Made by a program: the position numbers and the translations under genes. A stretch of DNA of 42,184 nt from Desulfobacterales bacterium. GTDB lineage: Bacteria > Desulfobacterota > Desulfobacteria > Desulfobacterales > JAHEIW01. Positions 1 through 42,184 of the stretch are shown piece after piece. The stretch covers positions 1-42,184 of the forward strand of contig JASFPE010000002.1 in assembly GCA_050116155.1 (NCBI GenBank), in the 5' to 3' direction. The notes below the pieces were generated by a model. It worked only from the letters and a program-made list of their open reading frames with translations, was not told where the DNA came from and made no database searches. Positions within the stretch are counted from its first letter, which is position 1; each line of letters begins with the position of its first letter.

Positions 1-2
1 GT

Positions 3-92
3 GGTAAATTGGCTGGAGATGTGTTCGGTACTTTTCCGCAAATCGGATGGCGGGTGTTGACCAAAGAATTTCTGCACACCGACGCGACTTAG
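3..92 (+). CDS. C-terminal fragment of an unidentified CDS entering from upstream of the window
   Basis: Frame 3 is open from the window edge to TAG at 90-92 (GKLAGDVFGTFPQIGWRVLTKEFLHTDAT*). No recognisable motif and only 29 codons, so support is weak. Confidence 0.2.
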   Translation, partial: GKLAGDVFGTFPQIGWRVLTKEFLHTDAT

Positions 93-160
93 TCTGTCCC
101 ACAAATACATTAAAAAAGTCAAACAAGAAATCTAAATAGAGTCGCGTCTTATAGTATATA

Positions 161-266
161 AAATTCCAAGCACCAAATCACAAATAACAAATGGTTCGAC
201 AGGCCGTTCGACAGGCTCAGGGTCCTGAGCGAAGTCGAAGGGCAATACCCAAATTCCAAGCTCCAA
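161..266. repeat. Intergenic palindromic element flanked by direct repeats
   Basis: Direct repeats AAATTCCAAGC(A/T)CCAA at 161-176 and 251-266 bracket a nested palindrome: TTCGAC (207-212) / GTCGAA (234-239) and GCTCAGG (215-221) / CCTGAGC (224-230). The right flank is a degenerate heptamer array (CCAAATT CCAAGCT CCAAGGA CCGAAAC). Confidence 0.5.
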
Positions 267-400
267 GGACCGAAACAGGTTTTGACTTGCCACAAGGAGT
301 TTTCTTCTATCTGAGCCGTTCGGCCCTGAGCTCACGGCCGAGGGGCTTAGACCGAATGCAATTGACTAGACTCGGATTATTTTATCGATTTTGTTAATCG

Positions 401-952
401 TCAGGGCCGTGCCAGCGCATCCTGAAAATTGGTGTTACAATATCGGCAAAAATAAAGCGGTATGCTATCCAGATCTGCGAGTCCTCCTGAATAATGCATC
501 AGACAGTTTTTTTCTTCGCAATGCGACAGATTATAGAGGTGGCCCAGTTCGTGCAGGGCGACCTTGGCGGCTCTTTCACACAAGATAGCAGAAGAGGGGT
601 TGCGCCCCTCTTTTTCTTTGGCCAGCCTGAACAATGAAACCAGGGCATGCTTGCCGCCTTGTTTGGCCTCTCCAAAAACGTAGGCAAAGGAGGGAATGAA
701 AAGGTCACCATTGAAGACGCCGATGACTTTATCATAATTGCCATAGGGGCCGGATTCAAAACAACTTAGAATCTTGGCTGCATTATACTGGCGGTGGATT
801 TCATCAAAGGCAGAGGCCGGGGGATCCAAAGGGGAGAGAATCTCAGCCGCCAGTTTTAAGTAGCCAATGATATGGCCCACGATAATTTTGGGCGCTAGTT
901 CAGGAACGTCACCAACAGGTACAATGCCGATGATCCTTTTTTTCGATTTCAT
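401..952 (-). CDS. Archaemetzincin-like zinc metallopeptidase (peptidase family M54)
   Basis: 183-aa ORF. Its C-terminal motif HELGHLYNLSHCEEKNCLMHYSGGLADLDSIPLYFCRYC fits the archaemetzincin signature HExxHxx(G)x3Cx4CxM...CxxC, with N in place of G and a 16-residue rather than 17-residue spacer. Confidence 0.8.
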   Translation of the reverse strand: MKSKKRIIGIVPVGDVPELAPKIIVGHIIGYLKLAAEILSPLDPPASAFDEIHRQYNAAKILSCFESGPYGNYDKVIGVFNGDLFIPSFAYVFGEAKQGGKHALVSLFRLAKEKEGRNPSSAILCERAAKVALHELGHLYNLSHCEEKNCLMHYSGGLADLDSIPLYFCRYCNTNFQDALARP

Positions 953-1051
953 GGCATGAGCGTTTCAGAAATTTTCTTCCAATATTGAAAACCTGGTCCT
1001 CTATTCCATTGGTTACCTAACGGCAAACACCGCCCCTCTGGGATGGAATAA

Positions 1052-1076
1052 AATCCTGACCCTCTGGGCCAGGATT
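1052..1076 (-). terminator. Putative rho-independent terminator after the sigma54 activator gene
   Basis: AATCCTG-A-CCC tct GGG-C-CAGGATT hairpin lies 3 nt past the stop at 1079. On the minus-strand RNA it is followed by UUUUAUUCC, a modest U tract. Confidence 0.45.
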
Positions 1077-1078
1077 CT

Positions 1079-2416
1079 TTACTTAGCGTTCTTTCGCATT
1101 TCGAAGCGTTTTATCTTCTTGTGAAGGGTTACCCGATTGATATCCAGCATTTTAGCTGCCCTGGTTACATTCCAGTCGCATTCTTCCAAAATCCGATGGA
1201 TATAATGCTTTTCCATGTCACGAAGTGACATGGGCCTTGAAGGCATTGAAGGAGACGTTTGCAGAAACGAAAAATCTTGCATGTTCAATGTTCTCGATTT
1301 TGAAAGAACAACGGCTCTTTCAATGGCATTTTCCAATTCTCTGACATTTCCCGGCCATTCATAGGCCACTAAACGCTCGATGGTATCACGGGTAATATGA
1401 TCGACGCGTTTGGTGGTTTCATGACTGTATTTTTCGAGAAAGTGCTCGACCAGCAAGGGGATATCTTCTTTTTTCTCTCTCAGCGGAGGGATATCGATGG
1501 TGATGACGTTGATGCGATAGAAGAAATCCTCCCGGAAATTGCCGGCCGCAATCTCCTGCTCTAGATCCCGTCGTGTCGCAGAGATGAGCCTAAAATCTAC
1601 CGCGACAGGCTGACAGTTCCCGAGGCGACTAATTTTCTTTTCATCCAGGACACGCAGGAGATCAATTTGCATCTTGGCGCTAATTTCTCCAATTTCATCA
1701 AGAAACAGCGTGCCGCCGGATACGACTTCTAAAAAACCCTTGCGGGAATGGGTTGCACCTGTGAAGGCGCCTTTTTGATATCCGAAAAGTTCACTTTCCA
1801 GGAGCGAATCCGGGATTGCCCCGCAATTAATGGGAATAAAAGGAAAATGAGATCTTTTGCTCTTTGCGTGAATGGCTTTGGCCACCAATTCTTTGCCCGT
1901 ACCGGTTTCGCCCTTCAGAAGAATGGAGGAGTCACTCTGGGCCACTTCTGGGATAAGGTCAAAGATTTTTTCCATCGCCGGGCTCTGTCCGATAATATCG
2001 TCGAAACGCGTGATTTTCTCGAGACGACCCTTGAGATAATTGTATTCTGATGAAAGTTTAACCTGCTGGGCAACCTTTTCCATCACCAGGGATAGATGAT
2101 CCGGTTTGAACGGCTTGAGCAAATAATCGCTGGCACCCAGTTTCATGGCTTTCACGGCGGTTTCAATGGATCCGTAGGCGGTGATAATAATCACGATGGT
2201 TTCCGGATATTCTTCCTTTACGGTTTCCAACAACTCGATGCCATTCATTTCAGGCATTCTGATGTCCACAAATAAAACGTCAAAAGGCATTTTTTCTAAT
2301 CGCTGTAAAGCCTCAAAACCCGAAGATGCTTTTGCAACCGTATGACCGATTTTCGTGAACCAATGGAAAAGGGATTCCCTAACGATTTTTTCATCGTCGA
2401 CAATCATGATATTCAT
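1079..2416 (-). CDS. NtrC-family sigma54-dependent response regulator (REC + AAA+ + Fis-type HTH)
   Basis: Receiver motifs IMIVDDE, FVDIRMPEMNG, ITAYG, LLKPF. Walker A is GETGTGKE. GAFTGA is present (YQKGAFTGA). C-terminal HTH is NVTRAAKMLDINRVTLHKKIK. ATG at 2416 follows GGAGGC. The longer ORF-track start (2527) would overlap the upstream kinase gene. Confidence 0.93.
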   Translation of the reverse strand: MNIMIVDDEKIVRESLFHWFTKIGHTVAKASSGFEALQRLEKMPFDVLFVDIRMPEMNGIELLETVKEEYPETIVIIITAYGSIETAVKAMKLGASDYLLKPFKPDHLSLVMEKVAQQVKLSSEYNYLKGRLEKITRFDDIIGQSPAMEKIFDLIPEVAQSDSSILLKGETGTGKELVAKAIHAKSKRSHFPFIPINCGAIPDSLLESELFGYQKGAFTGATHSRKGFLEVVSGGTLFLDEIGEISAKMQIDLLRVLDEKKISRLGNCQPVAVDFRLISATRRDLEQEIAAGNFREDFFYRINVITIDIPPLREKKEDIPLLVEHFLEKYSHETTKRVDHITRDTIERLVAYEWPGNVRELENAIERAVVLSKSRTLNMQDFSFLQTSPSMPSRPMSLRDMEKHYIHRILEECDWNVTRAAKMLDINRVTLHKKIKRFEMRKNAK

Positions 2417-2417
2417 T

Positions 2418-3986
2418 TTAGCCTCCATGGTCTTCCCCCGGATTATTGCCCGAAATGGATAGGTAAGGGAATTTAAGGAAAAATGAACTCCCTTTGCCCA
2501 CTTCACTTTCAACCCGGATGTCTCCACTATGATTTTTTACAATGCCATAAACGATGGACAAACCCAGGCCTGTCCCCTGGCCGGCTTCTTTGGTGGTAAA
2601 AAAGGGATCAAAAATATGGTTCAGATTTTCCTCATGAATCCCCGATCCGGTATCCCGGATTTCTACCAGCACGTGTTTCTGGTCGGGTTCCAATTCGGAC
2701 ACCACCCGCAAATCTCCGCCCTCCGGCATCGCCTCCATGGCATTGAAAATCAGATTGAGCAGGCATTGCTCCAAGCGGTTTGTATCTCCTCGGACCCATA
2801 AAGCCCCCGGGTAGAGATGGGTTGTTAATTTGATACTTTGGAGTTCCAGCTTGTGGTGGGTCAGGGCGATAACGGCTTCCAGAACTTCATTGAGATTGAT
2901 GCGCTTGTATTCCAGAGCGGTTTCCCGGGAAAATGAAAGCAGCCCGGAAACAATGTTTCCGCAGCGTTCCAATTCCGGGGTCATCATTGATAAATATTGC
3001 TTAAATTCTTCCAACTCGTTTGATGTGGGTTTGCCTTTGGCTAAAATGTCCTCCATCAGTTGGGAAAATGTCAATAATCCCTGGATGGGATTGTTGATCT
3101 CATGGACACAGCTGGCAACGAGTTTTCCCAGAGAAATCATGCGATCTTCCTGGATCAGATGATTAAAGTCCTGTTTTAACTTCTGAACCTTCTCTTCCCA
3201 GCGGGAGGACAATTCCTTGGTAATGTCCCGCTGAATCTCTAGGACCCGTACCACTTCTCCGGCCGAATTTTTAATCGGATAGGTAACAATTTCAAAATAC
3301 CCGGATTGGCTGCTGGAAACAGGCGCATCGATGATCTCATGCGCGGATTCACCGGTTCGCAAGGTTTTTACCATGGGGCATTCATATTCCGGTTTATGGT
3401 TTAAACAAGGCGAATCGAAACCGTGAAAAGCCTTGTAACAATAAGCTCCAATGACTTCCGTTCGGATCTTGCCGGTTGTCTTTATATAAGCCTCATTGGC
3501 TTCAAAGATCGTGAAATCCGTATTGATTATGACGATGGGTTCATCGGTCTGTTGGATGAGAAATTCAGAAATCATCTTTTCGCGGTTTATCTGCTGCTCT
3601 GCTGATTTCAATTGCTGGTCAATCAAGAACAGAGATCTTAACAATCTGCCGATGTTGTGTTCTACGATGCCGACTGTTTTAGGCCGGAGTTTTATGAGTT
3701 CCAGGAGGACTTCTTTGCTATTGGTGAGTTCGACAATGCCGTCAAGATCTTTGATCTTAAAAAGATCCTTGAAGTTATCCGTGGTATAAATGTCCATTTG
3801 CTTGGCCATCAGGAGACCTTCAGCCGCGGGATTAATGTCACAAACCCCAACAAGATTAACATTCAAATAGGGAAAGGATTCTTTTTGTAGAAGTTGCAGG
3901 AAAAACTTACAGGCCCTGCCTCCGCCGACAATCGCTATATTTAATGGCAATTTTTTGTCGTAACTCTTATTTGAGGTAAACGGCAT
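2418..3986 (-). CDS. Sensor histidine kinase: N-terminal Rossmann-like domain + Cys-motif PAS + HisKA/HATPase
   Basis: N-terminus NIAIVGGGRACKFF...LVGVCDINP is a beta-Gly-rich-alpha-beta-Asp dinucleotide-fold pattern. The PAS region carries CYKAFHGFDSPCLNHKPEYEC. H-box is CVHEINNPIQG. N/G boxes are LLNLIFNAMEAM, IRDTGSGI and GTGLGLSI. The stop lies 1 nt before the regulator start. Confidence 0.9.
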   Translation of the reverse strand: MPFTSNKSYDKKLPLNIAIVGGGRACKFFLQLLQKESFPYLNVNLVGVCDINPAAEGLLMAKQMDIYTTDNFKDLFKIKDLDGIVELTNSKEVLLELIKLRPKTVGIVEHNIGRLLRSLFLIDQQLKSAEQQINREKMISEFLIQQTDEPIVIINTDFTIFEANEAYIKTTGKIRTEVIGAYCYKAFHGFDSPCLNHKPEYECPMVKTLRTGESAHEIIDAPVSSSQSGYFEIVTYPIKNSAGEVVRVLEIQRDITKELSSRWEEKVQKLKQDFNHLIQEDRMISLGKLVASCVHEINNPIQGLLTFSQLMEDILAKGKPTSNELEEFKQYLSMMTPELERCGNIVSGLLSFSRETALEYKRINLNEVLEAVIALTHHKLELQSIKLTTHLYPGALWVRGDTNRLEQCLLNLIFNAMEAMPEGGDLRVVSELEPDQKHVLVEIRDTGSGIHEENLNHIFDPFFTTKEAGQGTGLGLSIVYGIVKNHSGDIRVESEVGKGSSFFLKFPYLSISGNNPGEDHGG

Positions 3987-4148
3987 AATTCCACCCTCCC
4001 AACTCAGTTAATTTCATTGAGAGATTTAAATCCGAGGCCGATCCATTATTTATCAATAAATCATTCATAACAAAAGTATTATTTCAACATCTCGGAAGTT
4101 CTGAAATTTATTCAAATCATGCAGCTTGGGTGGATTCGGAGGGAGCTG

Positions 4149-4267
4149 GCGCAACGTTGTAAAAATGTTGCAATTAATGTTGCGCAACACGTACTGGTTA
4201 CATAACTATTAATTATTAAATGATTTATTGAAAATTTCGGATTGAAATATGTTGCATGCGTTGCAGG
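4149..4267. promoter_or_regulatory. Candidate enhancer (UAS) sites for the sigma54 activator
   Basis: Clustered TGTTGC/GCAAC motifs: GCGCAACGTTG (4149-4159), ATGTTGCAA (4165-4173), the perfect palindrome GTTGCGCAAC (4179-4188) and ATGTTGCATGCGTTGCAGG (4249-4267). They sit about 90-200 bp upstream of the -24/-12 promoter, separated from it by AT-rich DNA. Confidence 0.4.
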
Positions 4268-4353
4268 TTTTGGCTTGATAGGTGTATCGACGGTGCATTG
4301 ATTTTTTGAATATTTACTGTAATTACAGTTAAATATTAAAAAAATTAAATTAA

Positions 4354-4369
4354 TGGCACAGTCCATGCT
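4354..4369 (+). promoter_or_regulatory. Sigma54 (-24/-12) promoter for cluster A
   Basis: TGGCACagtccaTGCT has GG (4355-4356) and GC (4367-4368) separated by exactly 10 nt, one mismatch to TGGCAC-N5-TTGC. It faces the + strand operon and a sigma54 activator is encoded divergently. Confidence 0.7.
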
Positions 4370-4422
4370 GTTAAGCTTGACAAAAGGATGATGAAAAGTC
4401 CCGATCTATTCCGAGTCAACGA

Positions 4423-4524
4423 CCGCCCGCATAGCGGGTGGCTTGAATTTTCGGCCAGGGGCCGAAAAGGCAAAAGCACGCGGTGCTTTAATCGTTGAGG
4501 TTGTAATCCCGCCGCTGTGGGATT
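4423..4524 (+). other. Structured 5' leader (four consecutive stem-loops)
   Basis: Four hairpins: 4423-4441 (CCGCCCGC ata GCGGGTGG), 4448-4468 (TTTTCGGCC agg GGCCGAAAA), 4473-4489 (AAAGCAC gcg GTGCTTT) and 4505-4524 (AATCCC n8 GGGATT). They lie between the sigma54 promoter and the first gene. Confidence 0.4.
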
Positions 4525-4568
4525 TGAAAACAACCAACTAAAGTAAAAATCTCATCTCGGAGGATCCT

Positions 4569-5009
4569 TTGTACTCGGAAATTGAAAGAAAAAAAATACT
4601 TATCGTTGATGATGAATTGGATATACGGATTTTCCTGTGTAATTTGCTGGGTAACTGTGGTTACGACCCCATCGATGCCGGTGATAAAGACGAGGGGATG
4701 CAAAGGGCCGTGAAAGAGAAGCCGGACCTGATCATTCTTGATGTAACGATGCCCAGGGAAAGCGGCATTCAAATGTATCGAGAGCTCAAAGCGCATGAAG
4801 ACCTCAAGAATGTTCCGGTGATTATGGTGTCAGCCATCGACAAGAAAACCTTTTCATTTTATCAAAAATTTCAGGGCACGCCTCGGAGTAAAGGTATTCC
4901 TGATCCTGGTGCCTATTTAGAGAAACCGTTGGAGGCCGAGGAGCTCATCAAACTGGTCCGCTCATTGACCAAAACCGATGATTGCCCTTTGGCAAAGGAT
5001 GATGATTGA
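4569..5009 (+). CDS. Single-domain CheY-like response regulator (REC only)
   Basis: Motifs ILIVDDELD, LIILDVTMP, MVSA and YLEKP. The TTG start at 4569 lies 4 nt after GGAGGA (4559-4564). There is no in-frame ATG before the receiver fold. Confidence 0.85.
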   Translation: MYSEIERKKILIVDDELDIRIFLCNLLGNCGYDPIDAGDKDEGMQRAVKEKPDLIILDVTMPRESGIQMYRELKAHEDLKNVPVIMVSAIDKKTFSFYQKFQGTPRSKGIPDPGAYLEKPLEAEELIKLVRSLTKTDDCPLAKDDD

Positions 5010-5038
5010 GCACTATCGAAAGAGGGTGGTTTGGACCG

Positions 5039-7333
5039 ATGAATAACCGTTACAGTGTTGATACCCAACTGTATCGCGAGCTGGCAAAATTCGGTGCCAG
5101 GGATATGGAGATATGTATGCAATGCGGCACCTGCAGTGCATCGTGTCCTCTGTCCAGCGGAACGAATGCGTTTCCACGCAAGATATATTGCTATATTCAG
5201 CTGGGGCTGAAGGATAAATTGCTCAGATCGTCCGAGCCCTGGTTGTGTTACTACTGCGGCGACTGCAATACGGACTGTCCCCGGGGAGCTGAGCCAGCCG
5301 AGACGATGATGGCAACCCGCCGCTGGTTGACCGCTCAGTACGACTGGACTGGGCTTGCCAGACGGTTTTATCTCTCAGAGGCCTGGGAAATCGGAGCGTT
5401 GGTTGCCGTTGCCGTTGGAATCATTGCACTCTTTTGTTTTTTCCACGGGCCGGTGGTTACAGATCGTGTTTCCGTCAATTCCTTTGCACCGGTGATGTGG
5501 ATTGAAATCGGTGATTTGACCATGGCCGCCATTTTATCGACTTTCCTGCTGTCCAACGCATTTCGAATGTATCGCTTTATCATGAACGACATAAAGGTGC
5601 CGTATTGGCTCTATATTACAGAAGCCAAAGCCTTTGTCCTGAACTTCATCACCCAGAAACGCTGGCGGCAATGCGGGGAGGACCGCAGCCGCTGGCTGAA
5701 GCACTTTATCCTGGTCAGCGGTTACATGACCATGATGACGCTGGTCATTGTTTTCATCCGCTGGTTCCAGGTCGACGATAGCAGCTGGCATTTCACCAGC
5801 ATCTTCGGTTATTACGCCACCGGTGTCTTGCTCGCAATGACGGTGGAGATGTTCCGCAGCCGGCTTAAGAAAACGGAATCCATCCATCGCTTCTCAGAGT
5901 TTTCCGACTGGCTTTTTTTGATTCTGCTTTTCTTTACGACATTGACCGGTATAATGATGCATGCCTTGCGCATTGCCGGGTGGCCGATGGGAACCTATGT
6001 CATGTATGTCATCCATCTGGCAGTGGCCGTGCCGATGCTGATCATAGAGGTCCCTTTTGGGAAATGGTCCCATCTTTTCTACAGACCGCTGGCCATATTC
6101 TTAGCGAACGTCAGGCAGAAGGCATCCAAAGACTCCAAGGTCGACGTTGCGGATGTCATGACTAAGGTCGGTGAAACCTTTATGAGCTGCCTGCAATGCG
6201 GCACCTGCACGAGCGTATGCCCCTGGAATCAGATTTTTTCCTACAGCCCGCGCCGAATCCTGCGCCAGCTCGCATTGGATTCCGGCAGTGAGGAGTCTGT
6301 TGATCAGGCCGTCTGGCGTTGTGTCACCTGCAATGCGTGCGGCGTAAACTGTCCCCGCGGTATCGAAATCATCGACGTGATCAGAGCGGTGCGGGGGCTC
6401 AATGTCACTGAAGGCAGGATACCTGAGTTCCTGGCGGCAGCGCTTGATAGCCTGAAGGCCAACGGCAATCCCTGGGGGGGTGTTCGCGAGCAGCGGCTAA
6501 AATGGGCTGAAAAATTGAATCTGCGGATGTTTACATCTGAACACGAGTACTGCCTGTTCACCTGTTGCACAACCGCATATGATCCAAGTAACCGCAAAGC
6601 CGGCCGAGCGCTTCCCCAACTGATGGAATATGCAGGGGTATCTTTTGGTACCCTCGGTACCGAAGAGAATTGTTGCGGTGACCCGGCGCATCAGATAGGG
6701 GCGGGTGACATAGTTTCGGAGCTCATCCATAAAAATAGCGAGCTCTTTTTTCGAGCCGGTGTGCAGAAAATACTGACCTCGTCGCCCCATTGTCTGAATG
6801 CGTTTCGAAATAACTATGTCGATTTGAAGGGTTCTGTTACCAGTGAACATTACACGGAACTTCTCGACCGACTTGTTCGGCAGGGCCGGCTAAGTCCGGT
6901 TATAAAAGTGGCCGGCACGGTTACCTATCACGATCCCTGCTACCTGGGACGTCACAATGGCATCTACGAGGCGCCCCGCCGGATTCTGCAAAGCATTCCT
7001 GGACTGACGCTGATCGAAATGGCCAGCAATAGAGAAAGCAGCCTGTGCTGTGGGGGAGGTGGCGGCACTGCCTGGAGTGACACTCCCTGCAATCAGCGTC
7101 TGGGTGTACTGCGCATCGAAGAGGCTCTCGGCACCGGCGCCGAGGTGATTGCTACGGCCTGTCCCTATTGCATCCGCATGCTGACAGAGGCTGCAAGGGA
7201 ACTCGGTGTCGAAGATCAAATTGCCATCCAGGACGTGGCGGAATTGCTTTTGCAGTCGGTGATGATGAGGGATAAGGCCGATACGACGGAACACGTTGAT
7301 TTGGGAATTGAACGGGAGGTCTGCCATGTCTGA
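5039..7333 (+). CDS. Membrane-bound Fe-S oxidoreductase: 2x[4Fe-4S] ferredoxin + DsrM/NarI/HdrE-like membrane domain + DsrK/HdrD-like ferredoxin and CCG domains
   Basis: N-terminal CMQCGTCSASCP and CYYCGDCNTDCP. About six hydrophobic helices carry conserved His (MMHALRI, IHLAVAV, FGKWSHLFYRP). These are followed by CLQCGTCTSVCP and CVTCNACGVNCP, then CCG motifs (CCTTAYD, ENCCGDP, HDPCYLGRH, LCCGGGGG, ACPYC). ATG 5039 follows GAGGGTGG; an alternative TTG lies at 5006. Confidence 0.85.
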   Translation: MNNRYSVDTQLYRELAKFGARDMEICMQCGTCSASCPLSSGTNAFPRKIYCYIQLGLKDKLLRSSEPWLCYYCGDCNTDCPRGAEPAETMMATRRWLTAQYDWTGLARRFYLSEAWEIGALVAVAVGIIALFCFFHGPVVTDRVSVNSFAPVMWIEIGDLTMAAILSTFLLSNAFRMYRFIMNDIKVPYWLYITEAKAFVLNFITQKRWRQCGEDRSRWLKHFILVSGYMTMMTLVIVFIRWFQVDDSSWHFTSIFGYYATGVLLAMTVEMFRSRLKKTESIHRFSEFSDWLFLILLFFTTLTGIMMHALRIAGWPMGTYVMYVIHLAVAVPMLIIEVPFGKWSHLFYRPLAIFLANVRQKASKDSKVDVADVMTKVGETFMSCLQCGTCTSVCPWNQIFSYSPRRILRQLALDSGSEESVDQAVWRCVTCNACGVNCPRGIEIIDVIRAVRGLNVTEGRIPEFLAAALDSLKANGNPWGGVREQRLKWAEKLNLRMFTSEHEYCLFTCCTTAYDPSNRKAGRALPQLMEYAGVSFGTLGTEENCCGDPAHQIGAGDIVSELIHKNSELFFRAGVQKILTSSPHCLNAFRNNYVDLKGSVTSEHYTELLDRLVRQGRLSPVIKVAGTVTYHDPCYLGRHNGIYEAPRRILQSIPGLTLIEMASNRESSLCCGGGGGTAWSDTPCNQRLGVLRIEEALGTGAEVIATACPYCIRMLTEAARELGVEDQIAIQDVAELLLQSVMMRDKADTTEHVDLGIEREVCHV

Positions 7334-10300
7334 ACGAATCGGGTTTTATATCTGTCACTGCGGCATCAATATCGCTTACCGCGTCCGGGTGCAAGAAGTC
7401 GCCGAGTACGTGGCGACATTGCCGAACGTGGCCATTTCACGGGATTACCTGTTTATGTGCTCCGATCCCGGGCAAGAACTTATTGAAAATGATATTCGGG
7501 ACTACAAACTCACCCGCGTGGTGGTGGCCTCCTGTTCCCCGCGGATGCACGAAAAAACCTTTCGGGCCGCTTGCCAGCGGGCCGGTCTCAATCCATATCG
7601 AGCGTTCCATATGGTAAACGTGCGTGAGCATGTTTCGTGGGTTACTGAAAATGAAGATCTAGCTACCCACAAAGCCAAGATTCTGAGCGGTGCCGGTATT
7701 TTGCGGGTTGCCTATCAATATGATCTAACACCGGCCACGTTCCCTGTCTGCACCAACACCTTGATCGTGGGTGGAGGCATCGCCGGTATGCAGGCCGCCC
7801 TTGATATTGCCAAGGCCGGATACAGAGCGTACCTGGTAGAGAGACAGCCCACGGTTGGCGGGCACATGCTGCAGTACGACAAAACCTTTCCCACCCTGGA
7901 CTGTTCCGCCTGCATCGGCACGCCCAAGATGGTCTCCGTCGGTCAGGAAGCAAACATCGAGTTACTCTCATACAGCGAGGTGGAGGATGTCAGTGGCTTT
8001 ATCGGCAACTTCAAGATTAAAATCCGCCGCAAGTCCCGCTACGTCGAAAATAGTTGCACCGGCTGCGGCGAGTGCGAAAAGGTCTGCCCGCTTGATTTTC
8101 CTAATGAATGGGATGTTGCCACAAAAACCCGAAAAGCCATCTACCGACCCTTTCCCCAGGCCGTGCCCATCACTTATTGTATCGACAAGGACGATCGAGC
8201 GCCTTGTGTTCAGACTTGTCCGGCCGGGACCAATGTGCAGGGCTATGTAGCCCTCGTCAAATCGGGCAGGTATCGAGAAGCCGTCAATCTCATCATGGAG
8301 AAATTGCCCCTGCCGGGGACCCTTGGACGCGTCTGCCCGGCGCCATGTGAAAAAGAATGTCGCCGCGCCGAGGTGGACTCCGCCGTTGCCATCCGCGATC
8401 TGAAGCGGTTTGCGGCAGACCGCGTGGACCTTTCAGAGTTGCCTCTGCCCGAGATCGAAGACCGGCCGGAAAAGATAGCGGTTGTCGGTTCAGGCCCCGC
8501 CGGTCTTACGGTGGCCTATTACATGCGATTAAAAGGCTACCAGGTCACCATTTTCGAGGCGCTTGATCAACCGGGCGGTATGCTGCGGGTAGGGATCCCA
8601 GACTACCGTCTGCCACCTGATATACTGGACAATGAAATAAATTTTATTCTCAGACACGGAATTGAAATCAGAACCGGCGTTCGATTCGGATCGGACCTGT
8701 CCCTGGAAGGTCTGCGGCAAGACGGTTTTGCTGCCATATTTTTAGGAATCGGTGCCCATGATGCCATCCGGATGCACATTCCGGGAGAAGACCAGGTTGC
8801 AGGAGTCATCGATGCCCTTGCCTTTTTAAGAGACGTAAACCTGGGGAGAGGAGAGGTTCCCGGCAAGCAGGTCATTGTCATCGGCGGCGGAAATGTGGCC
8901 ATAGACGCCGCCCGTGTGGCAAAACGTCTGGGGGCCGAGAAGGTGACGGTGGTTTATCGCCGTTCGGAGCGGGAAATGCCGGCCTATCCTGAAGAATTAA
9001 TGGGCGCCAAGGAGGAAGGTATCGAATTTTCATATCTCACTGCTCCGGTAAGTATCCAGAGTCAGGACGGAAAGGTGACCGGCTTTGAATGCATTCGTAC
9101 CGAACTCGGCGCACCTGATGCCAGCGGGCGCAAGCGGCCGGTTCCGGTGAAGGGATCTGAATTCGTCATTGCGTGTGACGCGGTGATACCGGCCATCGGC
9201 CAAAAAGTCGATGTATCCTGGACCGCAGGAGCGACCGATCTGAAGCTGACTTCGAGAAACACCTTTACGGTGACGCCCCTCACTTTTCAAACCAGCGTAG
9301 CCGATGTATTTGCCGCCGGTGATGCCGTAACCGGACCAGCGACGGTCATCGAAGCCGTGGCGGCCGGCCACAAGGCGGTGGCGGCAATGCACCGTTTTAT
9401 CAGTGGTGAGGATCTGAATCAGTTTGCCGCAGAACTGGTTGCCGAGGAACCTCCAGGCACCGACTGGCGGGCAATTGGGAAAGAGATCCAAGATGCTCCC
9501 AGAGTGGTATCTTCCCATTTGGATCCCGCTCAACGGACTGCAAATTTTGATGAGATTGACCGGAATTTTTCCGAGGCGGCAGCCCAGAAGGAAGCTGCCC
9601 GCTGTGTGGATTGCGGTGGATGCTGCGAATGCAAGCTCTGCATGGGTGTCTGTGAAGCCAAAGCAATCAATCACGCCATGGGGGATAGGGTCGAAGAAAT
9701 CGATGTGGGTTCAATTATTGTCGCCACCGGTTTCGATCCCCTTGATCCGACGCCGATGCAGCAATACGGCTACGGAAAATACGCCAATGTCTTCACCAAT
9801 CTGGAGTTCGAGCGGCTTTCGAATGCAACCGGACCGACGGGCGGCAAGCTGCTTAAGCGGGATCCCAACGACCGCTTGAAATTCAGCGAACCACCGAAAA
9901 GCGTGGCGATCCTTCATTGCATCGGCAGCCGCGACATTAACTATCACGAGTATTGTTCGCGCACCTGCTGTATGTATGCGCTAAAGTATGCCCATCTTCT
10001 TAAGGACAAGTGTGGGCACGACACCGAAGTTTACAATTTCTACATCGACATGCGTTGCTTTGGCAAAGGCTATGAGGAGTTTTACAGGCGGGTCCAGAGC
10101 GAGGGCGTGCGCATGGTTCGCGGTAAGGCATCGCGGGTGGAAGAAGACGACGGTATCCTGACGGTCAGCGCCGAAGATACACTTTCGGACCGAATTGTGA
10201 AAGTTGCCGTTGAGATGGTGATCCTGTGCACCGCCATGGAGTCACGTGCGGATGCCAATGCTGTGTCACGTATTTTTGGGATCAGCATCGGAAGTGATGG

Positions 10301-10706
10301 TTTTTTTCAAGAGGAGCACCCTAAACTCGAGCCGGTGTCAACCCCGTCCAGCGGTGTTTTTCTGGCCGGAGCCTGCCAGGGACCCAAAGATATTCCCGAC
10401 ACAGTGGCGCAGGCCAAGGGAGCTGCGGCCGAGGCGCTGGCCCTTAGCGCCTCTGGAGAGGTCGCGGTGGACCCGATGATTTCATCCATCGACCCGGACA
10501 TATGTATCGGCTGCCAGGCATGTATCGGGCTGTGCGCCTACACGGCCATAGAGTTCAATGAGCTCAAAGGTGTTAGCGAAGTAAACGAAGCCGTGTGTAA
10601 GGGTTGCGGTAGTTGCTCCGCCCACTGTCCCAGCGGAGCTGCCAAGGTTCGGCACTTCACCGACAAGCAGGTTTTTGAGGAAATTGATGGTTTATTAGCC
10701 GGTTAG
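7326..10706 (+). CDS. hdrL: HdrL-type large HdrA-like flavoprotein (HdrA with inserted GltD/NfnB-like NAD(P)H module)
   Basis: HdrA N-domain is ICHCGINI...ASCSPRMHE, FAD site [11 protein letters not shown], then FPTLDCSAC. The central insert carries GRVCPAPCEKEC, VVGSGPAGLTVA and VIGGGNVAIDAA. The sequence then resumes HdrA (LEFERL, HCIGSRD, CSRTCCMYA) and ends with a C-terminal 2x CxxCxxCxxxCP. ATG 7326 follows GGGAGG and overlaps the upstream stop by 8 nt. Confidence 0.88.
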   Translation: MSERIGFYICHCGINIAYRVRVQEVAEYVATLPNVAISRDYLFMCSDPGQELIENDIRDYKLTRVVVASCSPRMHEKTFRAACQRAGLNPYRAFHMVNVREHVSWVTENEDLATHKAKILSGAGILRVAYQYDLTPATFPVCTNTLIVGGGIAGMQAALDIAKAGYRAYLVERQPTVGGHMLQYDKTFPTLDCSACIGTPKMVSVGQEANIELLSYSEVEDVSGFIGNFKIKIRRKSRYVENSCTGCGECEKVCPLDFPNEWDVATKTRKAIYRPFPQAVPITYCIDKDDRAPCVQTCPAGTNVQGYVALVKSGRYREAVNLIMEKLPLPGTLGRVCPAPCEKECRRAEVDSAVAIRDLKRFAADRVDLSELPLPEIEDRPEKIAVVGSGPAGLTVAYYMRLKGYQVTIFEALDQPGGMLRVGIPDYRLPPDILDNEINFILRHGIEIRTGVRFGSDLSLEGLRQDGFAAIFLGIGAHDAIRMHIPGEDQVAGVIDALAFLRDVNLGRGEVPGKQVIVIGGGNVAIDAARVAKRLGAEKVTVVYRRSEREMPAYPEELMGAKEEGIEFSYLTAPVSIQSQDGKVTGFECIRTELGAPDASGRKRPVPVKGSEFVIACDAVIPAIGQKVDVSWTAGATDLKLTSRNTFTVTPLTFQTSVADVFAAGDAVTGPATVIEAVAAGHKAVAAMHRFISGEDLNQFAAELVAEEPPGTDWRAIGKEIQDAPRVVSSHLDPAQRTANFDEIDRNFSEAAAQKEAARCVDCGGCCECKLCMGVCEAKAINHAMGDRVEEIDVGSIIVATGFDPLDPTPMQQYGYGKYANVFTNLEFERLSNATGPTGGKLLKRDPNDRLKFSEPPKSVAILHCIGSRDINYHEYCSRTCCMYALKYAHLLKDKCGHDTEVYNFYIDMRCFGKGYEEFYRRVQSEGVRMVRGKASRVEEDDGILTVSAEDTLSDRIVKVAVEMVILCTAMESRADANAVSRIFGISIGSDGFFQEEHPKLEPVSTPSSGVFLAGACQGPKDIPDTVAQAKGAAAEALALSASGEVAVDPMISSIDPDICIGCQACIGLCAYTAIEFNELKGVSEVNEAVCKGCGSCSAHCPSGAAKVRHFTDKQVFEEIDGLLAG

Positions 10707-10720
10707 AAAGGGGTTAGCAG

Positions 10721-11143
10721 ATGAGCGAGTTTGAACCGACAATTGTGGCATTTTTTTGCAACTGGTGTACGTATACGGCGGCAGATTTGGCGGGTACGTC
10801 GCGGCTGTCCTATCCTCCCAATGTAAAAAGCATTCGGGTGATGTGCACCGGGATGGTGGATCCCCAATATGTCATCAAAGCCTTTCTGGAAGGGGCTGAC
10901 GGGGTATTGATCAGCGGATGCCATCCGGGTGATTGTCATTATATCAACGGGAATTATAAGGCCCGTAGACGGATAAAGCTGCTCAAAGAGATTCTTCCGC
11001 AATTCGGTTTTGATCAACAACGGTTGCGATTAACCTGGATCGGTGCCAGCGACGGCATCCAGTTTGCCGAGGTCATGCGCGATTTGGTTGCCCAAATCAA
11101 AGCTTTGGGACCCAGCCAGGCCAGGTTGAAGATGGTGATCTAA
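10721..11143 (+). CDS. mvhD: MvhD-like (methyl-viologen-reducing hydrogenase delta subunit family) [2Fe-2S] protein
   Basis: IVAFFCNWCTYTAADLAG...IRVMCTGMVDP...GVLISGCHPGDCHY is the MvhD Cys pattern. An RBS (AAAGGGG) lies upstream. Confidence 0.9.
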   Translation: MSEFEPTIVAFFCNWCTYTAADLAGTSRLSYPPNVKSIRVMCTGMVDPQYVIKAFLEGADGVLISGCHPGDCHYINGNYKARRRIKLLKEILPQFGFDQQRLRLTWIGASDGIQFAEVMRDLVAQIKALGPSQARLKMVI

Positions 11144-11144
11144 T

Positions 11145-11228
11145 TTGAAACTTGATACTCGAAACTCGGATTTAACACTAAGTCAGAAAATTATATCAAC
11201 CTCCATTTTCAAATTTCCAGTTTCGAGT
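11145..11228. repeat. Intergenic short tandem / inverted repeats
   Basis: A degenerate heptamer array ACTTGAT ACTCGAA ACTCGGA lies at 11150-11170. ACTCGAAACT (11157-11166) is the reverse complement of AGTTTCGAGT (11219-11228). AATTTGAAA (11142-11150) pairs with TTTCAAATT (11208-11216). Confidence 0.4.
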
Positions 11229-11248
11229 TACAAAAAACGGAGGGGCTC

Positions 11249-12391
11249 ATGGCGATTACGGCGAAACTTGATGTAAAAGATAAAGACCTTTTAGGATCTT
11301 TGCGGGGCTTTTTTAAGAACCTCCTTGGAACTGGAGAAATCCAATCGCTGCTGGTCCCCCAGCATTTGCCGATGAAAGACATGATCATGCCGACGCTGGT
11401 GACGGACCCGAATCAGCTGAATGGGGTAGATCCTCTATCACCGGCCTTTCCGATGAACGCCGCCAAGATTGTTTCACGGCTCACCCGCAAACCCATGGGC
11501 GCGAAGGTTGCGGCCCTGTTGCGACCGTGCGAGATTAGGGCTTTTGTTGAACTCGTGAAACTGAAGCAGGGACGCACGGACGAAGTGATTTTGATTGGAA
11601 TGGACTGCCTGGGAGCCTTCCAAAACAAAGATTATTTTCAGCTGGTGGCGCAGAACGCCGCAGAATCGACGGTCGTGTTCTATGAAAGCGTGTTGCGCGG
11701 CAAAAACACGGAGATTGGCGGCCTTGATCTGGCGCCGGCCTGCAGGGCCTGTGAATATCCGGTGGCTGAAAATGCTGATATTCTCATCGGCCTATACGGT
11801 ATGGATATCAACCAATCACTACTGATTCAGACTCAAACTGAGGCTGGTGATCATATCCTAAAGCAGATGAATCTTTCCGCCACAGATGTGCCCCGCGCCC
11901 GCCAGGATGCCATTGATGCCTTAATAGCACAGCGCACAAAGTACAGGGATGACATGTTTGCTCGGACTCGCGAGGCTACCGAAAATTTGGAAAAATTATC
12001 CACCTATTTTGCCACCTGTGTCAACTGCTACAACTGTCGAGTGGCCTGTCCGGTCTGTTACTGTAAGGAGTGCGTTTTTGTCACCGATGTATTCAACCAT
12101 GATCCGTCTCAGTATTTGCGGTGGGCCAACCGCAAAGGGATCATTAAAATGCCGACGGACACGCTCTTCTACCATCTTACCCGATTGGCACATATGAGCA
12201 CGGCCTGTGTGGGCTGCGGCCAGTGCTCCAATGCCTGTCCGAATGATATTCCGGTCATGGAATTATTCCGTACGATCGCCCAAAGCACGCAGCAGGCGTT
12301 TGACTATGAGGCCGGGAGAAATGTCGATGAAAATCCTCCGCTGTCGGTTTTTCGAGAGGAAGAATTTGCCGAAGTTGTGGGGATAAACTGA
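11249..12391 (+). CDS. Fe-S protein: FrhB/FdhB-like N-terminal region + C-terminal 2x[4Fe-4S] ferredoxin domain
   Basis: LRPCEIRAFVELVKLKQ and IGMDCLG resemble the FrhB-family PCqi segment. The C-terminus has CVNCYNCRVACPVCYC and CVGCGQCSNACP. RBS is GGAGGGG. The FrhB assignment is by resemblance only. Confidence 0.6.
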   Translation: MAITAKLDVKDKDLLGSLRGFFKNLLGTGEIQSLLVPQHLPMKDMIMPTLVTDPNQLNGVDPLSPAFPMNAAKIVSRLTRKPMGAKVAALLRPCEIRAFVELVKLKQGRTDEVILIGMDCLGAFQNKDYFQLVAQNAAESTVVFYESVLRGKNTEIGGLDLAPACRACEYPVAENADILIGLYGMDINQSLLIQTQTEAGDHILKQMNLSATDVPRARQDAIDALIAQRTKYRDDMFARTREATENLEKLSTYFATCVNCYNCRVACPVCYCKECVFVTDVFNHDPSQYLRWANRKGIIKMPTDTLFYHLTRLAHMSTACVGCGQCSNACPNDIPVMELFRTIAQSTQQAFDYEAGRNVDENPPLSVFREEEFAEVVGIN

Positions 12392-12540
12392 TAAAAATTT
12401 AGGGTTTCGCCCCGATTGGAATAATGGAATAATGGGCATGAAGTGAAGCTTTAGCGCTATGGTGGAATGATGGTTTTAACGGATTTAAATCAAATAATTA
12501 TTCAAAATGACGAACCGCAAAACTGGCCAAGGAGGAACCT

Positions 12541-13848
12541 ATGTCTACAGATGTCATCAAACTAGGCGGTAAAAAGAAGAGCACCTTCATGGATAAGGTT
12601 ATGGAAATTCTGCCTGAAGGAGGAAATCTGAACCTTTGTCTAACTTGCGGCGCCTGCTCTTCGGGCTGTCCGGCTACTGGATTGGAAGGAATGGATCCGC
12701 GAAAATTTTTGCGCATGGCCGCACTGGGATTAGACGATGAAATTTTGAAATCGGACTGGGCCTGGATGTGCACCATGTGCCAGCGCTGCATCTATGTGTG
12801 TCCGATGAAAATCGATATCCCCCTGTTGGTTTACCATGCGCGTGCCAGTTGGCCGCGGGATGAGCGTCCCAAGGGCATACTGGGATCCTGCGATATGGCC
12901 TTGAGAAATGATAGCTGCAGTGCCATGGGTGCTTCTCCGGAGGATTTTACCTTCGTGGTGGAAGATGTGCTGGAAGAGTACCAGGAGGCCCAGCCTGAAT
13001 TTGCGGACATGCAGGCGCCCATCGATAAACAGGGTGCTGAATTTTTTTTAAACCAGAACTCCCGGGAGCCGGTGACAGAACCCGATGAAATGGTTCCGTT
13101 GTGGAAGATTTTGCATATTGTGGGGGCGGATTGGACTTATGGCAGCAAAGGCTGGGGCGGAGAAAATTATTGTATGTTTCTGGCCGACAGTGAGGCCTGG
13201 GAACATATTGTCCGAACCACCGCAAACCAAGCCGATGATCTGGGGTGTAAGATATTTCTCAATACCGAGTGAGGGCACGTGACTTTCTCAGTCCTGGCAG
13301 GACTGAAAAGATTCAACATTGCCCACAAATTCGAGGTCAAAAACATTTATGAGTACTATGCCAAATGGATACGGGAAGGCAAATTGAAGGTCAACTCGGA
13401 CTGGAACAAAGATTTGAAGATAAAGTTTACGGTTCAGGATCCGTGTCAAATCGTGCGTAAATCCTATGGTGATCCGATCGCCGAAGATCTTCGCTATGTG
13501 GTCAAGACGGTTGTGGGAGAGGAAAACTTTATCGAAATGCACCCCAACCGGTCCAACAATTATTGCTGTGGCGGCGGCGGCGGCTTTCTACAGTCCGGGT
13601 ATAAGGAGGCCCGTCTGGAATTCGGTCGCTTGAAAGACAGTCAAATTCAAACGACCGGAGCGGACTATTGCATTGCCGGTTGCCACAACTGCCATGCCCA
13701 GATTCATGAACTCAGCGAGCACTACGGCGGTGGTTATGGGGTGGTGCACCTGTGGACCGTCATTTGCCTGGCGTTGGGTATACTGGGTGAAAACGAACGG
13801 GAATATTTAAGGGAGGATCTTAAGGAAGTGGCCGTATATGGTGCCTAA
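12541..13848 (+). CDS. DsrK/HdrD-like (GlpC-type, CCG-domain) Fe-S oxidoreductase, selenocysteine-containing (in-frame UGA at 13270-13272)
   Basis: The ORF-track entries 12541..13272 and 13279..13848 are in the same frame, separated only by TGA GGG CAC. The joined product reads ...CKIFLNTE-U-GHVTFSV.... Together they make one complete protein: 2x CxxCxxCxxxCP (CLTCGACSSGCP, CTMCQRCIYVCP) plus CCG domains (QDPCQIV, NYCCGGGGG, GCHNCH). Neither half is a complete domain set alone. Confidence 0.8.
13289..13305 (+). promoter_or_regulatory. SECIS-like hairpin downstream of UGA 13270
   Basis: CAGTCC (13289-13294) TGGCA GGACTG (13300-13305), extendable with flanking U-A pairs. The stem starts 17 nt 3' of the UGA and the apical loop contains GG. 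Confidence 0.6.
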
Positions 13849-13898
13849 AATATAGCGGGTAATATCAGCTAACATTTGACCGGGCATTTGGGGGATTT

Positions 13899-16800
13899 AT
13901 GATAAGAAAAATTGGCAAAGCACTCGTCGTAGGGGCAGGTATTAGCGGTATTCGTGCGGCATTGGACTTAGCTGAATATGGTTATGGCGTCACGTTGATT
14001 GACCGGTCGCCCCATATCGGGGGCATACTCAGTCAACTCGATTATCAGTTTCCCACCGATCGTTGCGGCATGTGTAAAATGCTTCCCCTGGTCAATCGGG
14101 ATGCAGGCTCTCAATATTGCCTGCGCAAAGGTTTGTTTCACGAAAACATCGATATCCTTCTGTCCACGGACCTTGTCGCCGTTGAAGGCGAGGCCGGCCA
14201 ATTTCAGGTAACGCTCAAGCAGCATCCGAACTGGGTGGATTCGGATCGATGCACGGGATGCGGTGATTGCGTGGATGCCTGTCCGGTAGAGGTTCCGGAT
14301 GATTTTAATGCCGGTCTCAGCAAACACAAGGCCATCTATTTACCGGTTCCGCATGCCATTCCGAATCCATATGTGATTGATTTTGCGGCCTGTACCCGCT
14401 GTGGCGCTTGCGTTGAGGTCTGTCCTACCGGTGCGATTCGATTGCCTGAAGAGGAACGCAGAAAATTTCATATTCTCGTCGTCGACGACGAACTTGTCGT
14501 TCGCGATTCTCTTAAAGAATGGCTTAAAGAGGAAGGCTTTTCAATAGACATGGCCGCATCCGGCCCGGAGGCGCTGGATCAACTGACGAAACAAATGTAT
14601 CAATTGATGCTGCTGGATATTAAGATGCCCGGTATGGATGGGGTGGAGGTCCTTCAAAAAGCCAAGGAGAGTTTTCCGGATTTAAATGTGATCATGATGA
14701 CCGCTTATGCGACAGTCGAAACTGCCGTTGAAGCCATGAAGATCGGTGCTTTAGACTATCTGGTAAAGCCATTTAATCCCGAAGCTTTAGTGCCGATGGT
14801 CTTGCGAACATATCAGGATTTTACTGTGACCGAAGGACGACAGCTCGATGTTGGCGCACTGGTGCTTTGTGGCGGAACCCGCTTTTTTGACCCGACCAGC
14901 GGAAAAAACACCTTCGGCTATAAGATATATCCCAACGTTGTCACCAGCCTGGAATTTGAACGTATGTTAAGCGGTACTGGCCCCACGGCGGGACGCTTGG
15001 TGCGTCCTTTGGATGGAAAGCCGGTTCAACGAATTGCCTGGATCCAATGTGTGGGGTCTCGAGATTTACAAATGGAGGCCGACTTTTGCTCCAACATATG
15101 CTGCATGTATGCCATTAAGGAGGCGCTTGTGGCCAAAGAAAAGATTGATCCGGATCTGGAGGCCAGCATTTTTTATATGGATATGCGGACCTTCGACAAA
15201 TCATTTCAACGATATCGGGACCAAGCCGAAACGATTCATGGTATCCGCTTTGAAAGAGCGCGGGTTCACTCGGTGCTGCAAGATGCCAGCAGTGGTGATA
15301 TCATGGTCCGCAGCGTGGATATTTCAGGAAAACCCCGAGAATCGCCCTTTGACATGGTGATTCTCACCGTTGGCCAGCGGCCGGCCGAAGGCATCTCGGA
15401 GCTGGCCGAGATGTTAGGTATCGAACAAAATTCATGGGGATTCGGCCAAACCGAGGCCTTTTCCTTGACCCGCACCAATCAGAGTGGGGTTTTGTTGGGA
15501 GGTTCTTTTAGCGGCCTTAAAGACATTGGTGATTCGGTTATCCAGGCATCGGCAGCCGCCTTAAGCGCCTCGCGCGTGATCCACTCCGCCGGAGGAAGCC
15601 TGGCTTTAGAGCCATCGCCGGTCGTTCCCCCTGCCGATGTCATGCGGGAGATTCCGAAAATCCTTATCGTTGTTTGTACCTGTGGGGAGAGGCTGGCGCA
15701 GTGGGTCGATCCCCAAAAAGTCACTCGACAACTCACCAGCGATCCGGCGGTAAATCGAATAGAATTTTTAGAACAGGTCTGTACAGCCGCCGGCTGGGAG
15801 AACCTTGTGGAGCTGGTGAATACGAGTAAACCCAATCGTCTTCTGATTGGTGCCTGCCTTCCCTATGTCTATAAACGTAAACTGCGGGAGATTGGCCAAA
15901 AGGTGGGGTTGGATCCTACCCTCATGGAGGTGGTGGATCTGAATTCGGAATGGGGAATGGGGAAGGCGGAATTAAAGGATAAACACTTCATTTTTCGCAA
16001 TGTTATCTCTAAATTGGAAATGGATACGGCAAAACTGAAGAGGGTTAATCCGGAGCCTGTTCCCACAATTCCGATCATTCAAAAAGCGTTGGTTATCGGT
16101 GGCGGCATTGCCGGAATGACGGCGGCCCTGGCCATTGCCGATCATGGATTCGAGGTGGATTTAGTGGAACAGAGCGAACATCTGGGGGGAAATCTTACCT
16201 GGCTGCAACGAACCCTGGACGGGCATGACCCCAGAGCGTTGCTGGAGGAAACCAGGGCATCCGTAGAAAAGCATAACCAGATTCGTGTGCATGCACAATC
16301 CCATGTGATTCATGCTTTCGGCGAAGTCGGTAACTTTCATACGACCATTGAAGGACCCCAGAGCGCGGTGCACACACTGAATCATGGTGTCACCATTTTA
16401 GCTACCGGGGGGACAGAGGCGGATAGCGCATCCTATGGATATGGAACCAGCCCGGCCATTATCACCCAGAAAGAAATAGAACAAAAGCTATCAGATAATA
16501 CCGTAGATCCCGAGCAACTGAATTCGGTGGTCATGATTCAGTGTGTTGATTGCCGTGAGGAACCTCGCAATTATTGCAGCCGCGTTTGCTGTGCAAACGC
16601 CTTGAAACAGGCTCTTTATCTCAAGGAACACAATCCTGCAATCACGATTTATGTTCTTTACCGGGACCTGATGTCCTATGGGTTTAATGAAACCTATTAC
16701 ACTCGGGCCCGGCAAGCAAATGTGATGTTTATTCAGTATGGCATTGATGAAAAGCCCCAGGTTCAAGCCGCAGGAGAAGGATTAAAAGTGACGGTGGCCG

Positions 16801-17324
16801 AGCCGATCCTGGGGCAGCAGCTGCAAATTGAAGCTGATCTCGTGGTATTAGCCACCGGCATCGTTCCGAATCTCTCGCCAGAGTTAGTGGAAATGTTTGG
16901 TGCCGCCCTCGATCAGGACGGCTTTTTCCTGGAGGCTGAATCCAAGTGGCGTCCGGTTGACTCACTGAAAGAGGGCGTATTTGCCTGCGGCCTGGCCCTT
17001 TCCCCTCGCAACATTCCCGAATCGATTGCCACCGCTGAGGCCGCCGCGGCAAGAGCCTTGAGGATACTTTCCCGCGAACGCTTGCGGTCGGGAAAAGTAG
17101 TGGCCACGGTCCACCACAGCCTGTGCAGTCTGTGTGAAAGATGCATTGATGCGTGTCCATACGGTGCTCGCGCGCTGGATTTCGATCATGAAAAAGTACT
17201 GGTAAATCCGGTAAGGTGTCAGGGCTGCGGCTGCTGTGCGGCAGTCTGCCCCAACAGCGCATCCGTCTTGGAGGGTTTTCAGGAACAGCAAATGTTTGAG
17301 GTGATTGACGCGGCCATCGGATGA
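13899..17324 (+). CDS. Tandem HdrA-like flavoprotein with an inserted CheY-like receiver (REC) domain
   Basis: Module 1 has VVGAGISGIRAALD, FPTDRCGMC, CTGCGDCVDACP and CTRCGACVEVCP. Residues about 189-305 form a complete receiver (ILVVDDE, LMLLDIKMPGMDG, IMMTAY, YLVKPF). HdrA then resumes (LEFERM, QCVGSRD, CSNICCMYA). Module 2 has VIGGGIAGMTAA, QCVDCRE, CSRVCCANA and a C-terminal CSLCERCIDACP, CQGCGCCAAVCP. Confidence 0.9.
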   Translation: MIRKIGKALVVGAGISGIRAALDLAEYGYGVTLIDRSPHIGGILSQLDYQFPTDRCGMCKMLPLVNRDAGSQYCLRKGLFHENIDILLSTDLVAVEGEAGQFQVTLKQHPNWVDSDRCTGCGDCVDACPVEVPDDFNAGLSKHKAIYLPVPHAIPNPYVIDFAACTRCGACVEVCPTGAIRLPEEERRKFHILVVDDELVVRDSLKEWLKEEGFSIDMAASGPEALDQLTKQMYQLMLLDIKMPGMDGVEVLQKAKESFPDLNVIMMTAYATVETAVEAMKIGALDYLVKPFNPEALVPMVLRTYQDFTVTEGRQLDVGALVLCGGTRFFDPTSGKNTFGYKIYPNVVTSLEFERMLSGTGPTAGRLVRPLDGKPVQRIAWIQCVGSRDLQMEADFCSNICCMYAIKEALVAKEKIDPDLEASIFYMDMRTFDKSFQRYRDQAETIHGIRFERARVHSVLQDASSGDIMVRSVDISGKPRESPFDMVILTVGQRPAEGISELAEMLGIEQNSWGFGQTEAFSLTRTNQSGVLLGGSFSGLKDIGDSVIQASAAALSASRVIHSAGGSLALEPSPVVPPADVMREIPKILIVVCTCGERLAQWVDPQKVTRQLTSDPAVNRIEFLEQVCTAAGWENLVELVNTSKPNRLLIGACLPYVYKRKLREIGQKVGLDPTLMEVVDLNSEWGMGKAELKDKHFIFRNVISKLEMDTAKLKRVNPEPVPTIPIIQKALVIGGGIAGMTAALAIADHGFEVDLVEQSEHLGGNLTWLQRTLDGHDPRALLEETRASVEKHNQIRVHAQSHVIHAFGEVGNFHTTIEGPQSAVHTLNHGVTILATGGTEADSASYGYGTSPAIITQKEIEQKLSDNTVDPEQLNSVVMIQCVDCREEPRNYCSRVCCANALKQALYLKEHNPAITIYVLYRDLMSYGFNETYYTRARQANVMFIQYGIDEKPQVQAAGEGLKVTVAEPILGQQLQIEADLVVLATGIVPNLSPELVEMFGAALDQDGFFLEAESKWRPVDSLKEGVFACGLALSPRNIPESIATAEAAAARALRILSRERLRSGKVVATVHHSLCSLCERCIDACPYGARALDFDHEKVLVNPVRCQGCGCCAAVCPNSASVLEGFQEQQMFEVIDAAIG

Positions 17325-19630
17325 CGGTCTTTAGAATTGGAAAAATGTTCAAACTTATTAGAAATATTCGACGCAGGCTGGTTACCAAACTCATTATAAC
17401 TGTTGGCCTGACCCTGCTCATTACCATTTCAACCTGGGCCTACTTCAATATCAGTTATCAGGAAAAAAAGCTCATGGAGAATATTGTGGTGGGAACCGAT
17501 CGGTTAACCAATACCATCAAGCTCGGCGCTCATTATGCCATGATGCTGAATTCACGGGACGATATCAACCAGATCATCAATAACATCGGCAAGCAAAAAG
17601 AGATTGAAACCATCCGTATTTATAATAAAGAAGGCCAGATAAAATTTTCAAACCAACCATCAGAACTCGAAACAACCACCAATATAAAAGATGAAGCCTG
17701 CTATATCTGTCACCGGACGGACCCTCCCCAGTCTGAGCTCGGATTGACGGAACGCACACGGATATTTGCTTCGCCCCGGGGTTATCGTCTACTGGGGATC
17801 ATCAGCCCCATTTGTAACGAACCGGGTTGTTCGACAGATGCCTGTCATGTCCATCCTCAGGACAAAAAGATACTCGGCGCCCTGGATGTGGTCGTTTCTC
17901 TGGAAGATACGGATAAAGAAATCTTTATGGCTGAAAAAGGAGTCATTGGTTTAGCAGGAGGCATATTCCTGGTCACATCCGCAATTATCTTTCTTTTCCA
18001 ATTGAGGTTTGTCAATAAACCGATCCGCAAATTAATCGACGGAACTCGACGTATCGCAAAGGGCATGTATCCTAGCAGAGTAGATATTGACCAGGATGAT
18101 GAAATGGGACAGCTGGCGGCTGCTATCAACCAAATGAGTGAAAAGATTGCCGAGGACCAAGGGAAGTTGAACGAGCAAAGGGATGAGTATCAAACTCTGT
18201 TCGAACGGGTTCCCTGTCTGATTACCGTTCAGGATAGGAATTATAAGCTATTGCGTTATAATCGCGACTTCGCAAAAAGATTTGATCCTCAGCCCGGCGA
18301 ATATTGCTATGAAGCGTATAAAGGACGAGATGAGAAATGTGTAAACTGCCCGGTGGAGCGGACATTTAAAGATGGTCAAACTCATTATGGTGAAGAGACA
18401 GGCGTAAACAGAGATGGTACTCCGGTTCACTGGATTCTGCGAACATCTCCGATTAAAAATGCCAAGGGAGATATTGTGGCGGCCATAGAGATGAGCTTGG
18501 ATATAACGCATCGCAAACAGCTCGAAGATAAACTGGAAAAATCTGAAAAGAAGTACCATGAAATCTTCAACAATATTCCGAATCCGGTGTTTGTGTTAGA
18601 TAGCGACTCCCTCGAAATCATCGATTGCAATGAGAGCGTTCAAGCCGTCTATGGTTATTCCAAGGATGAGATTCTGAATAAGTCATTTATGGATTTGTTT
18701 TTGGAAGAAGAAAAAGATCAATATATTTCGAAAATTAAGTCATCCGCCATTTTGACCCGAGCTAAACATGTAAACCATGTGGGAATGCCTCTTTATGTAA
18801 ATATCAGGGTCTCGCCGGCCGAGTATCCGGGCAAAAAGGTGCTTCTGGTTACCACCAGCGATATTACCAAACGGCTTGAAGCCGAGCAGCAGCTGATCCA
18901 GGCCAGCAAAATGGCCACTTTAGGAGAGATGGCCACCGGCATTGCCCATGAACTCAACCAACCCCTTTCGGTCATTAAAACCGCAAGTAGCTTCTGTATA
19001 AAAAAATTAGATGTAAATGGTAAAATCGATAATGAACTCATGGCTACCATGATTGTTAAGGTGGACAGCAATGTGGATCGAGCTACCCGAATCATCAACC
19101 ATATGCGTGAATTTGCCCGCAAGCCCGATATTGGCCTGGGGAAGGTCCAGGTCAACGAAGTCCTGGAAAAAGCTTTTGAAATATTCAGCCAGCAGCTAAA
19201 GCTCAGGGGGATCGAAGTCGTATGGGACATTGAAAAAGAATTGCCCAAAATCAAAGCCGACCCCGGCCGATTGGAGCAGGTATTTATCAACCTTCTGTTA
19301 AATGCCAGAGATGCCATCGAAGAGCAATGGGGCCCCAGAGAAACCGCTAAGGCTGATAAACAAATTATTCTCAAAACAAGGCGCGAAGGCAAATCAATTT
19401 GGTGTGAAATCTGTGATACGGGGAAAGGTGTTCCGAAAGCAATGGCCGACAAGATCTTTGAACCTTTTTTCACCACCAAAGAAGTCGGCAAGGGAACCGG
19501 CCTGGGTCTTTCCATCAGCTATGGGATTGTGCAAGACTGTGGCGGAAGCATTCAGGTTGTCCCCCATCAACCTCACGGGGCCTGTTTTATCATAAAATTC
19601 CCCATACCGGAAAATAAAAATGGAAAATAA
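17321..19630 (+). CDS. Transmembrane sensor histidine kinase: extracytoplasmic domain with CXXCH motifs, HAMP, two PAS regions, HisKA/HATPase
   Basis: TM1 is LIITVGLTLLITISTWAYF. The sensor loop carries CYICH and CSTDACH. TM2 is GVIGLAGGIFLVTSAIIFLF and a HAMP domain follows. The PAS region carries CYEAYKGRDEKCVNCPV. H-box is IAHELNQP; HATPase boxes are LLLNARDA, DTGKGV and GTGLGLSI. The ATG overlaps the HdrA-REC stop (ATGA at 17321-17324). Confidence 0.92.
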   Translation: MTVFRIGKMFKLIRNIRRRLVTKLIITVGLTLLITISTWAYFNISYQEKKLMENIVVGTDRLTNTIKLGAHYAMMLNSRDDINQIINNIGKQKEIETIRIYNKEGQIKFSNQPSELETTTNIKDEACYICHRTDPPQSELGLTERTRIFASPRGYRLLGIISPICNEPGCSTDACHVHPQDKKILGALDVVVSLEDTDKEIFMAEKGVIGLAGGIFLVTSAIIFLFQLRFVNKPIRKLIDGTRRIAKGMYPSRVDIDQDDEMGQLAAAINQMSEKIAEDQGKLNEQRDEYQTLFERVPCLITVQDRNYKLLRYNRDFAKRFDPQPGEYCYEAYKGRDEKCVNCPVERTFKDGQTHYGEETGVNRDGTPVHWILRTSPIKNAKGDIVAAIEMSLDITHRKQLEDKLEKSEKKYHEIFNNIPNPVFVLDSDSLEIIDCNESVQAVYGYSKDEILNKSFMDLFLEEEKDQYISKIKSSAILTRAKHVNHVGMPLYVNIRVSPAEYPGKKVLLVTTSDITKRLEAEQQLIQASKMATLGEMATGIAHELNQPLSVIKTASSFCIKKLDVNGKIDNELMATMIVKVDSNVDRATRIINHMREFARKPDIGLGKVQVNEVLEKAFEIFSQQLKLRGIEVVWDIEKELPKIKADPGRLEQVFINLLLNARDAIEEQWGPRETAKADKQIILKTRREGKSIWCEICDTGKGVPKAMADKIFEPFFTTKEVGKGTGLGLSISYGIVQDCGGSIQVVPHQPHGACFIIKFPIPENKNGK

Positions 19631-20777
19631 AATACTACTTGTTGATGACGAAAAAGATGTCCGTGACGTGCTTAACCTGTCTCTTACGGATTTGGGATAT
19701 GATGTGTTTGAAGCGGAAAATGGCGATGAAGCATTGCACATTTTTAAAAAAGCCAATCCTTCCATCGTACTTACCGATATAAAAATGCCGGGCATGGATG
19801 GTATTGAACTTCTTCAGAGAGTTAAACACGAAAATCCTGACGCCGAAGTCATCATGATTACTGGGCACGGCGCGATGGACCTGGCTATCATGAGCCTTAA
19901 GTATCAAGCTGCTGATTTCATCACCAAACCGATCAATGTTGATGTGCTGGAGGTTGCTCTGAAAAAAGTGCGTGACAAGATTATAATGAAACAAAAATTA
20001 AAGGAGTATACCGAAAATCTTGAAAGACTTGTGCGAGAAAAAACAGAACTCCAAAGTCACCTGTCTTCATTAGGATTAATGATTGGTTCCATATCGCATG
20101 GAATAAAGGGTCTGTTAACCGGTTTAGATGGGGGGATGTATTTGCTGGATTCCGGTTTTGCAAAAGACAATCAGGAGCGGATCAAGGAGGGCTGGGAAGT
20201 TGTGAAATTGATGGTGGATCGTATCCGCAAAATGATCGATGATATCCTATTTTATGCCAAAGAAAGAGATTTGAAATGGGAACGGGTCAATGTTCTGAAT
20301 TTTGCCACTGGGGTGGCAACCGGCATTGAAACAAAAATGAAAGAACAAGATATTGAGTTCATAAAAGATTTCGACACAAGGGCTGCAAAATTTGAAGTTG
20401 ATGCAGGCTATGTCCATTCTGCTTTGATCAATATTCTGGAAAATGCCGTGGACGCCTGTATCAGAGACAATACAAAAAAATCTCATAAAATTGTCTTCAG
20501 CATCAGGCAGGATAAAAAAAATATAACATTTGATGTGTTTGACAACGGCATTGGTATGGACCGCGAGACTATTGACAAACTATTTACACCTTTTTTTTCT
20601 TCAAAGGGTGAAAAAGGAACCGGGTTGGGTCTCTTTATTTCCAACAAAATCATTGAGCAGCACGGCGGCAATATCAAGGTCAAATCGACTGAAGGCGAAG
20701 GAACCCTTTTCAGTATAAAAATTCCAAAAATACTGCCGAAATCCGTCAGGGTCACCAAAGATAAAGCGGCAGTTTAA
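19620..20777 (+). CDS. Hybrid protein: N-terminal receiver (REC) + histidine kinase core
   Basis: Receiver motifs ILLVDDEKD, IVLTDIKMPGMDG, MITGHG and FITKP. H-box-like SISHGIKGLLTGL. HATPase boxes ILENAVDA, DNGIGM and GTGLGLFI. It overlaps the upstream kinase gene by 11 nt. Confidence 0.9.
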   Translation: MENKILLVDDEKDVRDVLNLSLTDLGYDVFEAENGDEALHIFKKANPSIVLTDIKMPGMDGIELLQRVKHENPDAEVIMITGHGAMDLAIMSLKYQAADFITKPINVDVLEVALKKVRDKIIMKQKLKEYTENLERLVREKTELQSHLSSLGLMIGSISHGIKGLLTGLDGGMYLLDSGFAKDNQERIKEGWEVVKLMVDRIRKMIDDILFYAKERDLKWERVNVLNFATGVATGIETKMKEQDIEFIKDFDTRAAKFEVDAGYVHSALINILENAVDACIRDNTKKSHKIVFSIRQDKKNITFDVFDNGIGMDRETIDKLFTPFFSSKGEKGTGLGLFISNKIIEQHGGNIKVKSTEGEGTLFSIKIPKILPKSVRVTKDKAAV

Positions 20778-21898
20778 ACATCCTGCCATACATTGGGGAA
20801 TTTATTTCGAAGGGTTTTTCTGTTTGTTAGCGCGGCATCCTTTTTCTTCGCCGACCAGGACTTGACTTTTTTAAACGCCTGAGACTGGAGCGTGTGATAG
20901 TTGTCCTGTTGATTATTCTCAATCGTCATTCGAGACCGGGCATCGGCAACAATCGCCCTGCCAACCGGGGTGCGGGTTATCACGGTTGTCCAACCTTCCT
21001 CTGACCCGATGCCGCCAAAGGAAACATCGGCATACTCTGCGGAATAGTCCGGGCAAAAGTAGCAGGCAAACCGCTTCATGAACTCCAGTTCCTCCAGCAT
21101 GATGGTTTTGATTTCGCCACTGTTGAGGTGCACGATGAGATCTTCTTTAATGTTTATTTTTTTGACATCTTTAAAATGAAATCCACCAATCTTAGCTACT
21201 TTTTCTTGTTGTTTTTGGCCAAAGACAAAATTGCCCGAACAGAACAGCCCCAAACAGAATTTAATCGAATCGGAAGGGATGATGTTGAGGGTTTGCATTC
21301 TGCGCACCGATTTTATCTGGCAGGGGGTGCCGACAAAGGCGACGCGCTGAAGTCCTTTTTTGATTAACGGATCAAATTCTTTGATCTGAGAGTAGGTTGT
21401 GTAAAAATCGCTAAATCTTTTCATTCCATGCGATGCATCAAAGAAGAATCCCGCGGCGTTGAGAATGTCTTCTTCGGTTACGGCCAGAAACGGTTCGCGC
21501 AGAAATGGGCCGGATTGTTTGGTCACAATAGCGCCGTCAATCCGGCCGTTGCGGAGTAAATGCAGCAACAGCGCCGTAACAACACCCCCATCTGTCGCTC
21601 TGTCGCGAATATCGGAATCCGTTGCACGGGCAATACCGGTTTCGATGACCCGTCCGATGGGAGGGCTCCAGGCCAGTCTTTTCTTGGTCTCCTGATCCAG
21701 TTCATCGATTTCCGGGCAAATGGAGTAGCACAACCCGCATTCAATACATCTGGCTTCATCCGCATATCTGGGTTTGCCATCGGAATCCAACTCCAATGCG
21801 CCGTAATTGATCGCCGTACAAAACGTTACGCAACCGCCGCAGCGATGGCAAAGCCCGGGTTTCTGTACATCTTCGATCAGGTTGTTAAACGTCTTCAT
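20774..21898 (-). CDS. FrhB/FdhB-family (F420 hydrogenase/dehydrogenase beta-like) flavo-Fe-S protein
   Basis: N-terminal Cys clusters CHRCGGCVTFC and CIECGLCYSICP. FrhB-type segments are TDGGVVTALLLHLLRNGRIDGAIV and VAFVGTPCQIKSVRR. RBS is AGGAG. Confidence 0.8.
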   Translation of the reverse strand: MKTFNNLIEDVQKPGLCHRCGGCVTFCTAINYGALELDSDGKPRYADEARCIECGLCYSICPEIDELDQETKKRLAWSPPIGRVIETGIARATDSDIRDRATDGGVVTALLLHLLRNGRIDGAIVTKQSGPFLREPFLAVTEEDILNAAGFFFDASHGMKRFSDFYTTYSQIKEFDPLIKKGLQRVAFVGTPCQIKSVRRMQTLNIIPSDSIKFCLGLFCSGNFVFGQKQQEKVAKIGGFHFKDVKKINIKEDLIVHLNSGEIKTIMLEELEFMKRFACYFCPDYSAEYADVSFGGIGSEEGWTTVITRTPVGRAIVADARSRMTIENNQQDNYHTLQSQAFKKVKSWSAKKKDAALTNRKTLRNKFPNVWQDV

Positions 21899-21934
21899 TA
21901 TTACTCCTGCTATCTAATCATTGACTATCTTCAA

Positions 21935-24900
21935 TTAACTGAAAGTGATCTCAAACGGCGCCTCATCGAACAAACACGATTGTAGCTGGGCCATAATCTG
22001 GCCGGTATCAAATCCTTTCAAATGAATGGCCCCGGAACGGCATGATGCCACGCATAAACCGCAGCCTTTGCACAACGCTGGTTGAATTTCCGCTTTTCCG
22101 GTTTTTTCATTGAATTTCGGTGCCGAATAGGGACAGATCTCCGTGCATACACCACAATTGCTGCAGAAATTCTGATCGACCAGCGCTACCATCCCGCTCA
22201 CCGAAATTTCAAGGGCAGACAACACTGTTATCGCTCTGGAAGCAGCTGCTTGCGCCTGGGCAATGGATTCTTCAAGGGGTTTGGGAGCATGCGCTATTCC
22301 GCATATGAACACCCCGTCAGTGGCAAAATCATTGGGTCGCAGTTTGACATGAGCTTCGGCAAAAAACCCGTCATCGTTTTGAGGTACTTTGTACAGTTGC
22401 GCCAGGCGATTATTTTTTTGCGGGATCATGGCACTTGCCAGGATCAGAAGATCACTGTGGATGACCATCTGTCTTTGGAGCACACGATCAGAAAATTGGA
22501 TTTCCAGAGCCTCTTTGCCGGTAAGGACGGAGATCCCTTTATCGTTTTGATATCTGATAAATTTGATTCCCTGGGTGCGCGCTTCTCGATAAAGATCCTC
22601 GCGCAGGCCGTATGATCTCATGTCCCGGTACAAAACAAAAATATTCATAGCGGGATTTTGCGATTTGAGGCTCAAAGCACTTTTGATGGATTGGGTACAG
22701 CAAACTTTCGAACAATACGGGCGCTGCGGTATGCGTGAGCCCACACATTGGACAAATACCGCCGTACGACAGGAATCAAAGGGATCTTTGTTCTTTAATT
22801 TTTTTTGGAGTTCCAGGCCGGTGAGCACACGCTGATCCTGAGCGTACAAAAAATCTTGCGGCTTGAATTCATCTGCGCCGGAGGCAATCAACGTGACACC
22901 ATGTTCCAGGACTTTGGGCTTGCCGTTGTTTTGGATGGTTGTTTTAAAATTACCGACAAATCCCTCGACGTTGTCCGCGTGAGCATTAAAGAAAATTTCG
23001 ATGTTTTGATCAGATTGGACGTCATCGATTAATTTTTGCAGAAATGGACCGATGGGCTCTGCCTGCCAGGTGTCATTGAGATACCGTGCCTGGCCCCCGA
23101 GCTCACCGTTTTTTTCGACCAGGTGGGTTTTGTATCCCTGGGCGGCTAGCGTCTTGGCTGCAATCATTCCCGCCACGCCGCCGCCGATGACCAAGGCAGC
23201 CTGGTTGATTTTCATCACCGGCTCCGTCAGGGGTTCATGCAGCGCGACTTTTGCGACCGCCATTCGAACGAGGTCCTTGGCTTTTTCCGTCGCTTTTTCC
23301 ATATCGTCTTTGTGAACCCATGAACACTGGTTGCGGATATTGGCCATTTCGAAGAGATATTTATTCAGACCTCCGTTGATCAGTGTTTCCTGGAAAAGCG
23401 GTTCGTGAGTTTTCGGTGTGCAGGCCGATACGACCACCCGGTTGAGCCGGTGCTCTTTTATGATGTCTGAAATTTGACCCTGGGTGTCTTGAGAGCAACT
23501 GAACAGATTTTGCGCCGCGTATGCCACATTCGGCAGGGTTTTGGCAAATTCAACGACTGCCGGCACATCGACAAATCCGGCTATATTGGTTCCGCAGCAG
23601 CATATAAAAACGCCGATTCTCGGGGGTTCTCCTTTGATATCGATTTCCGGGGGCAGCTCTTTGGTTTGGGTAAGGGTCCATCTGGCATTATATAGCGTGC
23701 TTCCAACCTTGCCGGCTGCCGCACTTGCATCGATCACCGAGGTCGGAATATCTTTGGGCTCCTGAAAGGCGCCACACACGTAGATACCGGATCGCGAGCT
23801 CTGGACCGGGTCAAAGCTGCCGGTCTTTGCGAAATGATATGGAGTCAATTCGATATTCAGTTTTTTTGCCAGATCTATGGCCTGATCCCCAACGCCTAAA
23901 CCCACGGACAACACCACCATATCAAATGCTTCGCCAACGCTCCTGCCATTTTCGTCGACATAGCGGATAAGGTGCTTTCCGTCTTCATCCATGGGCTCCA
24001 CATGGGTGATGCGCGATTTGATGAAGCGAACCCCCAGATCCTGTTGGGCTTTGTTATAATAGCGTTCAAAGTCCTTTCCAAAGGTTCGAATATCGATATA
24101 AAAAATGGCCGCATCCAAACCGTTTTTGCTATGCTCTTTGGCCAAAATGGCTTCCTTGACCGCATAGGTGCAACAAACCCCGGAACAGTATCCTCTGGCT
24201 CCGATATGATTGTCTCTGGAGCCGACACATTGCAGCCAGGCAATCTTTTCAGGTTCGGATTTATCCGACGGTCTGAGCAGATGCCCGCCATACGGTCCGG
24301 AGGCGGAGAGGATTCTTTCAAATTCCAGGCTGGTGACAATATCGGCCGAATTTGAATACCCGAAAGTATCGTACGTGTATGGGTTATATGCTCCGCTGCC
24401 ACACGATAATATAATGGCGCCCACATTTATTGATATTTCTTTTTTTTGGTCCTCAAAGTTGATGGCTTTGGTTGGACAAAATTTTTCACAGCCTCTGCAT
24501 TTACCTCGGATGAGATAAATGCATTGCGCTGGATCGATGCAATACTTCAGCGGAACGGCCTGGGCATACTGCACGTAAACCGCCTTGCGTTTGGCCAGTC
24601 CCGCGTCATATGCATTGGAAACTTTTTTGGGGCATTTCTCTGCACAGGCACCGCAGGCGATGCATTTTTCCACGTCCACGTAGCGCGGGTGCTGGGTCAG
24701 GTTGACCTCGAAATTACCGGCTTCGCCGGAAATGTTTTCGATTTCGGAAAGGGTCAGGAGTTCGATATTGATGTGCCGGCCGACCTCGACCAGTTTGGGT
24801 GAGATAATTCACATGGCACAGTCGTTGGTGGGGAATGTTTTATCAAGCTGCGACATCATTCCCCCGATGGAACTCGAACTTTCAACCAGGTAGACATAGT

Positions 24901-24988
24901 AACCGGAATCAGCAAGATCCAGGGATGCCTGCATCCCGGCGATACCGCCCCCCACCACCATTACCGCACCGACTTCTTTTGTTGACAT
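21935..24988 (-). CDS. hdrA: Tandem HdrA flavoprotein, selenocysteine-containing (in-frame UGA at 24809-24811)
   Basis: ORF-track entries 24809..24994 and 21935..24679 are in one frame. My translation across the gap gives ...[73 protein letters not shown]. This is continuous HdrA sequence with U at the position where the two other HdrA-type paralogs in this window have Cys (DCSAC, RCGMC). ATG 24988 follows GGAG. A second HdrA module is present ([33 protein letters not shown]). Confidence 0.88.
24776..24793 (-). promoter_or_regulatory. SECIS-like hairpin downstream of UGA 24811-24809
   Basis: The minus-strand RNA reads UGA-N15-CUGGUCG AGGU CGGCCGG. This is a 7-bp stem (two G-U pairs) with an AGGU apical loop. 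Confidence 0.6.
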
Positions 24989-25031
24989 AATCACTCCGTC
25001 GTTAAGAACATAATCACTCCGTCGTTAAGAA
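24986..25031. repeat. Perfect 23-bp tandem duplication at the hdrB/hdrA junction
   Basis: CATAATCACTCCGTCGTTAAGAA occurs at 24986-25008 and again at 25009-25031. Each copy holds the hdrB C-terminal codons plus stop, an SD (GGAG) and an ATG. Confidence 0.9.
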
Positions 25032-25889
25032 TGAAGTAATACCGGAAAGGTCGATTCCATTTTCAGCAATGCCCAGAATCTTTTCATCAATGCCCATACT
25101 TAAGCCCAGCAGCTGTGGATAAAGAATAGGCGCAAGCAGTTCCGTATCATCAGCACCGGCAGACCAGTAAGTTTGGATTTTATCGAACTGAAGCTGGGTA
25201 TAGGGACATGCTGTACAAATAAAATTGGCACTCGCTTCTCTGGCACTGGTTATTTTTTTCTGAGCCATTTCCATTGCGAGTTGATCGTTGATGCCGGTCA
25301 GAGGGGCACCGCAGCAATCCAGTTTGCGAGACCAGTCCACGCTAAACGCACCGGTGATTTCTACCAATTCATCGAAGATTTTTGGCGATACGGGATCGTC
25401 GAAAGCGGTGACGATGCTGGGACGCAACGCATGGCAACCATAGCTAACCGCTATTTGCAAGCCGCTGTACACCTTTGTTATGCGTTCTTTCAAGCTGTCC
25501 AGACCCACATCATGATACAATACCGACAGCAAATGTTTGATCTGAATTCCATTTCGATATTCGAGATTTTCTTTTGCCAGAAATCCATTAATCTCGGTTT
25601 TCAGTTTCTTGTCATGATGTAAAATATTCTCAACTTTTTTTAGACTTCCGTAGCAGCATTTGCACATCACAAGCATATCCAGGCCGGCTTTTTGTGCCAC
25701 CGCCAAATTTTTTGCGGCAGACAGGACAAAAGCACGAAAATCCGTATTGCGCGCCGGATACCCGCAGCAATTGAATTCGGCCATATCAACCAGTTCAATA
25801 CCCAGCTTGCGAGTTACCGCAGCTGTGGCGGCTGCATATTGCTCAACCCGGGCCGGGATGTTGCAGCCTTGAAACAAAGCAAATTTCAT
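25014..25889 (-). CDS. hdrB: HdrB-like subunit (two CCG domains)
   Basis: [14 protein letters not shown] and MCKCCYGS, then [16 protein letters not shown] and CTACPYT. RBS is AGGAAG. Confidence 0.9.
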
Positions 25890-25954
25890 ACATTCTTCCT
25901 AACTTATAACAGGTTACCTTAGTTCACTTTAGGCACTTTAAACATAACCAATAA

Positions 25955-25986
25955 GCATCCATTGAGCGTTAACGCGCAATGGATGC
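25955..25986 (-). terminator. 32-bp near-perfect palindrome / intercistronic hairpin (possible attenuator)
   Basis: GCATCCATTG-A-GCGTTAACGC-G-CAATGGATGC has a single mismatched pair. It overlaps the stop of the 582-aa gene (25969). On the minus-strand RNA it is followed by UUAUUGGUUAUGUUU. Confidence 0.4.
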
Positions 25987-27717
25987 TGCGGCGATGTTCT
26001 TCAACCGATATAAGATATCACACACCTCCACCTGCTGGGGACAGTTTTCCTGGCATTTGTAACAGGTCAGGCAATCCCAGATCATCCCGGCGCCGGATGC
26101 CATTTCTACCAATCCCAGGCCCAGGCTGCACATGATTTGATGCGGCAAAAGTCCAAGGGTTTGCTCGGGATTATCATAGTTGCTGACCACCGGGCATACA
26201 GTGGTGCAGCTTTGGCAGCTGAAACACGCCGCGTAGGTGTTATCCGAAATAGCCGACTGTGGTTCCTCATTATTCCGGGTATTCAATGGAATTGCCGTAT
26301 CGCGGCTCATTAAATCCGTAAACCGGCCGGCAACGGCCTGTCTGGCCCTGAGAATCGGATTTGCGTATGTATCGGCCGCCATGTGATTGCGAACCGTCAC
26401 TGCCCGCGCAAAGGAGTATGGGGTCAGCATGTGCACGAGGGGAGGGGCGTTCACCAGCAGCTCTTCACGGACACCGTACCACAAGTCCTTCAATCGGATT
26501 CCGGATGGACAGCGAACCGTACACCTGTCACAATTGGTGCATAGAAAGATGCCCTCCTGGATGGCTTTTAGCTGAGGTTCGTCCAACTTCTTGCCGGAAA
26601 CCCATTTTTTCAGGAAAGACATCTTCTCGGACGGCAGAATGTATTCGTTACCGACGGCCTCAAACACCATGGCGGCAGAGCAATTCAGGCTGCAGCTGCC
26701 GCAATGGGTGCAGGCGTCCAGTTCCATCACCTGGCGGGTCACGATATTGGCCGGCAATGATGTATCGGGATCCATTACCGCATTGGCCATTAACACAAAA
26801 GGGGTGGCGATGAGATGGAACATCTTGCTGAACGGAAGATAGGCCAGCCCGAGGAAACAGGCAAGGATGTGAATATACCACAACACGGTGACACCGTTGT
26901 TTTGATCCAGCCATAATGCCACGGGTTTAATAATTTTTGCGGTGGCATAGCCGTTGAAGGCCCATTTTGCAGATGCATGGCAATCCATGCAATTATCCAC
27001 GTTTACTTCACGACCGGCTTCTAATAAATCCGCATCAAAGGGTTCTTCGATATTGGGCGAAACCGTGCCGTAATCACGCACCCAAACCGTCTCAAGCGCG
27101 CTGATTTCGTCTTCATCATCCAGGCCGGCATAATCCTCTACCATCATTTGAAATTCACTGTGGGATGTTATTTTAAGCCCCTCCAGGCCAATGCCTGAGA
27201 GCATAATCAGGGCGACAATTCCAATGGCATAATGATCCATCCGGCCTGTTCTCAGGCGCCGTGGCTTTGAAATATAACGCCGCAGGGCCACCAAAATTAC
27301 ACCGGCTACCACCATCGCGCCGAAAAAATCCCTGAGAAAGAAAAACGGATTCACTGTCGAGTAATAGTCGCTGAATATGGCTTCGGTCACCACGGATTCC
27401 AGCGCATGCATGATCAGCAGCAGCATAAATCCGTAAAAAATCAGCATGTGGGCCACCCAGCGGCCGAGGTCTTCTTTCAAAATGCGACGTTGAAATAAGA
27501 CATCCAATAATAATGCGTTGAGCAGTGCGAGTATTTTGGGACTGAAAATTGCCCCCAAAAGGCCATTGAGAGCGTAAAACGCCCGATGGGAAGGTTTGAT
27601 GTTTTTTTCTGAACGACTGATATTTTTAGTGAACCAGGCTGAAATTTTATAGATGAGACCGAAGAGAAAAATCGTGAGCGCCGTGTAGAAGAGATAATCG
27701 AAAATTGTATCGGACAT
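25969..27717 (-). CDS. Membrane DsrM/NarI-like domain with a CXXCH loop, fused to an HdrC-like double ferredoxin region
   Basis: Six predicted helices with His (LIMHALESV, WYIHILA, PFSKMFHLIATP). An acidic loop between helices 5 and 6 carries NCMDCH. The C-terminus has CTHCGSCSLNCS, CTNCDRCTVRCP, CFSCQSCTTVCP and CLTCYKCQENCP. Confidence 0.82.
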   Translation of the reverse strand: MSDTIFDYLFYTALTIFLFGLIYKISAWFTKNISRSEKNIKPSHRAFYALNGLLGAIFSPKILALLNALLLDVLFQRRILKEDLGRWVAHMLIFYGFMLLLIMHALESVVTEAIFSDYYSTVNPFFFLRDFFGAMVVAGVILVALRRYISKPRRLRTGRMDHYAIGIVALIMLSGIGLEGLKITSHSEFQMMVEDYAGLDDEDEISALETVWVRDYGTVSPNIEEPFDADLLEAGREVNVDNCMDCHASAKWAFNGYATAKIIKPVALWLDQNNGVTVLWYIHILACFLGLAYLPFSKMFHLIATPFVLMANAVMDPDTSLPANIVTRQVMELDACTHCGSCSLNCSAAMVFEAVGNEYILPSEKMSFLKKWVSGKKLDEPQLKAIQEGIFLCTNCDRCTVRCPSGIRLKDLWYGVREELLVNAPPLVHMLTPYSFARAVTVRNHMAADTYANPILRARQAVAGRFTDLMSRDTAIPLNTRNNEEPQSAISDNTYAACFSCQSCTTVCPVVSNYDNPEQTLGLLPHQIMCSLGLGLVEMASGAGMIWDCLTCYKCQENCPQQVEVCDILYRLKNIAAASIAR

Positions 27718-27781
27718 TATTGAGAAACACCTTTCTTCAACAAAATATCCGAAGTGTCTTTGGCGTTTGCAGCGGGTCTTA

Positions 27782-28252
27782 TCATTTAGATTGAGAGGCC
27801 TTTTTGGCCCACTCTTTTTCCCTGTCTTTTTCCCACTTCGGGCGACGTTTGCGTTTCTTGGCTTTTTCGATGACTTCCGGAATCATCCGCAGCAACTGCT
27901 GCTTTTCCACAGGCTTGTCTAAAAATGCGTCCGGTCTGAAATAATCATAATCTGGCCATTGCCTGTAGTCGATCTCCAATTCCTCTCCCATTCCGGAGAT
28001 ACCGATGATGGGAGTGTCCTTGAGGGTGTCATCTGATCGGACCTGTTTGCAAACCTCAAAGCCGGAGAACAGTGTCTCCATCATAATGTCCAGCAGAATC
28101 AGGTCGGGTCGCTCCTTGCGGATCAAGTCCATGCCTTTCTGACCTTCATCGGCGGTATGCACCTCGAATCCATTTCTTTGAAGAAAGGTTTCCATCGTAA
28201 AGAGGAAATCGGTATTATCATCCACCATCACGATTTTGAGGTTTTTTTCCAT
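27782..28252 (-). CDS. Single-domain CheY-like response regulator with a polybasic C-terminal tail
   Basis: Motifs IVMVDDN, LILLDIMM, GISG and FLDKP. The tail reads KAKKRKRRPKWEKDREKEWAKK. RBS is AAGGAG. Confidence 0.85.
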   Translation of the reverse strand: MEKNLKIVMVDDNTDFLFTMETFLQRNGFEVHTADEGQKGMDLIRKERPDLILLDIMMETLFSGFEVCKQVRSDDTLKDTPIIGISGMGEELEIDYRQWPDYDYFRPDAFLDKPVEKQQLLRMIPEVIEKAKKRKRRPKWEKDREKEWAKKASQSK

Positions 28253-28377
28253 GCTGTTCTCCTTTTGAGATCCTGATAAATTGGTGACGACCCTGTGCTG
28301 GATATGTTTTGATTTAACGATACTATAGCTTTTTGCTACGATATTATTATTTTCAACATTTCGTCAAGATAAAATTG

Positions 28378-28402
28378 CCTAATTGAGCATCGCTCAATTA
28401 GG
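28378..28402 (-). terminator. Putative intrinsic terminator after the PAS kinase gene
   Basis: A perfect 11-bp inverted repeat CCTAATTGAGC atc GCTCAATTAGG lies 1 nt past the stop (28404). On the minus-strand RNA it is followed by CAAUUUUAUC. Confidence 0.55.
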
Positions 28403-28403
28403 G

Positions 28404-29492
28404 TCACTTAATTGGGAAAATAGCCGTAAATTTTGTTCCTTTCCCCGGCGTTGACGTTACGTCAATTCTGCCGCCGTGTTTGTTGACAACCCTCTCCACC
28501 ACGGCCAGACCGAGCCCGGTTCCCCCGCTTCCTTTGGTTGAGAAAAACTCCTCGAAAATATTTCGCTGGGTGGCAGGATCTATTCCGCAGCCATTATCCG
28601 TTATTTCAAACATAATATGTTCGTCATCATAAACGTCAGCTTTGACACTGACGAAGTGATTCTTTTTTTGTTTGTCATTAATGCACGCCTCCAAAGCGTT
28701 CCAGATTAGATTATTCAACATTCGGCGCACGCTACCGATGTCAAGCTGAACGTTGGGTACAAAAGGATTGATTTGCTCTCTAAGGCGAATATTGAAGGCG
28801 GACGCTTTATCTCGGAACAACGCCAATGCGTCTTTGGCCAGTTGACCGGGTGCAGCCGTATCGTATTTCAACGGACGGTTTTTCGATGAATATAAAACAT
28901 TTTTTACAACATCGGTAACATCGTAAACGTTTTTGCTGACAATTTTCCACCCCTTTTTGGCCAGTTCCAGATCTCCGTCTTTGAAGCCTTCATCTACCAC
29001 ATAGGCGCCGCCTTGCAGACCCTCCAGGATGTTTTTAATACCGTGGGATAACAGCGCGATGGATTGGCCCAGGGTGACCAGTTCTTTTTGGTCTATCTTA
29101 ACCTGAGTAATATTCGTGGCCATTTCGATGACTGCCATCACCTCACCATTGCCGTCCAGGATGGGAGACGCTTGAATGAGTATTTGACAGATTTTTCCAT
29201 TCCTCAACTGAACGGTCTCCTCGGTGATATGGAGGCGTTTGTCTTGGAAGGTTTTCTGTACCGGACAGTTGGGGCATATTTCACGTGAGCCTTTGTAAAC
29301 CGTGTGGCAAAATTTGCCGATGGCATCACCAAAGTCATTTTCGAAATTTTGATTAACGAAAAGAATGCGCAGATCTCGGTCTTGAATTGAGATATAGCAA
29401 GGAAGCAGGTTGATTATTTGCTGGGCACTTAAGTCCGAAATGGCGGATGTGGTTGTCGGCTTGTTGTCAGGCAATTCCTTTTTATTGGCCAT
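28404..29492 (-). CDS. Cytoplasmic PAS sensor histidine kinase
   Basis: The PAS region carries CHTVYKGSREICPNCPV. H-box-like LLSHGIKNILEGL. HATPase boxes LIWNALEA, DNGCGI and GTGLGLAV. I prefer ATG 29492; the ORF track starts at TTG 29504. There is no clear SD for either. Confidence 0.85.
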   Translation of the reverse strand: MANKKELPDNKPTTTSAISDLSAQQIINLLPCYISIQDRDLRILFVNQNFENDFGDAIGKFCHTVYKGSREICPNCPVQKTFQDKRLHITEETVQLRNGKICQILIQASPILDGNGEVMAVIEMATNITQVKIDQKELVTLGQSIALLSHGIKNILEGLQGGAYVVDEGFKDGDLELAKKGWKIVSKNVYDVTDVVKNVLYSSKNRPLKYDTAAPGQLAKDALALFRDKASAFNIRLREQINPFVPNVQLDIGSVRRMLNNLIWNALEACINDKQKKNHFVSVKADVYDDEHIMFEITDNGCGIDPATQRNIFEEFFSTKGSGGTGLGLAVVERVVNKHGGRIDVTSTPGKGTKFTAIFPIK

Positions 29493-29805
29493 AATCAAAT
29501 TCAATCAAAAGATATTCGCAGCAGGTTGGGCGTTGTGGTTTTGGTGGTCACTATAACGAAAGGGACATAAATAATCAATTCTATTTGAGTTGCCGCTAAA
29601 GTTATTAGGGTTAAACGGTAGCCATCCGCGATGACCCAAAGGGAGTCTTTCGGAATCGGAGCATTACGATATGGTTTTTAGGGCCGACATGGGGCGGTGA
29701 GATGGCACGCAAAACCCAGTCTGGTAAAAAGATCTTGAATTCTATTAAAGTGTGTTTTAGATATCATTAGTTATCCAATACGAACCATGAAAGGGTAAAG
29801 ATTAA

Positions 29806-30156
29806 GTGAACGTCAACGAATTCGTAAAGCTGTTTAATATGCATGTCGCCGCAGGCCAAAATGGGCTCGACCGTGAAATTCAAGGCGGATACTGCGGCGA
29901 CCTTTTAAGCGATGTCATGGCTAACGCACCCATCGGCTGTGTATGGCTCACTGTGCAAGCCCATCAGAATATCGTGAAAGTGGCAGTGCTGCGCGAAATG
30001 GCAGCAATCGTTCTCACCGGAGGCCAGACGCCGGATCAAGAGACCGTCGAAAGGGCAACCCAAGAAGGAATCCCCATCCTTTTGTGGCCTGATTCTGCAT
30101 TTGATCTGGCCGGACAAGCCTATTCGGCGGGATTAACCAGCCACCCGGATGATTGA
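29806..30156 (+). CDS. DRTGG-domain protein
   Basis: The pattern ...GLDREIQGGYCGDLLSDVMANA...VLTGGQTPDQETVERATQEGIPIL is typical of small DRTGG-domain proteins. The start is GTG at 29806. Confidence 0.65.
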   Translation: MNVNEFVKLFNMHVAAGQNGLDREIQGGYCGDLLSDVMANAPIGCVWLTVQAHQNIVKVAVLREMAAIVLTGGQTPDQETVERATQEGIPILLWPDSAFDLAGQAYSAGLTSHPDD

Positions 30157-30183
30157 GTTTATAACTGTTATTGCAAAGGTCTT

Positions 30184-30627
30184 CTAGTGTCGTCTGATAT
30201 AGCTTGAATGTTCAAGGGCCACGCCCGATTCCAAAGGAGCGCCTGATTCCAGCTCGCCGATGCGTGCTTTAACCGCCTGCATTTCAGATTCAAGAGCATC
30301 CAGGGTGGCGCGATGTTCTGTAATTTTTTTCTGCACAATGATGCGTCGGGATTCCAGTACCTTTAAATGCTCCTGTAATTTTCTGATGGACTCCTGTCGC
30401 AGCTGGGTATTCAGCCGGTCCATCAAATGCGAATGTTTGCCTTTCGGGTTCGCTAAAAAGTACCATGTTTTGGTATTTAAACTGTACCATGCTTCGCCGG
30501 ACACATGTTTGCCTTTCAACCGCACTCCGGCTTTCCAGATTTTAAAATCTCCTTCTTCCCGTGGCATGCCCTGAATGCGTGCCTGTCTGCGCCGTCCATC
30601 TTCACATTGGACCATATGTTTTTGCAT
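30184..30627 (-). CDS. Hypothetical protein (basic N-terminal half, coiled-coil-like C-terminal half)
   Basis: 147-aa ORF with AGGAGA 6 nt upstream of the ATG. I recognise no family motif. Confidence 0.5.
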   Translation of the reverse strand: MQKHMVQCEDGRRRQARIQGMPREEGDFKIWKAGVRLKGKHVSGEAWYSLNTKTWYFLANPKGKHSHLMDRLNTQLRQESIRKLQEHLKVLESRRIIVQKKITEHRATLDALESEMQAVKARIGELESGAPLESGVALEHSSYIRRH

Positions 30628-30738
30628 GTTAGATCTCCTGCATGATCAAGAAGAGACACTCGTTTTTTCGATAAAGAGCATTTATGAATTATCCTCGGTA
30701 GGTTTTTTGTGGACGCACCATCTATAAGACAGGCGTCA

Positions 30739-31428
30739 TCAGACAATCGGCTCCGGCGCCTCGGCGGCTTGCGCACCACCGTTTTTAAGGCTGCCCATGG
30801 CCTTGGTTAATTCCATCAGGATGCCGAGTCCCTGCCGGGCGTCTTTACTGGATAAAGCGCCCAACATGCCGAAGGGTCCTATCGGTTTGGCACCTGCCAG
30901 ATCAACCTTTGAGGGTAATTCAGCAAATTTTTCCAAAAACTCCACCGCCTTTGGATCACTGAGCTTCTTGGCCAATCCCAGGGCCGCTACGGCACCGTCA
31001 CCGATCTGATCAATATCGTCGGGGTTATAGGCTTCGGCGATTTTGGCACGCACATCCAGCATAGAGGTGATGATGCGCAGCACGCCCCGTTGTTCCAGAT
31101 CGTCCAGATAATTGATGATCTGCGGAACGGCGGATTTGAGCAAGGGTTCTATGGTGGTCACAAAGTCCACGATATTTTCCAGCTGCTCCAGTGTGAAAGT
31201 AATATGTTTGACGCTGCGAAGCATCCGCTTTAGCATGGCCAAAAGATCTTCCAGCTGAAACCCGGACTCAATGTCTTCCAGCTCACGGGTCACAAGCCTG
31301 AAAGCCTGGCCGCTTAAAGGGATCAAATCTTCCCTGAGCTCTTGAAGACTGCTGGCAGATTGTGAAATCGGTGCCAGCTGGGCCTCGATGCGATCGAGTC
31401 GCTCCAGAATTTGTTCTTCGGTCGTCAT
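30739..31428 (-). CDS. DUF1641-like protein
   Basis: The C-terminal segment GPFGMLGALSSKDARQGLGILMELTKAMGSL resembles the DUF1641 signature. Its ATG overlaps the upstream stop (TAATG). Confidence 0.6.
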   Translation of the reverse strand: MTTEEQILERLDRIEAQLAPISQSASSLQELREDLIPLSGQAFRLVTRELEDIESGFQLEDLLAMLKRMLRSVKHITFTLEQLENIVDFVTTIEPLLKSAVPQIINYLDDLEQRGVLRIITSMLDVRAKIAEAYNPDDIDQIGDGAVAALGLAKKLSDPKAVEFLEKFAELPSKVDLAGAKPIGPFGMLGALSSKDARQGLGILMELTKAMGSLKNGGAQAAEAPEPIV

Positions 31429-32681
31429 TAGGCACCTCCTTGGTTTTCTGTCAAAACGTGACGCATTTTACCGGCCATTGTCATCTGTTGCTCTAAGGGT
31501 AACTCAACGCCCTTGAGCATCATATTCCAATAGACCCATTTAAACATCATTTTGCCCCAGTAATTCATGTAGCTATCTCCGAGCAGGCTGAAGGGTCCCA
31601 ATCCGGGAAAGGGGAATTTTCCGGGCAAAGGCTCATATTCGTAGTTGAAGTCAATCAAAAATGCCTTTTCATATCCCGAGCAGATAAAGCAGGTGGCATG
31701 ACCATCGAATGTTCCTTTGGGTTCCTGACCGTCGATTTCGCGCAGGAGATTTTCCACCACCGTTTCGGATTCATAATGGGCTACAGCGCCGGCTTTGGAT
31801 GCGGGAACATTGGTAGCGTCGCCGACGACAAAAATATGGTCTGCATTTTTAGCTTTAAGGGTAAAATGATCCGTGTCCACAAAGCGCAGGGGATCTTCCA
31901 ATCCCGTACCTTCGAGGAATTTCGCACCAAAGTTCGGTGGGATGGATATTAGCAAGTCATAATCCACCTTCTCGCCCCGGTGAGACTCTATGGTTTTTTC
32001 TTCGGCATTGACCTGGGCGATATCAAAGTTGGGTGTGACTTTGATGTTTTTTTGAATGGCGATATCTCCTAAAATACTGGATGCAATGGGTTTGGAGAAT
32101 GCTCCGGCCATCGGGGTGACCATTTCGATTTCCACATTGTTCCGGGCACCGTTGACATCAAAGAACCAGTCGGCCATGAAGACAAACTCAATGGGTGCTA
32201 CCGGGCACTTGTATGGCAATTCGGCAATATTCAACACCACGCGGCCTTTATCAAAGTATTTCATTTTTTCGCGCAGTAAGATGGCACCCTCCAGCGTATA
32301 GAAGTCGTGGATATCCTTGTGCCAGGCATCCATCATTCCTTCGACTTCCTCGGGCACGATCGTGCATCCGGTGGCGATGACCAGCCAATCATAATCATAG
32401 GAGGCTTTTTTACCTTCCACCTTGCGGTTGTCCTTATCCAGCGAAATGACTTCATCCATAACAAAATTCACACCCTGGGGAATAAATTCTCGTTTCGGCT
32501 TTTTACAATCCTCCGCAGTGTAGACACCGAACGGAATAAACAGCCACCCCGGTTGGTAATGATGGATTTCGTCATTATCAAGGATAGTGATCTCCCATTG
32601 ATTGGCGTTCAATTTTTTGCGTAAATTATTGGCAACCATTGTACCGCCTGCACCTGAACCTAAAATAAGAATTTTTTTCAT
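31428..32681 (-). CDS. FAD-dependent sulfide:quinone oxidoreductase-like / NAD(FAD)-dependent dehydrogenase
   Basis: N-terminal ILILGSGAGGTMVA (FAD fold), LPYKCPVAPIEF (SQR-family Cys segment) and VVGDATNVP. RBS AGGAGG overlaps the end of the Rrf2 gene. Confidence 0.8.
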   Translation of the reverse strand: MKKILILGSGAGGTMVANNLRKKLNANQWEITILDNDEIHHYQPGWLFIPFGVYTAEDCKKPKREFIPQGVNFVMDEVISLDKDNRKVEGKKASYDYDWLVIATGCTIVPEEVEGMMDAWHKDIHDFYTLEGAILLREKMKYFDKGRVVLNIAELPYKCPVAPIEFVFMADWFFDVNGARNNVEIEMVTPMAGAFSKPIASSILGDIAIQKNIKVTPNFDIAQVNAEEKTIESHRGEKVDYDLLISIPPNFGAKFLEGTGLEDPLRFVDTDHFTLKAKNADHIFVVGDATNVPASKAGAVAHYESETVVENLLREIDGQEPKGTFDGHATCFICSGYEKAFLIDFNYEYEPLPGKFPFPGLGPFSLLGDSYMNYWGKMMFKWVYWNMMLKGVELPLEQQMTMAGKMRHVLTENQGGA

Positions 32682-32690
32682 AACATCCTC

Positions 32691-33122
32691 CTAAAGGGTT
32701 TGTTCGCTCCGCTCATTTTGATTGCCACGCATGAGGTCGGCAATCGTGGTGCTATCCAATTTTTCGTATAGGACCCGGGTGGCATCCCGCCATGCCAGCC
32801 TTACCTGACAGTCGTCGGCCATGTTGCATTTTTCAGGATTGCTCACACATTCAACCAGATCACTTTGACCTTCAAATAATCTGACAATTTGGCCCAGTGT
32901 GATTTCTTCGGGGTTTTTGGCCAGCATATGACCGCCTTTAGGCCCTCTGACGCTTTCGACCAGGTTTGCTTGTTTCAATGGACGGATGAGTTGTTCAAGG
33001 TATTTCACCGAGATGTCCTGGCGCTTGGAAATTTCACCGATCTGAACAGGGCCTTGATCATTGTGGCGGGCTAGATCTACCAAGATTCTTGTTCCGTAAC
33101 GGCTTCTGGTGGATAGTTTCAT
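32691..33122 (-). CDS. Rrf2-family transcriptional regulator with a three-Cys cluster motif
   Basis: MKLSTRSRYGTRILVDLA... is the Rrf2 wHTH. CVSNPEKCNMADDC (Cx6Cx5C) resembles the Fe-S ligand spacing of IscR/NsrR-type members. Confidence 0.88.
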   Translation of the reverse strand: MKLSTRSRYGTRILVDLARHNDQGPVQIGEISKRQDISVKYLEQLIRPLKQANLVESVRGPKGGHMLAKNPEEITLGQIVRLFEGQSDLVECVSNPEKCNMADDCQVRLAWRDATRVLYEKLDSTTIADLMRGNQNERSEQTL

Positions 33123-33294
33123 TGAAACCCTGATGTTGGTGTGTTTTCAGACTAAATCATTCTATATCAAATTAGTATGAAATACATCCAATCCTAAGTG
33201 CTGTCAAGAAATAAATTTAGACTTTTTTACAAACAACATTCAGTCACGCTGATTTATCTGAGCTGTTGACACGTTTGTCATCAGGTTTAGTTTT

Positions 33295-33323
33295 TTGACA
33301 AGCTATCCTTTGTGTTTTAGCTT
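33295..33323 (+). promoter_or_regulatory. Possible sigma70-type promoter for cysE
   Basis: TTGACA (33295-33300), a 17-nt spacer, then TAGCTT (33318-33323), about 40 nt upstream of the cysE ATG. The dyad TGACAcgttTGTCA at 33267-33280 could be an operator. Confidence 0.3.
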
Positions 33324-33362
33324 TATTTCATATTTGTAATTGAATTTGGTCGGGAGACAAAA

Positions 33363-34355
33363 ATGGCAGAAAAAACCAGTCGAAAAGATAGCTGTAAAAT
33401 CGACGTACATTCCCTCGCGAAGATCCGATCTCAACTTCCGCGCATTGCGGAGAATATCATCGAAAACTGTGATGATCGCGAATGTTACACGCATATCGAT
33501 TACGAGCCGATTCCTTCCAAAGAAGTTGTGGTTGATATCATTGATCGCATAAGGGAAATATTATTTCCGGGGTACTTTACCAGGGAAAAGATTGACCCGG
33601 TTAATCTGCGCTATAGTATGGGCCAATCGGTTGCATCCCTTTTTGATTTGTTATCAGAACAGATTTGCCGCAGCATCCGGCATGATTGCTTCAGATATGA
33701 TCTGGCGTGCAGCGAGTGTGAGGAACAGGGCCATCATTTGGCCCTCAGACTGTTCGAAGAGATACCGTCTATCCGAAAAACACTGGCAACTGATGTGCGT
33801 GCCGTCTATGATGGTGACCCGGCAGCCAACAGTTATGATGAAATCATCTTTAGTTATCCCGGTATTTTTGCCATTGCGGTGTATCGCGTTGCCCACAAAC
33901 TCTTTGCGTATGGCGTGCCGCTTCTGCCGCGAATCATGACCGAACATGCCCATAGTATCACGGGCATCGATATCCATCCCGGGGCACGCATCGGCGAACG
34001 ATTCGTCATCGATCACGGAACGGGTGTGGTGATTGGTGAAACCACGGTGATCGGAAGAAATGTGCGAATTTATCAGGGTGTTACCTTAGGGGCGCTTTCG
34101 CTGCCCAAAGATGCCGGGAATCAATTCAGAGGCAAAAAGCGTCATCCAACCATCGAGGACGATGTGGTTATTTATTCGGGTGCCACAATTCTGGGCGGCA
34201 ATACGGTTATCGGTGCACGCTCGGTCATCGGCGGCAACGTGTGGTTAACGGAATCTGTACCGCCTGACACCTCTGTCATCCTGGAGACACCGCGGCTGAT
34301 TTACAAATCAAAAAAGAAAAACCAGATTAAAAGAACCTTGAATCCAGCAGCCTAG
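33363..34355 (+). CDS. cysE: Serine O-acetyltransferase (long form)
   Basis: DPAANSYDEIIFSYPGIFAIAVYRVAH, GIDIHPGARIGERFVIDHGTGVVIGET, and hexapeptide repeats. RBS is GGGAGA. Confidence 0.9.
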   Translation: MAEKTSRKDSCKIDVHSLAKIRSQLPRIAENIIENCDDRECYTHIDYEPIPSKEVVVDIIDRIREILFPGYFTREKIDPVNLRYSMGQSVASLFDLLSEQICRSIRHDCFRYDLACSECEEQGHHLALRLFEEIPSIRKTLATDVRAVYDGDPAANSYDEIIFSYPGIFAIAVYRVAHKLFAYGVPLLPRIMTEHAHSITGIDIHPGARIGERFVIDHGTGVVIGETTVIGRNVRIYQGVTLGALSLPKDAGNQFRGKKRHPTIEDDVVIYSGATILGGNTVIGARSVIGGNVWLTESVPPDTSVILETPRLIYKSKKKNQIKRTLNPAA

Positions 34356-34415
34356 TCGCTTATTATATTACTAGTAGTAACTACTAAACTGAAAGTTTTT
34401 GGGCGTACCAGTTTT

Positions 34416-34540
34416 TGTCAGGTTTCAGCAGGCAAATTAAGGAATTGCATATTCAGAAATTCAGGAACAGAAGGTATTCTATCAATTCCTGAATTCCTCA
34501 ATTATTGAATCCTGACACCTGACACCTGACACCTGACACC
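34416..34540. repeat. Intergenic nested inverted repeats with heptamer/octamer tandem arrays
   Basis: (CCTGACA)x4 is perfect at 34511-34538, and its complement TGTCAGG lies at 34416-34422. The inner inverted repeat is AATTCAGGAA (34458-34467) / TTCCTGAATT (34486-34495). Octamer arrays are ATTCAGAA ATTCAGGA and AATTCCTG AATTCCTC AATTATTG. Confidence 0.7.
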
Positions 34541-34614
34541 ATCCTTTTAATAGGCACATAGAACCTGAAAACCGCGATTTCGTGAATCTATTTAAATAAT
34601 TAAGGAGAACATTG

Positions 34615-35541
34615 ATGAAATATCATTCCATCATCAGCAGTACTATCGGGTCAACGCCTTTGGTTCAATTAAACCGCATGACCGAAGAGATTGATGCCAG
34701 AATATTTGCAAAACTTGAATTTTTTAACCCGTTGGGAAGCGTTAAAGACCGTATTGCCGCTTCCATGATCGAAGCCGCCGAGGTGGATGGTCTGATCGAT
34801 CCACAAACATTGATTGTTGAACCAACCAGCGGCAATACGGGGATTGCCCTGGCCTTTATTTGTGCTGCCAAAAACTACCGTCTTTGTCTGACCATGCCGG
34901 ATACCATGAGTATCGAAAGGCGCAAACTGCTCTCCCATCTGGGTGCCGAGCTGGTTTTAACACCCGGCGCTGACGGTATGAAAGGCGCCATAGACAAAGC
35001 ACAGAAGATATATGATTCCGAGAAAAAGGCGTTTATGCCCAATCAATTTCAAAATCCGGCCAATCCTAAAATTCATCGCGAAACCACCGCCGAGGAGATC
35101 TGGCGTGATACGGAAGGCAACGTTGATATATTAGTATCCGGAGTGGGTACCGGCGGCACGATTACGGGTGTTGCCCAGGTGATTAAGTCCCGCAAGCCAT
35201 CTTTTAAGGCTATTGCCGTAGAGCCGGCCGCATCACCGGTGCTATCCGGTGGTGCCAAGGGACCTCATAAGATTCAAGGAATTGGTGCGGGGTTTGTACC
35301 GGATGTATTGGATCAGTCGATCATAGATGACATCGTTACCGTAACCAATGAAGATGCCTTCGAAACGGCCAGACAGGCTGCTAAATTGGAAGGTCTGCTT
35401 TGCGGCATTTCTTCCGGAGCCGCTATCTGGGCTGCGGTGGAAGTTGCCGGACGATCTGAGTCTGCCGGAAAAACCATTGTTGTGATTTTGCCCAGCACCG
35501 GGGAGCGCTATATCAGCACGGATCTGTTTAAAACCGATTAA
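34615..35541 (+). CDS. cysK: Cysteine synthase A (O-acetylserine sulfhydrylase)
   Basis: The PLP lysine motif NPLGSVKDR, then TSGNTG and [13 protein letters not shown] 34615 lies 7 nt after AAGGAG; the ORF-track start is TTG 34612. Confidence 0.93.
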
Positions 35542-35562
35542 AAACGACGTTAGGTTGGATAT

Positions 35563-36987
35563 TCAAGAAGCATAGATTGAGCATTTCTGCACTGCCATGG
35601 CTGCTTCCTGTAATGCCTCGGAAAAAGTGGGGTGCCCATGAATGGTGCGGGCAATATCTTCGGAGCTGGCGCCCATTTCCACAGCCAACACGCATTCGGC
35701 AATCATGTCTGCTGCCCGGGGGCCAATGATATGAATGCCTAAAATACGATCGGTTTTCGCCTGGGCAATGACTTTGACAAAGCCTTCGGTTTCCCCCATA
35801 CAGCGCGCTCGGCCGGCACCGGTGAACGGATAGGTTCCGACACAATAGGGAATGTCCCGCGCTTTAATTTGTTCTTCGGTTAAGCCCACACTGGCGACTT
35901 CCGGCCAGGTATAAATTACTGCCGGCAGGGCATCATAATTGACTTCACCGGGTTTTCCGGCAATGCATTCAACCGTGGCAATACCTTCGGCCGAGGCTTT
36001 ATGGGCCAGCATCGGGCCGGGGACGAGATCACCAATGGCATAGATGCCGGGAACCGAGGTGCGATACGAAGCGTCGACGACAATCTGGCCGCTGCTGGCA
36101 TCTGTTTTAACACCGATCTCTTCTAGACCCAAGCCATGTGTCATGGGCCGACGGCCCACAGATACCAGAAGTTTATCACAGGTTAGAGTTCCTTTTTTGC
36201 CCTTTTTATCCGCGGGTTCCATCGTGACCCGTATGTTTTTTCCTACGAGTTTTGCAGCGGTTACTCTGGTTTGCATATGGAACGTGATGCCCTGACGTTT
36301 CAGCACTCGCTGCAGTTTTCTCCCCACCTGGCCGTCCAGTGTCGGTGCAATTTTAGGCAGCATTTCAATAACCGTTACCTTCGCCCCCAGACGCAGCCAC
36401 ACCGAACCGAGCTCCAATCCAATATATCCACCGCCCACAATGCCCAGGTGTTTGGGAACGGTTTCGAATTTTAAAGCTTCCGTGGAACTGACAATATGCG
36501 TGTTGTCAAATGCTAAGCCCGGCAGGGAAACAGATTCGCCGCCGGTGGCCAGGATGATTGCCTTTGACGCCAATATCTGCTTGGATCCATCGGAGCTTAG
36601 ATCAACCTCAACGCGATCCGCGCCTGCCAGCCGGGCGGTTCCATGGATTATTTCGATTTTATTGCCTTCGAGCAATCGCCGAACATTTTCGGTAAGATCC
36701 TGAACAACCTGTTCTTTGCGTGCCATCATCGTGGTAAGATCCAGACCGACGCGACCGGTTTTGATGCCATGAGCCGCAAATTGCTCTTTGGCCATCAGAA
36801 AATATTCGCTGGAGTCCAGCAGCGCCTTGCTCGGGATGCAGCCGACATTCAGGCAGACACCGCCCAGGCGGGATTCTTTTTCCACACAGGCAACCTTCAT
36901 CCCCAGCTGGGCGGCACGCACGGCGGCCACATATCCTCCTGGACCACTTCCAATTATGACAACATCATAGGTTTCGTTCTGGGCCAT
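35563..36987 (-). CDS. lpdA: Dihydrolipoyl dehydrogenase (E3)
   Basis: VIIGSGPGGYVAA, the redox disulfide GGVCLNVGCIPSK, and C-terminal HGHPTFSE. Confidence 0.93.
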   Translation of the reverse strand: MAQNETYDVVIIGSGPGGYVAAVRAAQLGMKVACVEKESRLGGVCLNVGCIPSKALLDSSEYFLMAKEQFAAHGIKTGRVGLDLTTMMARKEQVVQDLTENVRRLLEGNKIEIIHGTARLAGADRVEVDLSSDGSKQILASKAIILATGGESVSLPGLAFDNTHIVSSTEALKFETVPKHLGIVGGGYIGLELGSVWLRLGAKVTVIEMLPKIAPTLDGQVGRKLQRVLKRQGITFHMQTRVTAAKLVGKNIRVTMEPADKKGKKGTLTCDKLLVSVGRRPMTHGLGLEEIGVKTDASSGQIVVDASYRTSVPGIYAIGDLVPGPMLAHKASAEGIATVECIAGKPGEVNYDALPAVIYTWPEVASVGLTEEQIKARDIPYCVGTYPFTGAGRARCMGETEGFVKVIAQAKTDRILGIHIIGPRAADMIAECVLAVEMGASSEDIARTIHGHPTFSEALQEAAMAVQKCSIYAS

Positions 36988-36988
36988 T

Positions 36989-38338
36989 TTATATCTCCAT
37001 CATGATACGTTCGGGGTTTTCGACACATTCTTTGATGCGCTTGAGAAAAGTGACGGCTTCGCGACCATCGACGATACGGTGGTCATAGCTGAGCGCGACA
37101 TACATCATGGGACGGATGATGATCTCGTCATCGATGACCACCGGTCGTTTTTCGATTTTATGCATGCCCAAGATGCCGCTTTGGGGCATATTCAGAATGG
37201 GGGTGCTCAACAATGATCCGTAAACGCCGCCGTTGCTGATGGTAAAGGTGCCGCCTGCCAGATCCGAGAGCTCCAAACGATTTTCGTTGATTTTTGTAAC
37301 ATAATCCACAATCGCCATTTCCAATTCGGCAAAACTGAGTGTATCTGCATGACGAATCACCGGAACCACCAGCCCGCGCTCTGTTCCAACGGCCACGCCA
37401 ATATGATAATAATGATGTTCGATAATGTCTTTTTCCTCGACAAATGCATTGATCTGAGGAAATTCTTTAAGGGCCTCTATAGTTGCCTTTATAAAGAAAG
37501 ACATGAATCCCAGATTCACCCCGTATTTTTCTTTAAATCCGTCTTTATACTGATTGCGAATCGCCATTACCCGTGCCATGTCGATCTCGTTAAATGTAGT
37601 CAGCATGGCGGTGTTTTGCTTGGATGCCAGGAGGTGCTCTGCAATGCGCCGGCGAATCGGTGTCATCGGCTTGCGGGTGATGAGCTCTTCGGCTGGCATT
37701 TTCGCCACGGGTGCCACCGTGGCTTTCGTTTGCACTGTTTTGGATACGGTAACTTGTGGCGGCGCATCGCTGGCAGCCGAAGTCTTGCCAGCTTCCAGAT
37801 GTAAAATCACATCACCTTTGGTGATACGCCCTCCCGGCCCGGTGCCCACGATCCGGGAAGGATCTAAATTATTTTCCGCCACCAGCCGTCGCACCGAAGG
37901 AAATAACTGCTCCGCAAGCTCAGGCGCTGTGACAGACGGCTGTGATGCAGGCATCGGTTCGGCTACTGTCGGTTCCGTTTTTTCAATATCCGGAGCGGGT
38001 TTAGTTTCGACCGCCGGTTCGGGCTCCATCGGTATTTCCTGTTTGACCGGCTCTGCCTCAGGTTTTTCATCCTCTGGTGGTATTTCTGCAGCCTCTGATG
38101 CGGCTTTCGAATCTATGGTGCCGACGACTGCACCGATGGCCACGGTCTCGCCTTCAGTCACTTTTATCGACAAGACGCCGGCTGCTTCTGCCACCACTTC
38201 CAAGGTAACCTTGTCGGTTTCGATAACGAATAACGGCTCGTCTTTATTAACCATGTCCCCATCATTTTTATACCACTGTGCCAGAACGGCCTCGGTTACC
38301 GATTCTCCCACGCCTGGCACTTTGACTTCTATTAACAT
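36989..38338 (-). CDS. sucB: Dihydrolipoamide succinyltransferase (E2 of 2-oxoglutarate dehydrogenase)
   Basis: A single lipoyl domain (ETDKVTLEV), an Ala/Pro/Glu-rich linker, an E3-binding segment (PSVRRLVAENNLD) and the catalytic SYDHRIVDG. Confidence 0.9.
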   Translation of the reverse strand: MLIEVKVPGVGESVTEAVLAQWYKNDGDMVNKDEPLFVIETDKVTLEVVAEAAGVLSIKVTEGETVAIGAVVGTIDSKAASEAAEIPPEDEKPEAEPVKQEIPMEPEPAVETKPAPDIEKTEPTVAEPMPASQPSVTAPELAEQLFPSVRRLVAENNLDPSRIVGTGPGGRITKGDVILHLEAGKTSAASDAPPQVTVSKTVQTKATVAPVAKMPAEELITRKPMTPIRRRIAEHLLASKQNTAMLTTFNEIDMARVMAIRNQYKDGFKEKYGVNLGFMSFFIKATIEALKEFPQINAFVEEKDIIEHHYYHIGVAVGTERGLVVPVIRHADTLSFAELEMAIVDYVTKINENRLELSDLAGGTFTISNGGVYGSLLSTPILNMPQSGILGMHKIEKRPVVIDDEIIIRPMMYVALSYDHRIVDGREAVTFLKRIKECVENPERIMMEI

Positions 38339-38385
38339 AAAAGCTCCTCAATAATAAATTAATCGCCGTTGACGTCTTTCGTTAC

Positions 38386-38480
38386 AGATACTCGATACTC
38401 GATGCTGGATGCTCGATAACTTAAGATCGTAAAGAGCAAACAGATAAAATCGAGAATCGCGCATCGAGGATCGAGTATCT
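38386..38480. repeat. Long intercistronic inverted repeat built from heptamer arrays (sucA-sucB spacer)
   Basis: AGATACTCGATACTCGATGC (38386-38405) matches the reverse complement of GCATCGAGGATCGAGTATCT (38461-38480) at 19 of 20 positions. Both arms are degenerate 7-nt tandem repeats (GATACTC GATACTC GATGCTG GATGCTC). Confidence 0.75.
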
Positions 38481-38487
38481 CCTAGAA

Positions 38488-41232
38488 TTAACTCACTGCC
38501 GCCTGCTCTTTTTCGCCTGCCGGTGGTCCTATGGCCTGGGCAGTGATGTTTGCCTGTTCCTGTTTGTAAATTGCCGGGAAACCGGTGGCCGGGCTGGAAG
38601 ATGCCGTCCGGCCGATATAGGTAAAAGGTTTTTCGGTTAAGGCTTCCAGACGGGGTCTGACAAATTGCCATCCTCCCATGTTTTGCGGCTCCTCCTGCAC
38701 CCAGCACCGGGTTTTGGCCCGCTTATATTTGTCAATTAGTTCTTTTAATCGTACGGCAGGAAACGGATAAAATTGTTCCAGACGGATTATCGCCGTATGG
38801 TATGACTCTAAATCTTGACGGCGGGCAACCAGCTCATAGTAAATTTTTCCGCTGCAGATCACGATGGCTTCAGGATCTTTCAAATTAGCGGGATCGTCCA
38901 TAACCGTCTGAAAAAAACCGGAGGCCAGGTCATCGAGTTTAGAAACGGCCCGGGGATGACGTAAAAGGCTTTTGGGTGTCATAATAACAAGCGGTTTTCG
39001 ATATGAGCTTTTAACTTGGCGGCGCAAGAGATGAAAATATTGGCCGGGGGTTGTCGGATTACAGACCTGGATATTATCAGCCGCACACAATTGTAGAAAT
39101 CGTTCCAGACGCGCGCTGGAGTGTTCGGGCCCAAGACCTTCTAAGCCATGGGGAAGCAGCAAAACCAAACCACTGAGACGCTGCCATTTGGATTCCCCGC
39201 TGGCAATAAACAGATCGATTATGGATTGGGCATTATTGGCGAAATCGCCAAACTGGGCTTCCCAGAGTACCAGCCCGTGCGGTTGGGCGATGGAATACCC
39301 GTATTCAAAGCCGAGAACGCCCGCTTCTGACAGCAAGCTGTCATAGACCCAAAATGGTGCCTGTTTTTCATCCAGGGCGTTGAGCGGGATATAATGCTTT
39401 TCGGTCTCAAGGTCGACCAGCACGCTGTGGCGCTGACTAAACGTACCTCTACCACTGTCCTGGCCGCTGAGACGGATGGGGGTTCCCTCAGTCAGTAAAG
39501 AGGCAAAAGCCAGGGATTCTGCATTGGCCCAGTCGATGCCGTCTGCTTTATCAATTGCTTGCTGTCGTTTCTGCAGAAGTCGTTCCAGTTTGGAGTTTAA
39601 TGCAAAGTTTATTGGCAGTGTGTTGAGTTTTTCAGCAAGTGAGACAAGTCTTTCTTTTTCTACGCCGGACTCTAATGGTTCATGGGTATAGGCTCCATGA
39701 AACCCTTGCCAGTTTTCATAATACCGTGATTCCGGGAAAAAACATTCGCTGCCGTGGATGGTATCGTAGGCTTTTTCTATCTGGCCGTTGATGGTATCCG
39801 CCATCTTTTTGACGTCCTGGTCCTGGACGATACCGTCGTTGATCAATTGATCGGCATATATCTGATGTAACGATGGGCGCTGCCGGATACGTTCATACAT
39901 TAGCGGCTGCGTAAAATAGGGTTCGTCACCTTCATTGTGACCGTAGCGGCGGTAACAGACAATATCGATCACCACGTCCTTTTTGAATTCCCAGCGGTAA
40001 TCTGCGGCCAGCCGGAACACGTGTACGACTGCCTCCGGATCTTCGCCGTGAACATGAAAAATGGGTATCATCAGCATTTTGGCCACATCGGTGGAATATC
40101 GCGTGGAGCGGGCGTGTTCGGGAAGTGTCGTATAGCCAATCTGATTGTTGATTACCAAATGAATACTGCCTCCGGTGCGATAGCCTTCCAGCTGTGACAT
40201 GTTCAGCGTTTCGGTGACGATGCCCTGGCCGGCAAAGGCCGCATCGCCATGGATCAACACGGGCAATACCTGTTCGCGATGGCGATCATCGCGGATATCC
40301 TGTCTGGCGCGAACAAATCCTTCAACCACCGGATTCACCGATTCCAGATGGCTGGGATTGTTCATCAAAAAAATGCGCAATTTTTGATTTTCGTCGGGGC
40401 GGATATCGGTGATATATCCCTGGTGGTATTTTACGTCACCCGCACCGACGAGATCATCGGGATTGTAACAGCTTTCAAACTCACTGAAGATATCTTCAAG
40501 GGGTTTGTTTAAGATGTTTGCCTGAACATTTAAGCGCCCCCGATGGGCCATGCCCAGTATAATCTCGTGACATCCTCGTTGGGCCACGTGTGTGATCAGA
40601 CGATCCAATGCCGGAATGATAGCGTCTCCGCCTTCCAGGGAAAAGCGGGTGACGGCGATGTATTTTTTGTTGAGAAACTGTTCAAACAAAGCCGCCTGAA
40701 CCAGTTTTTCCAAAATGCGCTGTTTCATGGGAGTGTCCAGGTTGGGTTGATTTCGCCCTGATTCCATTCGATCCAACAGCCAGTTGCGTTCAGCCGGATC
40801 CTGAATATGCATGAACTCGACGCCGATGGAATGGCAATAGGTTTCCTTCAGCGCCGTTACAATTTCACGCAGCGGTGCCCGGCCGGAGGTCGAAAAGCGC
40901 TGTGTATGAAACTCCCGCTCCAGATCATCTGCAGAAAGGTGAAACGCTTCTAAATTTAACAGGGCGTGATCGGTGGGACAGGCGCTCAAAGGATCCAGGC
41001 AGGCCATTAAATGTCCGACATCACGATAGCGGTAAATGAGTTTTTGAACGCGGGCCTGTTGCAGATGTCCTTCCGGATCTCCCGGTGCTGCAGATTTGAT
41101 CTTTCCTGCGCTGGCCAGCTCAAAGCCCTCAAAGAAATATTGCCAATCTTTGGATACCTTGTTTGGATCCGCTTTCCACAGCTTATATTGCGCGTCAATA
41201 AAATCTACATTCCACGTCTCGGGTATTTCCAT
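38488..41232 (-). CDS. sucA: 2-oxoglutarate dehydrogenase E1 component
   Basis: ThDP region IHGDAAFAGQG, and SucA-like sequence over the full length. I prefer ATG 41232 (MEIPETWNVDFIDAQYKLW...) because the 59 extra ORF-track residues have no SucA-like character. Confidence 0.92.
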   Translation of the reverse strand: MEIPETWNVDFIDAQYKLWKADPNKVSKDWQYFFEGFELASAGKIKSAAPGDPEGHLQQARVQKLIYRYRDVGHLMACLDPLSACPTDHALLNLEAFHLSADDLEREFHTQRFSTSGRAPLREIVTALKETYCHSIGVEFMHIQDPAERNWLLDRMESGRNQPNLDTPMKQRILEKLVQAALFEQFLNKKYIAVTRFSLEGGDAIIPALDRLITHVAQRGCHEIILGMAHRGRLNVQANILNKPLEDIFSEFESCYNPDDLVGAGDVKYHQGYITDIRPDENQKLRIFLMNNPSHLESVNPVVEGFVRARQDIRDDRHREQVLPVLIHGDAAFAGQGIVTETLNMSQLEGYRTGGSIHLVINNQIGYTTLPEHARSTRYSTDVAKMLMIPIFHVHGEDPEAVVHVFRLAADYRWEFKKDVVIDIVCYRRYGHNEGDEPYFTQPLMYERIRQRPSLHQIYADQLINDGIVQDQDVKKMADTINGQIEKAYDTIHGSECFFPESRYYENWQGFHGAYTHEPLESGVEKERLVSLAEKLNTLPINFALNSKLERLLQKRQQAIDKADGIDWANAESLAFASLLTEGTPIRLSGQDSGRGTFSQRHSVLVDLETEKHYIPLNALDEKQAPFWVYDSLLSEAGVLGFEYGYSIAQPHGLVLWEAQFGDFANNAQSIIDLFIASGESKWQRLSGLVLLLPHGLEGLGPEHSSARLERFLQLCAADNIQVCNPTTPGQYFHLLRRQVKSSYRKPLVIMTPKSLLRHPRAVSKLDDLASGFFQTVMDDPANLKDPEAIVICSGKIYYELVARRQDLESYHTAIIRLEQFYPFPAVRLKELIDKYKRAKTRCWVQEEPQNMGGWQFVRPRLEALTEKPFTYIGRTASSSPATGFPAIYKQEQANITAQAIGPPAGEKEQAAVS

Positions 41233-41460
41233 GGTGATATTCCCGTTAACTCGTTGAAACAGAAGCCTTATTGCCCTGTTTGCGGTTCCGGGTATTATCG
41301 AATTAATCCTTGTGAGAGACAACGGCAACCCGGGACCGCGGTTTATGATTGGAAATTCAGGACCGTTTGCGACAGAAATAATAATATGGAAAACAGCGTT
41401 TCCTGTCAAATCTTAATTGATTTGTAACCCTATTTATATATATAATAATATACAGAGCTT

Positions 41461-42184
41461 ATGAAAGATAAGGCATTACCAAAAATATTCCCTGCGTCCG
41501 AAAAAACAATGATTGAGCTCGCTCGAACGCTGATGGCGATCATGGAGCAACGGGACCCATCCCTAAAAAATCACAGTGAACGGGTTGCCAATAATTGTGC
41601 AAATTTTTGTGAAAGCATTCTTACCTGCAGCGATGAAGGCGTTGAAGCGATTTTTATTGCAGGGGTACTGCATGATATCGGTTTGATTTTTCTACCCCTG
41701 GATATTTTACAAAAATCAGGAGAATTAACCGAAGATGAAAAGTCCTTAGTAAAAAATCATCCGGTTAACGGCCAAAGCATTTTATCCAACCTGACTTGCT
41801 TAGACGGAATTTTGCCGATTATCCGCCACCATCATGAAGCCTTTGACGGAAGCGGCTATCCGGATGGCTTAGAAGGCGAGAGGATTCCGCTGGGAGCCCG
41901 CATCCTTAGCCTATTTGACAGTTATGATTCGATGACATCGCCAAGGAACCAACCATCGGGGCTCAGCACAGAAGAAGCGCTTATTGCAATAAGAAATAAA
42001 TCCGGCCAGCAATTTGATGATAACCTTGTCGACAATTTTGTGAAGTTCATTGTATCCGCTTCGGATGAATCCGAAGGCTGGCTGGAGAAAAAAGACAAAG
42101 CAATTATAAAGCAAATTTTTTTGGAGATCTTAAACAATTTTAAAGCCGGCAAGATTGATGCCCCGGTTATGCCGCAGATTGTTC
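41461..42184 (+). CDS. HD-GYP domain protein (3' end truncated by the window)
   Basis: My translation from ATG 41461 stays open to the window end. It contains GVLHDIGLIF and HHHEAFDGSGYPDG (the HD-GYP signature). It is missing from the ORF track because no stop is reached. Confidence 0.85.
   Translation, partial: MKDKALPKIFPASEKTMIELARTLMAIMEQRDPSLKNHSERVANNCANFCESILTCSDEGVEAIFIAGVLHDIGLIFLPLDILQKSGELTEDEKSLVKNHPVNGQSILSNLTCLDGILPIIRHHHEAFDGSGYPDGLEGERIPLGARILSLFDSYDSMTSPRNQPSGLSTEEALIAIRNKSGQQFDDNLVDNFVKFIVSASDESEGWLEKKDKAIIKQIFLEILNNFKAGKIDAPVMPQIV

Follow-up and report, generated by a model that had tools for sequence, protein, structure and literature searches.

An in-frame UGA in an HdrD/GlpC-like iron-sulfur oxidoreductase gene of a Desulfobacterales bacterium is almost certainly a selenocysteine codon

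The reading frame around the UGA at 13270..13272

Does the TGA that closes the open reading frame (ORF) 12541..13272 end a protein, or is it decoded as selenocysteine (Sec) within a longer one? The question arises in a 42,184-nucleotide stretch of DNA from a Desulfobacterales bacterium of the sulfate-reducer type, the whole of which was analysed and which we call the window, where the ORFs 12541..13272 and 13279..13848 lie in a common frame and are separated by TGA-GGG-CAC alone. The first ORF encodes 243 aa and is closed by the TGA at 13270-13272, and from GGG CAC GTG onward the frame is open to the TAA at 13846-13848. Public gene calls (JGI, ENA and Logan) cut the gene at this point and annotate its halves separately, as 'ferredoxin' (243 aa) and 'Fe-S oxidoreductase' (189 aa).

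An initial annotation of the window had taken the two ORFs to be joined by an in-frame UGA, and both its coordinates and the shared frame were confirmed. Judged from the comparisons of related genes described below, the apparent stop is almost certainly a selenocysteine codon within one HdrD/GlpC-like Fe-S oxidoreductase gene of 435 codons on the forward strand (12541..13848, with the ATG at 12541), whose UGA (13270..13272) would encode residue 244 in the motif NTE-U-GH. The peptide around the UGA reads DDLGCKIFLNTE-U-GHVTFSVLAGLKRF, with KIFLNTE directly preceding the U. In a six-frame scan of the whole window, 17 single-TGA junctions were flanked by open stretches of at least 60 codons, and two-sided homology was found at 2 of these 17, namely the HdrD-like gene and an HdrA gene discussed below, the other 15 not having each been checked.

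To place residue 244 within its family, we searched a protein collection with the fused translation, which returned 2589 matches, and aligned the best 120 of these 2589 by MAFFT. These best 120 homologs are 412-532 residues long with 57-79% identity, and they cover 94-100% of the fusion. In the alignment, which the initial annotation had suggested as a check, the U column holds Cys in 120/120 of these best homologs, inside an invariant NTE-C-GH segment in which E243, C244, G245 and H246 do not vary. The NCBIfam models for HmcF, TmcB and DsrK each give one unbroken match, from ~61-77 to ~398-404, that crosses codon 244. The earlier view that the fusion alone is a complete family member is borne out by these data, with a HmcF/TmcB/DsrK profile stretch (71-398) that spans the UGA, and with more than 100 homologs of ~435 aa that align over 95-100% of the fusion. 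Identity to the fusion is 65-79% for the full-length Cys homologs.

We additionally searched a collection of species-representative genomes for genes that carry TGA at this codon, using the pattern AAY ACN GAR TGA GGN CAY NNN ACN TWY, for which ~10 matches would be expected by chance according to our own estimate from the information content of the pattern. At least 120 loci were found, such that species-representative genomes of the Desulfobacterales and Desulfobulbales with TGA at the identical codon number at least 120. Among the matches listed, 120/120 are orthologs, homologous both before and after the TGA, and 94 are full-length Sec orthologs with 65-92% identity to the window protein. 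Cultured carriers of the TGA are Desulfoluna limicola, D. spongiiphila (two copies), Desulfocicer vacuolatum, Desulfoprunum benzoelyticum and Desulfopila sp.

These data bear on the reading in which the UGA is a true stop, such that a ferredoxin of 243 aa and a CCG protein of 189 aa are made separately and assemble as subunits in the manner of HdrC plus HdrB, and translation restarts at GTG 13279. This reading would agree with the split annotated by the JGI, ENA and Logan gene callers, whose halves fall into database clusters of 527 and 1721 members, with the presence in the window of a GTG two codons past the stop and a GAGG-like stretch upstream of it, and with the situation in methanogens, where HdrC and HdrB occur as individual subunits. 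However, the codon matching GTG 13279 is ATG, GTG or TTG in only 15% of the 120 orthologs listed, and in those without a start there the next start-capable codon typically lies 40-90 codons downstream; thus there is no conserved restart for a separate C-terminal polypeptide. The break also does not coincide with a domain boundary, which the initial annotation had regarded as evidence that would speak against a recoded codon: the HdrC/HdrB boundary lies near residue 105, while the UGA falls inside the HdrB-like domain at the invariant Cys. In addition, a Cys ortholog with 79% identity (P0001), modelled with AF2 (pLDDT 83.6, pTM 0.86), forms one compact fold in which Cys244 sits between a strand (238-241) and the helix (245-257) that it N-caps, and the hairpin downstream of the UGA, described next, covaries and is linked to the TGA. 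Two separate polypeptides are for these reasons very improbable.

A SECIS-like hairpin downstream of the UGA

If the UGA is decoded as Sec, an RNA signal would be expected close behind it. The initial annotation had pointed to the inverted repeat CAGTCC-TGGCA-GGACTG at 13289..13305, and RNA folding extends the core of this repeat to 8 bp. The resulting SECIS-like hairpin (13284..13309, forward strand) has a core helix at 13288-13295/13299-13306, a GGC loop at 13296-13298, and a lower stem at 13284-13286/13307-13309 that is set off by a bulged C13287. The core helix begins 16 nt 3′ of the UGA and the GGC loop lies at 24-26 nt. In the bSECISearch model, the loop of a bacterial SECIS element lies ~16-37 nt after the UGA and has a G in its apical portion, and both the position and the apical G of this hairpin fit that usual description. 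The region 13270-13330 folds with an MFE of -22.7 kcal/mol, compared to -11.8 ± 2.5 for dinucleotide shuffles (z = -4.3), and 1 of 200 such shuffles folds as stably.

The hairpin was then followed across species in an alignment of the 54 nt from the TGA, in register, comprising the window and the 120 loci (121 sequences). When helix columns 15-26 are paired with columns 30-40, 89% of cells are paired, with a covariation score reached by 0 of 500 shuffles, while sliding the partners by 1-3 columns as a control drops pairing to 32-51%. Several pairs exchange between alternative complementary states: pair 26-30 is GC58/UA49/GU7, pair 19-37 is UA92/GC13, and pair 21-35 is AU92/GU16/UA5/GC3. The helix overlaps coding sequence, and compensation is partly achieved through synonymous Ala codons: at pair 26-30 the codons are either Leu(CUG)/Ala(GCA) or Arg(CGG)/Ala(GCC), so that the partner base is adjusted by exchanging GCA for GCC. 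Third-codon positions within the helix are nearly frozen, with C in column 24 in 120/121 sequences and G in columns 27 and 36 in 121/121, while the non-helix columns 6, 12 and 15 vary freely. Of the two Gs in the apical loop, G27 never varies among the 121 aligned sequences and G28 occurs in 95% of them.

Cys-codon orthologs provide a control for whether the helix belongs to the family or to the TGA. Of the 8 core pairs, an average of 7.8 can form in the TGA orthologs (MFE -11.4 ± 1.4), compared to 3.5 (MFE -6.1 ± 2.6) in 120 control orthologs with TGY (Cys) at the codon. Among Cys orthologs, one from a Desulfomicrobium MAG (L174) keeps the hairpin, and this locus looks like a recent Sec-to-Cys conversion. 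The hairpin noted in the initial annotation is thus SECIS-like, conserved and covarying, and is as a rule absent from Cys-codon orthologs; on the strength of these sequence comparisons, we take it to be an RNA element that is functional and goes together with the TGA. Rfam, searched permissively over 13200-13400 and at gathering threshold over the whole window, returned no SECIS or credible RNA family, only chance matches to miRNA, snoRNA and CRISPR-repeat models. Since Rfam has poor coverage of bacterial SECIS elements, this result was not weighed against a SECIS assignment.

A second recoded gene and the decoding of UGA

The second junction with two-sided homology lies in an HdrA gene on the reverse strand (21935..24988), which we read as a second selenoprotein gene with its TGA at 24811..24809 and a hairpin at 24793..24776. 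The annotated HdrA ORF (21935..24679) lacks its N-terminus, and reading upstream crosses the TGA, with the FAD Rossmann motif found within the 59 aa that precede it. Both other HdrA paralogs of the window have Cys at the position of the TGA. The pattern TNDCxM-TGA-I occurs in at least 117 other genomes with enough flank (119 stretches listed), in an FPT context in 110 of 117, and these at least 117 genomes share the hairpin CUGGUCG-AGGU-CGGCCGG almost nucleotide for nucleotide. In the window alone the stability of this hairpin is not above that of shuffles (z = 0.37), so its support comes from near-invariance across genomes and not from fold stability. HdrA is a classic selenoprotein family (PMC1794560).

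The selA, selB, selC and selD genes are absent within the 42-kb window, and a tRNA scan of it found no tRNA and thus no tRNA-Sec. Nevertheless, the window has two genes with a Sec-type TGA, one of which falls at HdrA's classic Sec position, and together they suggest that the organism very probably decodes Sec.

Whether the residue inserted is always Sec is a finer question. The UGA could be read through with Cys or Trp by near-cognate decoding, or with Cys carried on tRNA(Sec) when selenium is scarce; sequence by itself cannot separate Sec from SelB-dependent insertion of Cys, and Cys is functional at residue 244 in most homologs. Against this, the hairpin, its apical GG and its spacing, features generally known from bacterial SECIS elements, suit SelB-dependent recoding. 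The same lineage also maintains many selenoproteins (PMC2702500), and the HdrA gene places a second Sec-type site in the window, making readthrough to another residue about as improbable as two separate polypeptides. The remaining proposal, in which the gene is a pseudogene whose TGA arose by nonsense mutation or through faulty sequencing or assembly, needs just one TGC/TGT to TGA change and would agree with Cys in all of the closest full-length database proteins (best 120 of 2589), but it is effectively refuted by the comparative data, in which the identical split gene occurs on contigs from several independent samples, at least 120 genomes share the TGA at this position, all family-invariant residues are kept in both halves and the RNA hairpin is conserved. 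With these alternatives weighed, it is highly probable that a single gene spans 12541..13848, that its UGA is recoded as Sec, and that its product is a soluble HdrD/GlpC-like iron-sulfur oxidoreductase of the cytoplasm.

Domain architecture, relatives and a possible role of Sec244

The predicted 435-residue protein combines two Fe-S modules, both recognised by Pfam when Cys is put in place of the stop. Its N-terminal part contains an HdrC-like ferredoxin domain (residues ~30-92; 12628..12816, forward strand) with two CxxCxxCxxxCP motifs, which matches Pfam Fer4_8/Fer4_17 and PDB HdrC chains at E = 1e-12 to 4e-16. The HdrB-like part contains a single complete CCG motif, C302...C342-C343-G...C381-H-N-C384 (13429..13704, forward strand; PF02754 at residues 297-388), which is a predicted noncubane [4Fe-4S] site; its Cys residues are invariant in the homolog alignment, and the aligned counterpart of this region in HdrB is the C-terminal CCG domain. 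A profile of the HdrB-like part places 'ntecgh' on the 'TECNGC' of HdrB, which is the CxxC end of the first CCG motif, albeit with low posterior probability. The best PDB folds for the P0001 model are mycobacterial EtfD (TM 0.66, query-normalised) and HdrB (TM ~0.6). A sequence search of the PDB returned HdrB/HdrC and distant Fe-S proteins only, with no structure of DsrK, HmcF or TmcB.

The gene lies within a cluster in the order HdrF-like 775-aa fusion, HdrL-like HdrA/GltD, MvhD, FrhB/FdhB-like, HdrD-like Sec gene and receiver-domain HdrA. Of these, the HdrA/GltD fusion flavoprotein (7296..10706; Pfam, NCBIfam) is of the 'HdrL' type, a name taken from PMC2702500, the MvhD/FlpD-type subunit lies at 10721..11143 (Pfam FlpD, 2e-54), and directly downstream of the Sec gene is an HdrA-like flavoprotein (13899..17324; HdrA profiles) with an inserted response-regulator receiver domain (Pfam Response_reg, residues 192-300), all on the forward strand. 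The sole membrane domain nearby belongs to a separate protein, the 775-aa QmoC/HdrD fusion three genes upstream. Across species, HdrA and MvhD neighbours are found at about a third to half of both Sec and Cys ortholog loci. The initial annotation had also equated the U column with the Cys of the SSPH-C-LNAF segment in the 775-aa paralog; this was not reproduced, as pairwise BLASTP does not align the two proteins there and the equivalence is positional only.

A further comparison is with enzymes that likewise have one CCG motif. Barbosa et al. (2024) described DsrK as having only one CCG motif, with one Cys of the missing noncubane cluster strictly conserved in GECGH, and proposed that this T/GECGH Cys, common to HmcF, TmcB and DsrK, is catalytic (PMC10861901). 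The E-C-G-H segment of DsrK-type proteins named in the initial annotation is therefore real. The window protein resembles DsrK, HmcF and TmcB in having two ferredoxin clusters, one CCG motif and this motif, with Sec replacing Cys, and the putative Sec244 is accordingly assigned, by alignment, to the position of the T/GECGH cysteine proposed to be catalytic in these single-CCG enzymes. Selenocysteine does not come up in the DsrMKJOP paper (PMC10861901), and our literature search found no publication that pairs selenocysteine with DsrK or HmcF.

This likeness does not extend to orthology. The equivalog scores of the window protein are far below the cut-offs for HmcF (172.5 versus 750 bits), TmcB (169.9 versus 735) and DsrK (119.9 versus 400), indicating a relative and not an ortholog, so function cannot be transferred from those enzymes. 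Furthermore, DsrK, HmcF and TmcB are encoded beside a membrane cytochrome b partner (DsrM, HmcE and TmcC, respectively), whereas none is adjacent in the window, where the partners are soluble HdrA-type flavoproteins. Assignment as a DsrK, HmcF or TmcB ortholog was rejected on both grounds, and the DsrC trisulfide is not known to be a substrate of the window protein. HdrB/HdrC of the methanogen HdrABC complex (5ODC, 8RVV) and EtfD (9OJN) share the fold, with homology in the second CCG motif and with 'TEC' matched to the 'TECNGC' of HdrB; HdrB, however, contains both CCG motifs in complete form, carries two noncubane clusters and lacks Sec at the site, while the first motif of the window protein is reduced to about residue 244 alone.

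The closest published counterparts are selenoproteins. A deltaproteobacterial selenoprotein family named Fe-S oxidoreductase (GlpC), whose genes cluster with hdrA and frhD, has been described (PMC1794560), a GlpC-like family is tabulated in a 2026 review with the Sec motif 'UGH' and PTHR43551 (PMC13188914), and the genome paper of Desulfobacterium autotrophicum lists Sec-containing HdrD4 and HdrF2 (PMC2702500); the initial annotation's statement that GlpC/HdrD-type selenoproteins had already appeared in surveys thus agrees with the literature. Published GlpC-like members include WP_174406253.1 and the GlpC proteins of Desulfotalea psychrophila and Syntrophobacter fumaroxidans. As in the GlpC family (PMC1794560, PMC1976440, PMC13188914), the window gene has a single Sec in U-G-H, Fer4_8 ferredoxin and CCG domains, and a host within the Desulfobacterota, and its hdrA and mvhD/frhD context is also that of GlpC-family loci, with the addition that one such partner is itself a selenoprotein here. 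The published five-gene GlpC operon includes the hydrogenase genes frhG and frhA, whereas the window cluster has neither and instead encodes the HdrL-type and receiver-domain HdrA fusions and the FrhB/FdhB-like protein. Profile matches of the window protein to GlpC, TfrB and HdrB/C are weak. In motif, architecture and context the gene nonetheless matches the family as published, and we find no difference in kind. HdrD4 of D. autotrophicum HRM2 is likewise a soluble, Sec-containing fusion of HdrC-like and HdrB-like parts without a membrane part (PMC2702500), and its loci, with hdrA/hdrL, mvhD and fdhB-like genes, resemble the window context when compared by description.

The selenoprotein family, known since 2004-2006, its UGH motif and its hdrA/mvhD context were therefore already published, and the window gene adds one instance to them. 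What is modestly new is the number of species with the same recoded site (at least 120, versus 5 proteins in 2006), the clarity with which covariation supports the SECIS element, and the explicit equation of Sec with the T/GECGH cysteine that has been proposed as catalytic in DsrK-type enzymes.

These observations could be combined into a mechanism as follows. During translation, the hairpin would bind SelB carrying Sec-tRNA(Sec), leading the UGA to be recoded as selenocysteine. In the folded protein, the HdrC-like domain would hold two cubane [4Fe-4S] sites and the HdrB-like domain, in which the C-terminal CCG motif alone is intact, one noncubane [4Fe-4S] cluster, leaving residue 244 as the presumed lone survivor of the lost first CCG motif. 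Electrons may enter through the neighbouring HdrA-type flavoproteins and MvhD and cross the two ferredoxin clusters to the noncubane cluster. There, Sec244 could attack a disulfide or polysulfide substrate, as a nucleophile or redox-active partner, and give a selenenyl-sulfide, which the noncubane cluster would reduce in one-electron steps, in a cluster chemistry that would resemble that of ferredoxin:thioredoxin reductase. Sec would be expected to outdo Cys in reactivity at this position.

The pattern of exchange between species speaks to the role of the residue itself. Natural exchange of Cys and Sec recurs exactly at T/GECGH and nowhere else among the sites seen, across well over 100 Desulfobacterota species, which would count as independent evolutionary evidence for a catalytic function. 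We put the chances at about even that the lone T/GECGH Cys of single-CCG HdrD/DsrK-type enzymes is a redox-active catalytic nucleophile, and not a structural residue or a simple cluster ligand.

For annotation, the locus suggests that selenoproteins of the GlpC/HdrD-like family are systematically mis-annotated in metagenomes and that selenoproteome sizes are undercounted, since public calls split the gene and the halves already cluster as 527 and 1721 sequences. For enzymology, Sec would mark the most reactive residue of single-CCG HdrD/DsrK-like reductases. If the catalytic reading is true, the Sec forms, which exist in cultured Desulfoluna and Desulfocicer, would offer a handle with which to trap the selenenyl-sulfide intermediate and identify the substrate.

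A second candidate selenoprotein gene

In addition to the HdrD/GlpC-like Fe-S oxidoreductase gene with its in-frame Sec-UGA, the window holds a predicted second selenoprotein gene, which encodes an HdrA protein (21935..24988, minus strand) and combines an in-frame TGA (24811..24809), homology upstream of that codon and a conserved hairpin (24793..24776). The ORF finder returned only the part that follows the TGA (914 aa), and the 59 residues preceding the TGA contain an FAD-binding Rossmann motif. The TGA and the hairpin, CUGGUCG-AGGU-CGGCCGG, are shared by at least 117 other genomes, and the hairpin is nearly invariant at the nucleotide level.

Cysteine forms of selenoproteins

Among the orthologs of the oxidoreductase gene that carry a Cys codon at the Sec position, the locus L174 (Desulfomicrobium sp. 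MAG, contig CAXNFJ010000128.1) reads TGC at NTECGH, and near these codons a hairpin (GCGGUCCG-AGC-CGGACUG) keeps seven of the eight base pairs of the core SECIS helix. This helix is probably a fossil SECIS left by a recent Sec-to-Cys conversion. Elsewhere in the window, a type III sulfide:quinone reductase (31428..32681, minus strand), followed by a DUF1641 protein (30739..31428), matches the NCBIfam 'selenoprotein subtype' at 654 bits against a cut-off of 525. Since its ORF is uninterrupted and has Cys (GHAT-C-F) at the HxxU position of the subtype, we assign it as a Cys form of this recently described selenoprotein family.

Architecture of the hdr neighbourhood

Upstream of the oxidoreductase gene lie a 775-aa 'HdrF'-type fusion (5006..7333, plus strand), in which an HdrC-like domain and a pair of CCG domains are joined to a QmoC/HdrE-like membrane domain, and a 1136-aa 'HdrL'-type HdrA/GltD fusion (7296..10706, plus strand), both architectures having been named in Desulfobacterium autotrophicum (PMC2702500). 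Because the two ORFs as listed overlap by 38 nt, the TTG start of the latter was probably placed too far upstream; the JGI call gives it 1126 aa rather than 1136. In the 1141-aa HdrA-like flavoprotein (13899..17324, plus strand), residues 192-300 form an inserted response-regulator receiver domain, and histidine-kinase and receiver genes flank the hdr cluster (4569..5009, 17321..19630 and 19620..20777), which together suggest that electron transfer may be controlled by phosphorylation.

Public annotation of the oxidoreductase gene

JGI, ENA and Logan gene calls (loci L121-L124) cut the oxidoreductase gene into a 243-aa 'ferredoxin' (12541..13272) and a 189-aa 'Fe-S oxidoreductase' (13279..13848), whose clusters at 90% identity hold 527 and 1721 sequences, respectively. 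This selenoprotein is systematically mis-annotated in metagenomes.

Follow-up and report, generated by a model that had tools for sequence, protein, structure and literature searches.

A receiver domain within a fused HdrA-type flavoprotein of Desulfobacterales and its putative operon-encoded phosphorelay

The hdr locus and its fused double HdrA

The window analyzed here, that is, the whole stretch of 42,184 nucleotides of Desulfobacterales DNA, contains on its forward strand an operon headed by a gene for a stand-alone receiver, REC_s (4569..5009; PF00072, DVU0259/DivK-like family). It is followed by a run of redox partner genes (5006..13848) which, according to Pfam, encode an HdrD-like protein (5006-7333), HdrL, i.e., an HdrA with an NfnB/GltD-like insert (7296-10706), MvhD (10721-11143), a FrhB-like Fe-S protein (11249-12391), an HdrC-like protein (12541-13272) and an HdrB-like protein (13279-13848); the synteny of these genes is conserved among homologous loci. 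Next in the operon is the gene of main interest, a continuous open reading frame (13899..17324) for a fused double HdrA of 1141 amino acids with a receiver domain, denoted REC-HdrA. Its stop codon overlaps (ATGA) the start of the gene for a membrane sensor histidine kinase, HK1 (17321..19630, forward strand), the end of which is overlapped by 11 nt by the gene for REC-HK2 (19620..20777, forward strand), comprising a receiver (Asp53), a DHp domain (His160) and an HATPase core. The reverse strand carries, divergently from the operon, the genes for an NtrC-type sigma-54 activator (1079-2527) and its partner, a PAS histidine kinase (2418-3986), which together span 1079..3986, as well as a gene for a second fused HdrA (21935..24988).

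HdrA-type flavoproteins are the electron-splitting site of flavin-based electron bifurcation, which is central to energy coupling in anaerobes. A phmmer search with REC-HdrA against chain A of the methanogen structure 5ODC yielded a highly significant match (E=1e-137) in four collinear pieces: residues 7-185 and 315-509 of REC-HdrA correspond to HdrA residues 145-313 and 318-511, respectively, and residues 584-815 and 967-1137 correspond to 2-232 and 474-647. The top Foldseek matches were likewise HdrA chains (8rvy and 5odc), and 7bkd was also matched. Module 1 consists of the thioredoxin-reductase-like FAD fold, the inserted 2x[4Fe-4S] ferredoxin domain (14229..14456, forward strand; residues ~111-186) and the receiver. 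The ferredoxin domain is covered by Fer4 and Fer4_9 matches over residues 112-181 and aligns with 5ODC residues ~238-313. Module 2 has no such insert, and the Pfam scan found no Fer4 between residues 729 and 1069, so REC-HdrA has a single low-potential exit. Conversely, the N-terminal domain is missing from module 1, which possesses C59, the equivalent of Cys197; in HdrA the N-terminal cluster domain is completed by Cys197 of the partner, and the two modules show the same complementarity (PMC9012536). The cysteines of the CxGxRD...CSxxCC motif (C384/C397/C401/C402 and C882/C893/C897/C898) are invariant.

REC-HdrA thus shares with the methanogen HdrA of the MvhAGD-HdrABC, Fdh-Hdr-Fmd and Hdr-Vhu-Fwd complexes (5ODC, 7BKB, 8RVU) the FAD domain with GxGxxG, the CxGSRD...CSxxCC motif in both modules, the inserted ferredoxin domain, the N-terminal domain, the C-terminal ferredoxin domain and C59, and its gene adjoins those for HdrB (CCG domains), HdrC and MvhD, in synteny in ~100 genomes. 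It differs in being bacterial, in combining two modules with complementary domain losses in one chain and in carrying a receiver of ~115 amino acids between the equivalents of residues 313 and 318. The fused or tandem HdrA "self-heterodimers" of ANME archaea have the reverse module order. The scores against the NCBIfam models for HdrA (NF040770, 695 bits vs the cut-off of 1100) and HdrA2 (NF041778, 533 bits vs 1400) fall below the equivalog level, which identifies REC-HdrA as a member of an HdrA-like paralogue family rather than the methanogen CoB-CoM enzyme. Electron bifurcation by the REC-HdrA complex is assumed here by homology with the characterized enzymes.

The receiver domain, its insertion site and its spread

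A preliminary description of this DNA, made from the sequence, had proposed that a full receiver occupies residues 189-305 of REC-HdrA (14463..14813, forward strand), and this assignment is borne out by the profile search: Response_reg (PF00072) matches residues 192-300 over profile positions 1-109 of 111 (E=8e-32), and its score of 110.1 bits exceeds the gathering threshold of 30.2 bits. The receivers of Spo0F, NtrC1, FixJ and CheY are also matched (phmmer, PDB). All the motifs quoted in that description are present, namely the acidic pair in VVDDE (D196, GAC 14484-14486; D197, GAC 14487-14489), the phospho-acceptor D240 in LMLLDIKMPGMDG (GAT 14616-14618), T268 in IMMTAY (14700-14702), and the switch residue Y287 (14757-14759) and K290 (14766-14768) in YLVKPF, all on the forward strand and with their codons verified. 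Hence the active-site quintet and the aromatic switch residue are complete. Not only the motifs but also the predicted fold is that of a receiver: the AlphaFold2 model shows a clean alternation of five strands and five helices over residues 191-309 with pLDDT of 85-89 (E191-195, H199-211, E215-219, H222-231, E236-240, H248-258, E263-268, H273-282, E286-289 and H294-309, by DSSP of the model).

The receiver was said to sit precisely where the inserted ferredoxin domain ends and the FAD fold resumes, and the alignments confirm this. Mapping on 5ODC places it at the C-terminal hinge of the ferredoxin domain, which is published as the exit of low-potential electrons to ferredoxin, and the chain rejoins the FAD fold 3' of the receiver at ..LDVGALVLCGG. 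In the AlphaFold2 model, the connections are very short on both sides, with ~5-8 residues between the ferredoxin domain and the receiver and ~4 residues between helix alpha5 and the FAD-domain strand. The same junction is delimited by the second fused HdrA of the window (21935..24988, reverse strand), which had been pointed out as an internal insert-free control and indeed aligns straight over it, with ~124 residues fewer. This paralogue constitutes a single open reading frame only if an in-frame TGA (24809-24811) is read as selenocysteine. In the alignments, the TGA falls on Cys59 of REC-HdrA and on the Cys/Sec197 position (U197) of HdrA, and a search for a SECIS-like fold 3' of it gave a result no better than shuffled sequence (z=-0.04), so that the selenocysteine reading is based on the alignment with Cys59 and U197.

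Domain acquisition at the inserted ferredoxin domain has a precedent in HdrL of Desulfobacterium autotrophicum, an HdrA with an NfnB/GltD-like insert (PMC2702500); in the HdrL of the window, the NfnB-like module lies between HdrA-equivalent residues ~291 and 297. In contrast to HdrL, the domain acquired by REC-HdrA is a signalling receiver rather than a redox module, and it is located ~20 residues further on, where the ferredoxin domain ends.

The fusion is not confined to this contig. Each of the 120 best homologues, which match at full coverage with 66-83% identity and come from independent contigs of NCBI, JGI, ENA and Logan, contains PF00072. The taxonomic spread of the architecture, which the preliminary description had proposed to search, was established by two genome scans that recovered REC-HdrA in ~100 species-level genomes of Desulfobacterales and Syntrophobacterales, with the insert at the same site in >100 of the 129 aligned loci; the HdrA4 of D. 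autotrophicum HRM2 was recovered in neither scan. The insert-bearing loci include complete MAG chromosomes and, in the clade with degenerate pockets described below, also isolates. The fusion is therefore a large conserved family and not a rarity. Members of this family are abundant among sulfate reducers and syntrophs of marine and freshwater habitats, and the automatic database names of these proteins are "response regulator" or "HdrA". Furthermore, two proteins show different arrangements, one with three N-terminal REC domains followed by HdrA (P0135) and one with a REC domain, a GcvH-like domain and an HdrA-like part (P0216), indicating that REC-HdrA fusions arose more than once.

A degenerate pocket was considered and rejected for REC-HdrA, which in this respect is unlike pseudo-receivers, the general class of receiver folds without a phospho-acceptor pocket. 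In the family alignment, D196 and D240 are conserved in 137 of 137 sequences, K290 and Y287 in 136 and D197 and T268 in 135. The pocket is complete in all orthologues found in Desulfobacterales and Syntrophobacterales and in every orthologue scored as canonical; among the 86 of the latter that are full-length, the receiver is the second most conserved region, with 71% mean pairwise identity compared to 41-76% elsewhere. Within the canonical clade, the pocket residues and the switch tyrosine are essentially invariant in sequences down to 48% identity.

The situation differs in 17 Desulfovibrionaceae-type orthologues (e.g., L129, L131 of Solidesulfovibrio alcoholivorans DSM 5433, L143 and L155), which resemble pseudo-receivers in that they retain an insert of 116 amino acids without a working pocket. 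The degenerate pockets read, for example, SPDTK, DPSGH, GTDGR or EAGGT, and helix alpha5 and the linker motif FVPWLDKLYMRL are conserved; the pocket is similarly lost in two further proteins (P0134 and P0136). In the orthologues with decayed pockets, the receiver is the least conserved region (44%). The retention of the insert with a dead pocket across a clade implies that part of the role of this domain is independent of phosphorylation.

Histidine kinases and their co-occurrence with the pocket

HK1 consists of a transmembrane segment, an extracytoplasmic domain, a second transmembrane segment, HAMP, two PAS domains, HisKA (His543, 18947-18949) and HATPase. Its extracytoplasmic part contains a CXXCH motif (17699-17713) and a CX4CH motif (17828-17848). 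The best NCBIfam match of both HK1 and HK2 is AtoS, and the best matches of the REC-HdrA receiver are the receivers of AtoC, ZraR and NtrC, all with scores far below the equivalog cut-offs. All three proteins thus resemble the AtoS/AtoC and NtrB/NtrC systems, but unlike AtoC and NtrC, the receiver of REC-HdrA is linked neither to an AAA+ nor to a DNA-binding output, and Pfam detected no DNA-binding output encoded in the HK1/HK2 module.

Comparison of the homologous loci, restricted to those with sufficient flanking sequence, showed that the kinases accompany the intact pocket. Orthologues of HK1 or REC-HK2 are encoded in 38 of the 40 canonical loci, compared to none of the 11 loci with a degenerate pocket and none of the 6 insert-free loci; REC-HK2 by itself is present in 37/40 canonical loci vs 0/17 others, and REC_s in 27/40, 0/11 and 0/6, respectively. 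The association between kinases and canonical pocket is highly significant when the loci are counted as independent and kinship is ignored (Fisher p=1e-12); all the degenerate loci belong to one clade, Desulfovibrionaceae and relatives, so that the pattern may reflect one or two evolutionary events. By comparison, a nearby gene for an NtrC-type AAA+ protein (25/40 canonical, 10/11 degenerate and 1/6 insert-free loci) shows no such correspondence with pocket state.

Given the overlap of hdrA with the HK1 gene and this co-occurrence, HK1 and REC-HK2 are likely to be the partners of the REC-HdrA receiver, in line with the earlier suggestion that the adjacent kinases serve this function. Of the receivers in the window, the one closest to that of REC-HdrA belongs to the NtrC-type regulator (48.6% identity), and the phosphoryl donor could for this reason be the NtrC-partner kinase (2418-3986). 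The retention of NtrC-type genes in loci with a dead HdrA pocket, however, makes it less likely that this kinase is the sole donor.

Candidate roles of the receiver

Collectively, these observations suggest that phosphorylation acts as a direct switch on a redox enzyme of energy coupling. In this reading, to which we assign about even chances, REC-HdrA would be a response regulator in which the enzyme surrounding the receiver serves as the output, and it would be fed by a dedicated phosphorelay encoded in its operon. HK1 and REC-HK2 would deliver the phosphoryl group to D240, the putative functional phospho-acceptor, with REC_s as a possible branch or sink of the relay; both the phosphotransfer and the choice of donor kinase are deduced from genomic evidence. 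Phosphorylation would then shift the alpha4-beta5-alpha5 face of the receiver. The very short linkers on both sides argue that such a conformational change could be transmitted to the low-potential, that is, ferredoxin, branch, and it is from the linker lengths in the predicted model that a coupling between receiver and enzyme is proposed. [quoted passage not shown] The receiver would thus probably modulate REC-HdrA allosterically, such that electron flow or coupling in the Hdr-like complex might be gated or re-tuned. More tentatively, the relay could directly gate the ferredoxin branch of a bifurcating Hdr and possibly sense the periplasmic redox state through a putative haem-c-type domain of HK1.

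Signalling could also run in the opposite direction, with the redox or occupancy state of HdrA tuning how readily the receiver gains or loses phosphate. REC-HdrA would in that case draw phosphoryl groups in competition with REC-HK2 and REC_s and inform the relay of the metabolic redox state. The three receivers (REC_s, REC-HK2 and REC-HdrA) and two kinases do form the layout of a branched relay, REC-HK2 is itself receiver-regulated, and an NtrC-type output is encoded near many of the loci. Nevertheless, we consider this direction of signalling unlikely: a dedicated transcriptional output is missing from the HK1/HK2 module, and a sink for phosphoryl groups would not need one precise, conserved insertion site in an enzyme. 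Moreover, a separate kinase is encoded beside the NtrC regulator, and the clade with dead pockets retains this regulator, which argues that it is independent of REC-HdrA.

A phosphorylated D240 might instead drive the assembly of a higher-order supercomplex, through dimerization of the receivers via their alpha4-beta5-alpha5 faces or through binding of HdrL, HdrBC, MvhD or REC_s, instead of gating the ferredoxin branch intramolecularly. The receiver belongs to the NtrC/AtoC-like class, and receivers of this class act through dimer rearrangement. In addition, the fused double HdrA already imitates the HdrA dimer, so that any further oligomerization would require another interface, and Hdr enzymes are known to build very large assemblies (PMC13518236). 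We regard such an assembly switch as rather improbable, given that linkers as short as those flanking the receiver fit intramolecular coupling at least equally well.

The retained inserts of the 17 Desulfovibrionaceae-type orthologues, with their conserved helix alpha5 and linker motif, and the similar P0134 and P0136 would be compatible with a purely structural module, a scaffold or spacer at the hinge of the ferredoxin domain, whose Asp pocket would be vestigial or bind only metal and would not be phosphorylated. For the canonical clade, this is quite improbable: its pocket is essentially invariant and the receiver is among the most conserved regions, whereas decay of the pocket goes together with the least conserved receiver and with the absence of the kinases, as one would expect of a pocket that works in all the proteins retaining it. 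Finally, the joining of a receiver gene to hdrA by misassembly or frameshift, an artefact against which the preliminary description had advised checking the junctions, has a practically negligible probability and is rejected, the same architecture and site recurring across independent projects, in 120 of the 120 best homologues, and in more than 100 genome loci.

The direct switching of REC-HdrA by phosphorylation would have parallels among response regulators with enzymatic outputs, such as the CheB methylesterase, the PleD and WspR diguanylate cyclases and the RpfG phosphodiesterase. As in these proteins, one polypeptide unites a canonical receiver with an enzyme and a kinase is encoded adjacently, and by analogy with CheB, PleD and RpfG, phosphorylation of the aspartate would be expected to control catalysis allosterically. 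REC-HdrA differs from them in the nature of its output, a multi-cluster flavin redox enzyme, and in the position of the receiver, which is not N-terminal and followed by a linker but internal (residues 189-305 of 1141), inserted in a loop of the output fold and tethered at both ends, an arrangement that is rare among receivers. The notion that the fusion is uncharacterized agrees with the searched literature, in which we found no description of it or of any receiver with a multi-cluster flavin redox enzyme as output. Papers on D. autotrophicum, D. multivorans, D. gigas, hypersaline mats and HdrA evolution are silent on it; the hdr loci depicted in Fig. 4 of the D. autotrophicum paper include response-regulator, histidine-kinase and CheY-like genes, and a receiver inside HdrA is not mentioned (PMC2702500).

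If the proposed phosphorylation switch is real, it would extend the outputs of response regulators to multi-cluster redox enzymes and would be the first signalling switch incorporated into an enzyme of electron bifurcation, allowing energy coupling to be changed within seconds and without synthesis of new protein. To our knowledge, as far as the searched literature shows, no post-translational regulation of HdrA-type enzymes has been reported. A receiver in the hinge of the ferredoxin-reducing arm, together with its own kinases, offers a testable handle on the gating of the low-potential branch, and the family supplies natural controls in the form of the dead-pocket clade without kinases, the insert-free paralogues and the independent REC-HdrA fusions.

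The preliminary description went too far in one respect, namely in placing control at the redox enzyme itself "rather than of transcription". The NtrC-type regulator, its own kinase and a sigma-54 (-24/-12)-like promoter, TGGCACAGTCCATGCT (4354..4369, forward strand), adjoin the operon, so that control is probably layered, with the neighbouring NtrC-type sigma-54 system controlling transcription of the operon separately. The promoter-like site is intergenic, ~200 nt upstream of REC_s, and deviates from the consensus by one mismatch; it is only suggestive since the scan of the entire window for such promoters yielded 27 matches vs 24.5 expected, that is, no enrichment. GTTGCA/GTTGCG palindromic repeats are present at ~4150-4270.

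A receiver domain inside a double HdrA

The open reading frame of REC-HdrA (13899..17324, forward strand), a fused double HdrA with an inserted CheY-like receiver (REC), is uninterrupted and encodes 1141 aa, of which residues 189-305 correspond exactly to window positions 14463-14813. That these residues form a complete receiver, as the preliminary description claimed from the sequence alone, is borne out by the Pfam Response_reg profile (PF00072), of which positions 1-109 of 111 align with residues 192-300 (E = 8e-32; 110 bits, gathering threshold 30.2 bits). Every motif quoted there is present, with the pocket codons on the forward strand: D196 (GAC), D197 (GAC), the phospho-acceptor D240 (GAT, 14616-14618), T268 (ACC), Y287 (TAT) and K290 (AAG). 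In an AlphaFold2 model of the whole product, built with 120 homologues as input (mean pLDDT 75.9, pTM 0.75), residues 191-309 show the receiver fold in textbook form, with five strands alternating with five helices (pLDDT 85-89). By every testable criterion, the domain belongs to the CheY-like family.

A PDB sequence search aligned REC-HdrA with chain A of the crystallised methanogen HdrA (5ODC; E = 1e-137) in four collinear pieces: residues 7-185 with HdrA 145-313 (first part of the FAD domain and the inserted 2x[4Fe-4S] ferredoxin domain), 315-509 with 318-511 (remainder of the FAD domain), 584-815 with 2-232 (N-terminal domain and beginning of the second FAD domain) and 967-1137 with 474-647 (end of the second FAD domain and C-terminal ferredoxin domain). 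A Foldseek search with the model returned the same HdrA chains. REC-HdrA thus joins two HdrA modules in a single chain, and their losses complement each other. Module 1 possesses the inserted ferredoxin domain and C59 (the equivalent of Cys197) and lacks the N-terminal and C-terminal domains; module 2 possesses both of these and lacks the inserted ferredoxin domain and a cysteine at the 197 position. Fused HdrAs have been proposed to serve as their 'own heterodimeric partner' (Chadwick et al., PMC9012536); REC-HdrA follows the same logic, although its module order is reversed. In structural terms the protein is of the HdrA type, but it scores under the equivalog cut-offs of the NCBIfam HdrA and HdrA2 models; we therefore call the family HdrA-like, and bifurcation is assumed by homology.

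The receiver is inserted between the equivalents of 5ODC HdrA residues 313 and 318, where the inserted ferredoxin domain goes back into the FAD fold. In published structures, this ferredoxin domain is the low-potential path from the bifurcating FAD to ferredoxin or polyferredoxin, and conformational gating of Hdr electron transfer has been described (PMC9012536; PMC13518236). The region is a known place of domain acquisition. HdrL of the same operon (7296-10706, forward strand) carries an NfnB/GltD-like NAD(P)H module of ~480 aa in its inserted ferredoxin domain, between HdrA-equivalent residues ~291 and ~297. The HdrL insert lies ~20 residues before the receiver site of REC-HdrA; the HdrL gene starts with TTG, overlapping the HdrD-like gene ahead of it.

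PF00072 was detected in all 120 best database homologues of REC-HdrA (66-83% identity, full coverage, many independent contigs), and ~14 clusters at the 50% identity level among 1.84 billion representative proteins, full-length or partial, contain a receiver at the same HdrA site. With regard to taxonomic spread, which the preliminary description proposed to check, the first genome scan found the complete junction in 54 species-level genomes, comprising Desulfobacterales MAGs, Desulfosarcina, Desulfobacula and Desulfobacterium sp. N47, and a second scan, for which the closest insert-free relative served as seed, extended this range to Syntrophobacterales/Syntrophobacteraceae and to a Desulfovibrionaceae group. 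In public databases such proteins go by the names 'response regulator' or 'heterodisulfide reductase subunit A' (e.g., MBU3950310.1, MEE4266108.1), and NCBIfam has no dedicated model.

Two other library proteins, P0135 (1217 aa; three N-terminal receivers followed by HdrA) and P0216 (1011 aa; receiver, glycine-cleavage-H-like (GcvH-like) domain and HdrA-like part), indicate that receiver-HdrA fusion arose more than once. In the WOR-3 loci L150 (~4861-8081) and L153 (~959-4059), genes for a kinase, a REC-kinase and two single receivers precede an insert-free fused HdrA and may represent an unfused version of the same regulatory link; by Rosetta-stone reasoning, receivers that are not fused may exert their effect on HdrA complexes in trans.

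Operon organization and the state of the receiver pocket

The operon, entirely on the forward strand, encodes the stand-alone receiver REC_s (4569-5009), an HdrD-like protein (5006-7333), HdrL, MvhD (10721-11143), an FrhB-like protein (11249-12391), HdrC (12541-13272), HdrB (13279-13848), REC-HdrA, the membrane sensor histidine kinase HK1 (17321-19630) and the receiver-kinase REC-HK2 (19620-20777). The stop codon of hdrA overlaps the start of HK1 (ATGA), and the two kinase genes overlap by 11 nt. Related loci with sufficient flanking sequence retain this order almost without exception, to as low as ~50% identity. Placement of the HdrB/C genes (12541-13848 in the window) varies among relatives (e.g., L004, L011-L013, L027-L034): some have hdrC-hdrB upstream of REC-HdrA, as here, and others an HdrB2-like gene between REC-HdrA and HK1.

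HK1 consists of two hydrophobic segments around a 160-aa extracytoplasmic domain, followed by HAMP, two PAS, HisKA (His543) and HATPase domains. The extracytoplasmic domain contains CXXCH (17699-17713, residues 127-131) and CX4CH (17828-17848, residues 170-176) motifs, both kept in 38 of 38 full-length orthologues; a haem-c-type sensor of redox state or ligand is a reasonable guess from these motifs.

A PAS kinase and an NtrC-type sigma-54 activator are encoded divergently upstream of the operon. The intergenic region 4140-4370 contains several palindromic GTTGCA/GTTGCG repeats (~4150-4270), which could be binding sites of this activator, and, upstream of REC_s, a -24/-12-like site, TGGCACAGTCCATGCT (4354-4369), which is only suggestive of a sigma-54-type site because the overall scan for such sites gave no enrichment above chance.

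We aligned the HdrA orthologues of 129 loci and scored their pockets. Degeneracy of the acceptor pocket, which would have spoken against the preliminary description, is not seen in any Desulfobacterales or Syntrophobacterales orthologue (48-84% identity), all of which have D-D-D-T-Y-K at the six diagnostic positions. Another 17 orthologues, from the Desulfovibrionaceae group (which includes Solidesulfovibrio alcoholivorans DSM 5433, Solidesulfovibrio sp. DCME, Desulfovibrio sp. 7SRBS1, Desulfobaculum sp. SPO524, Pseudodesulfovibrio, Desulfolutivibrio and Oceanidesulfovibrio), retain a 116-aa insert at the same site with a degenerate pocket (SPDTK, DPSGH, DPDGH, GTDGR, EAGGT, DKGAK and others), and 13 relatives have no insert. 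The degenerate loci (within L127-L159, e.g., L129 of strain DCME, L131 of S. alcoholivorans, L143, L155 and L159; HdrA gene at ~10001-13420 of each) lack HK1, REC-HK2 and REC_s, have HdrL replaced by a short HdrA-like gene, and retain a divergent kinase and NtrC-type pair.

Where the flanks of a locus reach 8 kb or more upstream and 6 kb or more downstream, an HK1 or REC-HK2 orthologue accompanies 38 of the 40 canonical pockets, none of the 11 degenerate ones and none of the six HdrAs without insert (Fisher p = 1e-12 for kinases versus pocket state, with loci that are phylogenetically non-independent). All degenerate loci fall in a single clade, so one or two evolutionary events may account for the association. 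REC_s tracks pocket state like the kinases (27, 0 and 0 loci, respectively), whereas the NtrC-type gene does not (25, 10 and 1). Mean pairwise identity over the receiver reaches 71% in the canonical clade, second among the regions of REC-HdrA, but only 44% in the degenerate clade, the lowest of all regions, with helix alpha5 and the linker motif FVPWLDKLYMRL as exceptions.

Possible control of electron flow by phosphorylation

The receiver is canonical, under strong constraint and placed where the sole low-potential exit domain hinges. In the genomes it is closely tied to an HK1-type kinase and a REC-kinase, both of which were lost along with the pocket. That the receiver is a functional phospho-acceptor appears highly probable. 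HK1 would phosphorylate D240, directly or via REC-HK2. The linkers in the model are short (~5-8 residues between the ferredoxin domain and beta1, ~4 between alpha5 and the FAD-domain strand 314-318), so that a change in the alpha4-beta5-alpha5 face would shift the ferredoxin domain against FAD or make it more rigid and might thereby gate or re-tune electron flow. We give this complete scheme an even chance. It is unlikely, if conceivable, that the enzyme is instead an input or sink of the relay; phosphorylation-dependent assembly seems rather improbable, and a purely structural role for the receiver, an insert that the degenerate clade retains at the same site, quite improbable. An artefact is rejected in view of the large conserved family, PF00072 being present in each of its 120 best homologues.

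Response regulators with enzymatic outputs, such as CheB, PleD and RpfG, are well known. Unlike in these proteins, the receiver of REC-HdrA is inserted within the chain and anchored on either side, and it has a flavin redox enzyme with multiple clusters as its output. In agreement with the preliminary description, which knew of no characterised fusion of this kind, we found no receiver-HdrA fusion described in the literature covered, which included few subscription journals, so that an earlier mention is possible. REC-HdrA puts post-translational control of a bifurcating-type enzyme within direct test, with natural controls at hand.

The insert-free paralogue and other genes of the window

One such control, already pointed out in the preliminary description, is the insert-free fused HdrA on the reverse strand (21935..24988), which aligns with REC-HdrA on both sides of the junction and lacks ~124 residues. 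Only with read-through of the TGA at 24809-24811 (reverse strand) does it form one gene; because of this codon, ORF calling yields a shortened ORF of 914 aa (21935..24679, reverse strand). Since the TGA (..TNDCAM-TGA-IISP..) aligns with Cys59 of REC-HdrA and Cys/Sec197 of methanogen HdrA, it probably encodes selenocysteine; a SECIS-like fold downstream of it was not better than in shuffled sequence. The paralogue's own operon, too, has regulatory genes at its head, one for a stand-alone receiver (27782-28252) and one for a PAS kinase (28404-29504), both on the reverse strand. Like the WOR-3 arrangement, they may represent an unfused version of the receiver-HdrA link.

Elsewhere in the window, a complete 2-oxoglutarate dehydrogenase set (35563-41409, reverse strand; E1 973 aa, E2 449 aa, E3 dihydrolipoamide dehydrogenase 474 aa) is unusual for a strict anaerobe of the group to which the window belongs. 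A sulfur-related cluster (30739-35541) encodes a DUF1641 protein, an Rrf2 regulator, a serine acetyltransferase-like protein, a cysteine synthase-type PALP enzyme and a sulfide:quinone/flavocytochrome-c-type flavoprotein (31428-32681), and an archaemetzincin-type peptidase (Pfam M54) is encoded at 401-952 (reverse strand) in a bacterial context.

Follow-up and report, generated by a model that had tools for sequence, protein, structure and literature searches.

Flavin-based electron bifurcation of the HdrA type is central to the energy conservation of anaerobes, and its control has, to our knowledge and in the literature searched, been discussed only in terms of gene expression and substrate availability. 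The HdrA subunit of the methanogen HdrABC-MvhAGD complex (PDB 5ODC and others) is built on an FAD-binding, thioredoxin-reductase-like core with a ferredoxin-like insert, a CVGSRD-type motif, and N-terminal and C-terminal Fe-S domains, all of which recur in the protein described here (hereafter designated HdrA-REC). The inserted ferredoxin domain has been proposed as the route to free ferredoxin, and in the fused or tandem 'heterodimeric' HdrA proteins of ANME and in the MetFV-HdrABC of Moorella, the N-terminal domain and Cys197 are lost in a complementary manner between the two halves (PMC9012536). Signalling genes have also been recorded near such enzymes; the legend to Fig. 4 of PMC2702500 names a response regulator, a histidine kinase, and a CheY-like regulator among hdr loci, and the text of that paper, as far as it was searched, neither mentions a receiver inside HdrA nor discusses the signalling genes.

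The locus analysed here lies in a stretch of 42,184 nucleotides (the window) from a Desulfobacterales bacterium (assembly GCA_050116155.1, contig JASFPE010000002.1, positions 1 to 42,184). Its plus-strand operon (cluster A) comprises the following features, the ORFs of the last three genes being confirmed on this strand.

4569..5009, plus strand: REC146, stand-alone receiver opening the operon (Pfam Response_reg, 1.6e-17)
5006..7333, plus strand: HdrD-like protein with Fer4 and CCG domains (Pfam)
7296..10706, plus strand: HdrL-type HdrA/GltD fusion (Pfam)
10721..11143, plus strand: MvhD (Pfam)
11249..12391, plus strand: FrhB-like protein (Pfam)
12541..13272, plus strand: HdrC-like protein (Pfam)
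13279..13848, plus strand: HdrB-like protein (Pfam)
13899..17324, plus strand: HdrA-REC, single-chain tandem HdrA (phmmer against PDB 5ODC chain A, Pfam)
14466..14828, plus strand: receiver inserted in HdrA, aa 190-310 (Pfam, alignment, model)
17321..19630 (likely start 17345), plus strand: HK769, 769-aa transmembrane sensor kinase (Pfam, conservation, junction alignment)
17699..17854, plus strand: putative haem-c attachment motifs 1 and 2, in the periplasmic part of HK769 (conservation, PF21563, profile)
19620..20777, plus strand: RHK385, 385-aa REC-kinase hybrid (Pfam, conservation)

The order of the redox genes (5006..13848) is conserved in relatives, and a REC146-type gene precedes the hdrL/hdrD-like genes in 36 of them. 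The observations are best explained by a sigma-54-type hdr operon (4354-20777), of a type conserved in the Desulfobacterales, the Syntrophobacterales, and relatives, with 17321-20777 as its signalling tail. Because a receiver is built into HdrA and this operon of the sulfate-reducer type, which encodes a heterodisulfide-reductase-like redox complex, carries its own sensor kinases, signalling may act as a switch on the HdrA enzyme itself. HdrA-REC, found in hundreds of sulfate-reducing and syntrophic species beside dedicated kinases, one of them with a haem-type periplasmic sensor, thus offers a concrete and testable case of signal-dependent switching of a bifurcating enzyme.

The receiver within HdrA-REC

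HdrA-REC matched 5ODC chain A (phmmer, E 1e-137) over four collinear segments that include the FAD-binding and Fe-S motifs. Module 1 (aa 7-509) is without the N-terminal domain, and module 2 spans aa 584-1137. Residues 7-185 align with 5ODC residues 145-313 and residues 315-509 with 318-511, so that the insertion point falls between 5ODC residues 313 and 318; Pfam assigned HdrA-like FAD/Fe-S domains to the chain together with a Response_reg domain at aa 192-300 (E 8e-32). In these alignments, the receiver is a clean insertion of ~125 aa directly after the ferredoxin-like insert. The HdrA paralogue of cluster B is without a receiver and joins both flanking segments directly, and none of the solved HdrA structures matched by phmmer contains one.

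The canonical acidic pair, acceptor Asp, Thr/Ser, and Lys of a receiver are all in place, and D196, D197, D240 (the phospho-acceptor; codon at 14616-14618), T268, and K290 are each at least 95% conserved among 77 orthologues with identities down to 52%. The alpha4-beta5 stretch, residues 266-281 (MMTAYATVETAVEAMK), is near-invariant. An AlphaFold2 model (overall mean pLDDT of HdrA-REC, 68.9) gave the (beta-alpha)5 fold with five strand-helix units in residues 191-309, where block-mean pLDDT was mostly 60-87. Judged from its residues, the HdrA receiver looks phosphorylatable. The putative role of HdrA-REC as a bifurcating subunit in complex with HdrBC is supported by its gene context, that is, the hdrB/hdrC-like, mvhD, and hdrL genes of the operon. 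Clustering at 90% identity gave at least 120 family clusters, every one containing PF00072, and species-level genome matches numbered at least 596; though widespread in databases, the fusion of a receiver into HdrA had no description in the literature searched.

Gene junctions and synteny in relatives

The preliminary description took the overlaps joining HdrA-REC, HK769, and RHK385 as marks of cognate partners, and such a link is supported for one of the two junctions. At the first, GGATGA occupies 17319-17324, and the ATG at 17321 overlaps the TGA stop of HdrA-REC at 17322-17324. The reported ATGA overlap (17321-17324) is thus literally present, but the kinase of relatives starts at the equivalent of Met-9 (ATG 17345). 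Residues 1-8 of HK769 (MTVFRIGK) show no conservation in the orthologue comparison, whereas Met-9 is at least 90% conserved, and at several loci the orthologue matches begin at residue 9. Among the closest relatives with the gene order of the window (L002, L005, and L060), the junction alignment gave TAA, 20 nt, and ATG in L002 and GGATGAAAAATG in L060, in which the ATG of the ATGA type is not in the kinase frame; in L005, a 114-nt spacer separates HdrA-REC and HK769. Given the unconserved residues 1-8 and the junctions of L002 and L060, ATG 17345, 20 nt past the HdrA-REC stop, is the likely true start of HK769, and the ATGA overlap probably arose by chance from the Gly(GGA)-TGA ending. Nor is gene overlap anything special in this operon, since 4 of 9 same-strand junctions overlap as read from the ORF list. 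No terminator-like site was found between HdrA-REC and HK769.

The usual order in relatives is HdrA-REC, hdrC, hdrB, and HK769, and an overlap or abutment conserved in relatives, as expected of a coupled pair, was not found for HdrA-REC and HK769. We consider it rather probable that this junction is uninformative, the in-frame ATG 17321 being there by chance; the overlap would then be a by-product of a lineage-specific deletion of the hdrC-hdrB pair and no conserved coupling device. The spacers of L002 and L005, the out-of-frame ATGA of L060, and the conservation of Met-9 against that of residues 1-8 all favour this explanation, although termination-reinitiation coupling could still operate across a 20-nt spacer.

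On a larger scale, the association is well conserved. In the relatives with at least 5.5 kb of downstream flank (59 loci), an HK769 orthologue lies within 10 kb downstream of HdrA-REC in 48, on the same strand in 43, and HdrA-REC has no HK769 within 10 kb in 11. Only 11 of the 59 have the two genes side by side, since hdrC and hdrB as a rule separate them; consistently, in the reverse search from HK769, its close orthologues directly follow either HdrA-REC or hdrC/hdrB. The link between HdrA-REC and the kinase is thus one at the operon level, with no conserved junction, and the gene order for which conservation had been set as a check is kept, for HdrA-REC and the kinase, as a shared cluster (48/59) but not as direct adjacency (11/59). 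Where both sides are flanked by at least 9 kb (37 loci), 32 have HK769, 28 have RHK385, and 3 more have a variant of RHK385; within 10 kb, a REC-PAS kinase occurs in 22 and an NtrC482 orthologue in 5. About 80-85% of relatives have HK769/RHK385 clustered with HdrA-REC.

HK769 and RHK385 themselves form a conserved, often overlapping gene pair, in line with the idea of cognate partners. The RHK385 ATG at 19620 lies 11 nt before the end of the HK769 stop TAA (19628-19630), so that the described 11-nt overlap (19620-19630) is real, and it recurs in relatives as overlap or short gap. In 33 of 43 loci they are same-strand neighbours, with frequent overlaps of about 29, 26, 11, or 8 nt and short gaps in the remainder, an arrangement of the kind expected of a translationally coupled pair. 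Pairs of this type (~40% identity) also occur outside hdr clusters, where there is no HdrA-REC.

Signalling proteins and candidate routes to HdrA-REC

HK769 has the layout TM, periplasmic haem-c-type domain, TM, HAMP, PAS (with Cys), PAS, HisKA (H543), and HATPase_c, with Pfam values of 1.6e-9 for HisKA and 2.8e-20 for HATPase_c. It classes as a HisKA kinase, H543 lying within HELNQPLSVIKT, nearly invariant in about 50 orthologues; the alpha1 helix of its DHp domain is also near-invariant (HELNQPLSVIKTASSF). The earlier assignment of an extracytoplasmic CXXCH sensor kinase was confirmed, as C127-Y-I-C-H131 (CYICH, motif 1, aa 127-131) lies between two hydrophobic segments. Motif 2 is C170-x4-C175-H176, plus H178, and takes the form Cx3-4CH among orthologues; conservation across 40 orthologues is at least 95% for C127, C130, H131, C170, C175, and H176. 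PF21563 was matched by the periplasmic domains of 14/14 orthologues (best E 2.9e-7), the domain in the window scoring 26.5 bits against a curated cut-off of 27. A profile of the sensor domain gave a weak match (E 0.07-0.25) to PDB 3B42/3B47, whose CxxCH aligns with motif 2, and the CxxCH at 127-131 suggests a second haem. Some HK769 orthologues of about 500 aa (e.g. L009 and L019) are without the periplasmic domain.

RHK385 consists of a receiver (REC, D53), a coiled linker, a DHp domain (H160, SHGIKGLLTGLDGG), and HATPase_c (Pfam, 6e-25). The Pfam match to HisKA is weak (E 0.0018, below cut-off); D53 and H160 are conserved among orthologues, and the protein likewise classes as a HisKA kinase. 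Its kinase core is closest to that of HK366 (36% identity), a neighbour of the stand-alone receiver REC156 in cluster B, and REC146 (phospho-site residues D14, D15, D58, S88, and K119) is closest to this same REC156. A REC146-type gene directly follows RHK385 in 5 relatives. However, D58 is replaced in 10/39 REC146 orthologues; since the loss affects about a quarter of the orthologues that still have RHK385, RHK385 to REC146 is no universal route. In the window, cluster A indeed contains three receivers, all with the phospho-acceptor Asp kept, and two kinase cores (Pfam). The accompanying statement that no DNA-binding output is present is true for the plus-strand operon, but has to be amended for its surroundings, where a DNA-binding regulator and a sigma-54 promoter were found.

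1079..2527, minus strand: NtrC482, NtrC-type response regulator with REC, sigma-54 AAA+, and HTH_8 domains (Pfam)
2418..3986, minus strand: HK522, cytoplasmic PAS-HisKA-HATPase_c kinase directly upstream of NtrC482 (Pfam)
4149..4256, plus strand: ATGTTGC repeats, three direct copies and one inverted (sequence)
4354..4369, plus strand: sigma-54-type -24/-12 element TGGCACAGTCCATGCT, about 200 nt before the operon's first gene

NtrC482 (Sigma54_activat 1e-68, Response_reg 2e-31, HTH_8 7e-15), the real start of which is probably Met-34 (about 2428), and HK522 (H-box VHEINNPIQGLLTF) are divergent from the hdr operon (1079-3986). An element similar to that at 4354..4369 stands upstream of the orthologous first gene in 27/33 relatives, against ~1.3 expected by a rough estimate; with its -24 GG/-12 GC element and an adjacent AAA+ activator, the operon has the features of a predicted sigma-54 operon, and the ATGTTGC repeats upstream are candidate activator-binding sites. 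In both relatives checked (L027 and L032), a PAS domain replaces the receiver of the neighbouring sigma-54 activator, so that the kinases there face only receivers without DNA-binding domains. The activators of most other relatives have no receiver-type DD motif at the N-terminus.

These components would fit a relay in which HK769 reads the periplasmic redox or ligand state through covalently bound haem, probably also takes a cytoplasmic signal through its Cys-bearing PAS domain, autophosphorylates at H543, and transfers the phosphoryl group to RHK385 at D53. As RHK385 has no sensor except its own receiver, phosphorylation of D53 would set the activity of its kinase core (H160). The signature DDExDIRxV in alpha1 is common to the receivers of RHK385 and of a third, upstream REC-PAS kinase, which is consistent with one common upstream kinase. 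The terminal receivers, without DNA-binding domains, would be REC146 (D58) and the HdrA receiver (D240), and the phosphorylation of the latter might, speculatively, reposition or occlude the adjacent ferredoxin-like insert, through which low-potential electrons are proposed to leave, thereby tuning Hdr electron flow after translation. Transcription of the operon would be under the separate control of HK522/NtrC482 at the sigma-54 promoter. For this proposal as a whole, from signalling tail and HK769-RHK385 relay to the two outputs and separate sigma-54 control, we see about an even chance. Counting against it are the direct adjacency in only 11/59 loci, the conserved HK769 start lying outside the overlap, the 11/59 loci without HK769, the HK769/RHK385-type pairs that occur without HdrA-REC, the NtrC482-like alpha1 of the HdrA receiver, the REC-Usp protein of L017 described below, the loss of D58 in REC146, and the HK769 proteins without the sensor domain.

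Positions in receiver alpha1 usually set partner choice. In its alpha1 region (DDELIVRDSLKEWL), the HdrA receiver resembles NtrC482-type receivers (DDELIVRESLxxWL) and not that of RHK385: the region reads L-I/V-V-R-D-S-L-K-E-W-L, compared with L-I-V-R-E-S-L-x-x-W-L in NtrC482 orthologues and x-D-I-R-D-V-L-x-L-x-L in RHK385, and over the whole receiver, HdrA shares 49% identity with NtrC482 and 43% with RHK385. Control might thus be branched, with HK522 (in relatives, the REC-PAS kinase with H-box HEINNPLSGILNY), of the same kinase class as serves the NtrC-type regulator, phosphorylating the HdrA receiver; a single signal would then act twice, inducing the operon via sigma-54 and switching the enzyme once made, and HK769/RHK385 would be a separate branch ending at REC146 or other REC-kinase hybrids. 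In their DHp helices, HK522 and the upstream REC-PAS kinases resemble each other and differ from HK769. L017 encodes a REC-Usp protein, its receiver sharing 68% identity with that of HdrA, next to a kinase of the HK522-like H-box class, and several HK769-less loci (L016, L017, and L018) have this class directly after hdrB. We nevertheless regard such branching as somewhat unlikely, because the receiver likeness may mirror ancestry rather than present wiring, NtrC482 (5/37) and the REC-PAS kinase (22/37) accompany HdrA-REC less often than HK769 (32/37), and the near-invariant DHp alpha1 of HK769 fits the near-invariant alpha1 of HdrA better than the variable one of RHK385.

An ordinary transcriptional two-component tail, with HK769/RHK385 acting through NtrC482 or an unlinked DNA-binding regulator and the HdrA receiver being structural or dimerising and non-signalling, would suit the adjacent NtrC-type regulator and sigma-54 promoter, the common and little informative gene overlaps, and the degenerate receivers of the system (Asp lost in 10/39 REC146 orthologues), but it is quite improbable given that the five residues of the HdrA receiver, unlike those of REC146, are kept at such distances and that HK769/RHK385 are retained beside PAS-type activators (L027, L032) that offer no phosphorylation target.

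A further-reaching reading, in which the HdrA receiver is a phosphorylation gate on the low-potential electron exit and the kinase cascade is driven by a dihaem periplasmic sensor of cytochrome-pool redox state, appears rather unlikely; if true, it would mean direct post-translational two-component control of electron bifurcation. The start/stop overlap of HdrA-REC and the kinase is in itself ordinary.

Comparison with known systems

HdrA-REC differs from the methanogen HdrA in having two modules in one chain and an inserted receiver. The complementary loss known from ANME and Moorella is found here as well, module 2 having the N-terminal domain and aligning without a Cys at the Cys197-equivalent position; the halves are in reversed order relative to the description of ANME HdrA3/4, and the insert is a two-component receiver and no redox module (PMC9012536). 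The same kinds of genes occur in locus VIII of Desulfobacterium autotrophicum HRM2 (hdrL, mvhD, fdhB, and hdrA4; PMC2702500), the likeness being one of gene kind. The periplasmic domain of HK769 aligns over nearly the whole profile of the haem-c PAS-like sensors GSU0582 and GSU0935 of Geobacter sulfurreducens (3B47, 3B42; PF21563). Unlike in these chemoreceptors, the sensor sits on a histidine kinase, the aligned motif is Cx3-4CH and not CxxCH, and there is an extra CxxCH at 127-131.

Multi-kinase phosphorelays and response regulators with enzymatic output are exemplified by RedCDEF of Myxococcus, CheB, and PleD. A receiver inserted mid-chain in a subunit of the electron-bifurcation type had no description in the searched literature, and if HdrA-REC is indeed controlled in this way, a redox enzyme would join the few kinds of output known for response regulators. 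The present locus resembles the RedCDEF, CheB, and PleD types of system in its receiver-controlled kinase, its stand-alone receivers, and a receiver governing an enzyme, and differs from them in that the putative output is a flavin/Fe-S subunit of the electron-bifurcation type, with the receiver in the middle of the catalytic chain.

Receiver domain within HdrA-REC

Pfam searches and the ORF list place the following three genes in succession.

13899-17324, + strand: HdrA-REC, with HdrA-type FAD and Fe-S domains and an embedded Response_reg domain (residues 192–300, E = 8e-32)
17321-19630, + strand: HK769, a 769-residue sensor kinase with HAMP, two PAS, HisKA, and HATPase_c domains
19620-20777, + strand: RHK385, a REC-kinase hybrid with Response_reg and HATPase_c domains and a weak match to HisKA

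When aligned with the solved HdrA 5ODC as the reference, HdrA-REC was divided into four segments, showing that the protein is a single-chain tandem HdrA.

Segments of HdrA-REC and corresponding residues of 5ODC
7-185, 5ODC 145-313: start of the FAD domain and ferredoxin-like insert
315-509, 5ODC 318-511: continuation of the FAD domain
584-815, 5ODC 2-232: second module, N-terminal domain and start of the FAD domain
967-1137, 5ODC 474-647: end of the FAD domain and C-terminal ferredoxin domain

The N-terminal domain is present in the second half, which aligns without Cys at the site of Cys59 (corresponding to Cys197 in M. wolfeii HdrA). The same complementary pattern of N-terminal domain and Cys between the halves is found in a fused HdrA (PMC9012536), in which, however, the halves are arranged in the opposite order. 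The receiver (residues 186–314) is located exactly between 5ODC residues 313 and 318, and the HdrA paralogue of the neighboring cluster B joins the two flanking segments directly, without a receiver; thus, the receiver in HdrA-REC is a clean insertion. In the AlphaFold2 model, used for the receiver fold alone, this segment has the canonical (βα)5 fold. Moreover, Asp196, Asp197, Asp240 (the phospho-acceptor), Thr268, and Lys290 are at least 95% conserved among 77 orthologues, and the α4–β5 stretch (residues 266–281) is among the most conserved of the whole protein. PF00072 was found in all of the best 120 HdrA-REC clusters (clustered at 90% identity; 66–100% identical to the query). The inserted ferredoxin domain of HdrA is the proposed exit of low-potential electrons to ferredoxin (PMC9012536). 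Because the receiver adjoins this proposed exit, we infer that its phosphorylation would modulate the exit of low-potential electrons. The HdrL-type protein encoded at 7296–10706 carries a GltD/NfnB-like NAD(P)H module (residues ~300–690) within or after the HdrA ferredoxin-like insert, so that this region, shared with the receiver of HdrA-REC, seems to be a hot spot of domain insertion.

Gene order in relatives and gene junctions

A scan with one genome per species gave at least 596 HdrA-REC matches, from which 80 loci (52–84% identity) were retained from Desulfobacterales, Desulfatiglandales, and Syntrophobacterales, among them Desulfobacterium sp. N47, Olavius symbionts, and the cultured Desulfospira joergensenii DSM 10085 (L059). 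ORF-by-ORF comparison revealed the conserved order of stand-alone receiver, (HdrD-like), HdrL, MvhD, FrhB-like, (HdrC, HdrB), HdrA-REC, (HdrC, HdrB), HK769, and RHK385. Of the 59 loci in which 5.5 kb or more follow HdrA-REC, 48 have an HK769 orthologue downstream, with 43 on the same strand and 11 directly adjacent, the interval being usually occupied by a bona fide hdrC (Fer4_17) and hdrB (two CCG domains). RHK385 lay beside HK769 in 33 of the 43 same-strand loci, often with overlaps of about 29, 26, 11, or 8 nt and otherwise with short gaps. Thus, strict adjacency of HdrA-REC and HK769, whose absence from relatives would, by the preliminary description itself, count against it, is not conserved, whereas their location in one operon and the pairing of the kinase with the REC-kinase hybrid are. 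A reverse search with the HK769 profile found close HK769 orthologues either directly 3′ of HdrA-REC or 3′ of hdrC/hdrB, and the HK769/RHK385-type pairing kept at ~40% identity away from HdrA-REC; the metagenome scan with this profile drew on generic kinase peptides, with true orthologues at about 15 of the 80 loci. In L001 (CP070746.1), the closest among the matches listed (84% identity), only hdrC/hdrB-like genes follow HdrA-REC, and neither hdrL and mvhD nor kinase genes were found over 10 kb; a second, stripped-down copy may therefore exist in some genomes.

Translational coupling had been proposed for the three genes from their overlaps, which do exist: positions 17319–17324 read GGATGA, and the ATG of RHK385 (19620) is 11 nt ahead of the HK769 stop codon TAA (19628–19630). 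As read from the ORF list, however, overlaps occur at four of the nine same-strand junctions of the operon, and overlap by itself is therefore unremarkable here. Furthermore, residues 1–8 of the HK769 ORF are unconserved, Met-9 is at least 90% conserved among the orthologues, and several orthologue matches in the metagenome search start at residue 9. In DNA alignments, one relative (L002) has TAA, a 20-nt spacer, and an ATG aligned with position 17345 of the window, and in another (L060) the junction is GGATGAAAAATG, whose ATGA-internal ATG does not share the reading frame of the kinase. The ATGA probably arises because HdrA ends in a conserved Gly(GGA)-stop(TGA), and in the window it just happens to be in frame. 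HK769 is thus likely to start at 17345, 20 nt past the HdrA stop, a gap short enough for reinitiation. Scanning of 13000–22000 detected no terminator-like site at this or the other junctions, the counts of sigma-70 promoters and terminators being about those of shuffled sequence. Collectively, the argument from gene overlap is ordinary and in part mistaken; the system beneath it is of real interest.

Sensors, kinases, and receivers

HK769 has a CYICH motif (residues 127–131) between two hydrophobic segments, and Cys127, Cys130, His131, Cys170, Cys175, His176, and His178 are at least 95% conserved among orthologues, the second Cys/His motif being Cx3CH or Cx4CH depending on the orthologue. PF21563 matched all 14 HK769-type periplasmic domains tested (26.5 bits for the copy in the window, residues 43–205, against a cut-off of 27), and the domain profile weakly matched two haem-c sensor domains from Geobacter (3B42 and 3B47), whose CxxCH aligns with the second motif. 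Cys329, Cys340, and Cys343 in PAS1 are also conserved; some orthologues of ~500 residues are without the periplasmic part. In RHK385, the only sensor is its own receiver, and Asp53 and His160 are conserved. The other signaling proteins encoded in the window are as follows.

4569-5009, + strand: REC146, stand-alone receiver, first gene of the operon
2418-3986, − strand: HK522, PAS kinase (Pfam), immediately upstream of the operon and divergent
1079-2527, − strand: NtrC482, REC–sigma-54 AAA+–HTH_8 activator (Pfam), immediately upstream of the operon and divergent
28404-29504, − strand: HK366, PAS kinase of cluster B
27782-28252, − strand: REC156, stand-alone receiver of cluster B

Pairwise identities within the window
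Kinase cores, RHK385 and HK366: 36%
Kinase cores, HK769 and HK522: 32%
Receivers, HdrA-REC and NtrC482: 49%
Receivers, HdrA-REC and RHK385: 43%
Receivers, REC146 and REC156: 29%

Of the putative phosphotransfer steps, that from HK769 to the receiver of RHK385 has the best support. The evidence for a further step from RHK385 to REC146 is divided. Their closest paralogues are the kinase core and receiver of cluster B, with an SHGIK-type H-box common to RHK385 and HK366 and an insert before β5 in both REC146 and REC156. This route is favored by the adjoining positions of HK366 and REC156 and by five relatives in which a REC146-type gene lies directly 3′ of RHK385. On the other hand, of 39 REC146 orthologues, 10 (L014, L028, L029, L037, L039, L044, L045, L048, L050, and L063) carry Asn, Ala, or Glu in place of the phospho-acceptor Asp. 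Most of these 10 keep RHK385, which counts against the route; a loss of the Asp tracking that of RHK385 was rejected on the same ground. Judging from these replacements, REC146 appears to be drifting into a pseudo-receiver in some lineages, and the HdrA receiver never.

Signatures of receiver α1
HdrA receiver: DDELIVRDSLKEWL
NtrC482 orthologues: DDELIVRESLxxWL
RHK385 receiver: DDExDIRDVLxLxL
Receiver of the upstream REC-PAS kinase: DDEEDIRDVMxLxL

In α1, the HdrA receiver resembles the NtrC482 orthologues, and the RHK385 receiver that of the upstream REC-PAS kinase; such comparison of α1 and DHp signatures across loci is a lead only, with ~35–50 paired sequences and strongly confounding phylogeny. 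The DHp α1 of HK769 is nearly invariant, as is almost the α1 of the HdrA receiver. In L017, a REC-Usp protein, with a receiver 68% identical to that of HdrA, adjoins a kinase whose H-box is of the HK522-like class. Candidate donors for Asp240 of HdrA are thus HK769 or RHK385 from gene context, versus HK522-class kinases from residue signatures.

Upstream regulator, cluster B, and known systems

A -24/-12 element is located ~200 nt 5′ of the first gene.

4354-4369: -24/-12 element, TGGCACAGTCCATGCT

This pattern showed no enrichment over the whole window, and 27 of 33 relatives have a similar element 5′ of the gene orthologous to the first gene (estimated chance expectation, ~1.3); ATGTTGC repeats lie 100–200 nt further 5′. 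The element kept in relatives and the adjoining activator indicate that the operon is most likely sigma-54 dependent. A DNA-binding regulator therefore belongs to the system, for which no DNA-binding output had been recognized. In L027 and L032 (Pfam), the neighboring activator is PAS–AAA+–HTH without a receiver and comes with a third kinase (REC-PAS-HisKA-HATPase); in most other relatives, the activator N-terminus is without a receiver-type DD motif. The cluster kinases there face only non-DNA-binding receivers, which supports the central intuition of the preliminary description.

If started from Met-34 (ATG at ~2428), NtrC482 would overlap the HK522 stop by ~11 nt (2418–2428), an overlap of the same type as at the HK769/RHK385 junction. 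The HK522 N-terminus (residues 1–110), in which Pfam gave no domain, resembles a Rossmann-type dinucleotide-binding fold (NIAIVGGGRACKF...). The PAS domain of HK522 and PAS1 of HK769 have a common Cys motif, CYxA[YF]xGxDxxC...CP (residues ~180–210 in HK522), possibly a site for a metal or for redox chemistry. The ~190-nt leader (4380–4568) from the sigma-54 promoter to the first start codon contains GC-rich self-complementary stretches such as CGCCCGCATAGCGGGTGG.

Cluster B (20774–29504, − strand), another hdr-type operon, opens with signaling genes of its own (HK366 and REC156), after which come genes for Fer4 and CCG proteins, HdrA, and FrhB. The HdrA of this cluster (21935–24988, − strand), listed as a 914-residue ORF, extends upstream past an in-frame TGA (24809–24811) at the position of HdrA-REC Cys59, and is probably a selenocysteine HdrA of ~1017 residues without a receiver domain. 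The RHK385 gene meets the cluster B gene for the FrhB-like protein tail to tail at a TTTAAA palindrome, their stop codons overlapping (20774–20777), and no terminator-like site was seen between the two operons; in L030, an FrhB orthologue lies downstream of the REC-kinase on the same strand.

The genome paper of HRM2 (PMC2702500) drew a locus with hdrL, mvhD, fdhB, hdrA4, and hdrCB, and the signaling genes named in its figure legend (response regulator, histidine kinase, and CheY-like regulator) are left undiscussed there. In databases, HdrA-REC proteins are already named 'response regulator' or 'heterodisulfide reductase subunit A', and no receiver is listed among the 501 HdrA architectures surveyed in a 2024 study. 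Collectively, the preliminary description was confirmed in part as an observation and supported in part as an interpretation. The searched literature gave no description of a receiver inside HdrA or of signaling control over an Hdr complex; all of the parts are of known kinds, namely, HdrA and fused HdrA, haem-c PAS-like sensors, REC-kinase hybrids, and sigma-54 activators.
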